Part shown: positions 1 through 45,337 of the stretch, in pieces
How positions within the stretch are numbered: the stretch's first letter is position 1
How the letters are laid out: each line of letters begins with the position of its first letter
Made by a program: the position numbers and the translations under genes
DNA from: Corallococcus sp. bb12-1
GTDB lineage: Bacteria > Myxococcota > Myxococcia > Myxococcales > Myxococcaceae
DNA length: 45,337 bases
Direction of reading: 5' to 3'
Assembly (NCBI RefSeq): GCF_026626765.1
Contig: NZ_JAPNJZ010000012.1
Span: 269,012-314,348 of the forward strand
Notes under the pieces: generated by a model
What the model was told of the DNA's origin: nothing
What the model saw: the letters and a program-made list of their open reading frames with translations, nothing else
The model's database searches: none

Positions 1-158
1 GTGCCCATCAGCCCCACGCTGGCGCCGCCGTAGACGAGCGTCAGCCCCCGCCGGGCCAGCGCGGCGCCCAGCTTCGTGGCCGCGTCGCGGTACTCGGCGC
101 GCACGCCGGAGCGGGAGCCGCAGAAGACGCAGACGCTGCGCACGTTCGCTTCGGCCAT
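1..158 (-). CDS. LOG family protein (cytokinin riboside 5'-monophosphate phosphoribohydrolase-like, TIGR00730 type). Partial: the N-terminal 52 codons are in the window and the gene continues past position 1.
   Basis: Reverse-strand translation from ATG (complement of 156-158): [52 protein letters not shown]. The VFCGS...YGGxxxGLMG pattern is typical of LOG/YvdD proteins. It starts 1 nt after the rhomboid stop, implying an operon. Confidence 0.6.
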
Positions 159-159
159 G

Positions 160-927
160 TCAGAAACCTCCGCGCCGTTCGGGGTGGGCGGCGACCAGGG
201 CCAGGGCCGCGGCGATGAACAGCAGCACGGGGATGGCGCGCGCGTAGAACTTCCGGCCCTGGCGCAGGGCCATGCCGCACGGCAGTCCGAAGAGGAACCC
301 GCCCAGGTGTCCCGCCCAGCTCACGCCGGGCAGCAGGCTGATGACCGCCACCTGCACCAGCCAGAAGTACAGGTCCTTGCGGCCCTGTTGCGTGGCGATG
401 GGCAGCATCGCGCCGCCCCAGCCGAGGATCATCCCGGAGGCGCCCACCGTCTGGACGTTGAAGTTGAAGAAGAGCGCGAACGCGGAGCCGCCCAGCGCGG
501 TGACGAGCGACAGCGCCAGGAACCGCAGGCTGCCGATGCCGCGCTCCAGCGTCTGGCCCATCGTGAAGACGACGGACATGTTGAAGAACAGGTGCAGCGC
601 GTTGCCGTGCTCGAACACCATGCCCAACAGGCGCCAGTACTCGCCGGCCTGCACCGCCGGGCCGAAGAGGGCCAGCGGCTTCAGGACTCCCACCACCGTC
701 CCGTCCGGAGCCACCAGCGTCTGGCCCAGCGAGCGGCCCAGGAAGAACATCGCCACCGCGCCGGCCATCAGCGCGTAGCAGACGTACGGGCGGGGCAGGG
801 CGACCTGCGGCCCCCGGGGCCCCGGCGGCGGGCCGTCCCCATCGCGGTTCTCCGGCGGGCGTCCGGGTTCGTCTCCCAGGCCGGTGGGGCCCGGCAGGTC
901 ATTCTGCGTGCGGCGCGGACTGGACAT
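160..927 (-). CDS. Rhomboid family intramembrane serine protease.
   Basis: 255-aa ORF with multiple TM segments. Catalytic GASG motif ([11 protein letters not shown]) and a downstream His in a TM helix ([10 protein letters not shown]), the rhomboid Ser-His dyad context. Confidence 0.8.
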
Positions 928-933
928 GGGGGC

Positions 934-2523
934 TCACAGCTCCCGGGACAGCACGGTGTCGCGCGTGCCCTGGTGCTCGTCGGTGTGGGGGTAGTCCAGG
1001 GTGTAGTGCAGGCCCCGGCTCTCCTTGCGACGGCTCGCGCAGTCCACGATGAGGTGCGCGACCTCCGCGATGTTGCGCAGCTCGATGACGTCGCGGGTCA
1101 CCTTGAAGCGCCAGTAGTAGTCGCGGATCTCCTCGCGCAACAGCTCCAGCCGCCGCCGCGCGCGCATCAGCCGCTTGTCCGTGCGCACGATGCCGACGTA
1201 GTTCCACATCAGGCGGCGGATCTCATCCCAGTTGTGGGCGACGACCACGCGCTCGTCGGAGTCCACCGCGCTGCCGGAGTCCCACTCGGGCGGCTCCTCC
1301 TTGGGATGCGTCAGCGAGGAAATCTCCTCCGCCGCCACCTTCACCGCGCGGTGGCCGAACACCAGGCCCTCCAGCAGGGAATTGGACGCGAGCCGGTTGG
1401 CGCCGTGCAGGCCCGTGGAGGACACCTCGCCAATGGCGTAGAGGCCCGGCACGTTGGTGCGCCCGTGCAGGTCCGTCACCACGCCGCCGCACTGGTAGTG
1501 GGCCGCGGGCACGACGGGGATGGGCTGCACGGCCATGTCGATGTTGAAGGCCTTGCAGGTGGCGTAGATGTTGGGGAAGCGCTCGGTGACGTACGCGCGG
1601 CCCAGGTGCGTCATGTCCAGGTAGACGCAGTCGTTGCCCGTGCGCTTCAACTCCGCGTCGATGGCGCGCGCCACCACGTCGCGCGGCGCCAGGTCCCTCA
1701 GGGCGTGGTAGCGCTCCATGAAGGCCTGCCCGTCCTTGAGCCGCAGCTTGCCGCCCTCGCCGCGCAGGGCCTCGCTGATGAGGAAGCTCTTGGCCTCCGG
1801 GTGGAACAGGCAGGTGGGGTGGAACTGGTAGAACTCCATGTTCGCCACGCGCGCGCCCGCGCGGTACGCCATGGCCACGCCGTCACCCGTCGCGACGTCC
1901 GGGTTGGACGTGTACAGGTACACCTTGCCCGCGCCGCCGGTGGCCAGCACCGTCACCTTGGAGAGGAAGCGCTCGATGCTTCCGTCCTCCATCAGCGCGT
2001 ACACGCCCACGCACCGGCTGGCGGAGGGCGAGTGCGGCTTGCGGTCCAGCATCAGGTCGATGGCGGCCGTGTTCTGGAAGAACGTGATGTTGGGGTGTTC
2101 GTCGCACGCGGCCAGCATGGCGCGCTGCACCTCGCGGCCGGTGATGTCGCCCGCGTGGATGACCCGGCGGGCGGAGTGGCCGCCCTCGCGCGTGAGGTCG
2201 AACTCGCCGCCAACCCGCCGGTCGAACTCGGCGCCCAGGGCGACGAGCTGTCGCAGGCGCTCAGGGCCTTCTCGCACGGTGACCTCCACCGCGTCCCGGT
2301 GGCACAGCCCCGCGCCCGCCACGAGCGTGTCCTCGATGTGGGAATCGAAGGTGTCGGTGGGGGCCAGCACCCCGGCGATGCCCCCCTGCGCGTAGGCGGT
2401 GTTGCCTTCGCCTCGCTCGCGCTTGGTGAGCACGGCGACGGTGCCGTGCTGGGCCGCCTGCAGGGCGAACGACAGACCCGCCACGCCTCCGCCCAGGACC
2501 AGGAAATCAAACCGATGGGGCAT
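934..2523 (-). CDS. nadB: L-aspartate oxidase (NAD biosynthesis).
   Basis: N-terminal FAD-binding fingerprint FDFLVLGGGVAGLSFAL. Fumarate-reductase/succinate-dehydrogenase flavoprotein-like body (HYxCGG, RGEGG, PTxHYxMGG). Start chosen at the internal ATG (MPHRFDFLVLGG) rather than the 5' end of the ORF at 2679. Confidence 0.9.
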   Translation of the reverse strand: MPHRFDFLVLGGGVAGLSFALQAAQHGTVAVLTKRERGEGNTAYAQGGIAGVLAPTDTFDSHIEDTLVAGAGLCHRDAVEVTVREGPERLRQLVALGAEFDRRVGGEFDLTREGGHSARRVIHAGDITGREVQRAMLAACDEHPNITFFQNTAAIDLMLDRKPHSPSASRCVGVYALMEDGSIERFLSKVTVLATGGAGKVYLYTSNPDVATGDGVAMAYRAGARVANMEFYQFHPTCLFHPEAKSFLISEALRGEGGKLRLKDGQAFMERYHALRDLAPRDVVARAIDAELKRTGNDCVYLDMTHLGRAYVTERFPNIYATCKAFNIDMAVQPIPVVPAAHYQCGGVVTDLHGRTNVPGLYAIGEVSSTGLHGANRLASNSLLEGLVFGHRAVKVAAEEISSLTHPKEEPPEWDSGSAVDSDERVVVAHNWDEIRRLMWNYVGIVRTDKRLMRARRRLELLREEIRDYYWRFKVTRDVIELRNIAEVAHLIVDCASRRKESRGLHYTLDYPHTDEHQGTRDTVLSREL

Positions 2524-2611
2524 GGCGAACAGGCTTAATGGCGGTAAGTGCTGGAAACAAGGCGTTTTCTTGAGGACTTTCCGGCGGTTGTCTAAGGTTT
2601 CGGCCGCCGCC
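2524..2611. promoter_or_regulatory. Divergent intergenic region between nadB (minus) and the lytic transglycosylase (plus). It presumably carries both promoters.
   Basis: An 88-bp non-coding gap that is noticeably less GC-rich than its surroundings (ggcttaatggcggtaagtgctggaaacaaggcgttttcttgagg). No confident -35/-10 assignment was possible. Confidence 0.3.
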
Positions 2612-3301
2612 ATGCGTGTCCTCACCTCCCTTGTCGCCCTGCTGACCCTCGCCCCCGCAGCGTCGTTCGCCGACGGCATCTACAGCTACGTGGAGAAGGA
2701 CGGCACGATCGTCTACACGAACGTGCCGCCGGCGGGCTCGCGCAAGGCGCGCAAGCTGGCCGGCACCTTCACGCCCGCGCCCGCCACCAGCGCTCCGGTG
2801 CGGGGCCGTTCGCGCACGCCCGAAGAGCTGGATCCGCACATCGCCAAGGCGGCCCTGCGCTACCGCATCCCGTCCGCGCTGGTGCGCGCCATCATGCACA
2901 CGGAGAGCAACTTCAACCCGAACGCGCTCAGCCACAAGGGCGCCAGCGGGCTGATGCAGCTCATGCCGGCCACCGCGTCGGACATGTACGTGAAGGACAT
3001 CTTCGACTCGAAGGAGAACATCGAGGGCGGCGTGCGCTACCTGCGCGTGCTGGCCAACATGTTCGACGGCGACATGGTGAAGATGGTCGCCGCCTACAAC
3101 GCCGGGCCTGAGGCCGTGAAGAAATACGGAGGCCAGGTGCCGCCGTACGCGGAGACGCAGGCGTACGTGCGCAAGGTCGTCCAGCTCTACTACCACTACA
3201 AGGAGCGCGAGCGGCTCGCCCAGGCCGAGGCCAGCAGCCGTGAGCCCACACCCGAGAATGACGACGCGCACGAAGGGGACGAAGGAGCCGGGCCCCGCTG
3301 A
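2612..3301 (+). CDS. Secreted lytic transglycosylase (SLT domain) with an N-terminal DUF4124-like region.
   Basis: Signal peptide MRVLTSLVALLTLAPAASFA. SLT catalytic region AIMHTESNFNPNALSHKGASGLMQLMPATA...AYNAG (the catalytic Glu sits in TES; GLMQ and AYNAG motifs are present). Confidence 0.8.
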   Translation: MRVLTSLVALLTLAPAASFADGIYSYVEKDGTIVYTNVPPAGSRKARKLAGTFTPAPATSAPVRGRSRTPEELDPHIAKAALRYRIPSALVRAIMHTESNFNPNALSHKGASGLMQLMPATASDMYVKDIFDSKENIEGGVRYLRVLANMFDGDMVKMVAAYNAGPEAVKKYGGQVPPYAETQAYVRKVVQLYYHYKERERLAQAEASSREPTPENDDAHEGDEGAGPR

Positions 3302-4955
3302 CGAGGAGTTCCTCCAGCAGCTCTACCGCGGAAGCGAACTGCTGGGCGCCGGCAAGGTCATTGAAGCGAAGGACTTCCTGGAGCGTGCGCACCAGCTCCA
3401 GCCGCGTCACGAGAAGGCCCAGAATCTCCTGGGCCTGACCTATTTCAAGCTGGGCCTCTTCGACCGCGCCGCCGACCTGTACGAGATGCTCGTGCGGGAC
3501 AACCCGGTGGACCCCACGCTGCGCGTCAACCTGGGGCTCGTCTACCTGAAGACGAACGCGCTCCAGCGCGCGGCGCGCGAGTTCGAGACCGCCACCGACC
3601 TGGCCCCGGACCACAAGAAGGCCCACAACTACCTGGGCCTGACCTTCGCCCAGATGGGTGAGTACGGCCGCGCGCGCGAGCACTTCCTCTTGTCCGGCAG
3701 CGATGCCATGGCGGAGAAGATGTCGCGCGCCATCGCCGGCGAGGGCTTCAGCCGGCCCCCCGCGCCCGCCCGTCCGCGCGACGCGGAAGGCAGCGAAGGG
3801 GAGGGCGCGTCCGCCGCCTCCACCGGTTCGGGCGAGAACGACTGGGGCGCCCAGTTCGGCCTCGACGAGGCCCCCCCGAAGCCTCCCGCCGCTGGGACCC
3901 GGGAGGGCCGCGCTCCCGTCGCGGGAACGCCGCCGCCGCGTCCCTCCGACGACGAGCTGCGCTTCGACGAGGACGAAGGCCCGTCCACGGGCACCCAGTC
4001 CTCGTCCTCCGGAGCGGCGATTCAAGAGGAAGAAGAGCCAGGCCTCGCCGCCGGTTCGACCGCCTCCGACGACGACGAGGCCCGGGAGCTGGCCGAGGCG
4101 ACGGACGCGTACACCTCCGGTGAGGACGTAGAGGTGTCCGACGAACTGCCCCCGACCCCAGTGTCGGAGGAGATTGAAGTCTCCGAGGAACCCGGCACCG
4201 CCTTCGAGGAGACCTCCGCCGCGCTGGCCGTGAGCGGTTCCCCCGCGTCGGTGCGCGCCGCGCTGGCCGTGACGCCGACCTCCGCCGCGACCGGATCCGG
4301 ACCCGGCGTGAACCCACCGATGCTCACCGCGTGGGCGCCCACGGCGGTGCTGCTGGGCGTGTCATCGGATCAACCCTTCGTGCAGGGGCCGGCGAGCGTC
4401 GCGGTGGCGGTGAACGGCGAACTGCTCACCCGGCTGGAGGGGCTCATCGCCGTGCAGGGACAGGTCACCTTCCAGCCGGAGATGAAGCGCTTCCGGGGCC
4501 GGGCCACGGACAAGCCCTTCGGTGAGGGCGTCCAGGCCATGGTGCGTGCCCGGGGCCAGGGCACCCTGTACCTGGAGCCGGCCGCCTCGCGGCAACTGGT
4601 GGCCATGGTGCTGGACGACGAGTCCGTCTACCTGCGCGACGCGTGCGTCTTCGCCTTCGAGGAGCCGGTGGTGTTCGAGAACGGCCGCGTGCCGTCGGAC
4701 CTGGCGCCTGATCTGGACCTCGTGCACCTGCGTGGGCAGGGGCGGGTGCTGCTGAGCCTGTCGGGGCCGCTGCGCTCGGTGCCGGTGACGATGGACGCGC
4801 CGGTGTCGGTGCCCCTGTCGCACCTGGTGGGCTGGCTGGGAAATCTCACCCCGCGTGTGGTGCCGCTGCTCCAGTCCGCTGGAGGGGAGACACTGCGCTC
4901 GGCGGTGGAGTTGGGCGGTGAAGGTTTTGCCCTCATCGCACTCGGGGTCCGGTAG
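3258..4955 (+). CDS. TPR-repeat protein with a long acidic, Ser/Glu/Asp-rich linker and a C-terminal beta-rich domain of unknown function.
   Basis: N-terminal TPR-like repeats (LGLTYFKLGLFDRAADLYEMLVRDNP, LGLVYLKTNALQRAAREFETATDLAPD, LGLTFAQMGEYGRAREHF). A low-complexity acidic segment follows, then a conserved-looking C-terminal ~230 aa. The ATG at 3258 overlaps the upstream gene by 44 nt, so the start is uncertain. Confidence 0.65.
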   Translation: MTTRTKGTKEPGPADEEFLQQLYRGSELLGAGKVIEAKDFLERAHQLQPRHEKAQNLLGLTYFKLGLFDRAADLYEMLVRDNPVDPTLRVNLGLVYLKTNALQRAAREFETATDLAPDHKKAHNYLGLTFAQMGEYGRAREHFLLSGSDAMAEKMSRAIAGEGFSRPPAPARPRDAEGSEGEGASAASTGSGENDWGAQFGLDEAPPKPPAAGTREGRAPVAGTPPPRPSDDELRFDEDEGPSTGTQSSSSGAAIQEEEEPGLAAGSTASDDDEARELAEATDAYTSGEDVEVSDELPPTPVSEEIEVSEEPGTAFEETSAALAVSGSPASVRAALAVTPTSAATGSGPGVNPPMLTAWAPTAVLLGVSSDQPFVQGPASVAVAVNGELLTRLEGLIAVQGQVTFQPEMKRFRGRATDKPFGEGVQAMVRARGQGTLYLEPAASRQLVAMVLDDESVYLRDACVFAFEEPVVFENGRVPSDLAPDLDLVHLRGQGRVLLSLSGPLRSVPVTMDAPVSVPLSHLVGWLGNLTPRVVPLLQSAGGETLRSAVELGGEGFALIALGVR

Positions 4956-4966
4956 AAAGCGCGCCC

Positions 4967-5656
4967 ATGGCCACGGACCGAGCTCTCAGGAAGCAGAAGA
5001 AGCGCGAGGAGCGGGCCCGCAAGCGCGCGAACCGCCGTCCCAGCATCCTGGTGCAGGAGTTCTGGAACCTGCCCAACATGCTCACGTTGGGGCGGATCCT
5101 CATCATCCCCCTGTTCGTCTGGCTCACCTACGACGCGGATCCGCTCCACTCGCTGCTCGCGGGGCTCGTGTTCGCGGTGGCCTCCATCACCGACGTGGTG
5201 GACGGCTACCTGGCGCGCAAGTGGAACCTCATCACCGTGGTGGGCAAGTTCATGGACCCGCTGGCGGACAAGCTCATCGCCATGGCCGCCCTGGTGATGA
5301 TGGTCCGCCTGGGCCGCATCGCCGCCTGGGTCGTCATCGTGCTGCTGGCCCGGGAGTTCATCGTCAGCGGCCTGCGCACCATCGCCGCCAGCGAGGGCAT
5401 GGTCATCGCCGCCGGCCAGGAGGGGAAGTGGAAGACGTCCCTCCAACTCGTCGGGATCATCTCCCTGTGCGTCCACTACGTGCATCCCCTGAACCTGGGA
5501 TTCCAGACCGTCACGGTCGACTACAACCAGGTGGGCAAGGTGCTCGTGTACCTGTCGAGCGCGTTCTCCGTGTGGAGCGCCGTCGTCTACTTCCGCGCCT
5601 TCCTGGCGATGCTCGCCCGGAGGGGTGGCGCGGATCCGGATGCGAAAAGTGTTTGA
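4967..5656 (+). CDS. pgsA: CDP-diacylglycerol--glycerol-3-phosphate 3-phosphatidyltransferase.
   Basis: CDP-alcohol phosphatidyltransferase signature DGYLARKWNLITVVGKFMDPLADKL (D-G-x2-A-R-x8-G-x3-D-x3-D). Four or more TM helices and a basic N-terminus. Confidence 0.85.
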   Translation: MATDRALRKQKKREERARKRANRRPSILVQEFWNLPNMLTLGRILIIPLFVWLTYDADPLHSLLAGLVFAVASITDVVDGYLARKWNLITVVGKFMDPLADKLIAMAALVMMVRLGRIAAWVVIVLLAREFIVSGLRTIAASEGMVIAAGQEGKWKTSLQLVGIISLCVHYVHPLNLGFQTVTVDYNQVGKVLVYLSSAFSVWSAVVYFRAFLAMLARRGGADPDAKSV

Positions 5657-5743
5657 CGGGTCCGACGGCCCTCTGTATACCCCATCTCACTTCCGGCGCG
5701 GCACCGCCCGACGGAAAGCAGCAAGCGGTACGGCAGTCCTGAT

Positions 5744-5818
5744 GCGGGAATAGCTCAGCGGTAGAGCATCGCCTTGCCAAGGCGAGGGTCGAGGGTTCAA
5801 ATCCCTTTTCCCGCTCCA
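5744..5818 (+). tRNA. tRNA-Gly (anticodon GCC), with encoded CCA.
   Basis: GCGGGAATAGCTCAGCGGTAGAGCATCGCCTTGCCAAGGCGAGGGTCGAGGGTTCAAATCCCTTTTCCCGCTCCA. Acceptor stem GCGGGAA/TTCCCGC. Anticodon stem TCGCC/GGCGA with loop TTGCCAA, so the anticodon is GCC. T-loop TTCAAAT. Length 75 nt. Confidence 0.85.
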
Positions 5819-5827
5819 AAAAATAAA

Positions 5828-5858
5828 GGCCCTCTGGGAAACCAGGGGGCCTTTTTCT
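5828..5858 (+). terminator. Rho-independent terminator after the tRNA-Gly.
   Basis: Hairpin aggccctctgg-gaaa-ccagggggcct followed by TTTTTCTTTT. Confidence 0.6.
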
Positions 5859-5977
5859 TTTCCAGACGTGGTTCCCAGGAAGTGCACGCGAGGCTTGCGC
5901 GGCGCACCGTGGCGAGCGACCGGACGGGCGTGTCCGCGAGCGCCCGGAGGTCCCGTTGCTCACCTCTTCCGCTTCGC

Positions 5978-6778
5978 ATGATGTATGGATGGCCCTGCAT
6001 GCTTCGCAACCTGCGTGAGCTCTACCAATACCGGGGCCTCCTGCTCAGCCTGACCCAACGGGAGCTCAAGGCGCGGTACCGGAATTCGGTGCTCGGCTTC
6101 CTGTGGACGTTCCTCAACCCGATGCTGCAGATGGGCGTCTACTCCCTGCTCTTCACCGTCTACATGCGGCAGAAGATCGAGGGGTACACCTTCTTCGTGT
6201 TCGTGGGCCTGCTGCCGTGGATCTGGTTCTCCACGTCCCTGGGCGCCGGGGCCAGCGCCATCAGCGACCGGCGCGACCTGCTCACCAAGGTGCGGTTCCC
6301 CGCGCAGGTGCTGCCGGCCACGGTGGTGGTGACCAACCTGTGCAACTACGTGCTGTCACTGCCCTTGATGATCGGGCTGGGGCTGCTGCTGGGCTACGTG
6401 CCCACCTGGCATGTGGTGGCCTTCCCGGTGGTGCTGCTCACCCAGCTGAGCATGACGGTGGCGCTGGTCTACATCGTGTCCGCGTTGAACGTGACGTTCC
6501 GGGACCTGCAGCAGATCATCGCCAACCTCCTGACCATGTGGTTCTTCGTCACGCCCGTCTTCTTCCGGGTGGACACGCTGCCTGAAGTCGCCCAGGCCCC
6601 CCTCGTGCTGCTCAACCCGATGGCGGTCATGGTGACGTCCTACCAGGCCATCTTCTACGAGCACCGTCTTCCCAATCCGGGGCCGCTCCTCATGTGGATG
6701 GGCATCTCCTTTGGGCTGCTCTGGGTGGCCGCCGGCATCTTCGAGCGTCGGCGCGAGGACTTCGCGGAGTTCATATGA
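5978..6778 (+). CDS. wzm: ABC-2 type polysaccharide (O-antigen) exporter permease, Wzm.
   Basis: ABC-2 transporter N-terminal signature (LTQRELKARYRNSVLGFLWTFLNPMLQMGVYSLLF) and six TM helices. Stop overlaps the start of the next ATPase gene (ATGA). Matches the rfbA/wzm-type gene of the myxobacterial O-antigen locus. Confidence 0.85.
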   Translation: MMYGWPCMLRNLRELYQYRGLLLSLTQRELKARYRNSVLGFLWTFLNPMLQMGVYSLLFTVYMRQKIEGYTFFVFVGLLPWIWFSTSLGAGASAISDRRDLLTKVRFPAQVLPATVVVTNLCNYVLSLPLMIGLGLLLGYVPTWHVVAFPVVLLTQLSMTVALVYIVSALNVTFRDLQQIIANLLTMWFFVTPVFFRVDTLPEVAQAPLVLLNPMAVMVTSYQAIFYEHRLPNPGPLLMWMGISFGLLWVAAGIFERRREDFAEFI

Positions 6779-8085
6779 GCAGCGACCTCGCGTCGCCGGA
6801 CGCCATCGTGCTGCGGAACGTGGTGAAGAGCTTCCGCAAGAGCACCATCCGGCGCGAATACACGACCATCAAGTCGGAGCTGATCCGCATGCTCCGGGGC
6901 AAGCGCGACGTGGACGGCAAGTCCATGATCGAAGCGCTCCGGGGCGTGGATCTCGTGGTGCCCCGCGGCAAGACGGTGGGCATCATCGGGCGCAACGGCT
7001 CCGGCAAGAGCACGCTGCTCAAGCTCATCTGCGGAATCTACACGCCGACGACGGGCACCATCGACATCCACGGGCGGATCAGCGCGCTCCTGGACCTGGG
7101 CGCGGGCTTCCACCCGGACTTCTCCGGCCGGGAGAACATCCTCATCAACGGCATCATCCTGGGGATGACTCGCGCGGAGGTGAAGGCCCGGATGGAGGAG
7201 ATCATCACCTTCAGCGAGCTGGGTGACTTCATCGACGAGCCGGTGCGCACCTACTCCAGCGGCATGTACATGCGGCTGGCGTTCTCGGTGGCCACGCACG
7301 TGGACCCGGACATCCTCATCATCGATGAGATCCTGGCCGTGGGCGATGAGCACTTCGGCAAGAAAAGCCTCGCGAAGATGACGGAGTTCAAGCGGGCCGG
7401 GAAGACCATCGTCATCGTCACCCACGACCTGGGGACGCTGGAGCGCTGGTGCGACCTGGGCGCGTGGATCGACGCGGGCCGCATCCGCGAGTTCGGTCCT
7501 CCCGCGGAGGTCATCAAGAGCTACAAGCGCGCGGTGGCGCTGGCCGAAGAGCGCGGCATGGCGATGGAGTCGCCCGCGCTGGCGTCCGACGGCGGGGCCC
7601 TGCCTTCGCTCGCGGCGGCGCCCTCCGCGCCTTCGCCGGTGGAGGTGGACGCGGTGGGACTGCTGCGCCGGGACGGCACCGTGGCGGAGTGGGTGGACAC
7701 CGAGGACGGGGTGGAGCTGTGCGTGGGGTTCACCACGCGGACGCCCACGCCGGGGCTGGGCTTCGGCCTGGAGCTGACGCGCGCGGACGGCGTGGTCGTC
7801 TACGGCACGGACACCTTCGTGGAGCGCGTGCCGTTCCGGGCGGAGACGCCGGGCAGCGGGTCGGTGCGCTTCGTCGTCGACCGGCTGGGGCTCACGGCGG
7901 GCCGCTATGCGTTCACGGTGACGGTGCGGGATGCGGCCGGGCAGGTACTGCAGAAGCGTGAAGCGGCGTGTGCCTTCGAGGTGCGCTCCGGCGTCCAGGA
8001 CGTGGGCGTGACGCGGCCGGTGCACCATTGGGTCGTGGAGGGCGTCGGGGCGTGCGTGGCGCCGGTGCGAGACGTAGGCTCGTGA
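6775..8085 (+). CDS. wzt: O-antigen ABC transporter ATP-binding protein Wzt, with a C-terminal carbohydrate-binding (Wzt_C-like) domain.
   Basis: Walker A GRNGSGKST, ABC signature YSSGMYMRLAF, Walker B ILIIDEIL. A ~170-aa beta-rich C-terminal extension (VRFVVDRLGLTAGRYAFTVTV) resembles the terminal-cap-binding domain of Wzt proteins. Confidence 0.85.
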   Translation: MSSDLASPDAIVLRNVVKSFRKSTIRREYTTIKSELIRMLRGKRDVDGKSMIEALRGVDLVVPRGKTVGIIGRNGSGKSTLLKLICGIYTPTTGTIDIHGRISALLDLGAGFHPDFSGRENILINGIILGMTRAEVKARMEEIITFSELGDFIDEPVRTYSSGMYMRLAFSVATHVDPDILIIDEILAVGDEHFGKKSLAKMTEFKRAGKTIVIVTHDLGTLERWCDLGAWIDAGRIREFGPPAEVIKSYKRAVALAEERGMAMESPALASDGGALPSLAAAPSAPSPVEVDAVGLLRRDGTVAEWVDTEDGVELCVGFTTRTPTPGLGFGLELTRADGVVVYGTDTFVERVPFRAETPGSGSVRFVVDRLGLTAGRYAFTVTVRDAAGQVLQKREAACAFEVRSGVQDVGVTRPVHHWVVEGVGACVAPVRDVGS

Positions 8086-8933
8086 GCAGACGGGATGCGG
8101 CAGGCCGGGGGGAGCCGGGCATCTGGCTGGGCATCGTGCTGTACCGGAACCCGACGCGGGAGCTGGAGCGGTTGTGGACGTCGCTCCAGTGGAACCGCGA
8201 CGCCGTGGGGGCTCCCGGCTTCCGCGTGACGTGGCTGGACAACTCGCCGGACGACTCGCTGCGGGACGTGGTGACGCGGCTGGATGCCCGGGCGGACTAC
8301 CGGTACTCCGGACACAACCTGGGCTTCGGCGGCGCGCACAACCGGCTGATGGCGGAGGCCTTCGGGACGGCCGGGGTGCGCCACTACATCTGCGTGAACC
8401 CGGATGGGGTGCTGCACCCGGACTGCGTGCGCGAACTGGTCCACGAAGCGGACCGGCTGCCGGACACCGGCCTGGTGGAGGCGCGGCTGTTCCCGGATGA
8501 ACACCCCAAACCCTATGATCCGGTGACGGGGGAAACGCCGTGGTGCAGTGGGTGCGTGCTGCTCGTCACCCGGAAGTTGCATGCCCGGGCGGGGGGCTTC
8601 GACGAGCGTTTCTTCATGTACTGCGAGGACGTGGACCTGTCGTGGCGCGCGCGAGCCCTGGGGCTGTCCGTCCGGGTGGCACCGGCGGCGCGGGTGCACC
8701 ACTACACGGTCACCCGGGAGGAGAGTCCGCTGCGGGAGCGGATGGTGCGCCGCAGCGCTGCCCTGCTGGGGGCGAAGTACGGCAACGCCACCTTCATGCG
8801 CGACCGCCTTCGGGAGTACTCCGCGCTGGGGGGCGAACCGTTCGCCGTGCCCGAGGTCGTGAACCCGGGGTGGCGCTTGTCGCGGATCGCTGAGTTCGGC
8901 CACCACCTGGAGTTCGCGCGGAGGCGCTGGTGA
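8082..8933 (+). CDS. Family 2 glycosyltransferase.
   Basis: GTG start overlapping the wzt stop (GTGA). Motifs WLDNSPDD (DxD-type), LGFGGAHN, FMYCEDVDLSWR and the general GT2 layout. Confidence 0.75.
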   Translation: MSRRDAAGRGEPGIWLGIVLYRNPTRELERLWTSLQWNRDAVGAPGFRVTWLDNSPDDSLRDVVTRLDARADYRYSGHNLGFGGAHNRLMAEAFGTAGVRHYICVNPDGVLHPDCVRELVHEADRLPDTGLVEARLFPDEHPKPYDPVTGETPWCSGCVLLVTRKLHARAGGFDERFFMYCEDVDLSWRARALGLSVRVAPAARVHHYTVTREESPLRERMVRRSAALLGAKYGNATFMRDRLREYSALGGEPFAVPEVVNPGWRLSRIAEFGHHLEFARRRW

Positions 8934-10369
8934 ACGCCATTCCAGAGGCGGTTCCCACAGCCGACGCCGGGGAGCGGCTGACCGCGCTGGTGCTGTCGCG
9001 CGTGCGCGCCGGGGCGGTGGTGTGCCTGGTGGGCGGGTCCACACCGCTGGCGGCGGCGCTGCGCACTCACGGGTGTGACGTGCGCGAGCAGCCCGGACCG
9101 GGGTGGACGCGGCCCGAGGGCGCCGAACCGTCCCACGTGGTGCTCACCGGTGACGCCGTGGCGCACGTGCTGACCGGCGGGCTGGAGGTGCTGCGGCAGG
9201 AGGCCCCCCGGGCCGAGGTGCTGTTCCAACTGCGCAACGCGGGCGCGGCCCGTGCGCTGCTGGAGACGTGGCTTGGCACCGCGCCCGTGCGCGCCGGCAT
9301 TTCGGAGCAGGGGATGCTGCGGCGGCTGTCCGACGCGGGCTATCGCATCGCCCACCGGGAGGTCCTGCCCTGCGCGTCGAGGTCCACCCCCCTGGCGGAG
9401 GACACCGAACAGGCGCTGCGGGCGTTGCTGGCCCAGCTCTCTCCGTCCACGCAGGTGGAGGAGGGCCTCTACGCCGTCGTCCCGGAGGCGCCCGCGCGGG
9501 CGCTTGAACCGGGGCTGCTGAGCGTCGTGCTCGTGCATGACCCGCGCGCCTCCGCCGCGACGCTGGATGAAGCCCTCTTCGCGTTGGCGTGTCAGGAGCA
9601 GCAGCCGCTGGAGCTCCTGCTCGCGGTGCCAGAGGGCGGTGAGCTGTCCGCCGCCGAAGCCTCGCTGCGGCGCTACGCGACGCTGGGCACCTTCCAGCCG
9701 CGCATGGTGCGTGCTCCGGCGGGCGACCTGCATGCGGAGGCCTTCCGTCAGGCCCGGGGCCAGTACCTGGCGCTCCTGGATGCCCGGTGCCTGGTGTATC
9801 CGCGCCACTACACACGGCTCGTCCATGCGCTCCAGGAGGGCAGCGCGGCCTGGGCGGTGGCCCGCTCCTTCCGCACCGAATGGGCGTCCGGTTCCGGGGC
9901 CATGCCCTATGTTCGCGCGAAGGTGCCGTTTCCGCTGGGTGAGCAGTTGGAGGTGCAGCACTTCGCGACCCATCCGGAGCTCATCCACGCGCTGGTCATC
10001 GACCGGACGCGGATCGGTCCCTTCCCGCTGACCGGGGTGGGGCAGGGTGGAGGGGTCGGGGACCTGGCGGTGCGGCTGGGTGCGCTCTTCGTGCCTGTGT
10101 TCCTCGCCGGCATCGCTTCGTGTGAAGTGCGTGGGCCGTGTCTGGCTCAGGGCGTCGGTGCGGCCCCCGTCGCGTCGGACCCCTGGCTGCTGCGCCGCGT
10201 GAGCGCCTGGACCGGCGCGGTCGGGCAGGCCCGCGAGGAGGCTCTGCTGGCGCGTGAGTTCCGCCACCGCCTCGTGGATGGGGTGAATGCGCGCCTTCAC
10301 GCCATCCCCTGGGTCCACGACACGCTGCGGGCGCTGGCGGACCGGCTCAAGCTCGACCGCAACTCCTGA
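8930..10369 (+). CDS. Hypothetical protein. N-terminal Rossmann-like region plus a C-terminal GT-A-like region with a degenerate DxD (LLDAR).
   Basis: GTG start overlapping the previous stop. 479 aa, no clear family match from inspection. The pattern hydrophobic-LALLDARCLVYPRHY resembles a GT-A DxD strand but lacks the second Asp. Confidence 0.5.
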   Translation: MNAIPEAVPTADAGERLTALVLSRVRAGAVVCLVGGSTPLAAALRTHGCDVREQPGPGWTRPEGAEPSHVVLTGDAVAHVLTGGLEVLRQEAPRAEVLFQLRNAGAARALLETWLGTAPVRAGISEQGMLRRLSDAGYRIAHREVLPCASRSTPLAEDTEQALRALLAQLSPSTQVEEGLYAVVPEAPARALEPGLLSVVLVHDPRASAATLDEALFALACQEQQPLELLLAVPEGGELSAAEASLRRYATLGTFQPRMVRAPAGDLHAEAFRQARGQYLALLDARCLVYPRHYTRLVHALQEGSAAWAVARSFRTEWASGSGAMPYVRAKVPFPLGEQLEVQHFATHPELIHALVIDRTRIGPFPLTGVGQGGGVGDLAVRLGALFVPVFLAGIASCEVRGPCLAQGVGAAPVASDPWLLRRVSAWTGAVGQAREEALLAREFRHRLVDGVNARLHAIPWVHDTLRALADRLKLDRNS

Positions 10370-10376
10370 GCCGGCC

Positions 10377-12650
10377 ATGAACCACTCCACCCACAGTGGG
10401 GGGCTTCCGCCGCCGCTCGACGCCTTCACGCAGGTGCTGGGCTTCGATGTGCCCCCGTCCCATCGGGCTCGCTGGGGCCCGGCCATCACCACCGCGAAGC
10501 GCCTGGGCACGGTGGGGCTCGGGCCCGTGCAGCGGCTGCTGCTTGCGCGTCAGGTCGGCTTCAACGGACTGCTGGCATCGCTCCTGCGGCACCCGGAGCG
10601 GACGCTGCCGGAGCGCGTGCGGAGGGAACTCGCACCGCTCGCGGAGCCTTTGCCGCTGGGCGCCCGGGCGACGTGGCTGCCGGCGGCGCCGGGCCTGCGC
10701 GAGCAGCGGGCCTGGAACGAGGCCCTCGTGGCGTTGCTGTCCGGGACGGAATGGCCCCTGCGGACCGACGGTGTGCGCGGGCCCCTGGAGGCCCTGGAAG
10801 CCCGCAGTGACGTGCTGGCGATGCAGGCCCCGGGGACCGTGGGGCTTCCGTTGTGGCGCGAGGTGTGGCGTCGGCAGATTGGCTTCAACCATGCCTGTGT
10901 CCGGACCTTGCGGCACATGCTGGGCGCGGCCCGTCCCGTCCTGGTGATGCCAGCGCCAGAGGCCTACGCGCGCGTTGCCCGCGAACAGGAGACACGTGAC
11001 ATCAGGGCCGCGACCGTCGCGCTCGAACGGCTGACACGGCGGCCCCTCTTCAGCATCGTCACGCCCGCATGGGAGACGCCGCTCGATGTGCTCCAGGCGT
11101 GCGTCGCGTCCGTGACGGCGCAGGTCTATCCGCACTGGGAGCTGTGCATCGTGGACGATGGCTCGCGGGGTGGGGATGTCGCCGCCGCGCTGCGACAGCT
11201 CGCCGCCGGGGATGCGCGCATCCGCTTCGAACGGCTGCCGGAGAACCAGGGCATCGCTCGCGCGACGAACGCCGCGCTGGCCATGGCCACGGGGGAGTAC
11301 GTCGGGTTCCTCGACCATGATGATCTGCTGGCCCCGCATGCGCTGGCGGAGGTGGCGCTGCGCCTGGCGTCCGCTCCCGACACGGAGGTCCTCTACTCGG
11401 ACGAGGACAAGGTGGATTCGGAGGGCCAGCGCTTCGCGCCCTACCTGAAGCCGGAGCTGTCGCCGGAGCTGCTGCGCGCGGTGAACTACGTGTGCCACTT
11501 CCTGGTGGTGCGCACGTCGCTGCTTCGCGAGGTTGGCGGCATCCGGCAGGGGTTCGAAGGCGCGCAGGACCATGAGCTGCTGCTGCGCCTGATGGAGCGC
11601 ACGAGACGCTTCGCCCACATTCCGAAGGTGCTCTACCACTGGCGCACGTTGCCCGGCTCCACCGCCACCGATGCCAGCGCCAAGCCCGCCGCGTCCGAGG
11701 CCGGTCGCCGCGCCGTGACGGCGCACCTCGAGCGGGTGGGGGAGACCGCGACGGTCGAGACCGCCGCGCCGGGGCTGTACCGGATCCGCCGTCCGATTGC
11801 GCATCGCCCACGCGTGTCCGTGCTGTTGTCGCGTGAGAGCACCGAGGCCGAACTCTCATCGCTGCTCGCCCTGACGGACAGCCTGGACGTGGAAGTGCTC
11901 GTGCCTGTCTCCGAGGGAGACGGGCCGGGGCGTTCATCGACGGATGCGCGGGCCTTGATGGATGCCGAGCTGACGCTCGACAGCGTGGACGTTTCGTCGT
12001 CGGTCGGTTCCTCCGCGAAGGTCGTGCGCATCTCGGTGGCTGATGCGCTGACTCCCGGCGCCGTGGCGAACAGGCTGCTGCGTGCATCGAGCGGGGAGCT
12101 GGTGCTGAGCCTGGAAGCCGGGACGCTGCCGACCGAACCGGGTTGGCTCGCGGAGCTGGCTTCACAGGCCCTGCGGCCCGACGTGGGCGTGGTGGGCGCG
12201 CGGATCCTTTCCCCTGGCGGGCACGTGCTGCACGCGGGCCTGTGCTTCGGCTCGGAGGGCCAGATGCTGCGGCCCTTCGCGGGGCTGCCGGATCCGTCGC
12301 TCCGGGACTTCGGCGGTTCGCACTGGCCGCGAGACCTGCTGGCCGTCTCCTGTGCCTGCGCGATGATCCGTCGCGACGTGCTGGAGTCCCTGAGCGGATG
12401 GGACGAGACCTTCATGTCGGAGGAGGCCCGGGGCGCGGAGCTGTGCTTGCGCGTGGGCGCTCGGGGCCTTCGCGTGCTGTACACCCCTCACGCGCGACTC
12501 GTGAGGACCCATGCGCGGGGTGGTGGCGACGACGCACGAGATGCCCTCCGACTGCGCGAGGCCTGGGCGCGTCACCCTCGCACCCCGCGAGGGGACCCCT
12601 TTGGCCATCCGTGCTTCGAACCGTCGGATGCGGAAGGAACGGGCCGATGA
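10377..12650 (+). CDS. Two-domain family 2 glycosyltransferase (O-antigen glycosyltransferase, rfbC/wbgA-like).
   Basis: GT2 domain FSIVTPAWETP...YPHWELCIVDDGS...FLDHDDLL...YSDEDK...QDHEL. A second GT2-like half follows (DVGVVGARILSPGGHVLHAGLCFG). 757 aa. Confidence 0.75.
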   Translation: MNHSTHSGGLPPPLDAFTQVLGFDVPPSHRARWGPAITTAKRLGTVGLGPVQRLLLARQVGFNGLLASLLRHPERTLPERVRRELAPLAEPLPLGARATWLPAAPGLREQRAWNEALVALLSGTEWPLRTDGVRGPLEALEARSDVLAMQAPGTVGLPLWREVWRRQIGFNHACVRTLRHMLGAARPVLVMPAPEAYARVAREQETRDIRAATVALERLTRRPLFSIVTPAWETPLDVLQACVASVTAQVYPHWELCIVDDGSRGGDVAAALRQLAAGDARIRFERLPENQGIARATNAALAMATGEYVGFLDHDDLLAPHALAEVALRLASAPDTEVLYSDEDKVDSEGQRFAPYLKPELSPELLRAVNYVCHFLVVRTSLLREVGGIRQGFEGAQDHELLLRLMERTRRFAHIPKVLYHWRTLPGSTATDASAKPAASEAGRRAVTAHLERVGETATVETAAPGLYRIRRPIAHRPRVSVLLSRESTEAELSSLLALTDSLDVEVLVPVSEGDGPGRSSTDARALMDAELTLDSVDVSSSVGSSAKVVRISVADALTPGAVANRLLRASSGELVLSLEAGTLPTEPGWLAELASQALRPDVGVVGARILSPGGHVLHAGLCFGSEGQMLRPFAGLPDPSLRDFGGSHWPRDLLAVSCACAMIRRDVLESLSGWDETFMSEEARGAELCLRVGARGLRVLYTPHARLVRTHARGGGDDARDALRLREAWARHPRTPRGDPFGHPCFEPSDAEGTGR

Positions 12651-14890
12651 GCGAAGTGCCTGAAGGCCGGCGCCAGAAGCTGGCCCGCCTGACGCGGGAT
12701 GCGGCCCACGAAGTGCGCATGGGCCTGACGCGGCCCATCGTCCACCTGTGGCCCGAGCCAGCCACGGGAGTGACCGCCGACAGCGGAGGCCCCTTCGAAT
12801 GGCACGCCGACGGCGCCGGTGCCCTCCTGGTCCTCACGTCCGACGCGGCACCGCTGCCCACGGGCTGGACGGAGCTCTCCTTCCGACTCCGCACCGAAGC
12901 CCCTGGCGCCGCATCGCCCGTGCTCGTCGTGGACACGGGCGTCGCGGGGGCTGAACAGAGCATCCGGCTTCCGCTGGATGCCCACGGTCGTGCTCGCGTC
13001 CTCGTGCGACTTCCGGAGGCCGTGCTCGCGCTGCGCCTGGGCCCGGTCAGCCGCGCCACGCGCTTCCGCCTCACCGATGTCCGTGCCGTACGCGTGGGCC
13101 GGACAGAGGCCGCGCTGCGCACCTCCTGGCCCCTGGCCCTACGACTCGCGCGGGAGCCCCAGCGCATTCCCCAGGTGGCCCGGCGCTACCTGGGCGCCCT
13201 GCGCACCGGGGGACTCCAGGGCGTGGACGGGGTGCTGGGCCAGAAGTCCCAGGGCACGCTCTCGCTCGAAAGCTACGACGACTGGGTGGCGCAGTACGAC
13301 ACGCTCACCGACGCGGACCGCGAGTCCCTGCGCCGCACGGTGGAGGCCCTGCCCTGGAAGCCAAGGGTGTCCGTGCTGATGCCCACCTACGACACGCCGG
13401 AGGTCTGGCTTCGGCGGGCCATCGACTCCGTGCGCGCGCAGCTCTATCCCCACTGGGAGCTGTGCATCGCGGACGACGCCTCCCGTCAGCCCCACGTGCG
13501 CGCCGTGCTGGAGGACTATGCCCGGCGCGATGCTCGCATCCGCTACGTCGTCCGGCCCGCCAACGGGCACATCTCCGCGGCCTCCAACTCCGCGCTGGAG
13601 CTGGCCAACGGCGAGTTCATCGCGCTCCTCGACCACGACGACGAACTCACCGAGGATGCCCTGGTCCGGGTGGTGGAAGTCCTCAACGCGCACCCCGACG
13701 CGGACGTCGTCTACAGCGACGAGGACAAGATCGAACCCCAGGGTCGCCGGTTCGATCCGTACTTCAAGCCCGCGTTCAACCTGGACCTGTTCCGCACCCA
13801 GAACCTCATCAGCCATCTGGGTGTCTACCGCACGGAGCGCGTGCGCGAGGTGGGCGGCTTCCGCGTGGGCTTCGAAGGCAGTCAGGACCACGACCTGGCC
13901 CTGCGCGTGGTGGAGCGCACCCCGCCCGAACGCATCCAGCACGTCCCGCGCGTGCTCTACCACTGGCGCGCCATCCCCGGTTCCACCGCGCTGGACGTGG
14001 GGGAGAAGGGCTACGCCAGCACCGCCGCGCGCAGGGCGCTCCAGGAGCACCTGGACCGGACGGAGCCCGGTGCGCGCATCGAGCCGGGACCCAACGCCTC
14101 GCTCCACCGCGTCCGCCATCCGCTGCCCACACCCCGGCCCCGCGTCACCGTCATCCTCCAGGCCCGGACCGCCTCCGAGGCCACGGCCCGTCTGGACGCC
14201 TGGCGGGCCACGGCGGACGGGTGGGACGTGGACTGGCGCGTGGCCTCGGGAAGTCCCGAACGGGTCTCCGCGTCCGCCAACGAAGCCGCGCGCGACGCCC
14301 CTGGCGAGGTGCTCGTCTTCCTCGACGCGGACCTGTCTCCGGACAGCGAGGACTGGCTCGCGGAGCTGGTATCGCAGGCCCTGCGGCCGGAGGTGGGCGC
14401 GGTGGGCGCGAAGCTGTTCGCGCCGGATGGCCGCGTCGAACACGCGGGCTTCGTGCTGGGCATGGGCGCGGACGGCGTCGCCGGAGGTCCGTACCGGGGC
14501 CTGTCCCGCGAATCCACCGGCCATGTCGGCCGCGCGGCGGTGCAGCAGCGGGTGTCCGCGGTGAGCGCGGCGTGTCTCGCCGTGCGACGGAGCGTCTTCG
14601 AGCGCGTGGGCGGCTTCGACGCGGGCGTCCTGCCCGGTCCCTGGCGTGACGTGGACCTGTGTCTGCGGCTCGCGGCGCACGGTCTGATGACCGTCTGGAC
14701 GCCGCACGCGGTGTTGATCCACGCCACCGTCCCCGCGTCACCTGAAGCAGACCTGCTGTCCTCCTCGGCGGCCACCGTGTTCAAGGCACGGTGGAAAGAA
14801 ACAGTGGACGACGACCCCTTCCACAGCCCCAACCACGCACTGGGAAACGGCCCCCTGCGCTTCGCCTGGCCCCCGCGTCCGGTGCGTTGA
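12647..14890 (+). CDS. Two-domain family 2 glycosyltransferase, tandem paralog of the preceding gene.
   Basis: ATG overlaps the previous stop (ATGA). Same motif series (VSVLMPTYDTP, YPHWELCIADDAS, LLDHDDEL, YSDEDKIEPQGRRFDPYFKP, QDHDLALR, second half VGAVGAKLFAPDGRVEHAGFVLG). Confidence 0.75.
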   Translation: MSEVPEGRRQKLARLTRDAAHEVRMGLTRPIVHLWPEPATGVTADSGGPFEWHADGAGALLVLTSDAAPLPTGWTELSFRLRTEAPGAASPVLVVDTGVAGAEQSIRLPLDAHGRARVLVRLPEAVLALRLGPVSRATRFRLTDVRAVRVGRTEAALRTSWPLALRLAREPQRIPQVARRYLGALRTGGLQGVDGVLGQKSQGTLSLESYDDWVAQYDTLTDADRESLRRTVEALPWKPRVSVLMPTYDTPEVWLRRAIDSVRAQLYPHWELCIADDASRQPHVRAVLEDYARRDARIRYVVRPANGHISAASNSALELANGEFIALLDHDDELTEDALVRVVEVLNAHPDADVVYSDEDKIEPQGRRFDPYFKPAFNLDLFRTQNLISHLGVYRTERVREVGGFRVGFEGSQDHDLALRVVERTPPERIQHVPRVLYHWRAIPGSTALDVGEKGYASTAARRALQEHLDRTEPGARIEPGPNASLHRVRHPLPTPRPRVTVILQARTASEATARLDAWRATADGWDVDWRVASGSPERVSASANEAARDAPGEVLVFLDADLSPDSEDWLAELVSQALRPEVGAVGAKLFAPDGRVEHAGFVLGMGADGVAGGPYRGLSRESTGHVGRAAVQQRVSAVSAACLAVRRSVFERVGGFDAGVLPGPWRDVDLCLRLAAHGLMTVWTPHAVLIHATVPASPEADLLSSSAATVFKARWKETVDDDPFHSPNHALGNGPLRFAWPPRPVR

Positions 14891-14892
14891 TT

Positions 14893-14941
14893 CGCTCGCT
14901 GGAGAAAGCCGCATGAGGGGTTCCCTCCCTGGAGAGCGAGC
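14893..14941 (+). other. Stem-loop (8-bp outer stem cgctcgct/agcgagcg) just downstream of the glycosyltransferase stop. Possible terminator/attenuator in the ~200-nt leader of the next gene.
   Basis: cgctcgctggagaaagccgcatgaggggttccctccctggagagcgagcg. An inner ggag/ctcc pairing is possible. No U-tract. Confidence 0.3.
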
Positions 14942-15095
14942 GGCCTGCCAGTCTTGACGCTCCCCAGGTGTGGTGACATGGAAGGGCGTTCACCATTGGG
15001 CAGGCGCCTGTTTGAAACTCCGCCTCCCGCGCCAACGCCTGGAGAGGGGGGCGTGCCTTCCATTCGCGAAGGCCGCGCCTTCCGGCACCACGACC

Positions 15096-18000
15096 ATGCA
15101 CCCACTGCTCAATCCCCTGGAACATCCTCTCAGCCTGACGCTCCCGAAGCGGCTGCTGGCCTCCTCCGCGTGGGTGGAGCACGTCCCGTTCGCGATGTTC
15201 ATCGTGGACGTGCTCCGGCCCGGGACACTGGTGGAGCTGGGGACGCACACCGGGGTGTCGTACTCCGCGTTCTGCCAGACGGTGGACGCGCTGAAGCTGG
15301 AGACCCGCTGCCACGCGGTGGACACGTGGCAGGGGGACCCGCATGCCGGGTACTACGGTCCGGACGTGCTCGCGGACCTGCGCGCGCACCATGACCCGCT
15401 CTACAGCGGGTTCTCGCAGCTGCACCAGAAGACCTTCTCCGAGGCCGCCGACTCCTTCGCGGACGGCTCCATCGACCTGCTCCACATCGACGGCTGCCAC
15501 GAGTACGAGCAGGTGAAGGCGGACTTCGAACAGTGGCTGCCCCGGATGAGCCCGCGCGGCGTCATCCTCTTCCACGACACCCGGGTGCGGGAGCGCAACT
15601 TCGGCGTCTGGCGGCTGTGGGAGGAGATTGAAGGCCGCTACCCCTCCTTCGAGTTCTTCCATGGCCACGGCCTGGGCGTCCTCGCCGTGGGGCCGGAGCA
15701 GCCGGAGGGCCTGCGCGCGCTGGTGGAGACGCGGGGCGAGGACCGGGAGCGCGTGAAGTCGGTCTTCGCCGCCCTGGGCGCGCGGCTGTCGCTCCTCCTG
15801 GAGGGCCAGACCCTGAGGACGGAGTACGGCCGGGTGAGCCAGCAGGTCGCGGAGGGTGCGCAGCGGATGGCGCGGCTCCAGGCGGAGCTGGAGGCCTCCA
15901 ACCAGCGGGCGCATGGCGCCGCCGCCGACCTGCGGGAACAGCAGGGGCGGCTCGCGAGGATGGGCCTGTCCCAGCAGATGCTGCAGGAGGAATTGGCGCG
16001 CAAGAACGCGCGCCTCGCGGAGCTCGACGCGCTGGCGTCGCACCAGGGAAGCCAGCTGGCGCACATCTCCGGAAGCCTCGCCTGGAAGACCATCAACCGG
16101 TACTGGTCCGTGCGCGAGCGCGTGCTGCCTCCTGGTACCCGGCGCGGCAACCTCTACCAGCGCGGCAAGCGGACGCTGCACTTCGTGGGCGCGAAGCTGG
16201 TGAAGCTGCCCACCGCGCGCCGCACGGCCCGCGCACTCAAGAGCGCCGCGTCCACGGCCGTCGTCCCGGCGCACGCCATGCCCCCGGTCCCCTCGGCACC
16301 CCCGGCACCCTGGACCCTGCCGCTGACGGAGCGCTCGCAGGCGAGCATGGGCCGGCGCGTCCTCATCATCGCGGAGCTGTCGCTGCCGCAGTGCAAGCGC
16401 TACCGCGTGGACCAGAAGGTCGCGATGTTCCACCGGCTCGGCTACGACGTCACCGTCCTGCGCTGGAACGACCACACCGACTGCAAGACGGCGCTCCAGT
16501 TCCACGGCCTGGTCATCTTCTACCGGGTCCCGGCGTTTCCCTCCGTCGTGGAGGTCATGGAGGAGACGAAGCGCCTGGGCATTCCCCACTTCTTCGACGT
16601 CGACGACCTCATCTTCGACGTGGAGGAGTACCAGCGGAACACCAACGTGCAGGCGCTGCCCCAGGCCGAGCGCGATCTGCTGCTCAACGGCGCCAGGCTC
16701 TACCGCAAGGCGCTCAGCCTGTGCGAACACGCCATCGCCAGCACGCCGACCATCGCGGAGCACATGGCCCGCGTCGTTCCGGGGAAGGTCTACGTCGTCG
16801 AGAACTGCCTGGACGACGGCATCCTGGCGCTGGCCCGGGAGATGGAGCAGCGGCCGTTCTCGGTGGCTCCGGGCACGGTCACCATCGGCTACGGCAGCGG
16901 CACCAAGACGCACGATGCCGACTTCACCATCGCGGCGGACGCCATCCTCGCGGTGATGGAGCGCCACGCGAATGTGCGCCTGGCCATCCACGGCTTCCTG
17001 GAGCTGCCCAAGGGATTCGAGCGCGTCTCCGACCGCGTCTTCCGCATCCCGTTCCTGGATGCCGAGGACTACCTGCGCGCGCTCGCGTCGTGGCAGATCA
17101 GCATCGCGCCGCTGGAGGCCACGCTCTTCAACGACGCCAAGAGCAACATCAAGTTCATCGAGGCGTCCATCTTCCGCGTGCCCGCGGTGTGCTCGGGCTC
17201 GGGTCCGTTCCGGGAGATCATCGAACACGGCCGCAACGGGATGATCGCCACGACCCGCGAGGAGTGGGAAGCGGCCCTGTCCGCGCTGGTGGCGGACGAA
17301 GGCCTGCGCAAGCGGATGGGCGAGGAAGGGCACCGCAGCGTGATGGCGCGCTACCACCCGGCGGTGGTGGCCACGGAGCGGCTCCAGCCCATCCTCCAGC
17401 ACCTGCCGCCCGCGTCTCCTCCGCGCCTGAAGGTGCTGGAGGCCAACGTCCTCTTCGCGCCCCTGAGCTTCGGCGGGGCCACGCTCGTCGCCGAACAGTT
17501 GTCGCACCGGCTCCAGGCGGAGGGCTGCGACGTCACGGTGTTCACTGGCCTCATGAACTCGCCGCTGCCACCCTACGCGGTGGTGCGCTACGAGACGCAG
17601 GGCCTGCCCGTCATCGCCACGCAGCTGCCTCACGGTGGCGACCGCGCGCTCGACTACCAGAACCCGCGCATGGGGGAGACCTTCACCCAGGTCCTCAAGG
17701 CGGTGCGGCCGGACGTGGTGCACCTGCACTCCATCCAGATGCTGAGCGCGTCGCTCGCGACGGCGTGCGTCGCCGAAGGCATCCCCTACACCATCACCCT
17801 GCACGACGCGTGGTGGCTGTGCGAGCGGCAGTTCATGGTCAAGGAGGACGCCACCTACTGCAACCAGAAGGGAATCGACCTGCGCGTCTGCTCCAAGTGC
17901 GTGGCGGACACGCGCTTCACCTTCAAGCGCACGTTCGCGCTGCGCAAGGTGCTGGATGGCGCGGCCCTGCTGCTCACGCCCAGCGAATTCCAGCGCCAGC

Positions 18001-18677
18001 TCTACATCGCCAATGGCATCGCGCCGGAGCGCATCGTCGTGAACAAGAACGGCGTGCACCTGCCGTCCCAGTCCCGGCCCGAGCGCCGCGACAAGGCACC
18101 GCTGCGCTTCGCGTACCTGGGCGGCCGCGCCGTGCACAAAGGCTACTTCTGGCTCAAGGACATCCTCGAAGCGATGCCGGAGTCCCAGTACGTCCTGAAG
18201 ATGACCGACATCCAACTGCGCATGGGCTCATCCTCCATTGATGCCAGGGATTGGAAGATCGCGGGCCGCGTGGAAGTCGTCCCGCCCTACGATCAGGAGG
18301 GGATGGATGCCTTCTTCGAAGGCATCGACGTGCTGCTCATGCCCTCCCAGTGCAAGGAGAGCTTCGGGCTGACGGTGCGCGAGGCGCTGGCCCGCGACGT
18401 CTGGGTGGTGACGACGTCGTCGGGGGGCGTCGACGAGGAGATCGTCGAGGGCGTGAATGGCAACCTCGTGGAGATGAACGACCCGGAGGGGTTCCGTCGC
18501 GCCTTGGGTGAGCTGCTGGCGCACCCGGAGCTGCTGGCGCACTACCGCAATCCCCGGCGTACCGCCGTGCGCGACTACGCGACCCAGGCCGACGAGCTTC
18601 GGGCCCTGCTGACGGCCCTCGTGAGCACGCCGGCCCGGAAGCGGGACGCGGGCCCCATCGCGGCCAGACAGTCGTGA
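15096..18677 (+). CDS. Multidomain O-antigen assembly protein: N-terminal class I SAM-dependent (sugar O-)methyltransferase domain, ~110-aa coiled-coil, and two GT4-type (GT-B) glycosyltransferase domains.
   Basis: MT domain with [15 protein letters not shown] (SAM-binding Gly-rich loop) and [13 protein letters not shown]...ILFHDT. Heptad-rich segment [15 protein letters not shown]...[19 protein letters not shown] domains with a GT-B fold ([23 protein letters not shown]; [17 protein letters not shown] with the E-x7-E motif). Start uncertain; an alternative GTG lies at 14970. Confidence 0.8.
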
Positions 18678-18729
18678 CGTGAAGTCGCCGGGCCTGCTGC
18701 CCACCCGGGGGCCCGGCGCTGGAGCGGAT

Positions 18730-18753
18730 GGGGCCTGGAAGTCACCAGGCCCC
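18730..18753. terminator. GC-rich perfect hairpin between convergent genes. Candidate bidirectional terminator without a U-tract.
   Basis: ggggcctgg-aagtca-ccaggcccc (9-bp stem), in the 87-nt gap between the plus-strand fusion gene and the minus-strand DUF2142 gene. Confidence 0.3.
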
Positions 18754-18764
18754 GGAGCCGCCGC

Positions 18765-20160
18765 TCACACCGCGCCGTAGTAGCGCTGGTACACGGTGGT
18801 GAGCGTCACCCCTACGGAGAGCAGGATGAAGCCGGCGATCAACACCGGCTTGAGCCGCGCCAGCGCGCGCGGTGCCCAGGCGGGCGGGGCCAGGGCCACC
18901 ACCAACAGGGGCGCATAGGGCAGCAGGTAGCGGCCCTGCACGCCGTCCACGCGGTCCGCCCCCGGGGGCGTCCACGCCAGGTAGAGCATGGCCTGGATGG
19001 CGAGCACGCCCGCCACGGCGACGCCCAGCGCCACCACGCGCACGCGCCAGCCCACCGTGGGCGAAGGGGCCGCGTCCAGCGCCATCACGCCCAGGAGCAG
19101 CGCGCCCAGGCCCAGGAGCGCGGGCCTCGGCACCGGGGTGTCCAGCCAGCCGAACACGCCGCCCGCCTGATGAAGGAAGTCCGGCAGTCGCATCCAGAAG
19201 TCCGAGACGAGCACCCCCATCACCTGGAAGGGGTGCGCGCGGACGTGGGCCACCTGCGCCACGACTTCGCTCGGACGGAAGATGTCCCGCACCGTGCTGG
19301 ACCACGCGAACTGGAGCAGCGCGGGGACGGCCACGATGGCGACGGCGGCCAGCGCATAGCGCCCAGGCGTCCCCATCCGGGTGAGCGGCAGCAGCAGGAA
19401 CACGAGTGACAGGGGCAGGTAGGCCTGCTTGCACAGGGCCACGAACACCGCGCTCAAGAGCAGCAGGCCCAGCTGCTTCGCCCCGAGCGGCCCCGGGTGC
19501 GCGAAGGTGTAGTGCAGCGACAGCGCCAGCAGCAGCAGGCACGCCGACAGGGTGATGGGATCCGCGGACACGGAGGCCCGCTGGAACAGCACCATGGGCG
19601 TGAGCGCCAGCAGCGCGAAGGCCCACCGCTGGAAGGGCATCAACCGCAGCGCCAGCGCCGTGAGCGCCAGCGCCACCAGCACGTTGCCCAGCCGGCCCGC
19701 CCACAGCACCACCACCGGCGGCGCCTCCAGGATTCGCGCGGGCGCCATGCCCAGCGACTGCGGGAAGTACACCAGCGGGAAGTAGATGGCGGACGCGGCG
19801 AAGTGCCACTCCACGGTGTCCCGGGGCGCGAGCGCGGTGTGCATGGCGTCGCGCAGGCGCTGCCGGTCCTGCCGCACGTTGGCGTGGCCCCCGACGCCCT
19901 CCGACACGTGCTCCGCCACCTGGATCACGCTGCGCGGAAGCTGACCGCCCGCGGACGCTGTCGGCAGCCGCGTGGCCGTCAACTGGCCCTCGGAGACCTG
20001 GTACGCGCGGTAGAAGTGCGCCGGTTCGTCCGCCACCTGGAACGGTGGCGTGAGGAAGCTCAGCACCCCGCCCAGCACGGCGGCCACGATCAGGAAGACG
20101 TTGATGGGCGCGATGAAGAACGGACGCAGGGAAGACGGGGTCGGCGAAGACGCGAGCATG
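18765..20160 (-). CDS. DUF2142-family polytopic membrane protein (putative GT-C-like glycosyltransferase).
   Basis: 465 aa (start could be upstream, to 20261). About 10-12 TM helices with a periplasmic-loop motif region (FQVADEPAHFYRAYQVSEG). Genomic linkage to a GT2 polyprenyl-phosphate glycosyltransferase and DUF2304. Confidence 0.65.
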
Positions 20161-20184
20161 GATGGGAAGTCGTTCCGCGAAGGC

Positions 20185-20595
20185 TCAGGCGGCGTGGGGG
20201 TCGTGCCGGGCGGCGGCGGGGACGGAGTCGGGGCGGGGCAGGGGGCGCGTGAGGCGCTCATGCTCCGCGGAGGTGAGCAGGGCCACCTCCTGCGCCAGCC
20301 GCTTGAGCTGCTGGCGCTGCTCCGCCACCTGGAGGCTCAGCCGGTACACGACCCACATCAGGGCCGACAGGGCGAGGAAGAAGAGGGCCGAGGGCGCGTA
20401 GTAGATGCCCATGGCCGACGCCAGCGTGTCGATGCCGTGGCGCCACAGGGACAGGCCCGCGATGGTCGCCGAGACGAGCAACCACGCGAAGGTGTGACGC
20501 TCGCTGGTGCGCCGGCCCCGGGCCGACCACAGCACCGTGAACGCGAAGGCGGCCGCGAAGGCCACGCCAATGAGGCTGGAGCGAAGCATGGGCAT
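20185..20595 (-). CDS. DUF2304-family small membrane protein.
   Basis: 136 aa with 3-4 TM helices (MPMLRSSLIGVAFAAAFAFTVLW...). Start overlaps the stop of the upstream GT2 gene (TGATG). This is the typical partner of GT2/DUF2142 operons. Confidence 0.6.
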   Translation of the reverse strand: MPMLRSSLIGVAFAAAFAFTVLWSARGRRTSERHTFAWLLVSATIAGLSLWRHGIDTLASAMGIYYAPSALFFLALSALMWVVYRLSLQVAEQRQQLKRLAQEVALLTSAEHERLTRPLPRPDSVPAAARHDPHAA

Positions 20596-20597
20596 CA

Positions 20598-21293
20598 GAC
20601 GGGACGGACCCGCTCCATGAGCAGGGCGAAGGACACCTTCGCCATGTAGAACGCCGACTTCCACGGCGTCAGCGAGCTGGTGCCGGTGAGGCGCGGCCGC
20701 ATGCGCACGGCCACCTCCGCGATGCGGAAGCCCTGCCGCGCCGCCATGAGGACGCTCTCGGGTTCCGGGTAGTCGTGGGGGTGGGTGCGCGCGAAGAAGC
20801 GGATGGCCTGGGGTCCGAAGCCCCGGAAGCCGGAGGTCGGGTCGGTGATGCGCTGGTGGCTCAGCGTGGACAAGAGCCCCGCGATGAACCGGTTGCCAAA
20901 GCGGCGCAGCCACGTGGAGCGGAAGCTCGTGACGCCCGCGAACCGGCTGCCGATGACGAGCTCCACGCCGGACTGGAGCGCTTCGCGCAGGGCGGGGACG
21001 GACGCGGGGTCATGCTGGCCGTCGCCGTCCATGCGGATGACCTGCGCGTAGCCATGCCGCGAGGCATAGAGCAGGCCGCTCGCCTCGCCCGCGGCGACGC
21101 CCAGGTTGAAGGGGTGGGTGAGGACGTGCGCGCCCGCGGCCCGGGCGTGGTCCGCCGTCTGGTCCCGCGAGCCGTCATCCACGACGAGCACGTCCAGGTC
21201 CGGCAGGGCTTCACGCAGCTCCGCCACCGTGGAGCCAATGCATTCCTCTTCGTTGTAGGCCAGCAACACGATGAGGCCCCGTCGGGTGTCCAT
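20598..21293 (-). CDS. GT2 polyprenyl-phosphate glycosyltransferase (DPM1/GtrB/ArnC-like).
   Basis: LIVLLAYNEEECIGSTV, VVDDGSRDQTADHA, MDGDGQHDP, TDPTSGFRGF. These are classic Dpm1/GtrB motifs. GGGAAG ribosome-binding site 5 nt upstream of the ATG. Confidence 0.8.
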
Positions 21294-21360
21294 GCTTCCC
21301 ACTCCTGTCTCGTCGGGGCTTCTACCGTCTACCACCCGTGCCGAACAACCCTCCTACCCC

Positions 21361-22284
21361 CTACGCCCGAGCCTGCCCCACGCGCGCGATGAAGATCCAG
21401 GCGTCCTGCAGTCGCAGGCCCTCCGCCACGGCGCCCAGTCCCTGGCCTGCCAGGGTGACGAGCGGCCGGGGGAGCCGTCGTGCGGCGTGGGCCCGGTCGG
21501 CGAGGCTGCCCGCCTCGAAGTCCAGGTCGCCGAAGGCGTCCACCGGTTCCAGGCCCACGCGCCGCAGCAGGGCCTCCATGGAGGCCCGGGTGAAATAGCT
21601 CTCGTGCGGAGGGAAGGAGCCGCACTGGTACAACTGCTCCAGGAGCTGGGGCGTGCCCAGGCCGGCCATCACCCGGGAGACGCGGTACAGCAGGCCGCTG
21701 GCCACGGGCACCTTGAGCACCACCCACTCCAGCTCCGGAGCGAGCTGGCCGACGAGGTGGCGCACCATGTCCGCCAGGTGGGGGCCCGGGAAGTGTTCCA
21801 CCACGTCCAGCAGCGTGAGGATGCGCGGGCGGAACGGCAGCGCCTCCAGCGGCAGGGGCCACCGTCCCCCTTCGGGCAGGGCCAACTGCACGGAAGGGAT
21901 GCCCGCGTCGCGCAGCAGGTTCACGGACAGCTCGGAGATGTCCGCCCCCGCGAGCTCCGTCACGCCCGCGTCGCGGCAGCCTTCCAGGAACCAACCCCGG
22001 CCCGCCCCGAAGTCCAGCAGCCGGGCGGGCTGGGGCACGTGGCGGCGCAGGCGCTCGACGATGGCGCGGGCCTGTCGCTGCCGCGTGGCGCGCAGCGAGT
22101 CCATGAAGCCGCCGCTGTCGTACTGGGCATGGTAGTCGGCCGTGTTGCGCGGAGCGCGGTGCGCAGCGGCGCGGTGGCCGCAGCGTGCGCAGGTCTCCAC
22201 GTCCAGCCGGGCGCCCTGGAAGGTCGGCTGGAGCGTCTGGGAATCACAGGCAGGACAGGCAGGGGACGTCATGGTGGCCGACAC
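21361..22284 (-). CDS. Class I SAM-dependent methyltransferase with an N-terminal Cys4 zinc ribbon.
   Basis: CPACDS...CARCGH zinc-ribbon. SAM motif I LLDFGAGRGWF. Acidic motif II LLDVVEHF. Confidence 0.7.
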   Translation of the reverse strand: MSATMTSPACPACDSQTLQPTFQGARLDVETCARCGHRAAAHRAPRNTADYHAQYDSGGFMDSLRATRQRQARAIVERLRRHVPQPARLLDFGAGRGWFLEGCRDAGVTELAGADISELSVNLLRDAGIPSVQLALPEGGRWPLPLEALPFRPRILTLLDVVEHFPGPHLADMVRHLVGQLAPELEWVVLKVPVASGLLYRVSRVMAGLGTPQLLEQLYQCGSFPPHESYFTRASMEALLRRVGLEPVDAFGDLDFEAGSLADRAHAARRLPRPLVTLAGQGLGAVAEGLRLQDAWIFIARVGQARA

Positions 22285-22331
22285 CCTACCTCTCCTCGTG
22301 ACGCCAGGCGATGTCTGTCCATGCCCGGAGG

Positions 22332-22865
22332 CTACCGGCCACGGCGCCTGGACTTGCCGCGAGGCGGCTGCGCGCCCGTGTCTTCCCCGGAGGGCTTCGC
22401 GGGGGGCTCGACCTCCGGAGTCCTCGGAGGCAGGTGGGCGTCAAGCTGCTCCAGCCGCTTCTCCACTTCCTGGCGCCACAGCGTCTGCGTGCGCGCATGC
22501 ACGCGCTGGTGTTCATGGATGAGCGCGAGCGCGTCCAGGATGGCTTCGTTGAACTCCACCTGACGCCGGAGCGCTTCATTGATGAAGGGCTGGAACGCGA
22601 GCCGGAAGGCGCGCTTGGCCATCACCAGCGCGGGGCCCACCACGGGCCGGTGGGACGACGGCGCGTCCGCGTAGCGCGCATCGCGCTTGATGCGCGCGCC
22701 CTCCAGGAAGGGGGGCCACGCGGCGGCGGAGGGTTTTTCGTGGGTGGCGGCGAAGCGCTGTCGGAGCGCGTCCACGGCGTCCGGCCTGGGCGTCGGAAGC
22801 TGGCGCAGGGACTCGGTGATCTCCTCCGCGGTGGGCCGGGTGCTGATGAGGTCTTCAGCGCGCAT
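22332..22865 (-). CDS. Hypothetical protein (177 aa).
   Basis: ORF with a good RBS (GGGAGGA 7 nt upstream of the ATG). 11-nt overlap with the upstream GT4 gene. No recognisable domain. Confidence 0.4.
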   Translation of the reverse strand: MRAEDLISTRPTAEEITESLRQLPTPRPDAVDALRQRFAATHEKPSAAAWPPFLEGARIKRDARYADAPSSHRPVVGPALVMAKRAFRLAFQPFINEALRRQVEFNEAILDALALIHEHQRVHARTQTLWRQEVEKRLEQLDAHLPPRTPEVEPPAKPSGEDTGAQPPRGKSRRRGR

Positions 22866-24501
22866 GCGTGCGTCCTCCCGCTTCCAGGGCCTGGGCCACA
22901 TCCGTCGCGAGCGCGTCCACGTCCGCTCCGGGGGACAGCTCCCACAGGCGGGCGCCCAGCGCCTGCCGCACCCCTTCGTCCGGCGCGCGGCGGGTTTCCC
23001 AGACGCCGCCCGCGACGGTGCGGGAGTGGAGTCGGGTCACGGTCCGCCGCGCCACCTCTTCATCCGCGCCCGCGAACAGCACGGGGCCGGTGGCGCAGCA
23101 CACGGCCGTCTCCAGGGACGAGGACGGGGGCACGTCCTGGCCCTCGCGCGACGCCGGCTCATCCGGGGTGAAGTGCCACACCGACGCACCGTCGCTCCGC
23201 GCCTCTTTCGGCGCCAGTTGCAGCGGCATCACCTGGCGGCGCACCGTCCAGAGCCTCGCGCCGGGCAGCCGGTCCACCACGGCGCGCGCAAGGCGGGACA
23301 TGGGCGCGTCAGGCGCGGTTTCGAAGCCCGGGCACACCACCGTGGGGCCGTCGGGGCCGCGCTTCTCGCGCGCCGGGGCCCGGCCCTCCAGGAAGGGCGC
23401 CAGGGCCTCGCGCAAGCGTCGGGCGACCGTCTCCTGATTCAACGGGGCCAGCCGCTCGCGCTGGGCGTCCACCACCCGCGCTCGCAGGGCCGGGTCGCGC
23501 TCCAGCACCGCGAGCAGCCCGGCCACCTCCACGGGGTCGTCCGTCAGCGTGGTGAGGCCCGCGCCGCCCATCGTCTCCGGCACCGCCGCGGCGCCGTACG
23601 CCACCACGGGCACGCCCCGGTACATGGCCTCCAGCAGGGGCACGCCGAAGCCCTCGTGGCGGCTCATGGAGAGGTAGGCCGTGGCGGAGGCGAAGCACGC
23701 GGACAGCTGGGCCGAATCCACCCGCCCCAGGAAGACGACGCGGTCGGGGCCCAGTTGCTCGCGCAGCGCGAGCACGGAGGCGTCATAGGGGGCGCTGTTG
23801 GACAGCGTCCCCGCCACCAGCAGCCGGCTGCGCGGCTGGTACAGGCGCTGGTACGCGGTGAAGACGCGCAGCACGTCCTCCAGGCGTTTGCTGGGCACGG
23901 TGCGGCCCACGAAGAGGATGTTCGCGCACCCGTCATCCATCTGCGCCCGGAGCGCGGGATCCGCCGGCACGTTGAACGCGTTCCAGTCCACCGCGAAGGG
24001 CAGCACCGCCGCGTCCCGGTAGCCCGCGGCGGTCAGCTCCTCCGCGCTGAAGTGCGAGTAGGCCCAGGCGTGCGTCACGTGGTCGCGCAGCGCTCGCAGC
24101 TCCTCGCGCGCCACCGTGCAGCCGCTCGCCACGTGGCGGTCCGAGCCCTCGAAGAACCGGGCCGGCGTGACGTTGTGGTACAGCAGCGCCTTGCGCCCCT
24201 TCGCCCGGGCCACGATGGGGACGAGCCGCGACGCGAAGCTGTGGTGGATGAGCAGCGCGCTGTCCGCGTCCGCCTCGCGCGGGTAGTCGTGGGCGGGCCG
24301 CACCTGATCGCGGCAGGACTCGTCCCACTGGTCCGCGTAGATCTCCGAGGCGAAACCCCACCCGCGCAGCAGGTCCCGCAGGTAGCGCACCTGATTGCCC
24401 ACGGCGTCGCCCCAGGCCAGGCGCGCTACCAGCTGGTGGACCCTCCCGACGCTCGGGGAGGCGGTCCCTCGCTTGCTGTTCCAGAGGCTCACGTTGGCCA
24501 T
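22855..24501 (-). CDS. GT4-family (GT-B) glycosyltransferase with a ~170-aa C-terminal extension of unknown function.
   Basis: ILFVGRTVPSKRLEDVL, LLVAG, and EGFGVPLLEAMYRGVPVVAY (E-x7-E). The ORF start could also be 24519. Confidence 0.75.
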   Translation of the reverse strand: MANVSLWNSKRGTASPSVGRVHQLVARLAWGDAVGNQVRYLRDLLRGWGFASEIYADQWDESCRDQVRPAHDYPREADADSALLIHHSFASRLVPIVARAKGRKALLYHNVTPARFFEGSDRHVASGCTVAREELRALRDHVTHAWAYSHFSAEELTAAGYRDAAVLPFAVDWNAFNVPADPALRAQMDDGCANILFVGRTVPSKRLEDVLRVFTAYQRLYQPRSRLLVAGTLSNSAPYDASVLALREQLGPDRVVFLGRVDSAQLSACFASATAYLSMSRHEGFGVPLLEAMYRGVPVVAYGAAAVPETMGGAGLTTLTDDPVEVAGLLAVLERDPALRARVVDAQRERLAPLNQETVARRLREALAPFLEGRAPAREKRGPDGPTVVCPGFETAPDAPMSRLARAVVDRLPGARLWTVRRQVMPLQLAPKEARSDGASVWHFTPDEPASREGQDVPPSSSLETAVCCATGPVLFAGADEEVARRTVTRLHSRTVAGGVWETRRAPDEGVRQALGARLWELSPGADVDALATDVAQALEAGGRTHAR

Positions 24502-24615
24502 GGCGTTTACAACCGGCACGCACCGGGGACAAGTGGGCGCGGCCTTGCCTTGACGGGGCTCCCCTGCCTCCGCTACGGAGGGCGCTTTCTCCTGCGTCCG
24601 AGTGGTGGCTTGTCA
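24502..24615. promoter_or_regulatory. Divergent promoter region between the GT4 gene (minus) and rmlB (plus).
   Basis: A 114-bp gap containing ccttgccTTGACGg (-35-like). No confident -10. Confidence 0.3.
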
Positions 24616-25641
24616 ATGAACGTCCTGGTGACAGGGGGCTGCGGCTTCATCGGCTCCAATCTGGTGAAGTACCTGCGTCGCGAGCGGCCTGACTGGAAGA
24701 TCGTCAACCTCGACAAGCTCACCTACGCCGGCAACCTCGAGACGCTCGCCGACCTGGAGGGGGATCCCCAGCACGTCTTCGTGCGCGGCGACATCGGCAA
24801 CCGCGAGCTGGTGGAGCACCTCCTGGTGCAACATTCCATCGACGCGGTGATGCACCTGGCGGCGGAGAGCCACGTGGACCGCTCCATCCTGGGGCCGGAG
24901 ATCTTCGTCACCACCAACGTCCTGGGCACCCAGCAGTTGCTGGAGGCCAGCCGGGCGAGGGGCGTGAAGCGCTTCCTGATGGTGTCCACCGACGAGGTGT
25001 ACGGCTCGCTGGGGCCCACGGGCGCGTTCACGGAAGCCTCGCCGCTGCAGCCGTCCAGCCCGTACTCGGCGTCGAAGACGAGCTCGGACCTGATCGCGCT
25101 GGCGTACCACCACACGTTCAAGATGGACGTGGTGGTGACGCGCTGCTCGAACAACTACGGCCGCTACCAGTTCCCGGAGAAGCTCATCCCGCTGATGGTG
25201 GTCAACGCGCTCCACGACAAGCCGCTGCCCGTCTACGGCGACGGCGCCAACGTGCGCGACTGGCTCCACGTGGAGGACCACTGCCAGGGCCTGCTGGTGG
25301 CGCTGGAGAAGGGCCGGGCCGGCGAGGTCTACAACATCGGCGGCGGCTCCGAGCGTCGCAACATCGAGATCGTCAAGGGCATCCTGGGCCTGCTGGGCAA
25401 GCCCGAGTCCCTCATCCAGTACGTGGCGGACCGGCCCGGGCATGACCGGCGCTACGCCATCGACCCGGCGAAGATCCGCGCGGAGCTGGGCTGGAAGGCG
25501 AAGCACACCTTCGAGCAGGGGCTGGCGGACACGGTGAAGTGGTACGTGGAGAACCGCGCGTGGTGGGAGCGGGTGACGAGCGGCGCCTACCGCCAGTACT
25601 TCGACACCCAGTACAAGACCCGTCTCCAGGGGCGGGGCTAG
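24616..25641 (+). CDS. rmlB: dTDP-glucose 4,6-dehydratase.
   Basis: MNVLVTGGCGFIGSN (NAD-binding GxxGxxG). Catalytic YSASK. High overall similarity to RfbB/RmlB proteins. Confidence 0.9.
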   Translation: MNVLVTGGCGFIGSNLVKYLRRERPDWKIVNLDKLTYAGNLETLADLEGDPQHVFVRGDIGNRELVEHLLVQHSIDAVMHLAAESHVDRSILGPEIFVTTNVLGTQQLLEASRARGVKRFLMVSTDEVYGSLGPTGAFTEASPLQPSSPYSASKTSSDLIALAYHHTFKMDVVVTRCSNNYGRYQFPEKLIPLMVVNALHDKPLPVYGDGANVRDWLHVEDHCQGLLVALEKGRAGEVYNIGGGSERRNIEIVKGILGLLGKPESLIQYVADRPGHDRRYAIDPAKIRAELGWKAKHTFEQGLADTVKWYVENRAWWERVTSGAYRQYFDTQYKTRLQGRG

Positions 25642-25644
25642 GCC

Positions 25645-26544
25645 ATGCGCCTTCTCGTCACGGGGGCCAACGGTCTGGTGGGCAGCCGCGTCTGCGCGCT
25701 GCTGACCGAACAGGGACACGACGTGGTCGGGCTGGGGCGAGGCCCCCGGCGCACCGGCGGAACGCACCGGTACGTGGAAGTGGACCTGACGCGCGAAGCG
25801 GACGTGGCCGCGGCCATCGCCACCGCCGCGCCCGAGGTGATCATCCACCCCGCGTCCATGACGGAAGTGGACGCGTGTGAGAAGGACCCGGAGGCCGCCT
25901 TCGCGGCGAACGTCACCGCCACGGCGGCGGTGGCCCGGGGCGCCCGCGCGCTGGGCGCGCACCTGGTGCACGTGTCCACGGACTACGTGTTCGACGGGGA
26001 TGCGGGCCCGTACGCGGAGGACGCGCTGCCGAACCCGAAGGGCGTGTACGCGCTCACCAAGCACATGGCGGAGCAGGCGGCGCGCACCTTCGTTCCGGGC
26101 TGCGCCATCGCGCGCACGGCGGTGGTGTACGGCTGGCCGGCGGCGGGCCGTCCCAACTTCGGCGCCTGGCTGGTGGGCGCGCTGGAGAAGGGGCAGCCGG
26201 TGAAGCTGTTCGAGGACCAGGTGGTGTCCCCGAGCTTCGCGGACAGCGTGGCCGCGATGCTGGCGGAGCTGGGCGTGCGGCGGCTGGGCGGGGTGTGGAA
26301 CACGTGTGGTGGCACCGTCATCGACCGGGTGGGGTTCGGCCGGGCGCTGTGCGAGGTGTTCGGCTTCGACGCGTCGCTCATCACGCCCACGCGGATGGCG
26401 GACCTGAAGCTCGCGAGCCCCCGGCCGCTGCGCAGTGGCCTGACGACGGACAAGGTGCGGGCCCAGTTGGAGGCGAAGCCGCTGGCGCTGGCCGAGTCGC
26501 TGGCGCGCTTCCACGCGGCGTGGAAGGCGAACCGTCCCGTTTGA
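25645..26544 (+). CDS. rmlD: dTDP-4-dehydrorhamnose reductase.
   Basis: [35 protein letters not shown] (the YxxxK motif of RmlD). Starts 4 nt after the rmlB stop. Confidence 0.85.
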
Positions 26545-26635
26545 TCATCCGCGCGTGGCGGCCGTCCGCGCGCATTCTCGTCCGCGAACCTTCCCGGGGA
26601 TTTCAGTCCGGGGGCGTGGAACGCAGGGAGCATCC

Positions 26636-27517
26636 ATGAAGGGAATCGTTCTGGCCGGCGGCTCGGGCACGCGCCTGTATCCGCTGACGCGCGTGGTGAG
26701 CAAGCAGCTGTTGCCCGTCTACGACAAGCCGATGATCTACTACCCGGTGACGACGCTGATGCTGGCGGGCATCCGGGAGATCCTCATCATCTCCACGCCG
26801 CAGGACCTGCCGCGCTTCCGCGAGCTCTTGGGCGACGGGGAGCAGTGGGGCGTGCGCTTCCAGTACGCCGAACAGCCGAAGCCGGAAGGGCTGGCGCAGG
26901 CCTTCGTCATCGGCCGCGACTTCGTGGGCAAGGACCCGGTGTCGCTCATCCTGGGCGACAACATCTTCTACGGCCACGGCATGGGAGAGCTCACGCAGCG
27001 GGCCTCGCGCCGCACGCACGGCGCGACGGTGTTCGGCTACTACGTGAAGGATCCGGAGCGCTACGGCGTGGTGGAGCTCAACGCGCAGCGCCAGGCGGTG
27101 AGCATCGAGGAGAAGCCGCTGAAGCCGAAGTCGCACTACGCCGTCACCGGGTTGTACTTCTACGACAACCAGGTGGTGGACATCGCCGCCAACCTCAAGC
27201 CCGGCCGGCGCGGTGAGTATGAAATCACCGACGTGAACGCGGAGTACCTGCGGCGCGGAGAGCTCAACGTGGAGCTGATGGGCCGCGGCTACGCGTGGCT
27301 GGACACCGGCACGCACGAATCGCTGATGCAGGCGTCCAACTACATCGAGATCATCGAGCGCCGGCAGGGCCTCAAGGTGGCGTGCCCGGAGGAGATTGCC
27401 TTCCGCATGGGCTACATCGACGACAAGCAGTTGGCGGCGCTGGCGGAGCCCATGCGCAAGAACGAATACGGTCAGTACCTGTTGGATCTCATCGAGAACC
27501 GGGGAGCGGTGTCGTGA
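26636..27517 (+). CDS. rmlA: Glucose-1-phosphate thymidylyltransferase.
   Basis: [18 protein letters not shown] (nucleotidyltransferase G-rich loop). [34 protein letters not shown]. Confidence 0.9.
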
Positions 27518-28059
27518 AGGTCACCCCCCTGGAGCTGCCCGAAGTCCTCCTGGTGGAGCCGAAGGTGTTCGGCGACGACCGGGGCTTCTTCCTCGAGTCG
27601 TACCACGCGAAGCGCTACGCGGACGCGGGCATCACGGGCCCCTTCGTGCAGGACAACCTGTCGCGCTCTTTGAAGGGCACCCTCCGGGGGCTGCATTTCC
27701 AGGAGCCGAACGTGCAAGGCAAGCTGGTGCAGTGCCTGTCCGGCGCGGTGTGGGACGTGGCGGTGGACGTGCGGCGCGGCTCGCCCACGTTCGGCCGCTG
27801 GGTGGCGGCGGAGCTGTCGTTCGAGAACAAGCGGCAGCTCTGGGTGCCCCCGGGCTTCGCGCACGGCTTCTGCGTGCTGAGCGACTCCGCGGACTTCTTC
27901 TACAAGTGCACCGCGCTGTACTCGCCGGAGACCGAGCGGAGCGTGCTCTGGAATGATCCCGACCTGGCCATCCCCTGGCCCGTGAGCGCGCCGCTGCTGT
28001 CGGGCAAGGATCAGCAGGCGCCCCGGCTGAAGGACGCCCCGGTCCTGCCCGCTTTCTGA
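27514..28059 (+). CDS. rmlC: dTDP-4-dehydrorhamnose 3,5-epimerase.
   Basis: GTG start overlapping the rmlA stop (GTGA). [15 protein letters not shown], and [12 protein letters not shown], which are cupin RmlC motifs. Confidence 0.85.
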
Positions 28060-28223
28060 CGTCTGGAGCAGGCAGCCAGGCATGAAGCAGGGGCTTGCCA
28101 TCCCGTCCTCCGTGCGCGGTAAGCAGGCAGGGAGGCAGGCGACTTCTACGAGGAGGAAGCCAGTCAGGGGATGGAATGCCCAATCTCTTCCGAGCAGTCG
28201 TGGCGCACCTCGGAGGAGACGGC

Positions 28224-29285
28224 ATGGTTTTGCCCGGCAAGGGAATGAGCTGGAAGGAGTTCTTCAAGTCCCTCAAGGCCGAGTGGGCGCGGGACAACGT
28301 GGGCAATGTGGCGGGGGCGCTGACGTTCCAGGGCATCCTCGCGCTGTTCCCGTTCCTGCTGTTCCTCGTGTCGCTTGCGGGCGTGTTGATTGATCCGCAT
28401 CAGGCGCAGCAGCTGGTCCAGGAGCTGTCGCGCGTGGCGCCGCAGGAGGTGACGAAGATCCTGGGTGAGCGCCTGGAGGCGCTGGCGAGCAGCAATCCGG
28501 TGGGGCTGCTGACCATCGGTGGCGTGGGCGCCATCTGGGCGGCGTCGGGCGGCATCGTGGCGCTGATGGAGGCGCTCAACACGGTGTACGGCGTGGAGGA
28601 GAAGCGCCCGTTCTGGAAGAAGCGGGGCATCGCGCTCCTGACGACGTTGGGCACGGCGGTGACGGCGGTGTTGGCGGCCCTCGTCGCGGTCGCCACGCCG
28701 GCGGTGGCGAGCAGGCTGGGCGAGCCGCTGAGCACCGTCATCATGTGGCTGCGCCTGCCGGTGGCGGGGCTCCTGATGATGTGCCTGTGGGCGTACCTGT
28801 ACTACGCGCTGCCGGACGTGAAGCAGAAGTTCAAGTTCATCACGCCGGGCTCGGTGGTGGGCGTTCTCATCTGGGTGGCCGCGTCGTGGGCGTTCTCCAT
28901 GTACGTGGCGAACTTCGGCTCGTACGACGTGAACTACGGCGCCATCGGCGGCGTCATCGTGCTGCTCTTGTGGATGTGGATCTCCTGCCAGGTCATCCTG
29001 CTGGGCGCGGAGATCAACGGCATCCTGGAGCACAAGTCGCCGGACGGTAAGTCGCCGGGTCAGCGCGATCCGGATCAGGCTGGGCCGAACGTGACGAAGA
29101 CGGAAGCGGAGGAGCAGGGCGCGGACCTGCCCGGCGCCACCGACTTCCGTCCCAAGCCGGTCGCGCCACCGTACACCACGGCGCCAGTGCCCCTGAGCAA
29201 GACGCCCCTGGCGTCCGCGGTGAAGGTGGCCGCGGGCGTGGGCCTGGGTGTGTTCCTGATGCGCCGCAAATCTCCGGCGCGGTAG
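28224..29285 (+). CDS. YihY/BrkB (ribonuclease BN-like) family inner-membrane protein.
   Basis: The FLxxxxRDNVGNxAGALTFQGILALFPFLLF start is typical of YihY. Six TM helices. Strong RBS GGAGGAG 5 nt upstream of the ATG at 28224. Confidence 0.75.
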   Translation: MVLPGKGMSWKEFFKSLKAEWARDNVGNVAGALTFQGILALFPFLLFLVSLAGVLIDPHQAQQLVQELSRVAPQEVTKILGERLEALASSNPVGLLTIGGVGAIWAASGGIVALMEALNTVYGVEEKRPFWKKRGIALLTTLGTAVTAVLAALVAVATPAVASRLGEPLSTVIMWLRLPVAGLLMMCLWAYLYYALPDVKQKFKFITPGSVVGVLIWVAASWAFSMYVANFGSYDVNYGAIGGVIVLLLWMWISCQVILLGAEINGILEHKSPDGKSPGQRDPDQAGPNVTKTEAEEQGADLPGATDFRPKPVAPPYTTAPVPLSKTPLASAVKVAAGVGLGVFLMRRKSPAR

Positions 29286-29312
29286 GGCCTGGGCACGGTG
29301 TGGGGCGACGGC

Positions 29313-29340
29313 GGGCGGTCTTCCTCGCGGAAGGCCGCCC
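29313..29340. terminator. Hairpin in the convergent gap (yihY-like gene / P460-like gene). Candidate terminator.
   Basis: gggcggtcttcc-tcgc-ggaaggccgccc (12-bp stem with one mismatch), followed by gtggccgttt on the plus strand. Confidence 0.3.
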
Positions 29341-29349
29341 GTGGCCGTT

Positions 29350-29838
29350 TCAGGGCAAGGGCGTGGTGACGTAGTCCTTCCCGTCCGAATGGCAGCCGTG
29401 GCAGGAGTCGTGGGCGCGGCCGTAGTAGTTGTTGTCGTACTTCGGGCCGAAGCCCTCGTAGAAGATCCAGGTGTCCTTGCCGGCGCCGTCGGTGATCTTC
29501 ACGTCCAGCGCGTGGCCCCGGAGCGTCTTGCCGTCGCTTTCGAACAGCTCCTTGACGAGGATGCTGCCCACCGGATGTGTGGCATTGCCGTCGCGCAGCG
29601 AACCCACGACGAGGTCGTTGAAGAAGACGCGGACCTTGCTCCCGTGGGGGGCGCGCGTTTCGTGGATGGTGGGCTCCGCGAGCCAGGACTTGTAGCGGCC
29701 GGAGCGCACGAAGTCGGTGATGCCCTGTTCGGAGGTGTCGAGTTCCTGGACGACGCCCAGGCCCTCGTCCACCGACGAGGAGGGACCACAGGCGCTGGCG
29801 AGTAGCAGGAGCGAGGTCAGCAGGAGGCGCGGGTGCAT
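29350..29838 (-). CDS. Cytochrome P460-like lipoprotein (mono-haem, C-terminal CXXCH).
   Basis: Lipobox signal peptide MHPRLLLTSLLLLASAC. 162 aa. A single haem c motif CHGCH near the C-terminus. Size and motif placement fit the cytochrome P460 / cytochrome c'-beta family. Confidence 0.5.
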   Translation of the reverse strand: MHPRLLLTSLLLLASACGPSSSVDEGLGVVQELDTSEQGITDFVRSGRYKSWLAEPTIHETRAPHGSKVRVFFNDLVVGSLRDGNATHPVGSILVKELFESDGKTLRGHALDVKITDGAGKDTWIFYEGFGPKYDNNYYGRAHDSCHGCHSDGKDYVTTPLP

Positions 29839-29883
29839 TCCCTGCGTTACGCCCGTGCGCCCGGTGTGGTTACTGGGGGCTGC

Positions 29884-30516
29884 TCAATGCTCTGAATAGG
29901 TGTGGGAGAGGACGAAGGTCAGCGAGCGCACCACCTCGGGGATGTCGATCTCGAACCAACCCCGATTCAAGTCCGCGGGGGTGACCTGGTAGTGGACGGT
30001 GCCGAACTCGTCGTCGAAGGAGAAGTCATCGACGTCGAAGATGGAGATCTCGATGGGGTTCTTGAGGAGGTTGGACGACACCACCTGGCAGCTTCCCGTG
30101 GACCAGCGAGGCTCCAGGCTCTGGACGGTTTCGGTGCGCGAGCGCTCAGCGGCGGAAGGGCAGCGCATCTCGACGACGACATCCGGCGGTGAGCCATCTG
30201 GATCCCACTCCGGATCCTCTTCGTCAAACGGGTCGTGGTCGAGGATGGAGGCGCGGATGGGCTGCACCCGGGTGCGCATCACGCCCACGATGCAGGCCTG
30301 CTGCTCCAGGTGACAGACCGAACCGCTGGTACAGCCCTCACATGCGGCGCCACCGTTCCTGGGGCCGCAGGCGTCATCGCCCTGGGGACGGATGCACTCG
30401 GCCTCCACGGTGCAGCACCCGTCCCGGCAATTGTCCGGAGTGCACTCCGAGGGACCGCAGGCGGGCAGCAGCAGCGCGCACGTCAGGGCGATGAGGAGGG
30501 AGGCGGGGCTTTTCAT
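29884..30516 (-). CDS. Cys-rich secreted lipoprotein, function unknown.
   Basis: Signal peptide with lipobox (LLLPAC). 13 Cys in the first 90 mature residues (CTPDNCRDGCCTVEAECI...CEGCTSGSVC), then an acidic region. Confidence 0.5.
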   Translation of the reverse strand: MKSPASLLIALTCALLLPACGPSECTPDNCRDGCCTVEAECIRPQGDDACGPRNGGAACEGCTSGSVCHLEQQACIVGVMRTRVQPIRASILDHDPFDEEDPEWDPDGSPPDVVVEMRCPSAAERSRTETVQSLEPRWSTGSCQVVSSNLLKNPIEISIFDVDDFSFDDEFGTVHYQVTPADLNRGWFEIDIPEVVRSLTFVLSHTYSEH

Positions 30517-30564
30517 GAGGGCAACGGTGAAACCTAGCAGACCCGGGGCAAAGGACTTCAAGCC

Positions 30565-31737
30565 ATGCCCCCTCAGGGCCGCATGAGGGCTCCCCATGGC
30601 GCGGTACAATCGAGGCTCATGGACGCCGCACTGACCGAGCGCTGGCTTACGCCTGACGGCCTCCGCCGACGTGAACGGCTGGTGGCATTGGGACTCCGTG
30701 GGCCATGGCGCGAGGTCCTCGTCGGGTTTCCGGGCGTGGGCGCGTTGGATCCCGCGGTGGGAGACCTGCGGGGCATCGACCTGACGCAGGAGGAGTTACC
30801 CGGCGCGGACCTCGTCCGGGCCCGCCTTGATGGTGCTCGGCTGGATGACTGCGGCCTCATCGAGGCCCGGCTCGACCTGGCCACGCTGTCGGAGGCGTCG
30901 CTCACCTGGGCGCGTATGGACCGCGCCAGCCTGCTCGGGTGTGTGGCCTTGGGAGCGAGTTGGGACGATGCCTCGTTGGAGGGGGCGGTTCTCACGGCTT
31001 CCAACCTGACCCGGGGTTCCTTCCGCCGCACGCGACTCCGGGGAGCGCTGTTGACCGCGACGACGCTGCTGAAAGCGGACCTGCGTTGCGCGGACCTCCG
31101 GGGCACGGAGATCTCCTGCTGCGACATGGAGGAGGCACGTGTCGCGGGCGTCCGCACGGACCGTCCCCGGACCTATGCGCGGGAGACCTGGAACCAGGCC
31201 ACGATTCGCGCCCTTCTGGGGAGCGGATATCCCTCATTCCTGGATGCCATCCTGTTGTGGCCCGGGCCGATGTCGTTTCGGGGGCTCACCCAGGGGGCGG
31301 AGGTGCTGCGGAACGTGGAGGCAGGAGTGGAGGCAAGTCCTGGGGTGGATGCGGAGATCCTCGCTCTGTTCCAGGATGAGCCGTATCCCTTGCATTGGGT
31401 GGGCGCGGTGGCGATGCTGATTGGGGGCGCACGCAAGGAGACCCTGGATGCGCTGTGGTCGAGGCTCGACAAGGGCCGCGTGGCGCATCCACAACTCGTG
31501 GTGGTCGCGCTTCTCGTGGATCCAGCCTTCGAAGCGAAGGCCCGCACCCGGCTCGATGCGCCGAGCCGATTGGGTCCCGAGGTGCTCGCCAACCTTGCGT
31601 GGGCGCTCTCGCAGCGGACCGGCCATGCGGTCAATCCGAGCGCCACGACGAGAACCTGTCAGCGCTGGTTCGACAGCCTCCGAAAACAGATGGACCCGCG
31701 CATCCAGGCGCAATGGATTCCTTTGGCGGGGCAGTGA
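30565..31737 (+). CDS. Pentapeptide-repeat protein with a C-terminal domain of unknown function.
   Basis: Tandem A(D/N)LxX-type repeats (ADLVRARLDGARLDDCGLIEARLDLATLSEASLTWARMDRASLLGC...ADLRCADLRGTEI). Confidence 0.65.
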   Translation: MPPQGRMRAPHGAVQSRLMDAALTERWLTPDGLRRRERLVALGLRGPWREVLVGFPGVGALDPAVGDLRGIDLTQEELPGADLVRARLDGARLDDCGLIEARLDLATLSEASLTWARMDRASLLGCVALGASWDDASLEGAVLTASNLTRGSFRRTRLRGALLTATTLLKADLRCADLRGTEISCCDMEEARVAGVRTDRPRTYARETWNQATIRALLGSGYPSFLDAILLWPGPMSFRGLTQGAEVLRNVEAGVEASPGVDAEILALFQDEPYPLHWVGAVAMLIGGARKETLDALWSRLDKGRVAHPQLVVVALLVDPAFEAKARTRLDAPSRLGPEVLANLAWALSQRTGHAVNPSATTRTCQRWFDSLRKQMDPRIQAQWIPLAGQ

Positions 31738-31738
31738 C

Positions 31739-32563
31739 TCACTTGCTCCAACGCAGCAGTTTCGCGCGAGCCGTGTCGGACAGCTGGGTCACCACGAACT
31801 GTTCGAGCAGCGAGGGATCCGGCTCCTTGCGCACGGGCTCCACCATGAAGTCCCACGTCTCGAAGTCGTCCGCCTCCTGGAAGAGGATCAACCCCACGCC
31901 CATGCGCTGCGCTTCCGACGTGAGCCGCGCGATGTCCGTGTCGTCTGGGTTCTCGGGCGTTTCGAACAGGGCGAAGGCATGCGTGGCCGTCCTGGCGTGC
32001 GCGGCGGCCTCGAAGACCCCGGTGATGTTGAACTGCCAGCTCGGCTTGATTTCGAAGGTCCAGATGTCGAAGGTGCGACCGGGCCAGTGGGTGAAGGTCC
32101 GCATGCTGATGGCGGTGATGTCGGGGCGGGTCCACACGCCCCCCGTCTTCTTTCCCCCCTGGTTCGCGGTGATCTCGATGTGGAAGTCGTGCAGCCCGCG
32201 CTCCTTCGTCCACTTCTCGTGCAGCACTTCCAGGCATGGGGCGTAGAGGTCAACCTCCGCTCCCTCCTCGGGCTCGGGAGGAAGCTCCACGAGGCTGCCG
32301 CTGAAGGCATTCGTGTCAGAGGGTTTGATCTCCTTGACGATGTTGACGCTGCCGCCGCGCCCCCGGCCTCGGAGGATCTGTCCATCCTCGATGAGCTTCT
32401 CGCGCAGCCGCCAGTACTCTGATTCAGACCAACCCAATTCATTCATCAGGCTGGTGTTGCCGGAAGAGCCCCCGTTCTTGATCAAGACCTCGAGGAACTT
32501 CCGGCGCTGGGAGTCATCAACGGGGCGTCCTGCCATGGGAAGGTCTCCTTGCTTGACAGCCAT
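31739..32563 (-). CDS. Hypothetical protein with an N-terminal winged-helix-like region and a PD-(D/E)xK-like nuclease motif.
   Basis: RRKFLEVLIKNGGSSGNTSLMNELGWSESEYWRLREKLIEDGQILRGRG (wHTH-like). Then HDFHIEI...RPDITAI...FEIKP (D...PD...ExK arrangement). The ATG overlaps the stop of the upstream gene by 1 nt (TGATG). Confidence 0.5.
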   Translation of the reverse strand: MAVKQGDLPMAGRPVDDSQRRKFLEVLIKNGGSSGNTSLMNELGWSESEYWRLREKLIEDGQILRGRGRGGSVNIVKEIKPSDTNAFSGSLVELPPEPEEGAEVDLYAPCLEVLHEKWTKERGLHDFHIEITANQGGKKTGGVWTRPDITAISMRTFTHWPGRTFDIWTFEIKPSWQFNITGVFEAAAHARTATHAFALFETPENPDDTDIARLTSEAQRMGVGLILFQEADDFETWDFMVEPVRKEPDPSLLEQFVVTQLSDTARAKLLRWSK

Positions 32564-34125
32564 CAAGCCACAGCCAGGATGGATTTGCTTCGCTCCTCCT
32601 CAAGGAGCGCCAACGTCTTGCGGTACTCCGCTGCTTCCGCGAGCTGGGTCAGCTCGAACTCCCCGTGGTGCTTGCGCACGGTCGCGGCGATCTCCTCCAG
32701 GCTGACGCGGAAGAACTCTTTGCGCTCGTTGATGCGATTGACGCGCCGGTCCGTGAAGGCGCGGTGCAGTGCGTTCTCCAGCGCGGGGGCATCCGAGGTC
32801 CGGATGATGGCATGCACGTCAAACTCGAAGGGGACGGAGGCATCCCCCAGCTCGTCGATGCGGTCCTGTGGCACCAGCCTTCGCGTCATCCCCAGCTTGT
32901 AGACGCCCTCTCCGAAGGAGCCGATGTTGGAGATGACGTAGACGTGCCCCGTCCGCGTGAGCTGTGCCTGGGAGATGGCCCGTTGCTTCTCCATGTCCTC
33001 GGCCACCCGACGTTCCAACTCCGCGATGCGCTCCAGCATCCGCTGCTGCTCGGGCCCCTTGGCCTTCTCGTAGTCCAGCCGGGCCCGGGCCAGGGCGTCC
33101 GCATCGCGCTTTGCTTCACGCTCCGCTTCCAGCTTCGCCTTCTCCAACTCCCGCTGGGCGGTCTCTTCCTCGCGCATCTGCTCCCGGATGCGGCGCTGCT
33201 CGTCCCGCTCCTGCTGCACCTTCTCCGAGTACTCGTACGCCAGGAGCAGCTCATCCCGCTTCAGCTTCACGTACTTGCGCACGATGATGCACTGCTGGAT
33301 CTCCGTCAGGCTGTTGATGGCCGCCGCCGCCTTCTCCAGGCGCGTCTCCATGGCCTTCACGTTCTTGTACGTCACCTTCGCGATACAGGCGTCCGCCTCG
33401 CCATTGAAGGCGCGCAGCATCAGCTTTAGCGTCCGCTCCGTCTGCTTCCTGCCTTCCGCCTTGCTGCCGTTGACCTCCCACTCCAACGAACACGTCGCTG
33501 CCTGCTTGTCCTTCAACATCTGTTTCTGGGCTTCGCGGAGCGTCTCCAGCCGGTCCTCGTACTCCTTCACCGAGGACAGGGCATACACGGGCTTGTAGAA
33601 GCCGAAGGAGAGCAGGACGGCCTCCTCCTCCAGCTCCTTCAGCTCCGTTTTCAATCGGCCGATGCCCGATTCCAGCCCCGTGCGCTCCGTGTTCGCCTGG
33701 AGCCGCCGCGCCTCCGCCTCCGACATGGCCCGTTTCGCGGCCTCCGTCGTCCGGGTGGCTTCGTCGCGAAGGCGTGTCAGCTCCGCCTTGGCCCGCGTCT
33801 GTTCCGCGGCGACGGCCTGCTCGACGTCCGCCTTCGCCTTCGCGAGCTGGGTCTCCACCCGCTTCTGCTCCGCCGCGAGAGTGGTGTCCGCCTCACTCCG
33901 GGCCCGGGCAAGCTCCTCCTGGACGCGCTTCTTCTCCGACGCCATGGCGGCGTCCGCATCCGTGCGCGAGCGGGTCAATTCCTCCGCGACGCGGCGTCGC
34001 TCGGCTTCCAGGTCCAGGATGGGTTTGAAGCGCTCCTGGACCACCCGGAGCTGAACCCGGGTCCGGAACCACAGTCCTACGAAGAGCAGGGCCAGCGCTC
34101 CAAGCCCGATGGCAATGATTGTCAT
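32563..34125 (-). CDS. Membrane-anchored coiled-coil protein with a DUF4041 domain and a C-terminal T5orf172 (GIY-YIG-like/MUG113) domain.
   Basis: N-terminal TM helix MTIIAIGLGALALLFVGLWF. ~170 aa of heptad-rich E/R/A repeats. C-terminal GHVYVISNIGSFGEGVYKLGMTRRLVPQDRIDELGDASVPFEFDVHAIIRTSDAPALENALHRAF...ERKEFFRVSLEEI, characteristic of T5orf172. Confidence 0.7.
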   Translation of the reverse strand: MTIIAIGLGALALLFVGLWFRTRVQLRVVQERFKPILDLEAERRRVAEELTRSRTDADAAMASEKKRVQEELARARSEADTTLAAEQKRVETQLAKAKADVEQAVAAEQTRAKAELTRLRDEATRTTEAAKRAMSEAEARRLQANTERTGLESGIGRLKTELKELEEEAVLLSFGFYKPVYALSSVKEYEDRLETLREAQKQMLKDKQAATCSLEWEVNGSKAEGRKQTERTLKLMLRAFNGEADACIAKVTYKNVKAMETRLEKAAAAINSLTEIQQCIIVRKYVKLKRDELLLAYEYSEKVQQERDEQRRIREQMREEETAQRELEKAKLEAEREAKRDADALARARLDYEKAKGPEQQRMLERIAELERRVAEDMEKQRAISQAQLTRTGHVYVISNIGSFGEGVYKLGMTRRLVPQDRIDELGDASVPFEFDVHAIIRTSDAPALENALHRAFTDRRVNRINERKEFFRVSLEEIAATVRKHHGEFELTQLAEAAEYRKTLALLEEERSKSILAVA

Positions 34126-34158
34126 GGATGTCCCCCCACCGAAGCGGGAAAGTCTAAC

Positions 34159-37100
34159 TCAGGCACTCAGCGAACGCATCTGGCCCTCGGCGGGAGGGTC
34201 GTTGCGGACCACCTTGGGCCGCTCCGCCGTGTCCTCTTCGCGGAGCAGTGTGTCGATGCGCGCGACGATGCGCGCGACCTCTTCCGCCGGCGAGCGGAAC
34301 CAATCCGTGGACCAGATGCGATGCAGCCGCCACCCCAGCCCCGTCAACACCTGGTCTCTCAGCCGGTCGCGATCCCGGGCGGAGCGTGAGCTGTGATAGC
34401 GCTCTCCGTCACACTCCACCCCCAGGATGTAACGGCCGGGATGGCGGGGATGCCGGATGGCCAGATCGATGAAGTAGCCCGCGACGCCCACCTGCGGCAC
34501 GACTTCGTACTGGTGCGCCGCGAGCGCCTTCGCCACCGCCACCTCGAAATCCGAATCCGGAGGGCGTCCGCTTCCGACGCCGTGGGCCACGAGCGCACCC
34601 TGGGCCTCGAACAGGTAGCGCTGCAGGACGCGCATCCCCCGGGGGCTGCTCTCCTGCACCTTGAGGTCTGATGGCTCAAACGACGCGAACACCGTCAGCG
34701 CGGACCGTGCCCGCGTGAAGAGCACGTTCAAGCGCCGGTACCCGTCCGCCTGGTTGATGGGGCCGAAGTTCTGCCGGAAACGGCCGTCCCGATCCTTGCC
34801 GAACGTCACGGAGACGAAGATGGCGTCGCGCTCGTCGCCCTGGACGTTCTCCAGGTTCTTCACATCGAAGGGATTGGGCGTTTTCGCCCAGGACGCCAGG
34901 AAGGCCGCGAGTCTGGCGTCCTTCTTCTCTTCCGCCAGCACCAGCGTATCGATGAGCTCCCGCTGCTTCGAGTTCAGCGTGACGACCAGCAGGCTCTGCT
35001 CGGGTCGGGTGTGCGCGTGCTGCCGCACCGCCTCCACCACCGCGCGGGCCTCGGGCTCGTTGCGGTTGGACTCATAGAGTCCGTTCTCCACCCGCACGAA
35101 GCGGACCCCCAATCCTTCCATGTGCTGTCCGGGCGCGGGAAAGACAATGAGGTCTCCGTTGTAGAACTCCCTGTTGCTGAAGGAGATGAGCGCCGGGTGC
35201 CGGGAGCGGTAGTGCCAGCGCAGCATGCGCATGGGGAATCGTCGCGCGGCGGCCACCAGGATGCTCTCCGACTCATCCAGGAGGGACGGACCTCTTGCCT
35301 CCTCCGGGTCCGTGACTTCTTCACCCGTGTCTTCGTCATCCCGTTCGAGCTGCGCGAAGAAGCTCGTGGGCGGAAGCTGCTCCGGGTCTCCCACCACCAC
35401 CAACTGACTGCCGCGTGCGATGGCGCCCAGCGCGTCTTCCGGACGGAGCTGGCTGGCCTCATCCATCACCACCAGGTCGAAACGCAGGTGCCCGGGCGGC
35501 AGGTATTGGGACACGGACTGCGGACCCATCATGAAACAGGGCATCAGCGCCTGAAGCGCGCTCCCCGCGCGTTGCACCAGCTCCCGGATGGAGACGTGTC
35601 GCTGCTTCTTGCCCAGCTCATGCTGGATGAGCTGAACCTCCGTCAGGCCCGCCACCTTCTGCGAGTGCACGCCCTGCGGCACCGGTCGGCGGCTGAGCTG
35701 ATGTGCCAGGTTCGGTCCCTGCTGCCCGATGAGCTGTGCATCCAGTCGCGCGAAGTCCTCACGCTGCGCGGCATGCACGGCGCCCGTGAACTGATCGAGC
35801 TCCGGCTGTTCCCTCAAGACGGACTCGGCCAGGGACCGGAAGAAGACGGCGTCGAAAGCCGCGAGCAGCTTCGTCGCCAGCGCCGGCCGGGCGTCGATCC
35901 GCTCCAGGAACGCGGTGGTGGAGCGCAGGCGCGTTACCGCGTGCCGGTGTCGCTGGTACGCGGCCCAGGCGGGGAGGGTGCTCGCGCGCTCCAGTGCCCG
36001 GTGCAACCGCCGCATCGTGGCCGTGAGCGGTGCCTCGGAGGCCGCGTCCTCCCAGGTTCCGGGCTCCATGCGTCCCAGCTCCTGCGCCCGTACCGTCGCG
36101 TCGCGGTAGTCCCGCAGTCGGGCTTCCACGTCGCGGCTTCGCGCCACCAGGCCTGCATGGCGACGTGCCGTGTCCTCCCGGAGCAGCCAGTCCGCGAAGC
36201 CTTCGGGAAGAGGGGCCGCGAGCACGTCATCCACGTAGCGCGCGAGCGCCCGGGGGCCGGCCGTGAGCGTCTTCCTTCCCTGGGACTCCGCGCCCAGCAA
36301 CGCGGACGCCACCGTGTGGTCCTTCAGTCGCTCCGCTGCCTCGCACGCTTCGCGCACGGTGCGCACCTGGGCCTGGAACTGGACCAGGGACAGTGAAGGC
36401 GGCGCAGCCGCCCGGCGAGCCTGGTCCAGGACCTCTCCCAGGTGGACGCGGAGCGCTCCCAGGCTGGATTTCACCTGGGACGCGGGGTTGGTGTTCCACG
36501 AACTCTTCCGCAGGTGCATGCGCGTGGCGGCTTCCTGCACCGCGTCGCTCACGTTCCGGGCCTGGAGGTGGGCATCCCCCTGGACCGAGGCCTTGGCGAT
36601 CGCCTCGCGCCAGCGGTTCGCGGGCAGCTCCAGGGCCATGCGCGCCAGGGGCTCGACGCTGGCGCCCATGGGACGCAGCAGCGCTTCCACCTTCCGCCAG
36701 ACCTCCACCCAGGCGAGGAGCCGATCAAAGCGCGTCGCGGTCCCCTGGAAGCGCTCGCCCAACAGCTCTCGCAAGGACGCGTCCGCATGGAAACGCTCAC
36801 GGGCGGCGTGATGCGCCAGCAGATCGTTGTACCCGAGGATCAGCAAGGGCCGTGTCGGCCGCAGACCATGGGCCATGGCCTGGAAGTCGCGCCGTGCAAA
36901 GCGCCACCCCCGCGACAGCCACGGGATGAACGGCGCGGTCGACACGGCGACGGCGTGCGCCTTCAGCGTCTCCAGGCAGGGGACGAGTTCGGGCATGAAG
37001 CGGACGGCGAGGGCTCGCGACTGTTCATCCAGGTCGTCGCGGGTGCGCGCCGCGCTTCGCAGCAGCTCCTCCGCCGCGGGCGTCACCCAGCACGCATCGC

Positions 37101-39342
37101 GCCACTCCAGGACGCCGTCGTCCAGCTCCGCCATCGCGTCCACGACCCGCGCGAGCGTCTGGATCATCACGGGCGACAAAGGCCCTTCGAGCCCCAACAC
37201 GGGAGCGAGTCCTTCCGCGAACGCCAGTCCCTGATCCACCGCCGCCAGCGCGTGCTCCACCGCGTCGCGTGCCCGCACCACGGTGAGCAGCGGAGTGTCC
37301 GGGGTGAAGAGCCGCAGGCTGGTGTCCAGCACCGCCTCCGCGCCCTTCAGGGCCTCCACGGTCAGGTCCTCGCGGGAACGCCAACCGGCCTCCAGCCCCG
37401 CCCACTGCCGTTGCATCAACTCGACGGCATCCAGGAACGAGCGCAGGGCTTCGCGGTTCGCTGCCTCCAGGAGGGCGCACTGAAGGCCAGGACGTGGTGG
37501 GGTCGGGGGCTCGGGCAGCAGTCGCACCGCGCTCACGAGGGCGTCCGCCGCGAGGGCGCTGTTCCGTAAGGCCGTTCCCGTGAGCGGGGCCAGCGCCGCC
37601 AGGGACTGCTCCAGGCCCAGCGCGGCTTCCTTCCATGCGGTGGTCCGCTCGATGAGCGCCTGGCAATCCCCAGCACTCAGGCTGGGATTCCTGATTCCGG
37701 ACCAGGGATGTTCGGAGGGCAGGGGCGCGACGCGGAGGATGTCCTTGAACTGAGCCGCGAGTCCCCGGAGCGCCTCGTGCACCTCCTCCAGGGTCGAGGG
37801 AGAAACGCTCGCGGCCGCCTCGATGCGCACGTCCTTGAGCGCCGCGATGTCATCTCCCAGCTCCGTTTCGGCCCGGCCCACCCTCCAGAAGATGTCGTGC
37901 GGCGTCAGCCCCAGGCCTCCCTGGACCGAATGCAGTCGTTCGGTGTGCGCGCGCAGGATGCCCATGGCATGCGTGACCTGGGCGCCCAGGGAGCCTGTCG
38001 CGACCGGCGTGGGCCGTTGTTTCAGCCGTCTGCGCAGGTCCTCCATGAACTGCTGCTTCTGGGTCTTGTGGCTGTGCAGCTCCAGGCAGAAGTCGCCCAG
38101 CCCTGCCTGCTGGAGCCGTCGGGAGACGACCTCCAGGGCGGCCATCTTCTGGGTGACGAACAGCACCGTCTTGCCCGCGGCCAGCGCCGCGCCAATGAGG
38201 TTGGTGATGGTCTGGGACTTCCCCGTGCCCGGTGGGCCCTGGACCACCAGACTTTCGCCCCGCAGCACGTCCACCAGCACGCTGTGCTGGCTGCTGTCCG
38301 CGTCCGTGATGAGCGGAGGGATTTCCGGCGCGAGTGCCGGTGAGTCCAGGTCATAGACATCGCTCCGGCGCTCCGCGATGGCTGGTAAACGCCCGCTCGC
38401 GGACTCCTTCTCCTGTCTGGCACCCAGCAGGGTTCGGACCTGGGGGCTGGCCAGCAGGGGGCTCGCTTCGGGCCATCGACCCGGCTCCAGGTCCCGCCAC
38501 ATGAGCAGCCGTCCAAAGGACAGCAACGTCAGGGTGACCTGCCGCTCCAGTTTCCACCCAGGACGCAAGTCCGCCAGGAGCGTGCTCACCTTCGCGAAGT
38601 ACGCCTCCAGCCCTTCGTCCGCATCGAAGGGGGGCAGGGTGATGCCGAACTCCTGCCGCAACTTCTCCTGGAGCGTGAGGTTGAGTTCGATGGACTCTCC
38701 CTCGTTGTAGTCCACCTCGTAGGCGTGGACCTGCGTCCTCGCATCGGGTGCGTTGCGCCGGAGGCTGACAGGCATCAGCACCAGGGGCGCGCTGCGCGGT
38801 TTCTCCCGCGCGACATCCCCGGGCTCGTACCAGCGCAGGAATCCGAAGACGAGGTGGAGCAGGTTCGCTCCCGTCTCCTGGATGGCGGTCTGCGCGAGTC
38901 CCTGCAATTGACGCAGCTGGGACTCCAGCTCCTCCGGAAAGTAGAGCGTCTGGACGTGGCGGTCCTGGTGCTTGCGCGGACCGGCCGCGCTGTCCGTCGA
39001 GGCCAGAGGCAGTTCGAAGCGGGTGTCGATGCCCAGCCGTTCGGCCTCCTGGGTCGCCAGCCGTTGCCGGGACACGGGGGGCGCGATGGTCTCCATCGTG
39101 AACACGCCGGGGCGGGGCTCCTTCGCGGGAGCTTCGCGTTCGGGCTCAGGCACTGGCAGGAACGTGAGCGCGCGATGGTTGCTCAGTCGCTCGAAGATGA
39201 CGCCGGGGAGTTCATCCACCAGCCGCAGCGATGTCCTCGCGGTGTGCCGGAAGTGGAGGAGCCGGTTGGATGCACTCAGGTCCAGGAGCCGCGTGCGCTG
39301 CCGTTCAAGCTCCTTCAGCAGGACCGGATCTTGCGGAGTCAT
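34159..39342 (-). CDS. Large (1727 aa) DUF4011/Upf1-like SF1 helicase fused to DUF3320 and a C-terminal DUF559 (Vsr-like) endonuclease domain. Hhe-like defence helicase-nuclease.
   Basis: N-terminal LLDLSASNRLLHF (DUF4011-type). Walker A GPPGTGKSQT, motif II DLVVMDEASQL, VVVGDPEQLPP, motif VI GYRRLNVLFTRAR. C-terminus YILGVECDGERYHSSRSARDRDRLRDQVLTGLGWRLHRIWSTDWF (DUF559/Vsr fold). Strong RBS GGGGAGGGG. Confidence 0.8.
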   Translation of the reverse strand: MTPQDPVLLKELERQRTRLLDLSASNRLLHFRHTARTSLRLVDELPGVIFERLSNHRALTFLPVPEPEREAPAKEPRPGVFTMETIAPPVSRQRLATQEAERLGIDTRFELPLASTDSAAGPRKHQDRHVQTLYFPEELESQLRQLQGLAQTAIQETGANLLHLVFGFLRWYEPGDVAREKPRSAPLVLMPVSLRRNAPDARTQVHAYEVDYNEGESIELNLTLQEKLRQEFGITLPPFDADEGLEAYFAKVSTLLADLRPGWKLERQVTLTLLSFGRLLMWRDLEPGRWPEASPLLASPQVRTLLGARQEKESASGRLPAIAERRSDVYDLDSPALAPEIPPLITDADSSQHSVLVDVLRGESLVVQGPPGTGKSQTITNLIGAALAAGKTVLFVTQKMAALEVVSRRLQQAGLGDFCLELHSHKTQKQQFMEDLRRRLKQRPTPVATGSLGAQVTHAMGILRAHTERLHSVQGGLGLTPHDIFWRVGRAETELGDDIAALKDVRIEAAASVSPSTLEEVHEALRGLAAQFKDILRVAPLPSEHPWSGIRNPSLSAGDCQALIERTTAWKEAALGLEQSLAALAPLTGTALRNSALAADALVSAVRLLPEPPTPPRPGLQCALLEAANREALRSFLDAVELMQRQWAGLEAGWRSREDLTVEALKGAEAVLDTSLRLFTPDTPLLTVVRARDAVEHALAAVDQGLAFAEGLAPVLGLEGPLSPVMIQTLARVVDAMAELDDGVLEWRDACWVTPAAEELLRSAARTRDDLDEQSRALAVRFMPELVPCLETLKAHAVAVSTAPFIPWLSRGWRFARRDFQAMAHGLRPTRPLLILGYNDLLAHHAARERFHADASLRELLGERFQGTATRFDRLLAWVEVWRKVEALLRPMGASVEPLARMALELPANRWREAIAKASVQGDAHLQARNVSDAVQEAATRMHLRKSSWNTNPASQVKSSLGALRVHLGEVLDQARRAAAPPSLSLVQFQAQVRTVREACEAAERLKDHTVASALLGAESQGRKTLTAGPRALARYVDDVLAAPLPEGFADWLLREDTARRHAGLVARSRDVEARLRDYRDATVRAQELGRMEPGTWEDAASEAPLTATMRRLHRALERASTLPAWAAYQRHRHAVTRLRSTTAFLERIDARPALATKLLAAFDAVFFRSLAESVLREQPELDQFTGAVHAAQREDFARLDAQLIGQQGPNLAHQLSRRPVPQGVHSQKVAGLTEVQLIQHELGKKQRHVSIRELVQRAGSALQALMPCFMMGPQSVSQYLPPGHLRFDLVVMDEASQLRPEDALGAIARGSQLVVVGDPEQLPPTSFFAQLERDDEDTGEEVTDPEEARGPSLLDESESILVAAARRFPMRMLRWHYRSRHPALISFSNREFYNGDLIVFPAPGQHMEGLGVRFVRVENGLYESNRNEPEARAVVEAVRQHAHTRPEQSLLVVTLNSKQRELIDTLVLAEEKKDARLAAFLASWAKTPNPFDVKNLENVQGDERDAIFVSVTFGKDRDGRFRQNFGPINQADGYRRLNVLFTRARSALTVFASFEPSDLKVQESSPRGMRVLQRYLFEAQGALVAHGVGSGRPPDSDFEVAVAKALAAHQYEVVPQVGVAGYFIDLAIRHPRHPGRYILGVECDGERYHSSRSARDRDRLRDQVLTGLGWRLHRIWSTDWFRSPAEEVARIVARIDTLLREEDTAERPKVVRNDPPAEGQMRSLSA

Positions 39343-39443
39343 CGGTGGGTGCCCCTCCCCGGGTCGTCACGCGAAGGGCGACCTGGCACTCCGGGTTCTG
39401 ACGCATCCGGCGCGGCGGGGGCATCCCCCGTGAGGGGTATGGA

Positions 39444-39467
39444 CACGCCACGGAATTCAGCGTGGCG
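39444..39467. promoter_or_regulatory. Perfect 8-bp inverted repeat (with a gaattcag loop) in the 143-nt gap upstream of the helicase-nuclease gene. Candidate operator or terminator of the preceding small ORF.
   Basis: acgccacg-gaattcag-cgtggcgt. Confidence 0.3.
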
Positions 39468-39485
39468 TCGTCCGGGGCGGAGGAC

Positions 39486-39950
39486 TCAATCGCAGTTGTC
39501 GAACACCAGGATGCCTGGACCGTATGGGGTCAGCACGGGGACCCACGCCTCGGTGACTTCATCCAGGCGCTCCCGGTCCAGAGCCAGATGGAGCCTTTCG
39601 TCCGAGTTTTCATGAAGTTGTGTGCGCCACATCGGAACGCGGCTGACGAGTGCGGCCAGGTGCTCGAAACGCCAGGCACTCCAGTCCTCACGGACGTAGG
39701 GGTTGCCGCCGAACTCCTTCGCGAAGAAGGCGATGAGCGCCTTCTCCACGTCGAACAATTCGTCGACTTCGGGATCCGGGCTCGTATCGGTTGAATGAAG
39801 CAGCACGAGGAAGCCCTCCGCCGTTCGCTCACTGTTCCGGAGCCCGTCGCACTGGTGCCCATACACGACGCCCGTAGGGGCCTGAACGATGACGGCGAGT
39901 CCAAACGGCCGGCTGCCATCCGGGTTCAAGAAGACATAGTGGGGCGTCAT
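39486..39950 (-). CDS. Hypothetical protein (154 aa), first gene of the candidate defence cluster.
   Basis: ORF with RBS GAGGAGAGAG upstream of the ATG. Codon usage resembles that of its neighbours. No recognisable domain. Confidence 0.45.
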   Translation of the reverse strand: MTPHYVFLNPDGSRPFGLAVIVQAPTGVVYGHQCDGLRNSERTAEGFLVLLHSTDTSPDPEVDELFDVEKALIAFFAKEFGGNPYVREDWSAWRFEHLAALVSRVPMWRTQLHENSDERLHLALDRERLDEVTEAWVPVLTPYGPGILVFDNCD

Positions 39951-39987
39951 GGCTCTCTCCTCGTAGCACCTCCGAACTCACGAAATT

Positions 39988-40025
39988 CGCCGCCTCGCTT
40001 CCGGAAGCTCCGGAGGCGGGCGGCG
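39988..40025 (-). terminator. Imperfect GC-rich hairpin downstream of the ABC-F gene. It includes the palindrome cttccggaag. Weak terminator candidate.
   Basis: cgccgcctcgcttccggaagctccggaggcgggcggcg. Only a short U-run (AAUUUCG) follows on the minus strand. Confidence 0.25.
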
Positions 40026-40049
40026 ATGGGAACTCCGCTTGCGCGTGGC

Positions 40050-41648
40050 CTACCGGCGCTTCATGGCCGCGTCCGCGTGCTTCTCGCGGAACTCGGCGTA
40101 GGGGCCGTTGAAGTCGAGCACTTCCTTGCCCGCCTCCATGCTCCAGATGCGCGTCGCGACCTCGGAGATGAGCTCCTGGTCGTGCGTGACGACGATGACC
40201 GTGCCCTCGAACTTCTGGAGGCCTTCGGCCAGCGCCGCGATGGACTCCAGGTCCAGGTGGTTCGTCGGCTCATCGAGGATGAGCATGTTGTCCTGGGTAA
40301 TCATCAGCTTCGACAGGAGCACGCGCACCGTCTCACCACCGGAGAGCGTGTCCGTGTTCTTCATCCGCTCTTCACCGGAGAACAGCATCCGACCCAGCAC
40401 GCCGGAGATCTCCTCGTTCGTCAGCTTCTCGCTGATCTCCCGCAGGTAGCCGAAGCAGGTCGTGCCCTTGTAGATGACGCCGTGGTGGTCCTGCGGCAGG
40501 TAGCCCACCGACGCCTGGTGGCCCCAGGTGATGGTGCCCGCGTCCGGCTCCGTCTTTCCGGCCAGCATCTTCACCAGCGTGGACTTGCCCACGGCGTTGC
40601 GGCCGATGACGCAGATGCGCTCGCCCTTGCAGACGAGCCCCGTGAACGGCTTGATGACCTGCACGCCGTCGTAGGACTTCTTCAGGCCCTCGAACATCAG
40701 CGTCTGCCGGCCGCTGACCACCTTCTGATCAAACCGGATGAAGGGCCGCGCGATGTTCGAGCGCTTCAGGTCCTCCGTCTTCAGCTTGTCGATCTGCTTG
40801 ATGCGGCTCTGCACCTGCGAGGCGCGCGTGCCGGCGTGGAAGCGCGCCACGAAGTCCTGCAACTGGAGGATCTTCTTCTTCTTCTCTTCCGTCTCCGACT
40901 CCACCCGGGTCCGCAGCTGCGACTTCTGCCGGACCATGTCGTCGTAACCACCCGTGTACTGGATGATGGTCTCGTAATCGATGTCCGCGATGTGCGTGCA
41001 GATGGAGTTCAGGAAGTGCCGGTCGTGGCTGATGGTGATCAGCACGCCCTCGTACTGGTGGAGGAAGGTCTCCAGCCAGCGGATGGAATCGATGTCCAGG
41101 TTGTTCGTGGGCTCGTCGAGCAGCAGTCCGTCCGGCTTGCCGAACAGCGCCTGCGCGAGCAACACGCGCAGCTTCAGGCCGCCCGTCAGCTGGCGCATGG
41201 GCTCTTCGTGGAACGCCACGTCGATGCCAAGGCCCGCCAGCAGCGTGGCCGCGTCGCTCTCCGCGGAGTAGCCGTCCTCTTCCGCGATGACGCCTTCCAG
41301 CTCACCCAGCCGGTTACCGTCCTCCTCGGTGATGTCGGACTTGGCGAGCAGCTTGTTCTTCTCGTCCATCGCCGCCCACAGGTGGCGGTTGCCCATCAGC
41401 ACCACGTCCAGGACGCGGTCGTTCTCATAGCGGAAGTGGTCCTGGCGCAGGATGCCCAGCTTGCGGGGGCGGATGATGTCGCCCATGTCCTGCTCCTCGT
41501 CACCGGCGAGGATCTTCATGAAGGTGGACTTGCCGGCCCCGTTTGGACCGGTCAGGCCGTAGCGACGGCCCGGCGAGAAGGTGACGTTGACCTCCTCGAA
41601 AAGCTTCTTGGGCCCATAGGCCTTGGAGACGTTGATGACGTTGAACAT
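40050..41648 (-). CDS. ABC-F family ATPase (EttA/YbiT-like translation factor).
   Basis: Two ABC cassettes without TM domains: Walker A GPNGAGKST and GRNAVGKST; signatures LTGGLKLRVLLAQAL and LSGGETVRVLL; an inter-domain linker with a charged KKKK segment. Confidence 0.85.
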   Translation of the reverse strand: MFNVINVSKAYGPKKLFEEVNVTFSPGRRYGLTGPNGAGKSTFMKILAGDEEQDMGDIIRPRKLGILRQDHFRYENDRVLDVVLMGNRHLWAAMDEKNKLLAKSDITEEDGNRLGELEGVIAEEDGYSAESDAATLLAGLGIDVAFHEEPMRQLTGGLKLRVLLAQALFGKPDGLLLDEPTNNLDIDSIRWLETFLHQYEGVLITISHDRHFLNSICTHIADIDYETIIQYTGGYDDMVRQKSQLRTRVESETEEKKKKILQLQDFVARFHAGTRASQVQSRIKQIDKLKTEDLKRSNIARPFIRFDQKVVSGRQTLMFEGLKKSYDGVQVIKPFTGLVCKGERICVIGRNAVGKSTLVKMLAGKTEPDAGTITWGHQASVGYLPQDHHGVIYKGTTCFGYLREISEKLTNEEISGVLGRMLFSGEERMKNTDTLSGGETVRVLLSKLMITQDNMLILDEPTNHLDLESIAALAEGLQKFEGTVIVVTHDQELISEVATRIWSMEAGKEVLDFNGPYAEFREKHADAAMKRR

Positions 41649-41824
41649 GGCGGCGGCTTGTAGCGGAAATGGCGCGTCCACCAAAGACGCGCGGTGAATC
41701 GGAGCCCGGCGGCGTGCCGGAGGACCCAATGTAACCGCCGACACGCCCCGGAAATGCCGGCTTCCCGTCCCGTTTCCAGCCCGCTGGGTCCCGGTGACGG
41801 CCCCCAGCCCCCCGGTTCAGGTAG

Positions 41825-43108
<1,284 letters not shown>

Positions 43109-43255
43109 AACCCGGCGGGTTCGCGGGCGCGTGGTTCGTCGCCCGCCCACCGGCCGGGATGTCTCGCATGGGGCAGGGATGCGCGGTGGGGTGGGACCTG
43201 ACGGGTTAGCCTGCGGGACCCCGGGCGCAGAAGGTGGCCCGGCTCCCACCGTCGC

Positions 43256-44446
43256 ATGGACCCCCGCGTCGCAAACCTCCTGAGCCACGTTCGCGCGCAG
43301 GCCGAGAACCGGCCCGGCGTGTACCGCATGTCCGGTCCCTCGGGCGAGCTGCTCTACGTGGGCAAGTCCGTGCGGGTGCGCACGCGGCTGTTGTCGTACT
43401 TCCGCGCGGACGAGGGCGAGAAGGCGGCGGAGATCATCGCGCAGGCGCACCGGGTGGAATGGGAGTACACGGCCAGCGAGTTCGCGGCGCTGCTGCACGA
43501 GTTCCGGCTCATCAAGAGCCACCGGCCGCTCTACAACGTGGAGCACAAGAAGGACCGCGCGCACTGCTTCCTGCAACTCACACGGGAGGCCGTGCCCCGG
43601 CTGCGCGTCGTGGGCCAGCCCGGTGGCAGCGGGAGCGCGGAGTACTTCGGGCCCTTCCACGGCCGGCACACCATGGCGGACGTGGTGCGCGCCGTGAACG
43701 ACCTGCTGGAGCTGCGCGACTGTCCCTCCGACACGCCGATGCGGCTGGCGGATCAGTTCCAGCTCTTCCCCATGAAGGACGACCCCCGGTGCATGCGAGG
43801 GCAGACGGCGCGGTGCCTCTCTCCGTGCGCGGCCGGGTGCACGCAGGCGGAGTACCTGGAGCGCGTCTCGTTGGCGCGGGCGTTCCTGAACGGGGAATCA
43901 GACCGGCCGCTGGTCATCCTGCGCGAGCGCATGGCGATGGCGGCGCGGCGGCTCCAGTTCGAATACGCGGCGGAGTTGCGCGACCGCGCCGAGCGGCTGG
44001 AGAACGTGCGGGCGTGGATCGTCGAGCTGGGCCGGACGTTGCGGCGCCTGTCGTTGGTCTACACGGTGCGGGGACAGCTCGGGGGCGAGGACCGGACCTA
44101 CGTGCTGCGCCGGGGACGGATTCGCGCGGAGGTTCCGACGCCCCAGACGCCGGAGGAACAGACGGCGCTGGATGCGCGGGTGCGGGACATCTTCGCGCTG
44201 CCGGAGCCGGAAGCGATTGGCCTTCGGGCGCAGGAGGCGCAGGAGGTGATGCTCATCGCGAAGTGGTTCCGCCTGCATCCCGAGGAGTTGGAGGGCACGG
44301 TGCCTGCTTCGGCGCGCACCGGCACCGGCGAGGCCTCCGAGGAAGTCGCGGAGGCTCGGGTCGCGCTGGCTCGGACGCTGGATCGCACCGTGGAGGGGCC
44401 GGGTGGAGGGGAAGAGGGGGCGGTTGTTGAAGACAGTGCCGTCTAG
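43256..44446 (+). CDS. UvrC N-terminal-half homolog (GIY-YIG nuclease plus UVR domain), Cho-like.
   Basis: GIY-YIG: GVYRMSGPSGELLYVGKS...EWEY. Cys cluster CMRGQTARCLSPCAAGC. UVR-like helix pair LQFEYAAELRDRAERLENV. The C-terminal RNaseH/HhH half of UvrC is absent. Confidence 0.7.
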   Translation: MDPRVANLLSHVRAQAENRPGVYRMSGPSGELLYVGKSVRVRTRLLSYFRADEGEKAAEIIAQAHRVEWEYTASEFAALLHEFRLIKSHRPLYNVEHKKDRAHCFLQLTREAVPRLRVVGQPGGSGSAEYFGPFHGRHTMADVVRAVNDLLELRDCPSDTPMRLADQFQLFPMKDDPRCMRGQTARCLSPCAAGCTQAEYLERVSLARAFLNGESDRPLVILRERMAMAARRLQFEYAAELRDRAERLENVRAWIVELGRTLRRLSLVYTVRGQLGGEDRTYVLRRGRIRAEVPTPQTPEEQTALDARVRDIFALPEPEAIGLRAQEAQEVMLIAKWFRLHPEELEGTVPASARTGTGEASEEVAEARVALARTLDRTVEGPGGGEEGAVVEDSAV

Positions 44447-44621
44447 CGCAGTTGGTACAGCTCGCCCGCGAGCATCTTCTTTTTCTCTGTCCGTCTCATG
44501 CCGGGAAGGTGGTCATGCGCCGCGAACCCCGTTCCCCGTGGGGAGGCAGGGGCTGGTGTTGAACAACCGGCGCGCAAGGCGCGGGCGGACCGGATGACAC
44601 CGGACCGGGGGGCCGGCGAGG

Positions 44622-45337
44622 ATGACGGACATGAGGATGGAACCGGTCGAGGAAACGCTGGAGCGCATCCGTCGCGAGGTGGCGCGGACGCCGGACGGCG
44701 TGCTGGCCTTCGATGGGGACGGCACGCTGTGGAGCGGAGATGTGGGGGACGACCTGTTCCTCGCCCTGCTGGAGCACGGCGGCGTGCGGCCCGAAGCCCG
44801 GGGGGCGCTGGAGCGGCTGGGAGCCCGGCATGGCGTGGAGTCGCATCCGGATGCGGTGACGCTGGCGCGCGGCCTGTTCAAGGCCTTCGAGGCCGGACGG
44901 CTGCCAGAGAAGGACACCTACGAGATGATGGCGTGGGTGTTCGCCGGCTGGCAGGCGGATGAAGTGCGCGGCTTCGCCCGCGAGGTGGTGGCGCGGCGGG
45001 GCGTGGCCGGGCGCATCCATCCGGAGGCCCGCCGGGTGGTGGAGTGGGCGCGGAGCCAGGGCGTGGACTGCTACGTCGTCAGCGCGTCTCCGCGCGCGGT
45101 GGTGGAGGCCGCGGTGCGCGAGGTGGGCCTGACGGCGGAGTTCGTGCTGGCGTGCACTCCGAGAGAGGAGAACGGACGCCTGCAGACGTCCGTCTTCGAG
45201 CCCGTGCCCTACGGCCCCGGCAAGGTGAACTGCCTGAGGCAGGCCACGGACCGGCCGCTCTACGCCGCCTTCGGGGACAACGTGTTCGATCTGGATCTGC
45301 TCGCGGCTGCGCGAGTCCCGGTGGCCATCCGGCCCTA
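44622..45337 (+). CDS. HAD-IB family hydrolase (phosphoserine-phosphatase-like). Partial: the 3' end lies beyond the window.
   Basis: HAD motif I FDGDGTLW. Open reading frame to the window end with no stop. AFGDNVFDLDLL is a motif IV-like region. The start is ambiguous among the ATGs at 44622, 44631 and 44637. Confidence 0.6.
   Translation, partial: MTDMRMEPVEETLERIRREVARTPDGVLAFDGDGTLWSGDVGDDLFLALLEHGGVRPEARGALERLGARHGVESHPDAVTLARGLFKAFEAGRLPEKDTYEMMAWVFAGWQADEVRGFAREVVARRGVAGRIHPEARRVVEWARSQGVDCYVVSASPRAVVEAAVREVGLTAEFVLACTPREENGRLQTSVFEPVPYGPGKVNCLRQATDRPLYAAFGDNVFDLDLLAAARVPVAIRP

Follow-up and report, generated by a model that had tools for sequence, protein, structure and literature searches.

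A methyltransferase–helical spacer–double glycosyltransferase protein encoded between wzm/wzt and rml genes in Corallococcus, and its candidate role as terminator, ruler and polymerase

The locus and the fusion gene

The window that we have analysed is a stretch of 45,337 nucleotides from Corallococcus sp. bb12-1, in which a long gene for a multi-domain protein is located between the genes of an ABC-type glycan exporter and the genes of dTDP-L-rhamnose synthesis. The features of the locus are the following, in the order of their positions in the window:

5774-6778, + strand: wzm, the ABC-2 permease of the glycan exporter (Pfam ABC2_membrane, 1.7e-16), syntenic in Corallococcus relatives
6694-8085, + strand: wzt, an ABC ATPase with a C-terminal Wzt_C carbohydrate-binding domain (ABC_tran 8.9e-22, Wzt_C 2.1e-16)
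7968-8933, 8930-10369, 10287-12650 and ~12650-14890 (the last start being approximate), + strand: four GT2-family genes (Pfam GT2)
15096-18677, + strand: the fusion gene
18765-22284, - strand: an optional block with a DUF2142 membrane protein (18765-20261), a small GT2 (20595-21335) and a Methyltransf_23 protein (21361-22284), as matched by Pfam
22855-24519, - strand: a stand-alone GT4-type glycosyltransferase (Glycos_transf_1, 1.4e-20), kept in loci L004-L006 and L010
24613-28059, + strand: rmlB, rmlD, rmlA and rmlC, for dTDP-L-rhamnose synthesis (Pfam Epimerase/GDP_Man_Dehyd, RmlD_sub_bind, NTP_transferase and dTDP_sugar_isom; the starts of rmlB and rmlC are approximate)

The wzm/wzt exporter is encoded upstream of the fusion gene and on the same strand, an arrangement that is syntenic in relatives, and the Pfam matches place the GT2 genes after it, in agreement with the initial annotation, which had located the gene downstream of wzm-wzt and serial glycosyltransferases. 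The nucleotide-binding domain of Wzt matches the Aquifex Wzt structures (1e-58), while its Wzt_C domain (aa ~316-440, Pfam) is of the type known to read chain-terminating caps. The last two of the four GT2 genes each match GT2-type Pfam models in two separate regions, and the order of the four is kept in loci L003-L006 and L010; the rml proteins of relatives are 88-98% identical. Neither an O-antigen ligase nor a priming enzyme was recognised among the locus genes examined. The Methyltransf_23 protein was considered as a terminator and rejected: it has no heptad region, and the whole DUF2142/GT2/Methyltransf_23 block is missing from loci L005 and L006, which apart from it are syntenic and in which the Wzt binding domain is still 93-95% identical, so that the cap presumably read by this domain is not made by the Methyltransf_23 enzyme.

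The fusion gene occupies the open reading frame 14970-18677 (+), with an ATG at 15096 that yields 1193 aa; the start methionine at this position is common to the homologues, and a 1193-aa protein of Corallococcus sp. bb12-1 at NCBI is 100% identical. With a GC3 of 0.93 in its frame, 15096-18677 (+) is a genuine protein-coding gene. The antisense open reading frame 14781-18215 failed the GC3 filter as a gene candidate, and those antisense frames that pass the filter show GC2 > GC1. A promoter/terminator scan over 14700-19000 returned no hits.

Domains of the encoded protein

The 1193-aa protein consists of a Methyltransf_24 domain, a heptad helix, a basic Pro-rich linker and two GT-B domains, in this order:

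15096-15734, + strand: N-terminal class I SAM-dependent O-methyltransferase domain, aa 1-213 (Pfam Methyltransf_24), a putative chain-capping module
15735-16076, + strand: heptad-periodic alpha-helical spacer, aa 214-327 (AF2 helices, heptad register), a putative coiled-coil "ruler"
16077-16349, + strand: basic, aromatic, Pro-rich linker, aa 328-418, with the conserved post-coil motif [13 protein letters not shown]...LPPGTRRG
16350-17420, + strand: GTa, the first GT-B domain, aa 419-775 (Pfam Glyco_trans_1_2), divergent GT4-like
17421-18677, + strand: GTb, the second GT-B domain, aa 776-1193 including the stop codon, canonical GT4 with E1088-x7-E1096

The AF2 model of the whole protein has a mean pLDDT of 85.9, the methyltransferase and both GT-B domains being confident, and it agrees with the Pfam matches on the layout that had been proposed initially, i.e. 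a methyltransferase, a coiled-coil-like spacer and two GT-B domains.

The N-terminal domain belongs to the metal-dependent O-methyltransferase fold: the Pfam Methyltransf_24 match (aa 46-162, 8e-27) is accompanied by a Rossmann-type fold, a Gly-rich SAM loop and acidic/His metal-binding residues, as expected for Methyltransf_24 and metal-dependent class I O-methyltransferases. The three motifs quoted in the initial annotation are all present (LVELGTHTG at aa 45-53, [13 protein letters not shown] at aa 128-140 and ILFHDT at aa 157-162), and the SAM and metal motifs are intact. A single-sequence search of this domain against the PDB sequences returned one non-significant match (E 0.72), and a 19-sequence profile was required to reach significance; the sole solved structure that is significantly matched in this way is the sugar O-methyltransferase MeT1. 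Rhamnose O-methyltransferases are found among the fold neighbours, and the sugar O-methyltransferase relatives are MeT1, SpnH and CalS11, which favours a sugar-type methyltransferase. The resemblance to MeT1 (mannoside 1-O-methyltransferase of Mycobacterium hassiacum, PDB 6g7d) amounts to 16% identity; unlike the Corallococcus fusion protein, MeT1 is a stand-alone cytoplasmic enzyme, and its substrate is the reducing-end 1-OH of a storage polysaccharide. A kinase hidden between the methyltransferase and the helix is ruled out, because the ~50 residues that separate the Pfam match from the helix leave no room for it.

The spacer is modelled by AF2 as two helices (aa 214-279 and 287-325), whose combined length of ~112 aa fits the coiled coil of "~110 aa" that had been described. 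Its heptad register is unchanged over aa ~236-325, and within aa 237-327 the residues Leu, Ile, Val and Met occupy 15 of the 26 a/d positions and 3 of the 65 others, an enrichment matched by 0 of 5000 shuffles; no other protein encoded in the locus has a long heptad stretch. The spacer is also the fastest-evolving segment of the protein, with indels among close relatives, and the linkers of the homologues, which match coiled-coil Pfam families, vary in length from 112 to >340 aa; such variability and fast evolution are expected for a spacer that is held only by its heptad pattern. These features suggest a coiled-coil-like, extended segment between the methyltransferase and the glycosyltransferase modules. 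Three features of the same region count against a ruler coiled coil: the low monomer pLDDT in the AF2 model (40-70 across the helix), the helix break at aa 280-286 and the seven Gly residues of the heptad region.

The linker that follows, of ~90 aa, contains 16 K/R against 2 D/E, as well as 11 Pro, and is modelled as short helices followed by disorder at aa 369-410. Right after the helix, S327 is invariant and W330 nearly so, and the post-coil motif is retained in homologues that have no methyltransferase; we consider this linker to be a possible membrane-association or docking segment.

The two glycosyltransferase modules differ in how closely they resemble family GT4. GTa is modelled as two Rossmann lobes (pLDDT ~90+), with a Pfam Glyco_trans_1_2 match at aa 618-761; its profile search reaches MshA (7e-10), as well as PimB' and BshA, and its invariant residues include R477, D503, D504, H606, D609, K682, K686 and E689. 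Of the E-x7-E motif, the second Glu (E689) is present on a GT-B fold and the first is absent, hence GTa is only GT4-like. GTb, whose domain core spans aa 776-1180, combines the GT-B fold with the E-x7-E motif in the C-terminal lobe, as CAZy describes for GT4-like enzymes; it matches Glyco_transf_4 (aa 792-989) and Glycos_transf_1 (aa 1047-1151) in Pfam, its best Foldseek matches are GlgM, MshA, sucrose-phosphate synthase and ManT, and it carries four invariant Cys residues (909, 922, 932 and 935). GT4-type modules are retaining enzymes, and alpha-L-rhamnosyl links from dTDP-beta-L-rhamnose would not result from them. This retaining type counts against a polymerase role, as do the six other glycosyltransferase genes of the locus (four GT2 upstream, one GT4 and another GT2); because of these six genes, the "single polypeptide" of the initial annotation is overstated and unlikely.

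Relatives of the fusion protein

The methyltransferase and coiled-coil part of the protein is very common, as it is found in 3544 protein clusters at E<=1e-30, and relatives are encoded in 319 stretches of species-representative genomes. The locus is syntenic in Corallococcus and Pyxidicoccus, and in Caballeronia/Burkholderia and in Halomonadaceae the rml and wzm/wzt genes adjoin methyltransferase-bearing homologues. Hundreds of species keep GTa and GTb together as a conserved pair, in many cases with few further glycosyltransferases in the vicinity, and some homologues are fused to WsaF-type domains (WsaF_N/WsaF_C). In the loci of Burkholderiaceae and Luteibacter the same protein occurs, but with a Wzt that has no C-terminal extension; the pairing of the methyltransferase with a Wzt binding domain is thus not universal among the loci searched, and methylation does not have to serve as a signal for export. 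A published study of the Paraburkholderia phymatum O-antigen gives no information about methyl caps. One subclade of homologues has lost the methyltransferase motifs, and the Variovorax homologues, with degenerate methyltransferase motifs, lie outside any wzm/wzt/rml cluster.

We tentatively suggest, at rather less than even odds, that Methyltransf_24, coiled coil and GTa form a terminator/ruler cassette of its own kind, which is highly modular and occurs very widely. Its head domain would be non-homologous to the terminators of WbdD and O7 ORF6; its partners can be GT4, WsaF-type or GT2 modules, and it can function whether or not Wzt has a binding domain. The post-coil motif (STSWRxTxPxR / SGSLAWKT...LPPGTRRG) would be a membrane or docking element of the glycosyltransferase part, and in Variovorax and other lineages, as judged from their sequences, the cassette may no longer catalyse methyl transfer and may have moved out of the ABC-transporter locus. 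If such a cassette exists, the natural spacers, with ~30 to 270 heptad-patterned residues, would amount to a cross-phyla test of the molecular-ruler rule.

Known counterparts and function

The closest parallels that we have considered, O7 ORF6, WsaE and WbbB, have been compared with the Corallococcus protein through their published descriptions. The ORF6 protein of Klebsiella pneumoniae O7, for which both terminator and polymerase roles have been shown in vitro (Kelly et al. 2024, J Biol Chem; PMC11231755), likewise unites in one polypeptide a methyltransferase-bearing terminator at the N-terminus, a coiled coil in the middle and two glycosyltransferase modules at the C-terminus, and it is encoded in a wzm/wzt and rml locus for a rhamnose-containing O-polysaccharide. 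It differs in its extra kinase domain and Ig-like module and in adding a methyl-phosphate, the Corallococcus protein being kinase-free; its methyltransferase is CgnL-like, whereas that of Corallococcus is Methyltransf_24/CCoAOMT-like, and its glycosyltransferase modules are GT2 (GT-A) instead of two GT-B.

WsaE of Geobacillus stearothermophilus NRS 2004/3a consists of a methyltransferase and two rhamnosyltransferase domains (Steiner et al. 2008, via PMC2943079, PMC3898925), and the same sources describe that its N-terminal methyltransferase makes a terminal 2-O-methyl cap, which Wzt is thought to read. It shares with the Corallococcus protein the N-terminal O-methyltransferase, the two glycosyltransferase domains, the adjoining wzm/wzt, the nearby rmlABCD and an ABC-transporter-dependent rhamnan pathway, and the WsaF-type fusions among the homologues echo the WsaE/WsaF pairing. 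Unlike the Corallococcus protein, WsaE forms alpha-1,2 and alpha-1,3 L-rhamnosyl links (inverting) of an S-layer glycan in a Gram-positive host; its methylation in vitro is independent of chain length, and PMC2943079 and PMC3898925 do not mention a ruler helix.

The third counterpart, WbbB of K. pneumoniae O12 and Raoultella terrigena, combines terminator, coiled-coil ruler and two polymerising C-terminal glycosyltransferase modules in one polypeptide, the same layout as that of the Corallococcus protein, but its terminator is a beta-Kdo glycosyltransferase (GT99) instead of a methyltransferase. In the WbdD/WbdA system of E. coli O8/O9a (K. pneumoniae O5/O3), the cap is a methyl (O8) or a methyl-phosphate (O9a), added by WbdD from the end of a coiled-coil ruler; the WbdA-type polymerase consists of GT4 modules and the binding domain of Wzt reads the cap (PMC3482155). 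WbdD is a stand-alone terminator with a methyltransferase of its own type, to which a kinase may be added, a coiled coil, a C-terminal membrane helix and no glycosyltransferase modules, which does not describe the Corallococcus protein; membership in the WbdD family is ruled out by its glycosyltransferase fusion, the absence of a kinase and the different methyltransferase subfamily. Both the domain layout and the reasoning behind it are in print, and the Corallococcus protein is an ordinary member of a described class of enzymes that assemble and cap surface glycans and probably restrict their length: because the same layout has been characterised in O7 ORF6 (2024) and WsaE (2008), the terminator-ruler-polymerase reading is not new, and the "methyltransferase-capped version" proposed initially is not a novel form of the fused proteins.

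By analogy with these systems, we consider that the protein is probably (with a probability of about 0.6) a cytoplasmic enzyme with three functions, probably also oligomeric, which assembles a surface polysaccharide that contains rhamnose and depends on the ABC transporter; this polysaccharide is most likely the O-antigen of the LPS. At the membrane, the two GT-B modules of the C-terminal part would act on an undecaprenyl-linked chain, with GTa, GTb and the neighbouring GT2 and GT4 enzymes extending the glycan; the heptad helix of ~90-112 residues, as a coiled coil, would hold the methyltransferase roughly 130-165 Å away from the glycosyltransferase modules, where it would be reached only by chains of sufficient length. 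Methylation of the non-reducing terminal sugar would block extension, and the C-terminal carbohydrate-binding domain of Wzt would recognise the cap, leading to export of the chain. Among the mechanisms considered, that of terminator, ruler and polymerase is the best supported; it is from WbdD, WbbB, O7 ORF6 and WsaE that we infer the capping, the function of the ruler, the association of the linker with the membrane, the donor sugars and the O-antigen product. Reports of O-methyl sugars in Myxococcus LPS, which had been offered as support, are not evidence here, since the organism is Corallococcus.

A different division of labour, which we regard as somewhat unlikely, makes the protein mainly a terminator and scaffold in a multiprotein complex, where the upstream multi-domain GT2 enzymes polymerise, and GTa and GTb build an adaptor or add non-rhamnose or beta-linked residues. 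The four GT2 genes between wzt and the fusion gene, two of them with double GT2 matches, and the GT4 gene downstream are in line with such a complex, as is the resemblance of both modules to retaining GT4 enzymes, given that alpha-L-rhamnans need inverting ones; in K. pneumoniae O4 and O7, moreover, polymerase modules can be split among several proteins. However, the spacer-fused glycosyltransferase modules belong to the polymerase in WbbB, O7 ORF6 and WsaE, and the GTa-GTb pair is conserved also where few other glycosyltransferases are nearby. Less probable still is that the methyltransferase modifies internal sugars of the repeat unit during or after elongation, as in the mycobacterial 3-O-methylmannose polysaccharide, with the helix only oligomerising or scaffolding the glycosyltransferases. 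The fold neighbours of the domain are generic O-methyltransferases, the closest of which, MeT1, comes from a pathway with internal methylation too; the second methyltransferase of the locus implies methylation at more than one site, and the Burkholderiaceae Wzt without a binding domain, beside the same protein, makes the reading of a cap non-obligatory. Against internal methylation, a long, length-variable helical spacer always divides the methyltransferase from the glycosyltransferases, a geometry whose characterised cases are terminators; the Wzt of the Corallococcus locus does carry a binding domain, and the methyltransferase at the same position in WsaE makes a terminal cap.

As for the product, we think it improbable, and more so than either of these alternatives, that Wzm/Wzt exports a glycan other than the LPS O-antigen (capsule-like, secreted or protein-linked). 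The genes examined include no O-antigen ligase or priming enzyme and WsaE acts on an S-layer glycan and not on LPS, but the Wzm/Wzt of Myxococcus xanthus, with a Wzt_C domain, is an O-antigen exporter whose ligase and priming genes are separate, located, as we assume, elsewhere on the chromosome; the synteny between Corallococcus and Pyxidicoccus with variable glycosyltransferase content is, furthermore, typical of O-antigen loci.

Should the terminator-ruler-polymerase mechanism be correct, the main surface polysaccharide of a predatory myxobacterium would owe both its length and its terminal epitope to this gene, which would bear on how the organism moves and develops and on how it interacts with phages and prey. 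Next to the Klebsiella and E. coli models, the family would stand as a counterpart that adds a plain methyl group, has no kinase and is built on GT-B modules; its natural variants, which number in the thousands and differ in spacer length and partner modules, would be useful for tests of the ruler model and for the engineering of glycans of defined length. In routine annotation, the protein receives a generic name only.

Gene and domain architecture

The protein is encoded on the forward strand, in a reading frame that is open from 14970 and ends with the stop at 18677. We have placed its start at the ATG at 15096 (1193 aa), because alignments with the nearest homologues begin at the first residue of each, the NCBI entry for Corallococcus sp. 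bb12-1 is an identical protein of 1193 aa, and a copy of 97% identity occurs in Corallococcus terminator CA054A (locus L003). The frame has a GC3 of 0.93 and the usual GC1 > GC2 pattern, in a window of approximately 70% G+C; of the antisense ORFs, a 1144-aa one over the gene failed the GC3 filter, and those that passed have a GC2 > GC1 pattern. A gap of 205 bp (14891-15095) is located 5' of the gene, while further upstream wzm and the genes after it, up to the third GT2 gene, mutually overlap; a scan of 14700-19000 found no sigma-70-like promoter or intrinsic terminator.

The gene, the three quoted motifs and the domain layout described in the initial annotation are all confirmed by the ORF, Pfam and an AlphaFold2 model (54-sequence alignment, mean pLDDT 85.9):

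aa 1-213: methyltransferase domain, confident in AlphaFold2 (Pfam Methyltransf_24, aa 46-162, 8e-27)
aa 214-279 and 287-325: long helices (AlphaFold2, pLDDT 40-70)
aa 328-343 and 349-368: further helices (AlphaFold2, pLDDT 40-70)
aa 369-410: disordered stretch (AlphaFold2)
aa 419-770: first GT-B domain (GTa), confident in AlphaFold2 (Pfam Glyco_trans_1_2, aa 618-761)
aa 779-1177: second GT-B domain (GTb), confident in AlphaFold2 (Pfam Glyco_transf_4 and Glycos_transf_1, aa 792-1151)

The pLDDT of the helices is as would be expected for a coiled coil that is modelled as a monomer. NCBIfam returned only GT4 equivalogs, all sub-threshold. GTb carries the motif E1088-x7-E1096, has MshA, GlgM and related enzymes as its top structural matches, and is a canonical GT4; GTa, which matches MshA at 7e-10 in a profile search and lacks the first Glu of the E-x7-E motif, is a divergent GT4-like GT-B domain. 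Four cysteines in a loop-rich insertion of the GTb N-lobe (C909, C922, C932 and C935; window 17820-17900) do not vary across 54 homologues; together they might bind zinc, which, to our knowledge, would be unusual in GT4 enzymes.

The helical spacer and the post-coil linker

The heptad register of the spacer is unchanged across aa ~236-325: in aa 237-327, Leu, Ile, Val or Met occupy 15 of the 26 a/d positions, against 3 of the 65 others, a distribution that was equalled by none of 5000 shuffles, and no other protein of the locus has a comparable stretch. The helix would span ~135-165 Å, calculated from 91-112 residues at ~1.5 Å per residue. Relative to the nearest relatives, the spacer has 56% identity, with indels, and the catalytic domains 80-87%; the helical segment is the fastest-evolving part of the protein. 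Homologues have 112 to more than 340 residues between the methyltransferase and GTa, and the linkers of some of them match eukaryotic coiled-coil Pfam families. No gene of the locus diverges more than this one among the Corallococcus relatives (73-78% identity in L005 and L006, against 84-98% for its neighbours), with divergence and indels concentrated in the spacer and the linker.

The linker that follows (aa 328-418) is rich in Pro and aromatic residues, has 16 K/R against 2 D/E, and may associate with the membrane. Its conserved opening motif, with an invariant S327 and a nearly invariant W330, reads [13 protein letters not shown]...LPPGTRRG in this protein (aa 325-350; window 16068-16145) and STSWRxTxPxR in proteobacterial homologues. 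Homologues in which the methyltransferase and the greater part of the coil are missing (P0064, P0068) still have the motif, so it belongs to the GT portion, possibly as a membrane or docking element.

Locus, known systems and proposed mechanism

The genes of the locus are, in order:

CDP-alcohol phosphatidyltransferase gene
wzm
wzt, whose product carries a Wzt_C carbohydrate-binding domain
four GT2 genes (in two of them, Pfam GT2 models match two distinct regions)
the gene under study (15096-18677, forward strand)
DUF2142 membrane protein, small GT2, Methyltransf_23 protein and GT4, opposite strand
rmlB, rmlD, rmlA and rmlC

Corallococcus and Pyxidicoccus share this gene order. The DUF2142/GT2/Methyltransf_23 block (18765-22284, reverse strand), whose small GT2 is GtrB-like, is present here and in L004 and L010, although L010 gave no match to the Methyltransf_23 protein at 45% identity or more; L003 has DUF2142 alone, after which the contig ends, and the syntenic L005 and L006 have no such block. 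The block resembles a module that modifies side chains after polymerisation, and is a likely source of serotype variation.

The layout of the protein is already established experimentally. Kelly et al. (2024, PMC11231755) showed that ORF6 of Klebsiella pneumoniae O7, which carries a methyltransferase-kinase at its N-terminus, a coiled coil, and two rhamnosyl GT2 modules at its C-terminus, both terminates and polymerises; they regard a coiled-coil protein with a distal-end terminator as the hallmark of a strategy found widely among bacteria. WbbB (O12) is an all-in-one protein that caps with Kdo, and WbdD/WbdA the split counterpart. In Geobacillus stearothermophilus, the methyltransferase-GT-GT enzyme WsaE uses its N-terminal domain to add the terminal 2-O-methyl cap to a rhamnan that is exported through Wzm/Wzt (PMC2943079, PMC3898925). 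In contrast to these systems, the head is here a plain Methyltransf_24/CCoAOMT-like methyltransferase without a kinase, the two modules are GT-B and not GT-A, and a basic linker follows the coil; membership of WbdD was rejected. The initial annotation named the right class of mechanism, but the methyltransferase-capped fusion that it proposed is not new, being preceded by O7 ORF6 and WsaE, and its argument from methylated sugars in Myxococcus LPS does not apply to a Corallococcus.

The anatomy, motif integrity, context and conservation of the protein are directly observed, and those features that are open to computational testing all support a place among the coiled-coil terminator-polymerase fusions. 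The best-supported mechanism, to which we assign a probability of about 0.6, is that of a terminator, ruler and polymerase: the GT modules would lengthen a lipid-linked chain at the membrane, with the spacer keeping the methyltransferase at a distance from them, until methylation of the non-reducing end stops growth; in this organism, the methylated end would then be the ligand of the Wzt binding domain, ahead of export. The Wzt of L005 and L006 is 96-97% identical to that of this locus (binding domain, 93-95%), and since these loci have no Methyltransf_23 enzyme, the ligand of that domain, whatever its nature, is independent of it. Methylation of internal rather than terminal residues is unlikely.

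The locus contains six other GT genes, so that the term "single polypeptide" of the initial annotation is overstated; because of these genes, and of the retaining GT4 character of both modules, it is fairly likely that polymerisation resides largely in the GT2 proteins, the fusion being the terminator and a partial polymerase or adaptor builder, which is compatible with the terminator-ruler model. That the product is O-antigen we infer, as we do the sugars involved, by analogy; a non-LPS glycan seems distinctly improbable.

Modularity of the family

Relatives are encoded in 319 matched stretches of species-representative genomes, and full-length homologues (40-78% identity) occur in Myxococcota, Variovorax, Paraburkholderia/Caballeronia, Rhodopila and others. 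The family is modular: the methyltransferase-helix-GTa unit is followed by GT4, WsaF-type domains or GT2 in different homologues, GTa-GTb without the methyltransferase occurs in many Acetobacteraceae, Nitrosomonas and other genomes, and the methyltransferase-plus-helix part alone is found in 3544 clusters (E<=1e-30, 50%-identity representatives), mostly of long multidomain proteins. Tentatively, and with somewhat less than even odds, the methyltransferase-helix-GTa unit may be a terminator cassette in its own right, very large as a family and highly modular; its natural variation could then serve to test the ruler model.

Methyltransferase-bearing homologues of Caballeronia/Burkholderia and Halomonadaceae adjoin rml and wzm/wzt. 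As a caveat, in a comparison of loci L001, L013, L019, L023, L028, L029, L035, L039 and L055 with L003-L011, L016, L027 and L030, Wzt has a C-terminal extension of ~170-200 aa in Myxococcota and Halomonadaceae and none in the Burkholderiaceae and Luteibacter loci that encode the same methyltransferase-coil-GT-GT protein; the extension is also present in several loci without the methyltransferase (Nitrosomonas, others).

A second caveat is a subclade of full-length homologues (P0016-P0025, P0037, P0058, P0009; loci L002, L009, L012) that has lost key methyltransferase residues (D76, W78, D81 and D161) and whose Variovorax members lack wzm, wzt and rml genes within 10 kb, which points to a catalytically inactive head domain and an altered role. 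In P0066, from a hydrothermal vent metagenome, GTa-GTb is preceded by an N-terminal non-methyltransferase domain of ~100 aa and heptad stretches (aa 99-276), with no Pfam match in aa 1-350; this domain may serve the same GT pair as a different kind of terminator head.

Follow-up and report, generated by a model that had tools for sequence, protein, structure and literature searches.

Described elements that come close to the locus analysed here include two single-gene antiphage systems and one type of defence hotspot. SNIPE (formerly PD-lambda-1) is a membrane-anchored protein with a DUF4041 domain and a GIY-YIG nuclease, whose mechanism has been studied in E. coli (Saxton et al., Nature 2026; PMC13190303). 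It protects this host by itself, is targeted to the membrane via an N-terminal transmembrane helix, and has an N-terminal region reported to be hypervariable among homologues (PMC13190303). Hhe is described as combining a helicase and a nuclease domain in one gene (bioRxiv 10.1101/2024.10.10.617714). The core defence hotspot cDHS1 of P. aeruginosa holds strain-variable defence cargo between conserved housekeeping flanks, with no obvious mobile-element machinery; one of its flanks consists of a small hypothetical gene and a large DUF4011 gene (Johnson et al., NAR 2023; PMC10250203).

The present locus belongs to Corallococcus sp. bb12-1, a soil myxobacterium, and is located on contig NZ_JAPNJZ010000012.1 of assembly GCF_026626765.1. 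The window, meaning the whole stretch of DNA analysed, has a length of 45,337 nt (contig positions 269,012-314,348, forward strand), and all coordinates count from its first letter. The region is best read, with a probability of about 0.7, as hotspot cargo downstream of a housekeeping ABC-F gene, composed of three immunity modules, each a single nuclease-based gene and independent of the others, which are co-directional and probably co-transcribed: a Hhe-like helicase-nuclease (g3), a SNIPE homologue (g2) and a winged-helix PD-(D/E)xK protein (g1). Their coordinates, and those of the surrounding features, are collected in Table 1.

Table 1. Features of the variable island, in window coordinates.
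Feature	Position	Strand	Description
Variable island	30522..39986	no strand	between the side of the conserved C2-domain gene and the ABC-F gene; limits from blastn
g4	39486..39950	-	DUF6210 family protein, 154 aa
Hairpin CATACCCCTCACGGGGGATG	39422..39441	-	leader upstream of the Hhe-like gene g3
g3	34159..39342	-	Hhe-like helicase-nuclease, single polypeptide, 1727 aa
g2	32563..34125	-	SNIPE (PD-lambda-1) homologue, 520 aa
g1	31739..32536	-	winged helix + PD-(D/E)xK protein, 265 aa, uncharacterised
Pentapeptide-repeat gene	30565..31737	+	390 aa, convergent with g1; Pfam Pentapeptide E = 4.9e-18

The original prediction described four tightly packed, co-directional genes, each with a strong ribosome-binding site, inserted between a pentapeptide-repeat gene and an ABC-F gene. 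The four minus-strand reading frames are present as listed in Table 1 (31739-32566 for g1 when read from its first ATG), a Shine-Dalgarno-like motif precedes every start, and the 33-nt gap was found again, between g3 and g2. The predicted 1-nt TGATG overlap between g2 and g1, on the contrary, requires g1 to start at its first ATG, a codon without a ribosome-binding site. The second ATG (32536) is preceded by AAGGAG 8 nt upstream, is the annotated start and fits the N-termini of the homologues. It is probably the true start, so that the actual gap between g2 and g1 is ~26 nt. The tight packing does not extend to g4, as 143 nt separate it from g3. The island limits, obtained by blastn of the window against the related strains L086, L084, L081 and L088 and against L001, retain the ABC-F gene as a flank; since the variable segment also includes the pentapeptide-repeat gene, the latter is variable cargo and not a flank. 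In L086, 160 bp stand in place of the island. No integrase or transposase is present, as had been noted, and a search at the island for flanking repeats and internal terminators found neither.

By its sequence, g2 is a clear homologue of SNIPE/PD-lambda-1, and thus of a named single-gene system. It matches the PADLOC profile PD-Lambda-1 (PDLC03977) with E = 5.5e-150 over nearly its full length (positions 52-478 of 496). The features predicted for it, a membrane anchor, DUF4041 and T5orf172, were all recovered, in the order known from SNIPE. Residues 2-20 (TIIAIGLGALALLFVGLWF) form an N-terminal transmembrane helix by hydropathy (mean Kyte-Doolittle 2.36, 19-residue window), directly followed by an Ala/Glu/Arg-rich helical spacer; DUF4041 is central and complete (PF13250, E = 1.4e-19, 1-56 of 56, residues 234-289); and the C-terminal GIY-YIG/T5orf172 nuclease occupies residues 393-485 (Pfam T5orf172 E = 1.5e-17, MUG113 E = 7.5e-18). 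Across DUF4041 and the nuclease, g2 shares 49% identity with a DUF4041 protein of E. coli. The catalytic glutamate is kept as Glu450, which corresponds in the alignment to Glu414 of a 500-aa E. coli homologue that may not be the published SNIPE protein. The N-terminal ~170 residues, in contrast, cannot be aligned with the E. coli homologue. Like SNIPE, g2 would cut phage DNA during injection, with DUF4041 binding DNA and the tape-measure complex. Its host is a myxobacterium, however, and the ManYZ partner and lambda-type targets of E. coli therefore need not hold for it.

The second large protein, g3, falls into the single-gene Hhe/PDC-S37 group, as judged from its domains and profile scores. 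It is one large polypeptide with an N-terminal DUF4011 (Pfam E = 2.8e-34), a split SF1 helicase (AAA_11 E = 1.7e-15, AAA_12 E = 1.9e-15) and a fused Vsr-like nuclease (REase_MTES_1575 E = 1.8e-37, residues 1599-1696; DUF559 E = 0.0051). The ATPase motifs are intact: Walker A (GPPGTGKS) lies at residue 369, and DEASQ follows ~925 residues further on, at 1294. In PADLOC, the best match is PDC-S37 (1222 bits), above Hhe (937 bits). These results agree with the Hhe-like helicase-nuclease of the original prediction and with all but one of the domains proposed for searching: DUF3320 has no Pfam match in g3 at E <= 0.01. Hhe normally carries DUF3320 at its C-terminus, and the alignment of g3 to the NCBIfam Hhe model reaches only as far as position 1690 of 1797. 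Moreover, g3 scores under the equivalog cut-offs of both NCBIfam Hhe (NF042953, 1396.8 bits vs. 2000) and NCBIfam ProA (NF058533, 1097.6 bits vs. 1500). For ProA, no description was found in the literature; PDC-S37, the top match, is a candidate family only, listed as a phage defence candidate, and no report of its testing was found in the literature. By analogy with Hhe, the SF1 helicase would sense phage replication or DNA-metabolism activity, and the fused nuclease would be the effector.

The nuclease family of g1 is the sole new element of the island. The wHTH/PD-(D/E)xK architecture predicted for the last gene is reflected in conserved domains and residues: an N-terminal winged helix (residues ~5-66) with an invariant GRGRGGS wing is followed by a linker and a C-terminal PD-(D/E)xK domain, in which E94, P138-D139, E162-x-K164, E176 and H180 are invariant. 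Neither g1 nor its family is represented in the searched releases of Pfam-A, NCBIfam 20.0 and PADLOC 2.0, and a profile of the family gave no match among PDB sequences. The family is nonetheless large: it counts 585 clusters at E <= 1e-30, rising to 3199 when the limit is relaxed to E <= 1e-3. The N-terminus has the Zalpha fold and forms a compact Zalpha-like winged helix. In ADAR1, Zalpha contacts Z-DNA through Asn173, Tyr177 and Trp195. In a comparison with the ADAR1 sequence by eye only, the g1 consensus shows Trp where ADAR1 has the Asn, Glu in place of the Tyr, and GRGRGGS in the wing.

Solitary, modification-dependent Type IV enzymes such as Mrr, MspJI and AspBHI share with g1 the order of an N-terminal DNA-binding domain and a PD-(D/E)xK catalytic domain, the location in defence islands and the lack of a conserved methyltransferase partner. 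The catalytic domains of AspBHI and MspJI are also among the Foldseek matches listed for g1, but these structural matches are weak (E-values 3e-3 to 2e-2). Unlike Mrr, g1 matches neither Mrr_N nor Mrr_cat, nor any restriction model of PADLOC or NCBIfam; no Pfam match to Mrr_N, Mrr_cat or other restriction families was obtained with g1 or with 30 family members. Furthermore, its binding domain is a Zalpha-like winged helix and not an SRA or Mrr_N domain. g1 may act like a Mrr-type (Type IV-like) restriction enzyme, with a modification dependence that is pure inference. Recognition of some foreign nucleic-acid feature would fall to the winged helix and its Arg-rich wing, and cleavage to the intact catalytic site, which would need no partner methyltransferase.

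The neighbourhoods of g1 were compared at 80 loci from many phyla (79 of them in other genomes). No neighbour family occurs in more than eight of these loci, and hence no conserved methyltransferase or other partner was identified. SNIPE adjoins a g1 homologue in a single locus, that of the close relative L001. By raw occurrence, defence families are often found directly beside the homologues; they comprise MADS, AriA, LmuB, AbiL, DrmMI, Type IIG R-M, PDC-S06, PD-T4-6, MkoA and DpdE. In Acetobacteraceae, Gordonia and Bosea, Hhe-like genes lie within one or two genes of a g1 homologue. From this genomic context, which is the only source of its defence role, g1 is a candidate stand-alone defence nuclease. 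More tentatively, and at somewhat less than even odds, the whole family could consist of widespread, undescribed stand-alone anti-phage nucleases, in which the Zalpha-like winged helix senses a feature, structural or chemical, of the foreign nucleic acid and the protein's own catalytic domain cuts.

Corallococcus has a variable defence hotspot, at the level of the genus, immediately downstream of its ABC-F gene. Nine Corallococcus-clade genomes were compared, with the cargo listed from the ABC-F gene outward, and at least five cargo states were encountered between this gene and the C2/BrkB genes. PMG_225 carries the Hhe-like gene, SNIPE and g1, without the DUF6210 and pentapeptide genes. BB11-1 has intact copies of DUF6210, SNIPE and g1 but only a 92-aa remnant of the Hhe-like gene. 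In two assemblies each of C. praedator and C. exiguus, the Hhe-like gene and SNIPE are followed by a SIR2_2 gene and a 220-aa gene that replace g1. In GCA_003612065, everything is deleted but residues 212-265 of g1. In two other assemblies, the same site holds a radical-SAM gene of the PDC-M51A family (E = 1e-151) together with an ATPase and a kinase. No island is present in Myxococcus sp. SDU36. With conserved flanks and strain-variable cargo that matches PADLOC families, the predicted defence island is thus real. The organization resembles that of cDHS1, in another genus and with other flanks (the ABC-F gene and the C2-domain/BrkB/rml genes); the DUF4011 gene belongs here to the variable cargo, and the comparison covers nine genomes only.

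The two small genes of the island are separate presence/absence cargo and not components of the three modules. The supposed orphan gene, g4, is a member of the DUF6210 family (Pfam E = 4e-18). It lies within a cassette of ~523 bp (39456-39978), which BB11-1 possesses but L001, L084 and L088 lack, and DUF6210 occurs elsewhere in unrelated, non-defence contexts; its predicted membership of the system finds no support. The pentapeptide gene is absent in L001, L081 and L086; two C. exiguus strains have a homologue in the corresponding position, and the distal end carries a pentapeptide gene in L088 and L089.

The original prediction left open whether the block is one composite system or two or three adjacent ones. 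It is quite unlikely that the Hhe-like protein, SNIPE and an exchangeable third effector (g1, or SIR2 with the 220-aa protein) form one co-regulated system, in which, for example, SNIPE would nick the incoming DNA, the helicase-nuclease would process it and the third protein would act as a back-up effector. The tight gene spacing without internal terminators is in its favour, together with the adjacency of the Hhe-like gene and SNIPE, 14-34 nt apart in six of the nine genomes, the joint presence of SNIPE and g1 in all three genomes with g1 at the hotspot, the alternation of two effector-type proteins in the third position and the recurrence of Hhe-like genes near g1 homologues. However, SNIPE and Hhe each work alone in E. 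coli, BB11-1 retains intact SNIPE and g1 despite the loss of the Hhe-like gene, and 79 of the 80 g1 loci lack SNIPE. Likewise, the SNIPE homologues inspected on Hymenobacter, E. coli and Leptospira replicons (3/3) have neither partner; the components are not co-conserved across the unrelated lineages inspected. The co-occurrence is limited to one genus and is explained by vertical inheritance. Two known single-gene proteins, one uncharacterised nuclease and two unrelated small genes do not, therefore, make one new multi-gene system, and the combination that appeared unnamed resolves into a named system, a member of the Hhe/PDC-S37 group and a gene without a conserved partner. Gain, loss and swapping of modules among the relatives favour adjacent systems. 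Base composition had also suggested a recently acquired foreign island, which is very unlikely. The site does differ between strains, and GC3 is slightly lower in g1-g3 (0.85-0.88) than in the housekeeping genes on either side, from BrkB and ABC-F outward (0.89-0.95), g4 (0.77) and the pentapeptide gene (0.79) being the sole outliers. The total GC of the block windows (0.63-0.71), on the other hand, overlaps with that of the ABC-F side (0.635-0.644), where it is indistinguishable from the adjoining ABC-F gene, and of the pentapeptide side (0.665-0.686), so that the predicted drop is marginal. The Hhe-like/SNIPE/g1 block is 92% identical in nucleotides to that of a relative, about as much as the flanks, and its broad presence is accompanied by decay, with neither mobility genes nor flanking repeats. 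As the "empty" strain retains a scar of g1, the island is ancestral in the clade and was deleted there.

For g1 itself, a role other than that of an immunity nuclease is unlikely: it could be a winged-helix regulator of neighbouring defence genes with a nuclease-like sensor domain, or a nuclease of mobile elements or DNA repair. Its N-terminal domain is a classic winged helix (MarR/ArsR-like), some family members have an extra XRE-type HTH or two to six tandem winged helices, and winged-helix regulators such as BrxR and CapW are known beside diverse defence systems; one homologue, in addition, is located inside a duplicated Mu-like transposable element. Yet 30 sequences with 31-80% identity to g1 all retain the full PD-(D/E)xK set (E94, D139, E162, K164) without change, which argues for an active enzyme. 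The orientation and distance of the neighbours are not conserved, although this would be expected for a dedicated regulator, and the patchy distribution over many phyla in variable contexts is at odds with a core repair function.

Independent modules may still share their expression. The adjacency of the Hhe-like gene and SNIPE, with no terminator between them, leaves room for co-expression and for some functional interplay. More speculatively, the slot after SNIPE could be an exchangeable effector position, for g1 or SIR2 with the 220-aa protein, in a cooperative Hhe-like/SNIPE operon. Where g1 is exchanged for SIR2 and the 220-aa gene, the swap starts within the final ~9 codons of SNIPE. A breakpoint at such a position resembles the effector swapping seen in true multi-gene systems.

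A conserved hairpin in the leader of g3 was compared across the window, L001, L084, L086 and L087. Wherever the junction of a hotspot variant was read, a recognisable version of this hairpin stands behind the ABC-F terminator, also in empty strains and in strains with other cargo, with a few substitutions in some of them.

The locus is a genus-specific defense hotspot, which holds a SNIPE homolog (g2), a Hhe-like/PDC-S37-type helicase-nuclease (g3), a solitary winged-helix/PD-(D/E)xK nuclease (g1) and two unrelated small genes, encoding a DUF6210 protein (g4) and a pentapeptide-repeat protein; all these activities are predicted ones in bb12-1. It lies between housekeeping genes: dTDP-rhamnose (rml) genes, BrkB, a C2-domain protein and a 162-aa protein on one side and ABC-F, Tgt and a UvrC-like GIY-YIG protein on the other. 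A 396-aa protein in the window has a weak GIY-YIG match and also matches phrog_22664. Its syntenic gene is kept in relatives, where it is annotated as UvrC_M, and it is probably core, not defense.

Coordinates of the features in the window and in the compared loci
Feature	Genome or locus	Coordinates	Strand	Remark
Four ORFs, g1-g4	bb12-1	31739-39950	minus
g1	bb12-1	31739-32536	minus	265 aa
g2	bb12-1	32563-34125	minus	SNIPE homolog
g3	bb12-1	34159-39342	minus	Hhe-like
g4	bb12-1	39486-39950	minus	DUF6210
Pentapeptide-repeat gene	bb12-1	30565-31737
Hairpin	bb12-1	39422-39441		CATACCCCTCACGGGGGATG
DUF6210 cassette	bb12-1	39456-39978		~523 bp; junctions ~39978 and ~39456
396-aa protein	bb12-1	43256-44446
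Residual 160 bp	L086	1804-1963
SIR2_2 + 220-aa pair	L084	18598-21051
SIR2_2 + 220-aa pair	L088	8717-11119
PDC-M51A cargo	L087	1909-9081
Duplicated segment with g1 homolog	L066 and L067	6313-13464		Cloacimonadales
Hhe-like neighbor of g1 homolog	L012	4627-9792
Hhe-like neighbor of g1 homolog	L045	3943-9627
Hhe-like neighbor of g1 homolog	L055			2032-aa ORF
Array with DUF6210 gene	L083 (GCA_036704275.1)	600-15200

The ORFs are separated by 143 nt (g4-g3), 33 nt (g3-g2) and ~26 nt (g2-g1), the last value when g1 starts at its second ATG, 32536. A TGATG overlap of g2 and g1, proposed as a translational coupling, was abandoned, because it needs the upstream ATG, which has no ribosome binding site, while the second ATG is preceded at 8 nt by AAGGAG, yields the annotated product and agrees with the N-termini of the homologs.

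Nine comparison genomes were obtained with the ABC-F gene as the anchor.

Gene order outward from the ABC-F gene
Genome	Order
bb12-1 (window)	ABC-F, DUF6210, Hhe-like, SNIPE, g1, pentapeptide, C2
PMG_225 (L001)	ABC-F, Hhe-like, SNIPE, g1, C2
BB11-1 (L081)	ABC-F, DUF6210, 92-aa Hhe remnant (4.9-kb internal deletion), SNIPE, g1, C2
C. praedator x2 (L084, L085)	ABC-F, Hhe-like, SNIPE, SIR2_2, 220-aa gene, C2
C. exiguus x2 (L088, L089)	ABC-F, Hhe-like, SNIPE, SIR2_2, 221-aa gene, pentapeptide
GCA_003612065 (L086)	ABC-F, 160 bp, C2
L087, L090	ABC-F, 145-aa gene, PDC-M51A radical-SAM gene, ATPase, kinase (L090 also IS66)
Myxococcus sp. SDU36 (L091)	no island

The 160 bp left in L086 join the Hhe leader hairpin to g1 codons 212-265, the last 54 (tblastn E = 3e-12). 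Since a remnant of g1 is retained, the absence of the island in this genome results from a deletion: it was lost there, not gained in bb12-1. Moreover, the Hhe-like/SNIPE/g1 block shares 92% nucleotide identity with PMG_225, the same as its flanks; hence, the island is ancestral in the clade and is decaying or being remodeled module by module. A foreign origin had been proposed from a low GC content; it was rejected, as GC and GC3 dip only slightly and the g1 scar points to a deletion instead of an insertion. The windowed GC of the block is 0.63-0.71, and the adjoining ABC-F gene is equally low (0.64). GC3 is 0.85-0.88 for g1-g3, versus 0.89-0.95 in the housekeeping genes (BrkB and ABC-F outward), and reaches 0.77 in g4 and 0.79 in the pentapeptide gene, the second-lowest value of the region. 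The composition is thus a faint signal at best, strongest for these two small genes. No mobile-element signatures were found at the island borders.

The observation behind the original prediction was largely right, and its domain calls stood; a reading of the block as one composite multi-gene system is not supported. Among the relatives, the genes are gained, lost and swapped one module at a time, and SNIPE and g1 occur elsewhere without these partners. Three SNIPE homologs were inspected, on replicons of Hymenobacter, E. coli and Leptospira, and none has a Hhe-like or g1-like neighbor. SNIPE adjoins g1 in just one of 80 g1 loci, L001, which is closely related to the window. A functional coupling of the Hhe-like gene, SNIPE and the third slot is given about one chance in eight, because the first two are tightly adjacent within the genus and the swap of g1 for a SIR2 gene pair begins inside the last SNIPE codons.

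The g2 protein contains DUF4041 and T5orf172/MUG113 domains and a transmembrane helix, and matches the PADLOC PD-Lambda-1 model over 427/496 positions (E = 5.5e-150). It is 49% identical to an E. coli homolog across DUF4041 and the nuclease, and the Glu at position 414 of the latter corresponds to E450. PD-lambda-1, now named SNIPE, is a GIY-YIG nuclease anchored in the inner membrane, which cuts phage DNA during injection; its transmembrane helix prevents self-cleavage, and both DNA and the tape-measure complex are bound by its DUF4041 domain (PMC13190303).

The large g3 protein combines DUF4011, AAA_11/AAA_12 and REase_MTES_1575/DUF559 domains, with an intact Walker A and DEASQ, 925 residues apart. 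In PADLOC, it scores 1222 bits for PDC-S37 and 937 bits for Hhe, which is described as a single-gene helicase-nuclease system (bioRxiv 10.1101/2024.10.10.617714). The g3 protein has no DUF3320, and it falls under the NCBIfam cut-offs for Hhe (1397 vs. 2000) and ProA (1098 vs. 1500). The "PDC" label denotes phage defense candidates; no description of "ProA" or PDC-S37 was found in the literature.

Taken as a whole, the island is ordinary; it contributes a myxobacterial example of SNIPE and one of a Hhe-like helicase-nuclease. The part worth following is g1, a compact predicted nuclease with an intact active site, which has no match in the family libraries searched (including Pfam, PADLOC and NCBIfam). 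Its protein is 100% identical to OV208_16800 (Corallococcus sp. bb12-1). In an alignment of 30 homologs, 31-80% identical to g1, the N-terminal region closes with an invariant GRGRGGS motif, and E94, P138-D139, E162-x-K164, E176 and H180 are invariant in the C-terminal region; judged from this alignment, the latter set is a PD-(D/E)xK signature. In the AlphaFold model (pLDDT 88.5), residues 5-66 form the winged helix, and an alpha-beta-beta-beta-alpha-beta core puts the residues of the catalytic set in canonical places. MUS81, AspBHI and MspJI are among the Foldseek matches, with weak E-values, and no link to solved structures was found at the sequence level. Z-DNA binding by the winged helix was considered: the fold agrees, but an alignment by eye suggests that the residues most important for contact are not conserved. 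The likeness to the Z-DNA-binding domain is treated as fold similarity only. Most plausibly, g1 acts as a predicted solitary Type IV-like restriction enzyme. Should g1 prove protective, it would represent a new restriction-like system made of one gene, from which a new DNA-recognition specificity might be obtained.

When 1.84 billion representatives were searched with a profile of the g1 family, 3199 relatives came up at E <= 1e-3 and 585 at E <= 1e-30. Many of them are extended at the N-terminus, by 2-6 winged helices in tandem or by other sequence. Some members of 580-765 aa (the listed ones are P0243, P0246, P0253 and P0257) have 5-6 tandem winged helices followed by one nuclease domain; others have an XRE-type HTH at the N-terminus. 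GTDB species genomes were scanned, and 80 of the 144 loci obtained were kept; they come from Myxococcota, Alpha-, Beta- and Gammaproteobacteria, Acidobacteriota, Planctomycetota, Actinomycetota, Chloroflexota, Spirochaetota, Cloacimonadota and others. The family is present in more than 10 phyla, with occurrences in defense islands and one Mu-like prophage. When all ORFs within 7 kb were clustered, no neighbor family occurred in more than 8 of the 80 loci, and the orientation and distance of the neighbors vary. The immediate neighbors often match PADLOC families (mad3, mad8, AriA, LmuB, AbiLi, PDC-S06, DrmMI, Type IIG R-M, DpdE, PD-T4-6, MkoA and PDC-S48). On a Cloacimonadales MAG contig, a 7.15-kb segment with a g1 homolog is present twice (99.3% identity), adjoining a MuA-like transposase, a MuB-like ATPase and Mu-F-like genes; in this setting, g1 resembles an accessory gene carried by a Mu-like prophage. 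The lack of a conserved neighbor, the variable context and the defense or Mu-like surroundings argue for an autonomous gene traveling with defense islands and prophages. By raw count, the most recurrent identifiable neighbors are large Hhe-like DUF4011 helicase-nucleases, located 1-2 genes from g1 in three unrelated lineages (Acetobacteraceae, Gordonia and Bosea).

The ABC-F-anchored Corallococcus hotspot, now documented, could be mined for further systems, namely the SIR2 + 220-aa pair, the PDC-M51A cargo and DUF6210. Furthermore, the strain series, with loss of the Hhe-like gene and replacement of g1, is a natural experiment on the independent versus joint action of neighboring defense genes. 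In four Corallococcus assemblies, a 576-594-aa SIR2_2 protein and a ~220-aa protein replace g1 after SNIPE. The latter is unrelated to g1, has no PADLOC match and belongs to no family. An identification as Thoeris (ThsA/ThsB) is not supported, as PADLOC gave only weak pAgo-associated SIR2 and PDC-S65 matches; the two genes may together form a SIR2 system not described before. In L087 and L090, the cargo begins with the 145-aa protein and a B12-binding radical-SAM protein that matches PDC-M51A (E = 1e-151). Its other products are an ATPase (AAA_21) that also has a methyltransferase domain, a 483-aa protein and a Ser/Thr kinase, and L090 has an IS66 insertion as well.

The DUF6210 and pentapeptide genes are both precise presence/absence differences between strains. 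The pentapeptide protein has repeats at approximately residues 66-200, then a ~190-aa C-terminal region without a family; its gene is convergent with g1, the stop codons being 1 nt apart. The g4 protein belongs to DUF6210 (E = 4e-18), a small and mainly myxobacterial family. Its predicted fold has no PDB relative, and an exact-sequence look-up gave no match for g4 or the ABC-F protein. As a partner of the Hhe-like gene, DUF6210 was rejected, because five genomes with the Hhe-like gene lack it, it persists where the Hhe-like gene has been deleted, and its contexts elsewhere are unrelated. Its neighbors in M. stipitatus are a TetR gene and an SDR gene, one on each side. In L083, both gene types of the window, DUF6210 and a small pentapeptide-repeat gene, are part of a long co-directional array of ~20 small ORFs without family assignment, adjoined by an IS110 transposase.

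The DUF6210 cassette is inserted in the space that separates the ABC-F terminator hairpin from a second, conserved hairpin. An imperfect direct repeat of 10 bp, GAATTTCGTG / GAATTCCGTG, bounds it, and where relatives lack the cassette, this stretch occurs once. The hairpin CATACCCCTCACGGGGGATG, downstream of the ABC-F terminator, could have a regulatory role or serve as a landmark for recombination. A recognizable version, with a few substitutions in some strains, is present in all variants read across the junction, irrespective of their cargo, and also in the island-deleted strain.

Follow-up and report, generated by a model that had tools for sequence, protein, structure and literature searches.

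A complete gene on the minus strand (32563..34125) of the 45,337-nucleotide stretch of Corallococcus sp. bb12-1 DNA analyzed here, which we call the window, encodes a 520-aa homolog of the antiphage nuclease SNIPE. PD-λ-1 of E. coli (Vassallo et al. 2022, PMC9519451) is now named SNIPE, an inner-membrane nuclease that cuts phage DNA during injection (Saxton et al., Nature 2026, PMC13190303). The Corallococcus protein is a clear member of this known defense family, not a new kind of system. By analogy with the E. coli work, it very probably acts as a single-gene, membrane-anchored defense that would protect the cell directly by cutting phage DNA at injection. The original prediction had regarded the topology of this protein as unusual for a nuclease-like domain, but the combination of a membrane anchor and a nuclease is the architecture that defines a widespread, named family. 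The accompanying idea of a membrane-tethered, nuclease-like protein acting on an envelope-proximal event describes well what the experimentally characterized E. coli homolog does.

Identification of a SNIPE homolog in Corallococcus

The predicted open reading frame, which begins with ATG, is a real gene, as judged from its codon signature (GC3 0.88, GC2 0.41), which fits a genome of ≈68 to 70% GC, and from 7,407 homologs at E≤1e-10. Its product is 100% identical to a DUF4041 protein of Corallococcus sp. bb12-1. Antisense frames within the gene (e.g., 33188..33598 on the plus strand, GC3 0.93) were rejected as shadow frames because, at 0.34, their GC1 departs from what is typical of coding sequence in the window.

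The PADLOC PD-Lambda-1 profile matches residues 91 to 514 with E=5.5e-150, covering profile positions 52 to 478 of 496; with the same models, the E. coli SNIPE reference gives 1.9e-198. That reference (L001:3602-5104) has 9/9 of the residues named by Saxton et al. (L253, E264, K305, E223, T319, W257, I308, N250, and E414). The two proteins are 49% identical over a 350-residue core (BLASTP, residues 167-515, 354 columns, E=4e-111). Like E. coli SNIPE, the Corallococcus protein consists of one N-terminal transmembrane (TM) helix, a helical stalk of ≈125 residues, DUF4041, a long linker helix, and a C-terminal T5orf172/GIY-YIG domain, and its AlphaFold2 (AF2) model (pLDDT 80) shows the same succession of TM helix, long helix, α/β DUF4041, long helices, and βββ/α GIY-YIG-like domain. 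No NCBIfam model matches the protein. A search of PDB sequences with a family-alignment profile returned only nonsignificant matches of the coiled-coil type (ribosomal S1 and C/EBP), so sequence searching reveals no relative of solved structure.

The one other PADLOC match is to PDC-S57 (2.4e-19, residues 391-496). PDC-S57 and generic T5orf172/MUG113 GIY-YIG proteins have the C-terminal nuclease domain in common with the Corallococcus protein, but not the TM helix, the stalk, or DUF4041, which is the part that defines SNIPE. Because phage proteins, and proteins whose sole annotation is DNA binding, also carry T5orf172 and MUG113 domains, and because the family is so widespread, the gene might instead encode a DNA-binding or homing-endonuclease-like GIY-YIG protein of a mobile element, or a housekeeping membrane-associated factor for DNA processing. 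We consider a role outside defense extremely unlikely, since the match to an experimentally validated defense protein is near full length and extends beyond the nuclease domain. The distribution of the gene is also patchy, as is typical of defense genes, and it lies in a strain-variable island described below. Zorya and Kiwa likewise block entry from the membrane, at or close to the point of genome injection (discussed in PMC13190303), but these are multiprotein systems with unrelated components, and PADLOC detected no sequence relationship to them.

A predicted N-terminal membrane anchor

A TM helix occupies residues 2 to 20 (TIIAIGLGALALLFVGLWF; 34066..34122, minus strand) and is followed by R21, R23, and R27. 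Kyte-Doolittle windows of 19 residues exceed 1.6 only at starts 1 to 4, with a maximum of 2.36 for residues 2 to 20; the AF2 model has a helix at residues 2 to 30; and 112 of the 120 closest homologs have an equivalent N-terminal hydrophobic helix. Hydropathy, structure prediction, and conservation thus agree in silico on the single N-terminal TM helix originally predicted. Across the SNIPE family, a TM helix is present within the first ≈70 residues in 59% of homologs (one TM) plus a further 7% (two TMs), as it also is in the prototype. With no charges before the helix and three arginines after it, the sequence is compatible with the positive-inside rule, and these basic residues fit an N-out/C-in topology. 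For E. coli SNIPE, this topology was shown by PhoA-LacZα fusions (PMC13190303), and the Corallococcus protein would share both its membrane localization and its orientation by analogy. In both proteins, only 1 to 4 residues precede the helix.

A helical stalk built from 22-residue repeats

Between the anchor and DUF4041, AF2 models a single stalk helix (residues 50-173; 33607..33978, minus strand) whose core is four 22-residue repeats (residues 50-137; 33715..33978, minus strand). The original prediction described heptad-like, E/R/A-rich repeats. The region is indeed helical and rich in these residues (over residues 21-173, alanine makes up 18%, glutamate 16%, and arginine 14%), but the heptad does not hold: in the BLOSUM autocorrelation, a 22-residue period dominates (z-scores of 6.7 for lag 22, 5.4 for lag 44, and only 3.3 for lag 7), and hydrophobic residues recur with a hendecad-like period of 3.64 instead of 3.5. 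The stalk of the F-ATPase b subunit is a hendecad-type coiled coil, and the 3.64-residue period of the Corallococcus stalk would fit a coiled coil of this type. Tandem Repeats Finder found no 66-nt array in the DNA, so that the repeats, visible at the protein level only, are old and diverged and do not reflect recent slippage. Among Myxococcaceae homologs, the repeat copy number varies, with one indel of exactly 22 residues, and the conserved core starts at residue 124, 135, 146, 175, or 186.

The N-terminal region is also where the Corallococcus and E. coli proteins part. The first 166 residues lack sequence similarity to E. coli SNIPE, the stalk is ≈40 residues longer, and the 22-residue repeats are not obvious in the E. 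coli protein. ManYZ, the host partner used by E. coli SNIPE (PMC13190303), cannot be assumed to be the partner in Corallococcus. Other SNIPE homologs likewise continue from a TM helix into a long helical stalk; among the N-terminal classes assigned by HHblits to TM-containing homologs, UPF0242 (116), ATP synthase subunit b (66), and FtsB (32) predominate (Supplementary Table 3, PMC13190303). The isolated N-terminal 176 residues of the Corallococcus protein gave no significant match to Pfam by hmmscan, whether to ATP-synt_B, FtsB, or any other named family; the output was sub-threshold noise of the coiled-coil type, and the best match, DUF4407 (E=0.0094), fell below the cut-off. The available portion of the PMC13190303 text contains no description of the 22-residue repeat or of its copy-number variation. 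It is conceivable, though unlikely, that the Myxococcaceae stalk is a modular hendecad array that works as an evolvable spacer or ruler, setting the distance of DUF4041 and the nuclease from the inner membrane.

DUF4041 and the linker helices

The original assignment of DUF4041 and T5orf172 is confirmed by Pfam for both domains. DUF4041 (PF13250, named "SNIPE" in the precomputed Pfam labels) forms an α/β domain at residues 186 to 281 (33283..33570, minus strand); the Pfam match itself covers residues 234 to 289 (1.4e-19, 70.2 bits against a cut-off of 27), and the AF2 pLDDT is ≈90 to 97 across the region. By homology, this would be the domain that binds both DNA and the tape-measure protein (PMC13190303). 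Consistent with such a function, 14 lysine or arginine positions within residues 186 to 282 are common to the Corallococcus protein and E. coli SNIPE. The residues of the putative tape-measure-binding face differ from E. coli to Corallococcus, however, with N250 replaced by K287, L253 by R290, and W257 by L294, and the target range may therefore differ from that of E. coli SNIPE. Two E/R-rich segments that AF2 models as long helices (residues 283-354 and 358-389; 32959..33279, minus strand) link DUF4041 to the nuclease; in the E. coli protein, the region aligned with them is the "downstream α-helix."

The T5orf172/GIY-YIG nuclease domain

The C-terminal nuclease domain spans residues 393 to 487 (32665..32949, minus strand) and matches the Pfam families T5orf172 (residues 393-485, 1.5e-17) and MUG113 (7.5e-18); the GIY-YIG model itself is unmatched, these two being its sister families. 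The domain nevertheless has the features of the GIY-YIG superfamily. AF2 strands at residues 393 to 399, 408 to 414, and 436 to 443 and helices at 419 to 429 and 446 to 456 form the βββ/α core, and the tyrosines lie in GHVYVIS (Y396) and VYKLG (Y409, which is Y or F in homologs). FEFDVH, a motif highlighted in the original prediction, is conserved, but the catalytic glutamate is found elsewhere: E414, the residue mutated in E. coli SNIPE (PMC13190303), aligns with E450 in APALENALH (codon 32776..32778, minus strand), the predicted catalytic residue, which is invariant in 60/60 homologs. Equally invariant in these 60 are Y396, K410, G412, R415, R416, R422, N463, and N466, providing the conserved arginine and asparagine residues of the superfamily. 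In a Foldseek search of the PDB, the best matches were to the GIY-YIG nuclease Slx1 (prob 0.96), with a weak E of 0.14 because the query was the full-length, elongated model; the remaining output was swamped by long helical proteins, leaving the statistically weak Slx1 matches as the only meaningful ones.

A proposed model for defense at the site of DNA entry

Taken together with the E. coli work, these features suggest how the protein would operate. The N-terminal helix would anchor it in the inner membrane, with 1 to 2 residues outside and the remainder in the cytoplasm, and the long 22-residue-repeat stalk would position DUF4041 and the nuclease domain close to the inner face of the membrane, a tethering that would also keep the nuclease off the chromosome. 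During genome injection by a long-tailed phage, DUF4041 would engage both the tape-measure-protein complex and the incoming DNA, and the GIY-YIG domain, through E450, would cut that DNA before infection is established, so that the cell survives. In this scheme, cleavage during injection, recognition of the tape measure, and an outcome that is direct rather than abortive are carried over from E. coli.

The original prediction suggested, as one possibility, an abortive-infection type that senses an envelope-proximal event. In such a system, the anchor would sense envelope damage or injection and then release the nuclease or activate it against the chromosome of the host, so that the infected cell dies. 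The nuclease could in principle act on self, as removal of the TM helix makes E. coli SNIPE highly toxic and host DNA is then cut, and the membrane-bound form appears auto-inhibited, which implies an activation step (PMC13190303). Nonetheless, E. coli SNIPE provides direct defense: infected cells survive, with confluent growth at high multiplicity of infection, in contrast to the abortive system PD-λ-3, and radiolabeled phage DNA is cleaved during injection (PMC13190303). The architecture and the catalytic residues are conserved between the two proteins, and the window sequence contains no protease site or release module to suggest another mode. We therefore regard abortive killing by the Corallococcus protein as quite improbable and favor direct defense at injection.

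Genomic context of the SNIPE gene

On the same strand, 33 nt upstream of the SNIPE gene, lies a gene for a 1727-aa Hhe-type antiphage helicase-nuclease (34159..39342, minus strand) in which Pfam identifies DUF4011, an SF1 helicase, and an MTES_1575 REase. PADLOC assigns this protein to Hhe (4.6e-282) and PDC-S37 (E=0), and the NCBIfam model Hhe_antiphage scores it at 1396.8 bits, under its 2000-bit cut-off. Downstream is a gene of an unnamed family (31739..32533, minus strand), matched by no NCBIfam model, for a winged helix-turn-helix (wHTH) and PD-(D/E)xK nuclease of 264 to 265 aa. Its PD-(D/E)xK-like character was correctly foreseen. The reported overlap of the SNIPE stop with its start (TGATG) exists only for the longest open reading frame, which starts with TTG at 32566 or ATG at 32563. 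The NCBI protein of 265 aa starts at M11 (window position 32533), homologs align from M11, and that start is preceded, at a distance of 8 nt, by an AAGGAG. Most likely, then, the gene starts 30 nt later than the longest frame, leaving a gap of ≈29 nt and no real overlap.

Three genes on one strand with such short gaps could encode a single operon-encoded machine in which SNIPE works obligatorily with Hhe, the wHTH–PD-(D/E)xK nuclease, or both. No terminator-like site separates the three genes, although the terminator scan stayed at background, the sigma-70 promoter scan was empty, and both scans are uninformative for a myxobacterium of 68% GC, so that operon structure was judged from spacing alone. 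The Hhe–SNIPE order is kept in the Corallococcus-type loci L002, L003, and L011, the only type of locus in which the two genes adjoin, and Hhe reads into SNIPE at three loci with gaps of 33, 20, and 13 nt, which may leave room for co-transcription and some functional interplay. Against an obligate system, E. coli SNIPE protects alone from a plasmid (PMC13190303), and NCBIfam annotates Hhe itself as a stand-alone antiphage protein. Among 80 species-representative SNIPE loci (L002 and L003 were fetched separately), a close Hhe adjoins SNIPE in one (L011); in L013, the Hhe is distant (40% identity) and encoded on the opposite strand, and in L028, the match is weak (27%). The 265-aa gene occurs in none of the 80. 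Myxococcus xanthus loci, whose SNIPE is 65% identical, have neither neighbor; members of the 265-aa family stand alone in M. fulvus, Archangium, Paracoccus, and Tritonibacter; and in C. coralloides, a SIR2_2 gene occupies its slot. On the start-site evidence and the missing co-occurrence, the downstream gene was rejected as a partner of SNIPE, and we judge a multigene machine very unlikely.

The SNIPE island is strain-variable and flanked by conserved ABC-F and BrkB genes, with Hhe adjacent to SNIPE here and SIR2 in a sister strain. Comparison of these loci indicates that Hhe and the downstream nuclease, the latter a variable cargo gene, are defense-island co-residents rather than obligate partners, and that SNIPE would work as a single gene, like its E. 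coli counterpart, with neighbors that vary across homologous loci. An alternative weaker still than the ruler reading of the stalk is that the two proteins of the conserved Corallococcus Hhe–SNIPE pair act together: SNIPE would nick the DNA as it enters, and Hhe would process the resulting ends. The setting also differs from that in E. coli: the Corallococcus copy is chromosomal, in a defense island by Hhe, whereas the E. coli reference copy lies between the lambdoid prophage genes ren/P/O and ybcN/rusA.

Implications for the SNIPE family

The annotation "DUF4041 domain-containing protein" can be replaced by SNIPE/PD-λ-1, and the gene marks a strain-variable defense island. The repeat-built, length-variable stalk is the sole feature that goes beyond the published picture of SNIPE, and it could offer a way into the question of how specificity is set by the variable N-terminal region; if the ruler reading were true, the range of phage injection machines intercepted would be tuned by stalk length. 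The myxobacterial copies retain an intact catalytic center and membrane anchor. The SNIPE strategy, in which the entry site of DNA, and not its sequence or modification, separates self from non-self, thus occurs, well conserved, in predatory soil myxobacteria.

A myxobacterial homolog of SNIPE

The ORF at 32563–34125 on the minus strand, whose sequence was read directly from the window, is present as described; it encodes 520 aa and carries the codon signature of the real genes of the window (GC3 0.88, GC2 0.41). Its product is identical to a Corallococcus sp. bb12-1 entry annotated as "DUF4041 domain-containing protein" and is similar to more than 7400 database proteins (E ≤ 1e-10). Pfam identifies both domains named in the original prediction, DUF4041 at residues 234–289 (1.4e-19) and a C-terminal T5orf172 at residues 393–485 (1.5e-17), together with MUG113. 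Kyte-Doolittle hydropathy in 19-residue windows is strongly hydrophobic only at the extreme N terminus (maximum mean 2.36, residues 2–20), as expected for the single transmembrane (TM) helix proposed; this segment is present in 112 of the 120 closest homologs, with fragments among the remaining 8. An AlphaFold2 model built with 60 homologs as input (mean pLDDT 80) comprises an N-terminal helix (residues 2–30), a single very long helix (50–173), a confident α/β domain (186–281), two long helices (283–354 and 358–389), and a β-β-α-β-α domain (393–487). In a Foldseek comparison of the full-length model with the PDB, the top matches are to the GIY-YIG nuclease Slx1, with a probability of 0.96 but an E value of 0.14, and all other matches are long helical proteins. 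The order of TM helix, long helix, DUF4041, and T5orf172/GIY-YIG-like domain therefore confirms the predicted anatomy.

The PADLOC model PD-Lambda-1 matches residues 91–514 of this protein with E = 5.5e-150. A later in-depth characterization gave PD-λ-1 the name SNIPE (Saxton et al., Nature 2026, PMC13190303), and newer Pfam labels on database proteins give PF13250 as "SNIPE." As a reference we used the Escherichia coli copy from record CP061260.1, because it has all nine residues named in that paper (L253, E264, K305, E223, T319, W257, I308, N250, and E414) and matches PD-Lambda-1 at 1.9e-198. This copy (positions 3602–5104 of the extracted locus; "plasmid" pSTEC1018_2) lies among genes of a lambdoid prophage: one flank carries ren, replication protein P, and a second replication protein, and the other flank carries ybcN and rusA. 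Since the record was deposited as a 280-kb plasmid, the gene is phage-borne cargo there.

Identity between the window protein and the E. coli reference is 49% across residues 167–515 (E = 4e-111), and pairwise alignment finds no similarity for residues 1–166. This pattern agrees with the ranking reported for the family, in which conservation is highest in the nuclease, lower in DUF4041, and nearly absent from the N-terminal region (PMC13190303). The catalytic glutamate of E. coli SNIPE is E414, and its substitution in E414A abolishes both defense and toxicity (PMC13190303). The aligned residue, E450, is invariant in 60 of 60 aligned homologs, as are Y396, K410, G412, R415, R416, R422, N463, and N466, and DUF4041 shares 14 basic positions with E. 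coli SNIPE. In silico, the protein bears every sequence-level mark of SNIPE/PD-λ-1 membership, and the gene is a further, myxobacterial homolog of an already named family. The tethering of a nuclease-like domain to the membrane, originally regarded as unusual, is a hallmark of that family.

A stalk of 22-residue repeats

The stretch between the TM helix and the conserved core had been described as E/R/A-rich and heptad-like. It is indeed a long, E/R/A-rich helical region, but heptads do not describe it best: BLOSUM autocorrelation of residues 35–166 gives z = 6.7 at lag 22 and 5.4 at lag 44, versus 3.3 at lag 7. Residues 50–137 form four 22-residue units in register, LTRSRTDADAAMASEKKRVQEE, LARARSEADTTLAAEQKRVETQ, LAKAKADVEQAVAAEQTRAKAE, and LTRLRDEATRTTEAAKRAMSEA. 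The hydrophobic period of 3.64 residues is of the hendecad type; the stalk of ATP synthase b is also hendecad-based. The repeat is common to Corallococcus, Myxococcus, and Archangium-type homologs, and their conserved core begins at residue 124, 135, 146, 175, or 186. In a MAFFT alignment, two homologs (P0040 and P0017) differ by exactly 22 residues, and other unit-sized gaps occur. A tandem-repeat search of the DNA detected no such repeat, so the units have diverged.

N-terminal lengths vary strongly among SNIPE homologs, and resemblance to UPF0242, ATP synthase subunit b, or FtsB is frequent in those containing a TM helix (PMC13190303); Pfam demonstrated no match to any of these three in the N-terminal 176 residues of the window protein. 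Because this region was already known to be variable, the repeat-built, length-variable stalk is a lineage-specific elaboration of it rather than a new architecture. That the stalk is a tunable spacer helping to set phage specificity seems to us improbable.

Predicted mechanism

E. coli SNIPE localizes uniformly to the membrane; its N terminus is periplasmic and the remainder of the protein is cytoplasmic. Without its TM helix it becomes nucleoid-associated and toxic through double-strand breaks, a toxicity abolished by E414A; DUF4041 promotes DNA binding, and the membrane-bound protein appears auto-inhibited toward host DNA. Phage DNA is cut during injection. Partners are ManYZ and the λ tape measure protein, and mutations by which phage Bas14 escapes map to its own tape measure protein (all PMC13190303). 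In the window protein, R21, R23, and R27 directly follow the TM helix and fit a predicted N-out/C-in topology like that of E. coli SNIPE. It probably acts by the same mechanism, since, as judged from its sequence, every feature needed is kept. The positions that tune tape measure recognition in E. coli SNIPE differ (N250→K287, L253→R290, W257→L294), which fits the published view that the tape-measure-binding face diversifies with phage range (PMC13190303).

By homology, the original picture of a membrane-anchored, nuclease-like protein that responds to an envelope-proximal event would thus be right. Its suggestion of an abortive-infection type is not supported: protection by E. coli SNIPE is direct and infected cells survive, unlike with the abortive control PD-λ-3 (PMC13190303).

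Neighboring genes and the defense island

Directly upstream on the same strand, across a 33-nt gap, lies a gene for a 1727-aa Hhe-type anti-phage helicase-nuclease (34159–39342, minus strand) with DUF4011, AAA_11/AAA_12 (SF1 helicase), and MTES_1575 REase domains. PADLOC assigns it to Hhe (4.6e-282) and PDC-S37 (E = 0); NCBIfam Hhe_antiphage scores 1396.8 bits, below its 2000-bit cut-off. Three more Corallococcus-type loci (L002, L003, and L011) have the Hhe–SNIPE pair, separated by 13–20 nt in L002 and L003, the loci with gene calls; outside Corallococcus the pair is rare. The short gaps in this recurring pair suggest co-transcription. An ABC-F gene precedes the pair recurrently in Corallococcus-type loci. 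In the window, a 154-aa DUF6210 protein (39486–39950, minus strand; Pfam 4.1e-18) is encoded between ABC-F and Hhe; this gene was apparently inserted at the island edge in a strain-specific manner, because the corresponding gap in L002 and L003 is just ~180 nt.

Downstream of SNIPE, at 31739–32533 on the minus strand, is a gene for a winged-helix (wHTH) and PD-(D/E)xK protein of ~264–265 aa. The predicted overlap of its start with the SNIPE stop holds for the longest ORF only; the NCBI annotation (265 aa) fits a start at M11 (window 32533), homologs align from M11, and this codon is preceded, at a distance of 8 nt, by AAGGAG, so the gap is ~29 nt. The predicted nuclease fold is borne out by a C-terminal PD-(D/E)xK domain in which E93, D138, E161, K163, and E175 are invariant. 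The N-terminal part is a Zα-like winged helix with the conserved motif GRGRGGSV at its end, and some members have an extra N-terminal XRE-type HTH. The family is small and unnamed (108 database matches), and no Pfam, NCBIfam, or PADLOC model matched the protein. M. fulvus, Archangium, Paracoccus, and Tritonibacter each have a member as a solitary gene, in unrelated contexts; the Tritonibacter gene sits inside a ribosomal-protein cluster. The family may be an independent mobile or defense nuclease. Convergent with the nuclease gene is one for a 390-aa pentapeptide-repeat protein (30565–31737, plus strand; 4.9e-18), and a 241-aa C2-domain protein (29884–30609, minus strand; 9.4e-7) is encoded in the variable region that separates SNIPE from the conserved BrkB gene; neither has a PADLOC match.

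In one metagenomic contig the slot 3′ of SNIPE is occupied by the gene for the 264-aa nuclease, whereas C. coralloides has a SIR2_2 gene there. The latter encodes 576 aa (10607–12337 of L003, from CP034669.1) and stands immediately downstream of SNIPE in place of the wHTH–PD-(D/E)xK gene, a swap suggestive of a hotspot for cargo exchange. The SNIPE of M. xanthus is a lone gene at another locus. In a tblastn search of 80 species-representative SNIPE loci, one had a close Hhe, two had a distant or weak one, and none had the ~265-aa nuclease gene. On this genomic evidence, neither neighbor is an obligate SNIPE partner. Because its neighbors are not conserved, the SNIPE gene lies in a strain-variable defense island, with ABC-F/TGT/UvrC at one border and BrkB together with dTDP-sugar genes at the opposite border. 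GC content, ~70% in the window overall, is 0.63–0.68 over the island (27000–35000) versus 0.70–0.75 in most of the window, with a minimum of 0.631 at 32001–33000, where the nuclease gene and the 3′ part of SNIPE lie; such a dip is consistent with horizontal acquisition.

What the first reader, a model, noticed from the sequence alone, without database searches (positions are those of the whole stretch)
34159..39342. 1727-aa DUF4011 - Upf1-like SF1 helicase - DUF3320 - DUF559/Vsr endonuclease fusion (Hhe-like)
The sequence shows an N-terminal LLDLSASNRLLHF block, then Walker A GPPGTGKSQT, DEASQL, GDPEQLPP and FTRAR motifs. A C-terminal domain has the GW-R-W pattern of very-short-patch-repair-like endonucleases. 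This whole architecture matches the single-protein Hhe-type defence helicase-nucleases reported in large-scale defence-island screens. Here it is unusually long and sits in an operon-like arrangement with other nuclease-domain proteins.
Basis: partly seen in the sequence, partly recalled or inferred. Interest (0 to 1): 0.7.

Follow-up and report, generated by a model that had tools for sequence, protein, structure and literature searches.

The report
Hhe-family defence helicase-nuclease in Corallococcus
This is a real 1,727-residue gene that fuses a DNA/RNA-unwinding motor to a DNA-cutting domain; it is a diverged member of the already known Hhe family of single-protein anti-phage defences and sits in a variable defence island, so it is a sound but fairly ordinary finding.

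Summary
The ORF at 34159-39342 (-) is real and all quoted motifs are present. Its domains are DUF4011, a split Upf1-like SF1 helicase with a ~730-residue insert, and a C-terminal MTES_1575/DUF559 (Vsr-like) nuclease. A confident model of the nuclease matches DUF559 and Vsr-like nuclease structures.

Two details are wrong. No DUF3320 is detectable, and 1,727 aa is typical for the family (about 1,650-1,900 aa), not unusually long.

The protein aligns end to end with NCBI's Hhe model but scores below its cut-off (1397 vs 2000 bits). It is 35% identical to E. coli Hhe and lacks Hhe's C-terminal tail. Its best PADLOC match is the untested candidate PDC-S37.

The housekeeping alternative is refuted. 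Genomes with an identical flanking ABC-F protein carry Hhe-like plus SNIPE, SNIPE alone, or unrelated genes. One relative has an empty site and carries the pair elsewhere.

The downstream genes are a SNIPE/PD-lambda-1 membrane nuclease homologue and an uncharacterised wHTH-PD-(D/E)xK protein. In every member examined of the clade at least 58% identical to this protein, SNIPE follows the helicase, in three unrelated genomic contexts. That hints at, but does not show, cooperation.

Verdict: new member of a known kind, with modest interest.

The parts
34159..39342 (-). Hhe-like gene: 1727-aa DUF4011 / split Upf1-like SF1 helicase / Vsr-like nuclease fusion. ATG at 39342 with GGAGG about 10 nt upstream; stop codon at 34159-34161.
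   Evidence: ORF and translation; Pfam, PADLOC and NCBIfam matches; 92% identical 1727-aa orthologue in Corallococcus praedator.
38308..39342 (-). N-terminal module, residues 1-345, containing DUF4011 (residues 18-228 = 38659-39291). Proposed substrate- or trigger-recognition or regulatory domain; fold not assignable.
38044..38295 (-). First part of helicase RecA1 domain, residues ~350-433, with Walker A GPPGTGKSQT (369-378 = 38209-38238).
   Evidence: AAA_11/AAA_19/AAA_30 hits; G369-T378 invariant in 34 homologues; PDB profile hit to IGHMBP2.
35803..37992 (-). About 730-residue insert (451-1180) splitting RecA1. It has no known domain, gives weak matches to helical-bundle proteins, and is the fastest-evolving part. 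Proposed sensor or autoinhibitory region.
   Evidence: No Pfam hit at E<=10. Identity is 58-66% among Myxococcaceae homologues, against 85-98% in the catalytic modules; in distant homologues it is 14-27%. Only designed helical bundle / coiled-coil hits in the PDB.
35362..35484 (-). Second part of RecA1, residues 1287-1327: motif II DEASQL and motif III GDPEQLPP.
   Evidence: AAA_11 hit 1287-1327; D1294, E1295, G1318, D1319, Q1322 invariant; PDB hits to Sen1, Dna2 and Upf1 over this stretch.
34684..35238 (-). Helicase RecA2 domain (AAA_12, residues 1369-1553) with QGDERD and LNVLFTRAR motifs.
   Evidence: Pfam AAA_12 E 1.9e-15; invariant Q1501-R1505 and R1536-A1545.
34255..34548 (-). C-terminal MTES_1575 / DUF559 (Vsr-like PD-(D/E)xK) nuclease domain, residues 1599-1696. 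Candidate catalytic residues are D1626, E1643, D1645 and H1650.
   Evidence: Pfam E 1.8e-37. AF2 model pLDDT 87.7 with alpha-beta-beta-beta-alpha-beta core. Foldseek matches 3hrl (DUF559 protein, TMt 0.76), RAP domains, and 3r3p I-Bth0305I (TMt 0.80). The ECDG motif is shared with E. coli and Klebsiella Hhe.
32563..34125 (-). Downstream neighbour: 520-aa SNIPE / PD-Lambda-1 homologue with an N-terminal hydrophobic helix, DUF4041 and a T5orf172/GIY-YIG nuclease. It starts 33 nt after the helicase stop and has its own GGGGGGA ribosome-binding site.
   Evidence: Pfam DUF4041 1.4e-19 and T5orf172 1.5e-17; PADLOC PD-Lambda-1 5.5e-150; sequence; SNIPE mechanism in PMC13190303.
31739..32536 (-). Third gene on the same strand: 265-aa winged-helix plus PD-(D/E)xK-motif protein of an undescribed family, 26 nt after the SNIPE stop.
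   Evidence: 100% match to a Corallococcus sp. bb12-1 hypothetical protein; 129 homologues, none of the listed ones with a Pfam domain in the part homologous to this protein. Invariant E121, WTRPD139, FE162-x-K164, E176. No PADLOC, PHROG or NCBIfam hit. The same trio occurs in metagenome contig L085, and the gene occurs alone elsewhere.
39486..39950 (-). Upstream 154-aa DUF6210 ORF, 143 nt before the helicase start. Absent from all related loci examined.
   Evidence: Pfam DUF6210 4.1e-18; no tblastn match in related loci.
40050..41648 (-). Core flank: ABC-F family ATPase (532 aa), left boundary of the variable island.
   Evidence: Pfam and NCBIfam; 94-99% identical in Corallococcus and 85-88% in Myxococcus and other Myxococcaceae.
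28095..29285 (+). Core flank: BrkB-family membrane protein, right boundary of the variable island.
   Evidence: Pfam Virul_fac_BrkB 4.4e-68. It lies directly next to ABC-F in Myxococcaceae bacterium GXIMD 01537, the empty site.

Best explanation
The gene encodes a diverged member of the Hhe family of single-polypeptide anti-phage helicase-nucleases. It is carried as accessory cargo in a chromosomal defence hotspot of Corallococcus, between the core ABC-F ATPase and BrkB genes.

Proposed mechanism:
1. A Upf1-like SF1 motor uses ATP to translocate on single-stranded nucleic acid. By analogy with Upf1, IGHMBP2, Sen1 and Dna2, the direction would be 5'-to-3'. The motor residues are Walker A K375, motif II D1294/E1295, motif III GDPEQLPP and motif VI R1544.
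2. The motor delivers the covalently attached Vsr/DUF559-type PD-(D/E)xK nuclease (D1626, E1643, D1645, H1650), which cuts invading phage DNA or its replication intermediates.
3. The N-terminal DUF4011 module and the fast-evolving ~730-residue insert decide when and on what the enzyme acts.

Shown here: the domains and intact, conserved catalytic motifs; the nuclease fold; end-to-end homology to Hhe; the accessory, patchy and mobile distribution.

Inferred: anti-phage function in this clade, translocation polarity, DNA as the target, and the sensor role of the insert.
For: - Architecture and motifs.
- Homology to Hhe: end-to-end alignment to NCBIfam Hhe_antiphage at 1396.8 bits; PADLOC Hhe 937 bits and PDC-S37 1222 bits; 35% identity to E. 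coli Hhe over 1661 aligned positions, with the same Pfam architecture.
- Helicase core: the nearest solved relatives are IGHMBP2, Sen1, Dna2 and Upf1.
- Nuclease fold: model pLDDT 87.7, matching DUF559 protein 3hrl and the Vsr-like homing endonuclease 3r3p.
- Accessory status: five genomes with the same ABC-F protein carry three different cargos (Hhe-like + SNIPE + SIR2_2; SNIPE + SIR2_2 without Hhe-like; neither). Myxococcus sp. SDU36 lacks both genes. GXIMD 01537 has ABC-F directly next to BrkB and carries its Hhe-like|SNIPE pair at another locus.
- Divergence: against the syntenic C. coralloides locus, Hhe-like is 68% identical while the ABC-F and TGT flanks are 94.5%. The non-syntenic GXIMD copy is closer, at 75%.
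- Where the divergence lies: it is concentrated in the insert.
- Neighbours: a known defence gene (SNIPE) and, in relatives, SIR2_2.
- Literature: E. coli hhe protects against lambda, T3, T7 and PhiV-1, and a Vsr-domain point mutant abolishes this (10.1101/2022.06.16.496414). T7 DNA-metabolism genes behave as triggers (10.1101/2024.10.10.617714).
- hhe is present in only 288 of 5426 complete E. coli genomes.
Against: - No member of this clade (window protein and its 40-92% relatives) has been tested. All score below NCBI's curated Hhe and ProA cut-offs.
- The best PADLOC model, PDC-S37, is only a candidate, and no paper in the library mentions it.
- The protein lacks the ~110-130-residue tail that follows the nuclease in E. 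coli and Klebsiella Hhe.
- Some DUF4011 helicases are vertically conserved. One is a core gene in every P. aeruginosa isolate (PMC10250203), and five Hymenobacter species share synteny around theirs. So family membership alone does not prove a defence role.
- GC3 of the gene (0.86) is close to the host's (0.89-0.95). It is therefore long resident, and no integrase or boundary repeats were found.
- Upf1-like motors and the related RAP domains also act on RNA, so the substrate is not established.
Confidence: 0.78

Rival explanations
1. Hhe-like and the downstream SNIPE homologue (possibly with the third, wHTH-PD-(D/E)xK gene) form one cooperating cassette, not independent neighbours. For example, the membrane-anchored SNIPE nuclease could cut entering DNA and create ends on which the helicase-nuclease loads and degrades processively.
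For: - The genes share a strand with 33-nt and 26-nt gaps and no terminator-like site between them.
- SNIPE immediately follows the helicase in every examined member of the clade at least 58% identical to the window protein: window, L001/L002, L003, L004, L085, L091/L092, L098.
- These loci span three unrelated genomic contexts: the ABC-F/BrkB hotspot, a cytochrome/GerE context, and a PAAR-toxin/NorB context.
- A 40%-identical Myxococcaceae homologue (L009) also has an adjacent SNIPE, in convergent orientation.
Against: - L094 keeps SNIPE + SIR2_2 at the same site with no trace of Hhe-like.
- No SNIPE lies next to the homologue in any of the 78 non-Myxococcaceae loci among the 80 fetched from other phyla and archaea, nor in Myxococcaceae MAG L097. 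No partner gene is conserved family-wide.
- E. coli SNIPE and E. coli Hhe each work as single genes.
- Co-transfer of adjacent independent systems is common in defence islands (general knowledge).
Confidence: 0.15
2. It is a housekeeping DNA repair or replication helicase-nuclease (Dna2-, RecD- or AddAB-like), inherited vertically in Myxococcota.
For: - It lies at the same chromosomal position in several Corallococcus species.
- Its codon composition is host-like.
- The helicase core resembles Dna2.
- Other DUF4011 genes are core in P. aeruginosa and syntenic in Hymenobacter.
Against: - Presence/absence polymorphism occurs among genomes with an identical flanking ABC-F protein.
- It is absent from the site in Myxococcus sp. 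SDU36, and GXIMD 01537 has an empty site.
- It is 68% identical where the flanks are 94.5%.
- RecD and RecD2 models score 25 and 21 bits against cut-offs of 310 and 500.
- It is embedded among defence genes.
Confidence: 0.04
3. It is a homologue of Hhe with a different biological target, acting on RNA (Upf1/Sen1-like) or on plasmids and other mobile elements, not on phage DNA.
For: - The nearest solved helicase relatives are RNA or RNA/DNA helicases.
- The nuclease domain also matches RNA-associated RAP domains.
- It scores below the Hhe equivalog cut-off and lacks Hhe's C-terminal tail.
- Bona fide Hhe genes are common on plasmids (495 plasmid records with a match).
Against: - The acidic residues of the Vsr/DUF559 DNA-nuclease signature are conserved (D1626 and D1645 invariant; E1643 and H1650 in at least 90% of sequences).
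- The closest compact structural matches are DNA endonucleases.
- The gene context is anti-phage.
Confidence: 0.05

Closest known systems
Hhe (HheA), the DUF4011 helicase + Vsr-like nuclease single-gene anti-phage system. Attribution to Gao et al. 2020 is as cited in 10.1101/2022.06.16.496414; I could not read Gao et al. Models: NCBIfam NF042953, PADLOC PDLC02194.
   Same: Same order of Pfam domains as E. coli Hhe WP_032200272: DUF4011, split AAA_11, AAA_12, MTES_1575. Collinear with the Hhe HMM over residues 12-1706. Shared helicase motifs and the ECDG nuclease motif. Accessory, patchy distribution.
   Different: Only 35% identical to E. coli Hhe. Scores 1396.8 bits against a 2000-bit equivalog cut-off, whereas a Pseudomonas protein scores 2383.9. 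Lacks the ~110-130-aa tail after the nuclease and about 80 N-terminal residues. In its clade it is always followed by SNIPE. Untested experimentally.
PDC-S37 (PADLOC-DB v2 'phage defence candidate', single gene; PDLC05009)
   Same: It is the highest-scoring PADLOC model for this protein (1222 bits) and for its 36-42%-identical relatives (1127-1276 bits).
   Different: The model is 1550 positions long and its best stretch covers only the C-terminal ~720 residues of the protein. The model also scores a bona fide Hhe at 1264 bits, so it does not discriminate cleanly. No description or test of PDC-S37 was found in the literature library.
ProA anti-phage protein (NCBIfam NF058533)
   Same: Homologous over the helicase C-terminal half and the nuclease (best stretch residues 989-1712, 1097.6 bits).
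   Different: Below the 1500-bit cut-off, with weaker and only partial alignment. I found no paper describing ProA.
Upf1-like SF1B helicases and helicase-nucleases (IGHMBP2, Sen1, Upf1, Dna2)
   Same: They are the nearest solved structures for both halves of the helicase core. Dna2 is also a helicase-nuclease fusion.
   Different: Similarity is restricted to short motif regions (E 1e-6 to 1e-10). The nuclease is a C-terminal Vsr/DUF559 type, not the Dna2 type. The DUF4011 module and the 730-aa insert are absent from those proteins. Its distribution is accessory, not essential.
SNIPE / PD-lambda-1 (for the downstream neighbour)
   Same: N-terminal hydrophobic helix, DUF4041 and T5orf172/GIY-YIG nuclease; PADLOC PD-Lambda-1 at E 5.5e-150. 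The domain organisation is as described in PMC13190303.
   Different: It is a myxobacterial homologue with a long coiled-coil-like N-terminal region. It is fixed downstream of an Hhe-like gene in this clade, an arrangement the SNIPE paper does not mention ('helicase' and 'Hhe' occur 0 times).

Membership tests
Hhe (NF042953 / PADLOC Hhe) | N-terminal DUF4011 domain | tested here: met
   PF13195 E 2.8e-34, residues 18-228.
Hhe (NF042953 / PADLOC Hhe) | Upf1-like SF1 helicase core (AAA_11 + AAA_12) split by a large insert, with intact ATPase motifs | tested here: met
   Walker A, motif II, III, V and VI residues invariant in 34 homologues; same split in E. coli Hhe.
Hhe (NF042953 / PADLOC Hhe) | C-terminal Vsr-like (MTES_1575/DUF559) nuclease with conserved acidic residues | tested here: met
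   PF18741 E 1.8e-37; fold confirmed; ECDG motif aligned with E. coli and Klebsiella Hhe. The published inactivating E1731A mutant probably maps to this Glu, but the clone's numbering could not be checked: in WP_032200272 the Glu is E1727.
Hhe (NF042953 / PADLOC Hhe) | Score at or above NCBI's curated equivalog cut-off (2000 bits) | tested here: not met
   1396.8 bits. A Pseudomonas homologue reaches 2383.9, while the window protein's 36-42% relatives reach 1190-1552.
Hhe (NF042953 / PADLOC Hhe) | C-terminal tail of ~110-130 aa after the nuclease, as in E. coli and Klebsiella Hhe | tested here: not met
   Only 31 residues follow MTES_1575, and the alignment shows the tail is missing.
Hhe (NF042953 / PADLOC Hhe) | Works as a single gene, with no conserved partner | tested here: inconclusive
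   No partner is conserved across the 80 loci fetched from diverse phyla. In the clade at least 58% identical to the window protein, however, SNIPE always follows.
Hhe (NF042953 / PADLOC Hhe) | Protects against phage; helicase and nuclease residues required | not testable with these tools
   Known only for E. coli hhe.
PDC-S37 (PADLOC candidate) | Best-scoring PADLOC HMM | tested here: met
   1222 bits against 937 for Hhe. PADLOC's own per-model thresholds and coverage rules were not available.
ProA (NF058533) | Score at or above the curated cut-off (1500 bits) | tested here: not met
   1097.6 bits, partial alignment.
DUF3320-containing DUF4011 helicases | PF11784 DUF3320 domain C-terminal to the nuclease | tested here: not met
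   No hit at E<=10. E. coli Hhe also gives no hit at E<=0.001. Some distant homologues carry a longer tail.
Housekeeping RecD / RecD2 / Dna2-type helicases | Curated family score, and core, syntenic inheritance | tested here: not met
   recD scores 24.7 bits against a cut-off of 310, and RecD2 scores 21.3 against 500. Presence/absence polymorphism and an empty site are seen.
Defence-island cargo (operational definition) | Variable presence between conserved flanks; neighbours are defence genes; faster divergence than the flanks | tested here: met

The most novel reading that the evidence does not exclude
In Myxococcaceae the Hhe-like helicase-nuclease and the membrane nuclease SNIPE have become a mobile two-gene cassette that acts cooperatively. 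SNIPE would cut DNA as it enters and so generate the ends or single-stranded regions that the Hhe-like motor-nuclease needs in order to load and destroy the genome. The fast-evolving 730-residue insert and the orphan-fold DUF4011 module would provide recognition. This would be a first example of two 'single-gene' systems fused into a fixed operon with division of labour, and it would give a handle on the still unknown activation mechanism of Hhe.
Probability: 0.15. Interest if true: 0.6.

Novelty: new member of a known kind. Interest (0 to 1): 0.3.

Why it matters
Hhe is a validated anti-phage system, but none of the papers I could read establishes its mechanism. This locus extends the family to a diverged clade with several useful properties:
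- It is shorter and lacks the C-terminal tail.
- It is below the annotation cut-offs, so NCBI's pipeline names it only 'DUF4011 domain-containing protein'.
- It occurs in predatory myxobacteria, whose phage defences are little studied.

The locus also defines a compact chromosomal hotspot (ABC-F | cargo | BrkB) with at least four alternative cargos and a natural empty site. That is a convenient place to mine for new systems. Examples are the wHTH-PD-(D/E)xK gene, the SIR2_2 + C2-like pair, and the radical-SAM + AAA_21 set.

The strict Hhe-like-then-SNIPE linkage suggests a simple experiment on cooperation between defence systems. None of this changes what kind of thing the gene is.

Tried and rejected
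1. DUF3320: the C-terminal 176 aa and the 830-aa middle region were scanned separately at E<=10 and gave no hit. Rejected.
3. The insert: there are no Pfam hits, and the PDB profile search hits only designed helical bundles and coiled coils, which is compositional similarity. The full-length protein exceeds the 1200-aa limit.
4. A conserved partner gene across the family: all-against-all clustering of ORFs within 6 kb in 80 loci found only genus-level synteny (Hymenobacter) and generic ABC ATPases.
5. A weak match of the 265-aa protein's wHTH just upstream of the Pseudomonas Hhe genes (E 1e-5, 60 aa) was not pursued. It may be the 'small hypothetical gene' noted in PMC10250203.
6. Island boundaries: no tRNA at the island, no integrase or transposase, no flanking direct repeats, and no promoter- or terminator-like sites of note.
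7. Exact-sequence look-up of the window protein found nothing. The source was inferred from a 100% match of the 265-aa protein to Corallococcus sp. bb12-1.
8. Literature: nothing was found on PDC-S37 or ProA. The id I guessed for Gao et al. 2020 was not held, so what Hhe does is quoted second-hand.
9. Mapping of the published E1731A mutant: in the E. coli allele fetched, residue 1731 is Ala and the motif Glu is E1727. The equivalence to window E1643 is therefore probable, not proven.
10. The ORFs 39795-41663(+) and 41552-43669(-) are antisense artefacts of the ABC-F and TGT genes.
Full report

Yes, for the gene and its motifs. A single ORF runs from 39342 to 34159 on the minus strand and encodes 1727 aa. 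A GGAGG lies about 10 nt upstream of the ATG.

Pfam gives the following domains:
- DUF4011, residues 18-228, E 2.8e-34.
- AAA_11 helicase domain, split into residues ~350-433 and 1287-1327.
- AAA_12, residues 1369-1553.
- REase_MTES_1575, residues 1599-1696, E 1.8e-37, with DUF559 as a weaker overlapping hit.

Two details of the observation fail.
- DUF3320 is not detectable. Scanning the C-terminal 176 residues or the 830-residue middle region alone at E<=10 gives nothing. Only 31 residues follow the nuclease domain.
- The protein is not unusually long. Its homologues are 1660-1900 aa. A profile search with the N-terminal module against 1.84 billion representative proteins finds 8914 representatives (3027 at E<=1e-30). 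The full-length ones are mostly 1650-1900 aa. E. coli Hhe is 1911 aa.

**2. Anatomy**

Alignment of 34 homologues (92-36% identity) shows the catalytic residues of the helicase motifs are invariant:
- Walker A: G369-T378, including K375.
- Motif II: D1294, E1295, A1296, S1297, Q1298.
- Motif III: G1318, D1319, Q1322, L1323, P1325.
- The QGDER motif: residues 1501-1505.
- The RRLNVL-TRA motif: R1536-L1541 and T1543-A1545.

The nearest solved structures by sequence are IGHMBP2, Sen1, Dna2 and Upf1, so this is a Upf1-like SF1B motor.

The RecA1 domain is interrupted by a ~730-residue insert (451-1180). The insert has no family match and resembles only designed helical bundles and coiled coils. 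It is the fastest-evolving part:
- 58-66% identity among Myxococcaceae homologues, against 85-98% for the motor and nuclease.
- 14-27% identity in distant homologues, against 57-76%.

The C-terminal 143 residues give a confident AlphaFold2 model (pLDDT 87.7) with an alpha-beta-beta-beta-alpha-beta core. Its best PDB matches are the DUF559 'endonuclease-like' protein 3hrl (target TM 0.76), RAP domains, and the homing endonuclease I-Bth0305I catalytic domain 3r3p (target TM 0.80). From my own knowledge, 3r3p is Vsr-like. D1626 and D1645 are invariant, and E1643 and H1650 are conserved in at least 90% of sequences.

**3. What family is it?**

NCBIfam's Hhe_antiphage equivalog model aligns end to end (residues 12-1706 to model positions 2-1690 of 1797). 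The score is 1396.8 bits, below the 2000-bit cut-off. ProA scores 1097.6 against a cut-off of 1500.

PADLOC's best model is the candidate PDC-S37 at 1222 bits, ahead of Hhe at 937 bits.

The same pattern holds for its 36-42%-identical relatives from metagenomes, Anaeromyxobacter and Bryobacterales. A Pseudomonas protein, in contrast, passes the Hhe cut-off with 2383.9 bits.

Proteins named Hhe by NCBI's pipeline on Vibrio and Klebsiella plasmids are 36-44% identical over 61-86% of the query. E. coli Hhe is 35% identical over 1661 aligned positions. It has the same Pfam architecture, also without DUF3320, but carries a ~110-130-residue tail after the nuclease that the window protein lacks.

I therefore file it as a diverged member of the Hhe family: homologous and collinear, with the same catalytic equipment. 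It is not an 'equivalog' of the tested protein. No paper in the library mentions PDC-S37 or describes ProA.

**4. Housekeeping gene or defence cargo?**

The window comes from a Corallococcus; a 100% match of a neighbouring protein points to Corallococcus sp. bb12-1.

The gene lies between a core ABC-F ATPase (40050-41648) and a BrkB-family gene (28095-29285). Identity of the window's genes to three related loci:

| Gene | C. praedator (same site) | C. coralloides (same site) | GXIMD 01537 (different chromosomal site) |
|---|---|---|---|
| ABC-F | 98.6% | 94.5% | n/a |
| TGT | 99.7% | 94.5% | n/a |
| Hhe-like | 92.4% | 67.9% | 74.8% |
| SNIPE | 95.1% | 83.6% | 80.1% |

The GXIMD 01537 copy lies at an unrelated chromosomal site, yet it is closer than the syntenic C. 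coralloides copy. That genome's own ABC-F and BrkB genes are directly adjacent, which is a natural empty site.

Most tellingly, five assemblies that encode the identical ABC-F protein carry three different cargos:
- Hhe-like | SNIPE | SIR2_2 | 221-aa protein (L091, L092).
- SNIPE | SIR2_2 | 221-aa protein, with no trace of Hhe-like (L094; checked by tblastn).
- An unrelated set with a radical-SAM protein and an AAA_21 ATPase (L090, L093).

Myxococcus sp. SDU36 has yet another gene at the site.

The window's own island differs again. It has an extra DUF6210 ORF upstream (39486-39950) and a 265-aa gene in place of SIR2_2.

Family-wide, homologues occur in many bacterial phyla and in archaea. They are found on 495 plasmid records and in only 288 of 5426 complete E. 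coli genomes. This is the signature of accessory defence cargo in a hotspot, not of a repair gene.

Caveats:
- Codon composition is host-like (GC3 0.86 against 0.89-0.95), and no mobility genes or boundary repeats are present.
- Some DUF4011 genes elsewhere are vertically conserved. One is core in P. aeruginosa (PMC10250203), and Hymenobacter species share synteny.

**5. The neighbours**

- *SNIPE homologue.* Thirty-three nt downstream, with its own Shine-Dalgarno sequence, is a 520-aa homologue of SNIPE/PD-lambda-1. It has an N-terminal hydrophobic helix, DUF4041 and a T5orf172/GIY-YIG nuclease (PADLOC E 5.5e-150). [quoted passage not shown]
- *265-aa protein.* Twenty-six nt further on is a 265-aa protein of an undescribed family: 129 homologues, with no Pfam, NCBIfam, PADLOC or PHROG match. 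It has a weak winged-helix N-terminus. Invariant residues E121, WTRPD139, FE162-x-K164 and E176 form a textbook PD-(D/E)xK signature. It accompanies Hhe-like|SNIPE in one metagenome contig, but stands alone in Myxococcus fulvus and Archangium violaceum.

So 'operon-like with other nuclease-domain proteins' is correct as a description.

Is it one system? In every examined member of the clade at least 58% identical to the window protein, SNIPE follows the helicase on the same strand, in three unrelated genomic contexts. A 40%-identical Myxococcaceae homologue also has a convergent SNIPE next to it.

Against an obligate partnership:
- SNIPE persists without Hhe-like in L094.
- None of the 78 non-Myxococcaceae loci among the 80 fetched, nor Myxococcaceae MAG L097, has SNIPE nearby.
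- No partner gene is conserved family-wide.

I rate true cooperation at about 0.15.

**6. Mechanism (committed, with its status)**

*Shown:* an intact ATPase/translocase core; an intact Vsr/DUF559-type nuclease; covalent fusion of the two; an accessory and mobile distribution.

*Known for the family, from E. coli hhe:*
- It protects against lambda, T3, T7 and PhiV-1.
- A Vsr-domain Glu-to-Ala mutant abolishes protection.
- It does not restrict T4.
- Several genes of the T7 DNA-metabolism cluster, and Bas63 g40, behave as triggers, which suggests it senses an activity and not one particular protein.

*Inferred:* the enzyme is held inactive by the DUF4011 module and/or the large helical insert. 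It is released or recruited by phage replication or recombination intermediates, or by host-takeover functions. It then translocates 5'-to-3' on single-stranded DNA and cuts it. The rapid divergence of the insert fits a recognition surface in an arms race.

Confidence that this is a defence helicase-nuclease of the Hhe family: about 0.78.

**7. Novelty and verdict**

It is a new, diverged member of a known kind, already captured by existing HMMs. It would not surprise a specialist.

Points of modest added value:
- The tail-less clade that falls below the annotation cut-offs.
- The compact ABC-F/BrkB hotspot with an empty-site reference.
- The fixed Hhe-like-then-SNIPE cassette.
- The orphan DUF4011 fold.
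- The undescribed wHTH-PD-(D/E)xK family next door.

Interest: 0.3.

Noticed in passing
window 31739-32536 (-): A 265-aa protein of an undescribed family with 129 homologues in Myxococcota, Bryobacteraceae, Methyloversatilis and metagenomes. None of the listed homologues has a Pfam domain in the part homologous to this protein, and there is no NCBIfam, PADLOC or PHROG match. It has a weak winged-helix N-terminus plus invariant E121, WTRPD139, FE162xK164 and E176, a PD-(D/E)xK nuclease signature. It occurs both next to Hhe-like|SNIPE and alone. Possible stand-alone defence or addiction nuclease.
   Followed up: partly
window 39486-39950 (-): A 154-aa DUF6210 ORF (E 4.1e-18) lies between the core ABC-F gene and the Hhe-like gene. 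It is absent from all related Corallococcus and Myxococcaceae loci examined, where that gap is only ~180 bp. Function unknown.
   Followed up: partly
window 28095-41648; loci L088-L094, L001, L003: The interval between ABC-F and BrkB is a variable hotspot with at least four cargo types in Corallococcus and Myxococcus. These are Hhe-like+SNIPE+SIR2_2+C2-like 220-aa protein; SNIPE+SIR2_2 only; radical-SAM + AAA_21/methyltransferase ATPase + kinase (with an IS66 in L093); and a CHB_HEX protein. GXIMD 01537 has an empty site. The SIR2_2 protein and its 220-aa partner have no NCBIfam match.
   Followed up: partly
[not shown]
   Followed up: yes
L012 and L013 (Pseudomonas), about 100-285 bp upstream of their Hhe genes: The winged-helix N-terminus of the window's 265-aa protein matches a short ORF just upstream of bona fide Pseudomonas Hhe genes (36% over 60 aa, E 1e-5). 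It may be the 'conserved small hypothetical gene' next to the core DUF4011 gene of P. aeruginosa hotspot cDHS1 (PMC10250203). Possible regulator associated with Hhe genes.
   Followed up: no
window 43256-44446 (+): A 396-aa UvrC N-terminal-half / Cho-like protein (weak Pfam GIY-YIG and UVR hits; strong NCBIfam matches to UvrC and to the C-terminal part of DEDD exonuclease fusion proteins). It is conserved as a flank gene in Corallococcus at 88-94% identity. It is a nuclease-domain gene near the island but belongs to the core flank, not to the operon.
   Followed up: partly
window 5744-27517: A surface-polysaccharide cluster: Wzt-type ABC transporter ATPase, several glycosyltransferases including a 1235-aa methyltransferase-GT fusion, a DUF2142 membrane protein, and rhamnose-biosynthesis genes (RmlD- and RmlA-like). 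A tRNA-Gly(GCC) lies at 5744-5818. It sits next to the defence hotspot.
   Followed up: no
window 29884-30609 (-) and L001 18611-19273: A C2-domain protein (241 aa) has a 40-45%-identical paralogue that sits directly after SIR2_2 in the C. praedator, C. coralloides and C. exiguus islands. The C2-like protein may be a partner of the SIR2_2 gene.
   Followed up: no
L096 (E. coli 203740 chromosome): E. coli hhe (1911 aa) lies next to a DUF262 gene and a cluster of IS66/IS3 elements. hhe occurs in 288 of 5426 complete E. coli genomes, almost always on the chromosome.
   Followed up: partly
window 39795-41663 (+) and 41552-43669 (-): These long ORFs (622 and 705 aa) with no family match are antisense artefacts of the ABC-F and TGT genes in this 70% G+C genome.
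   Followed up: yes
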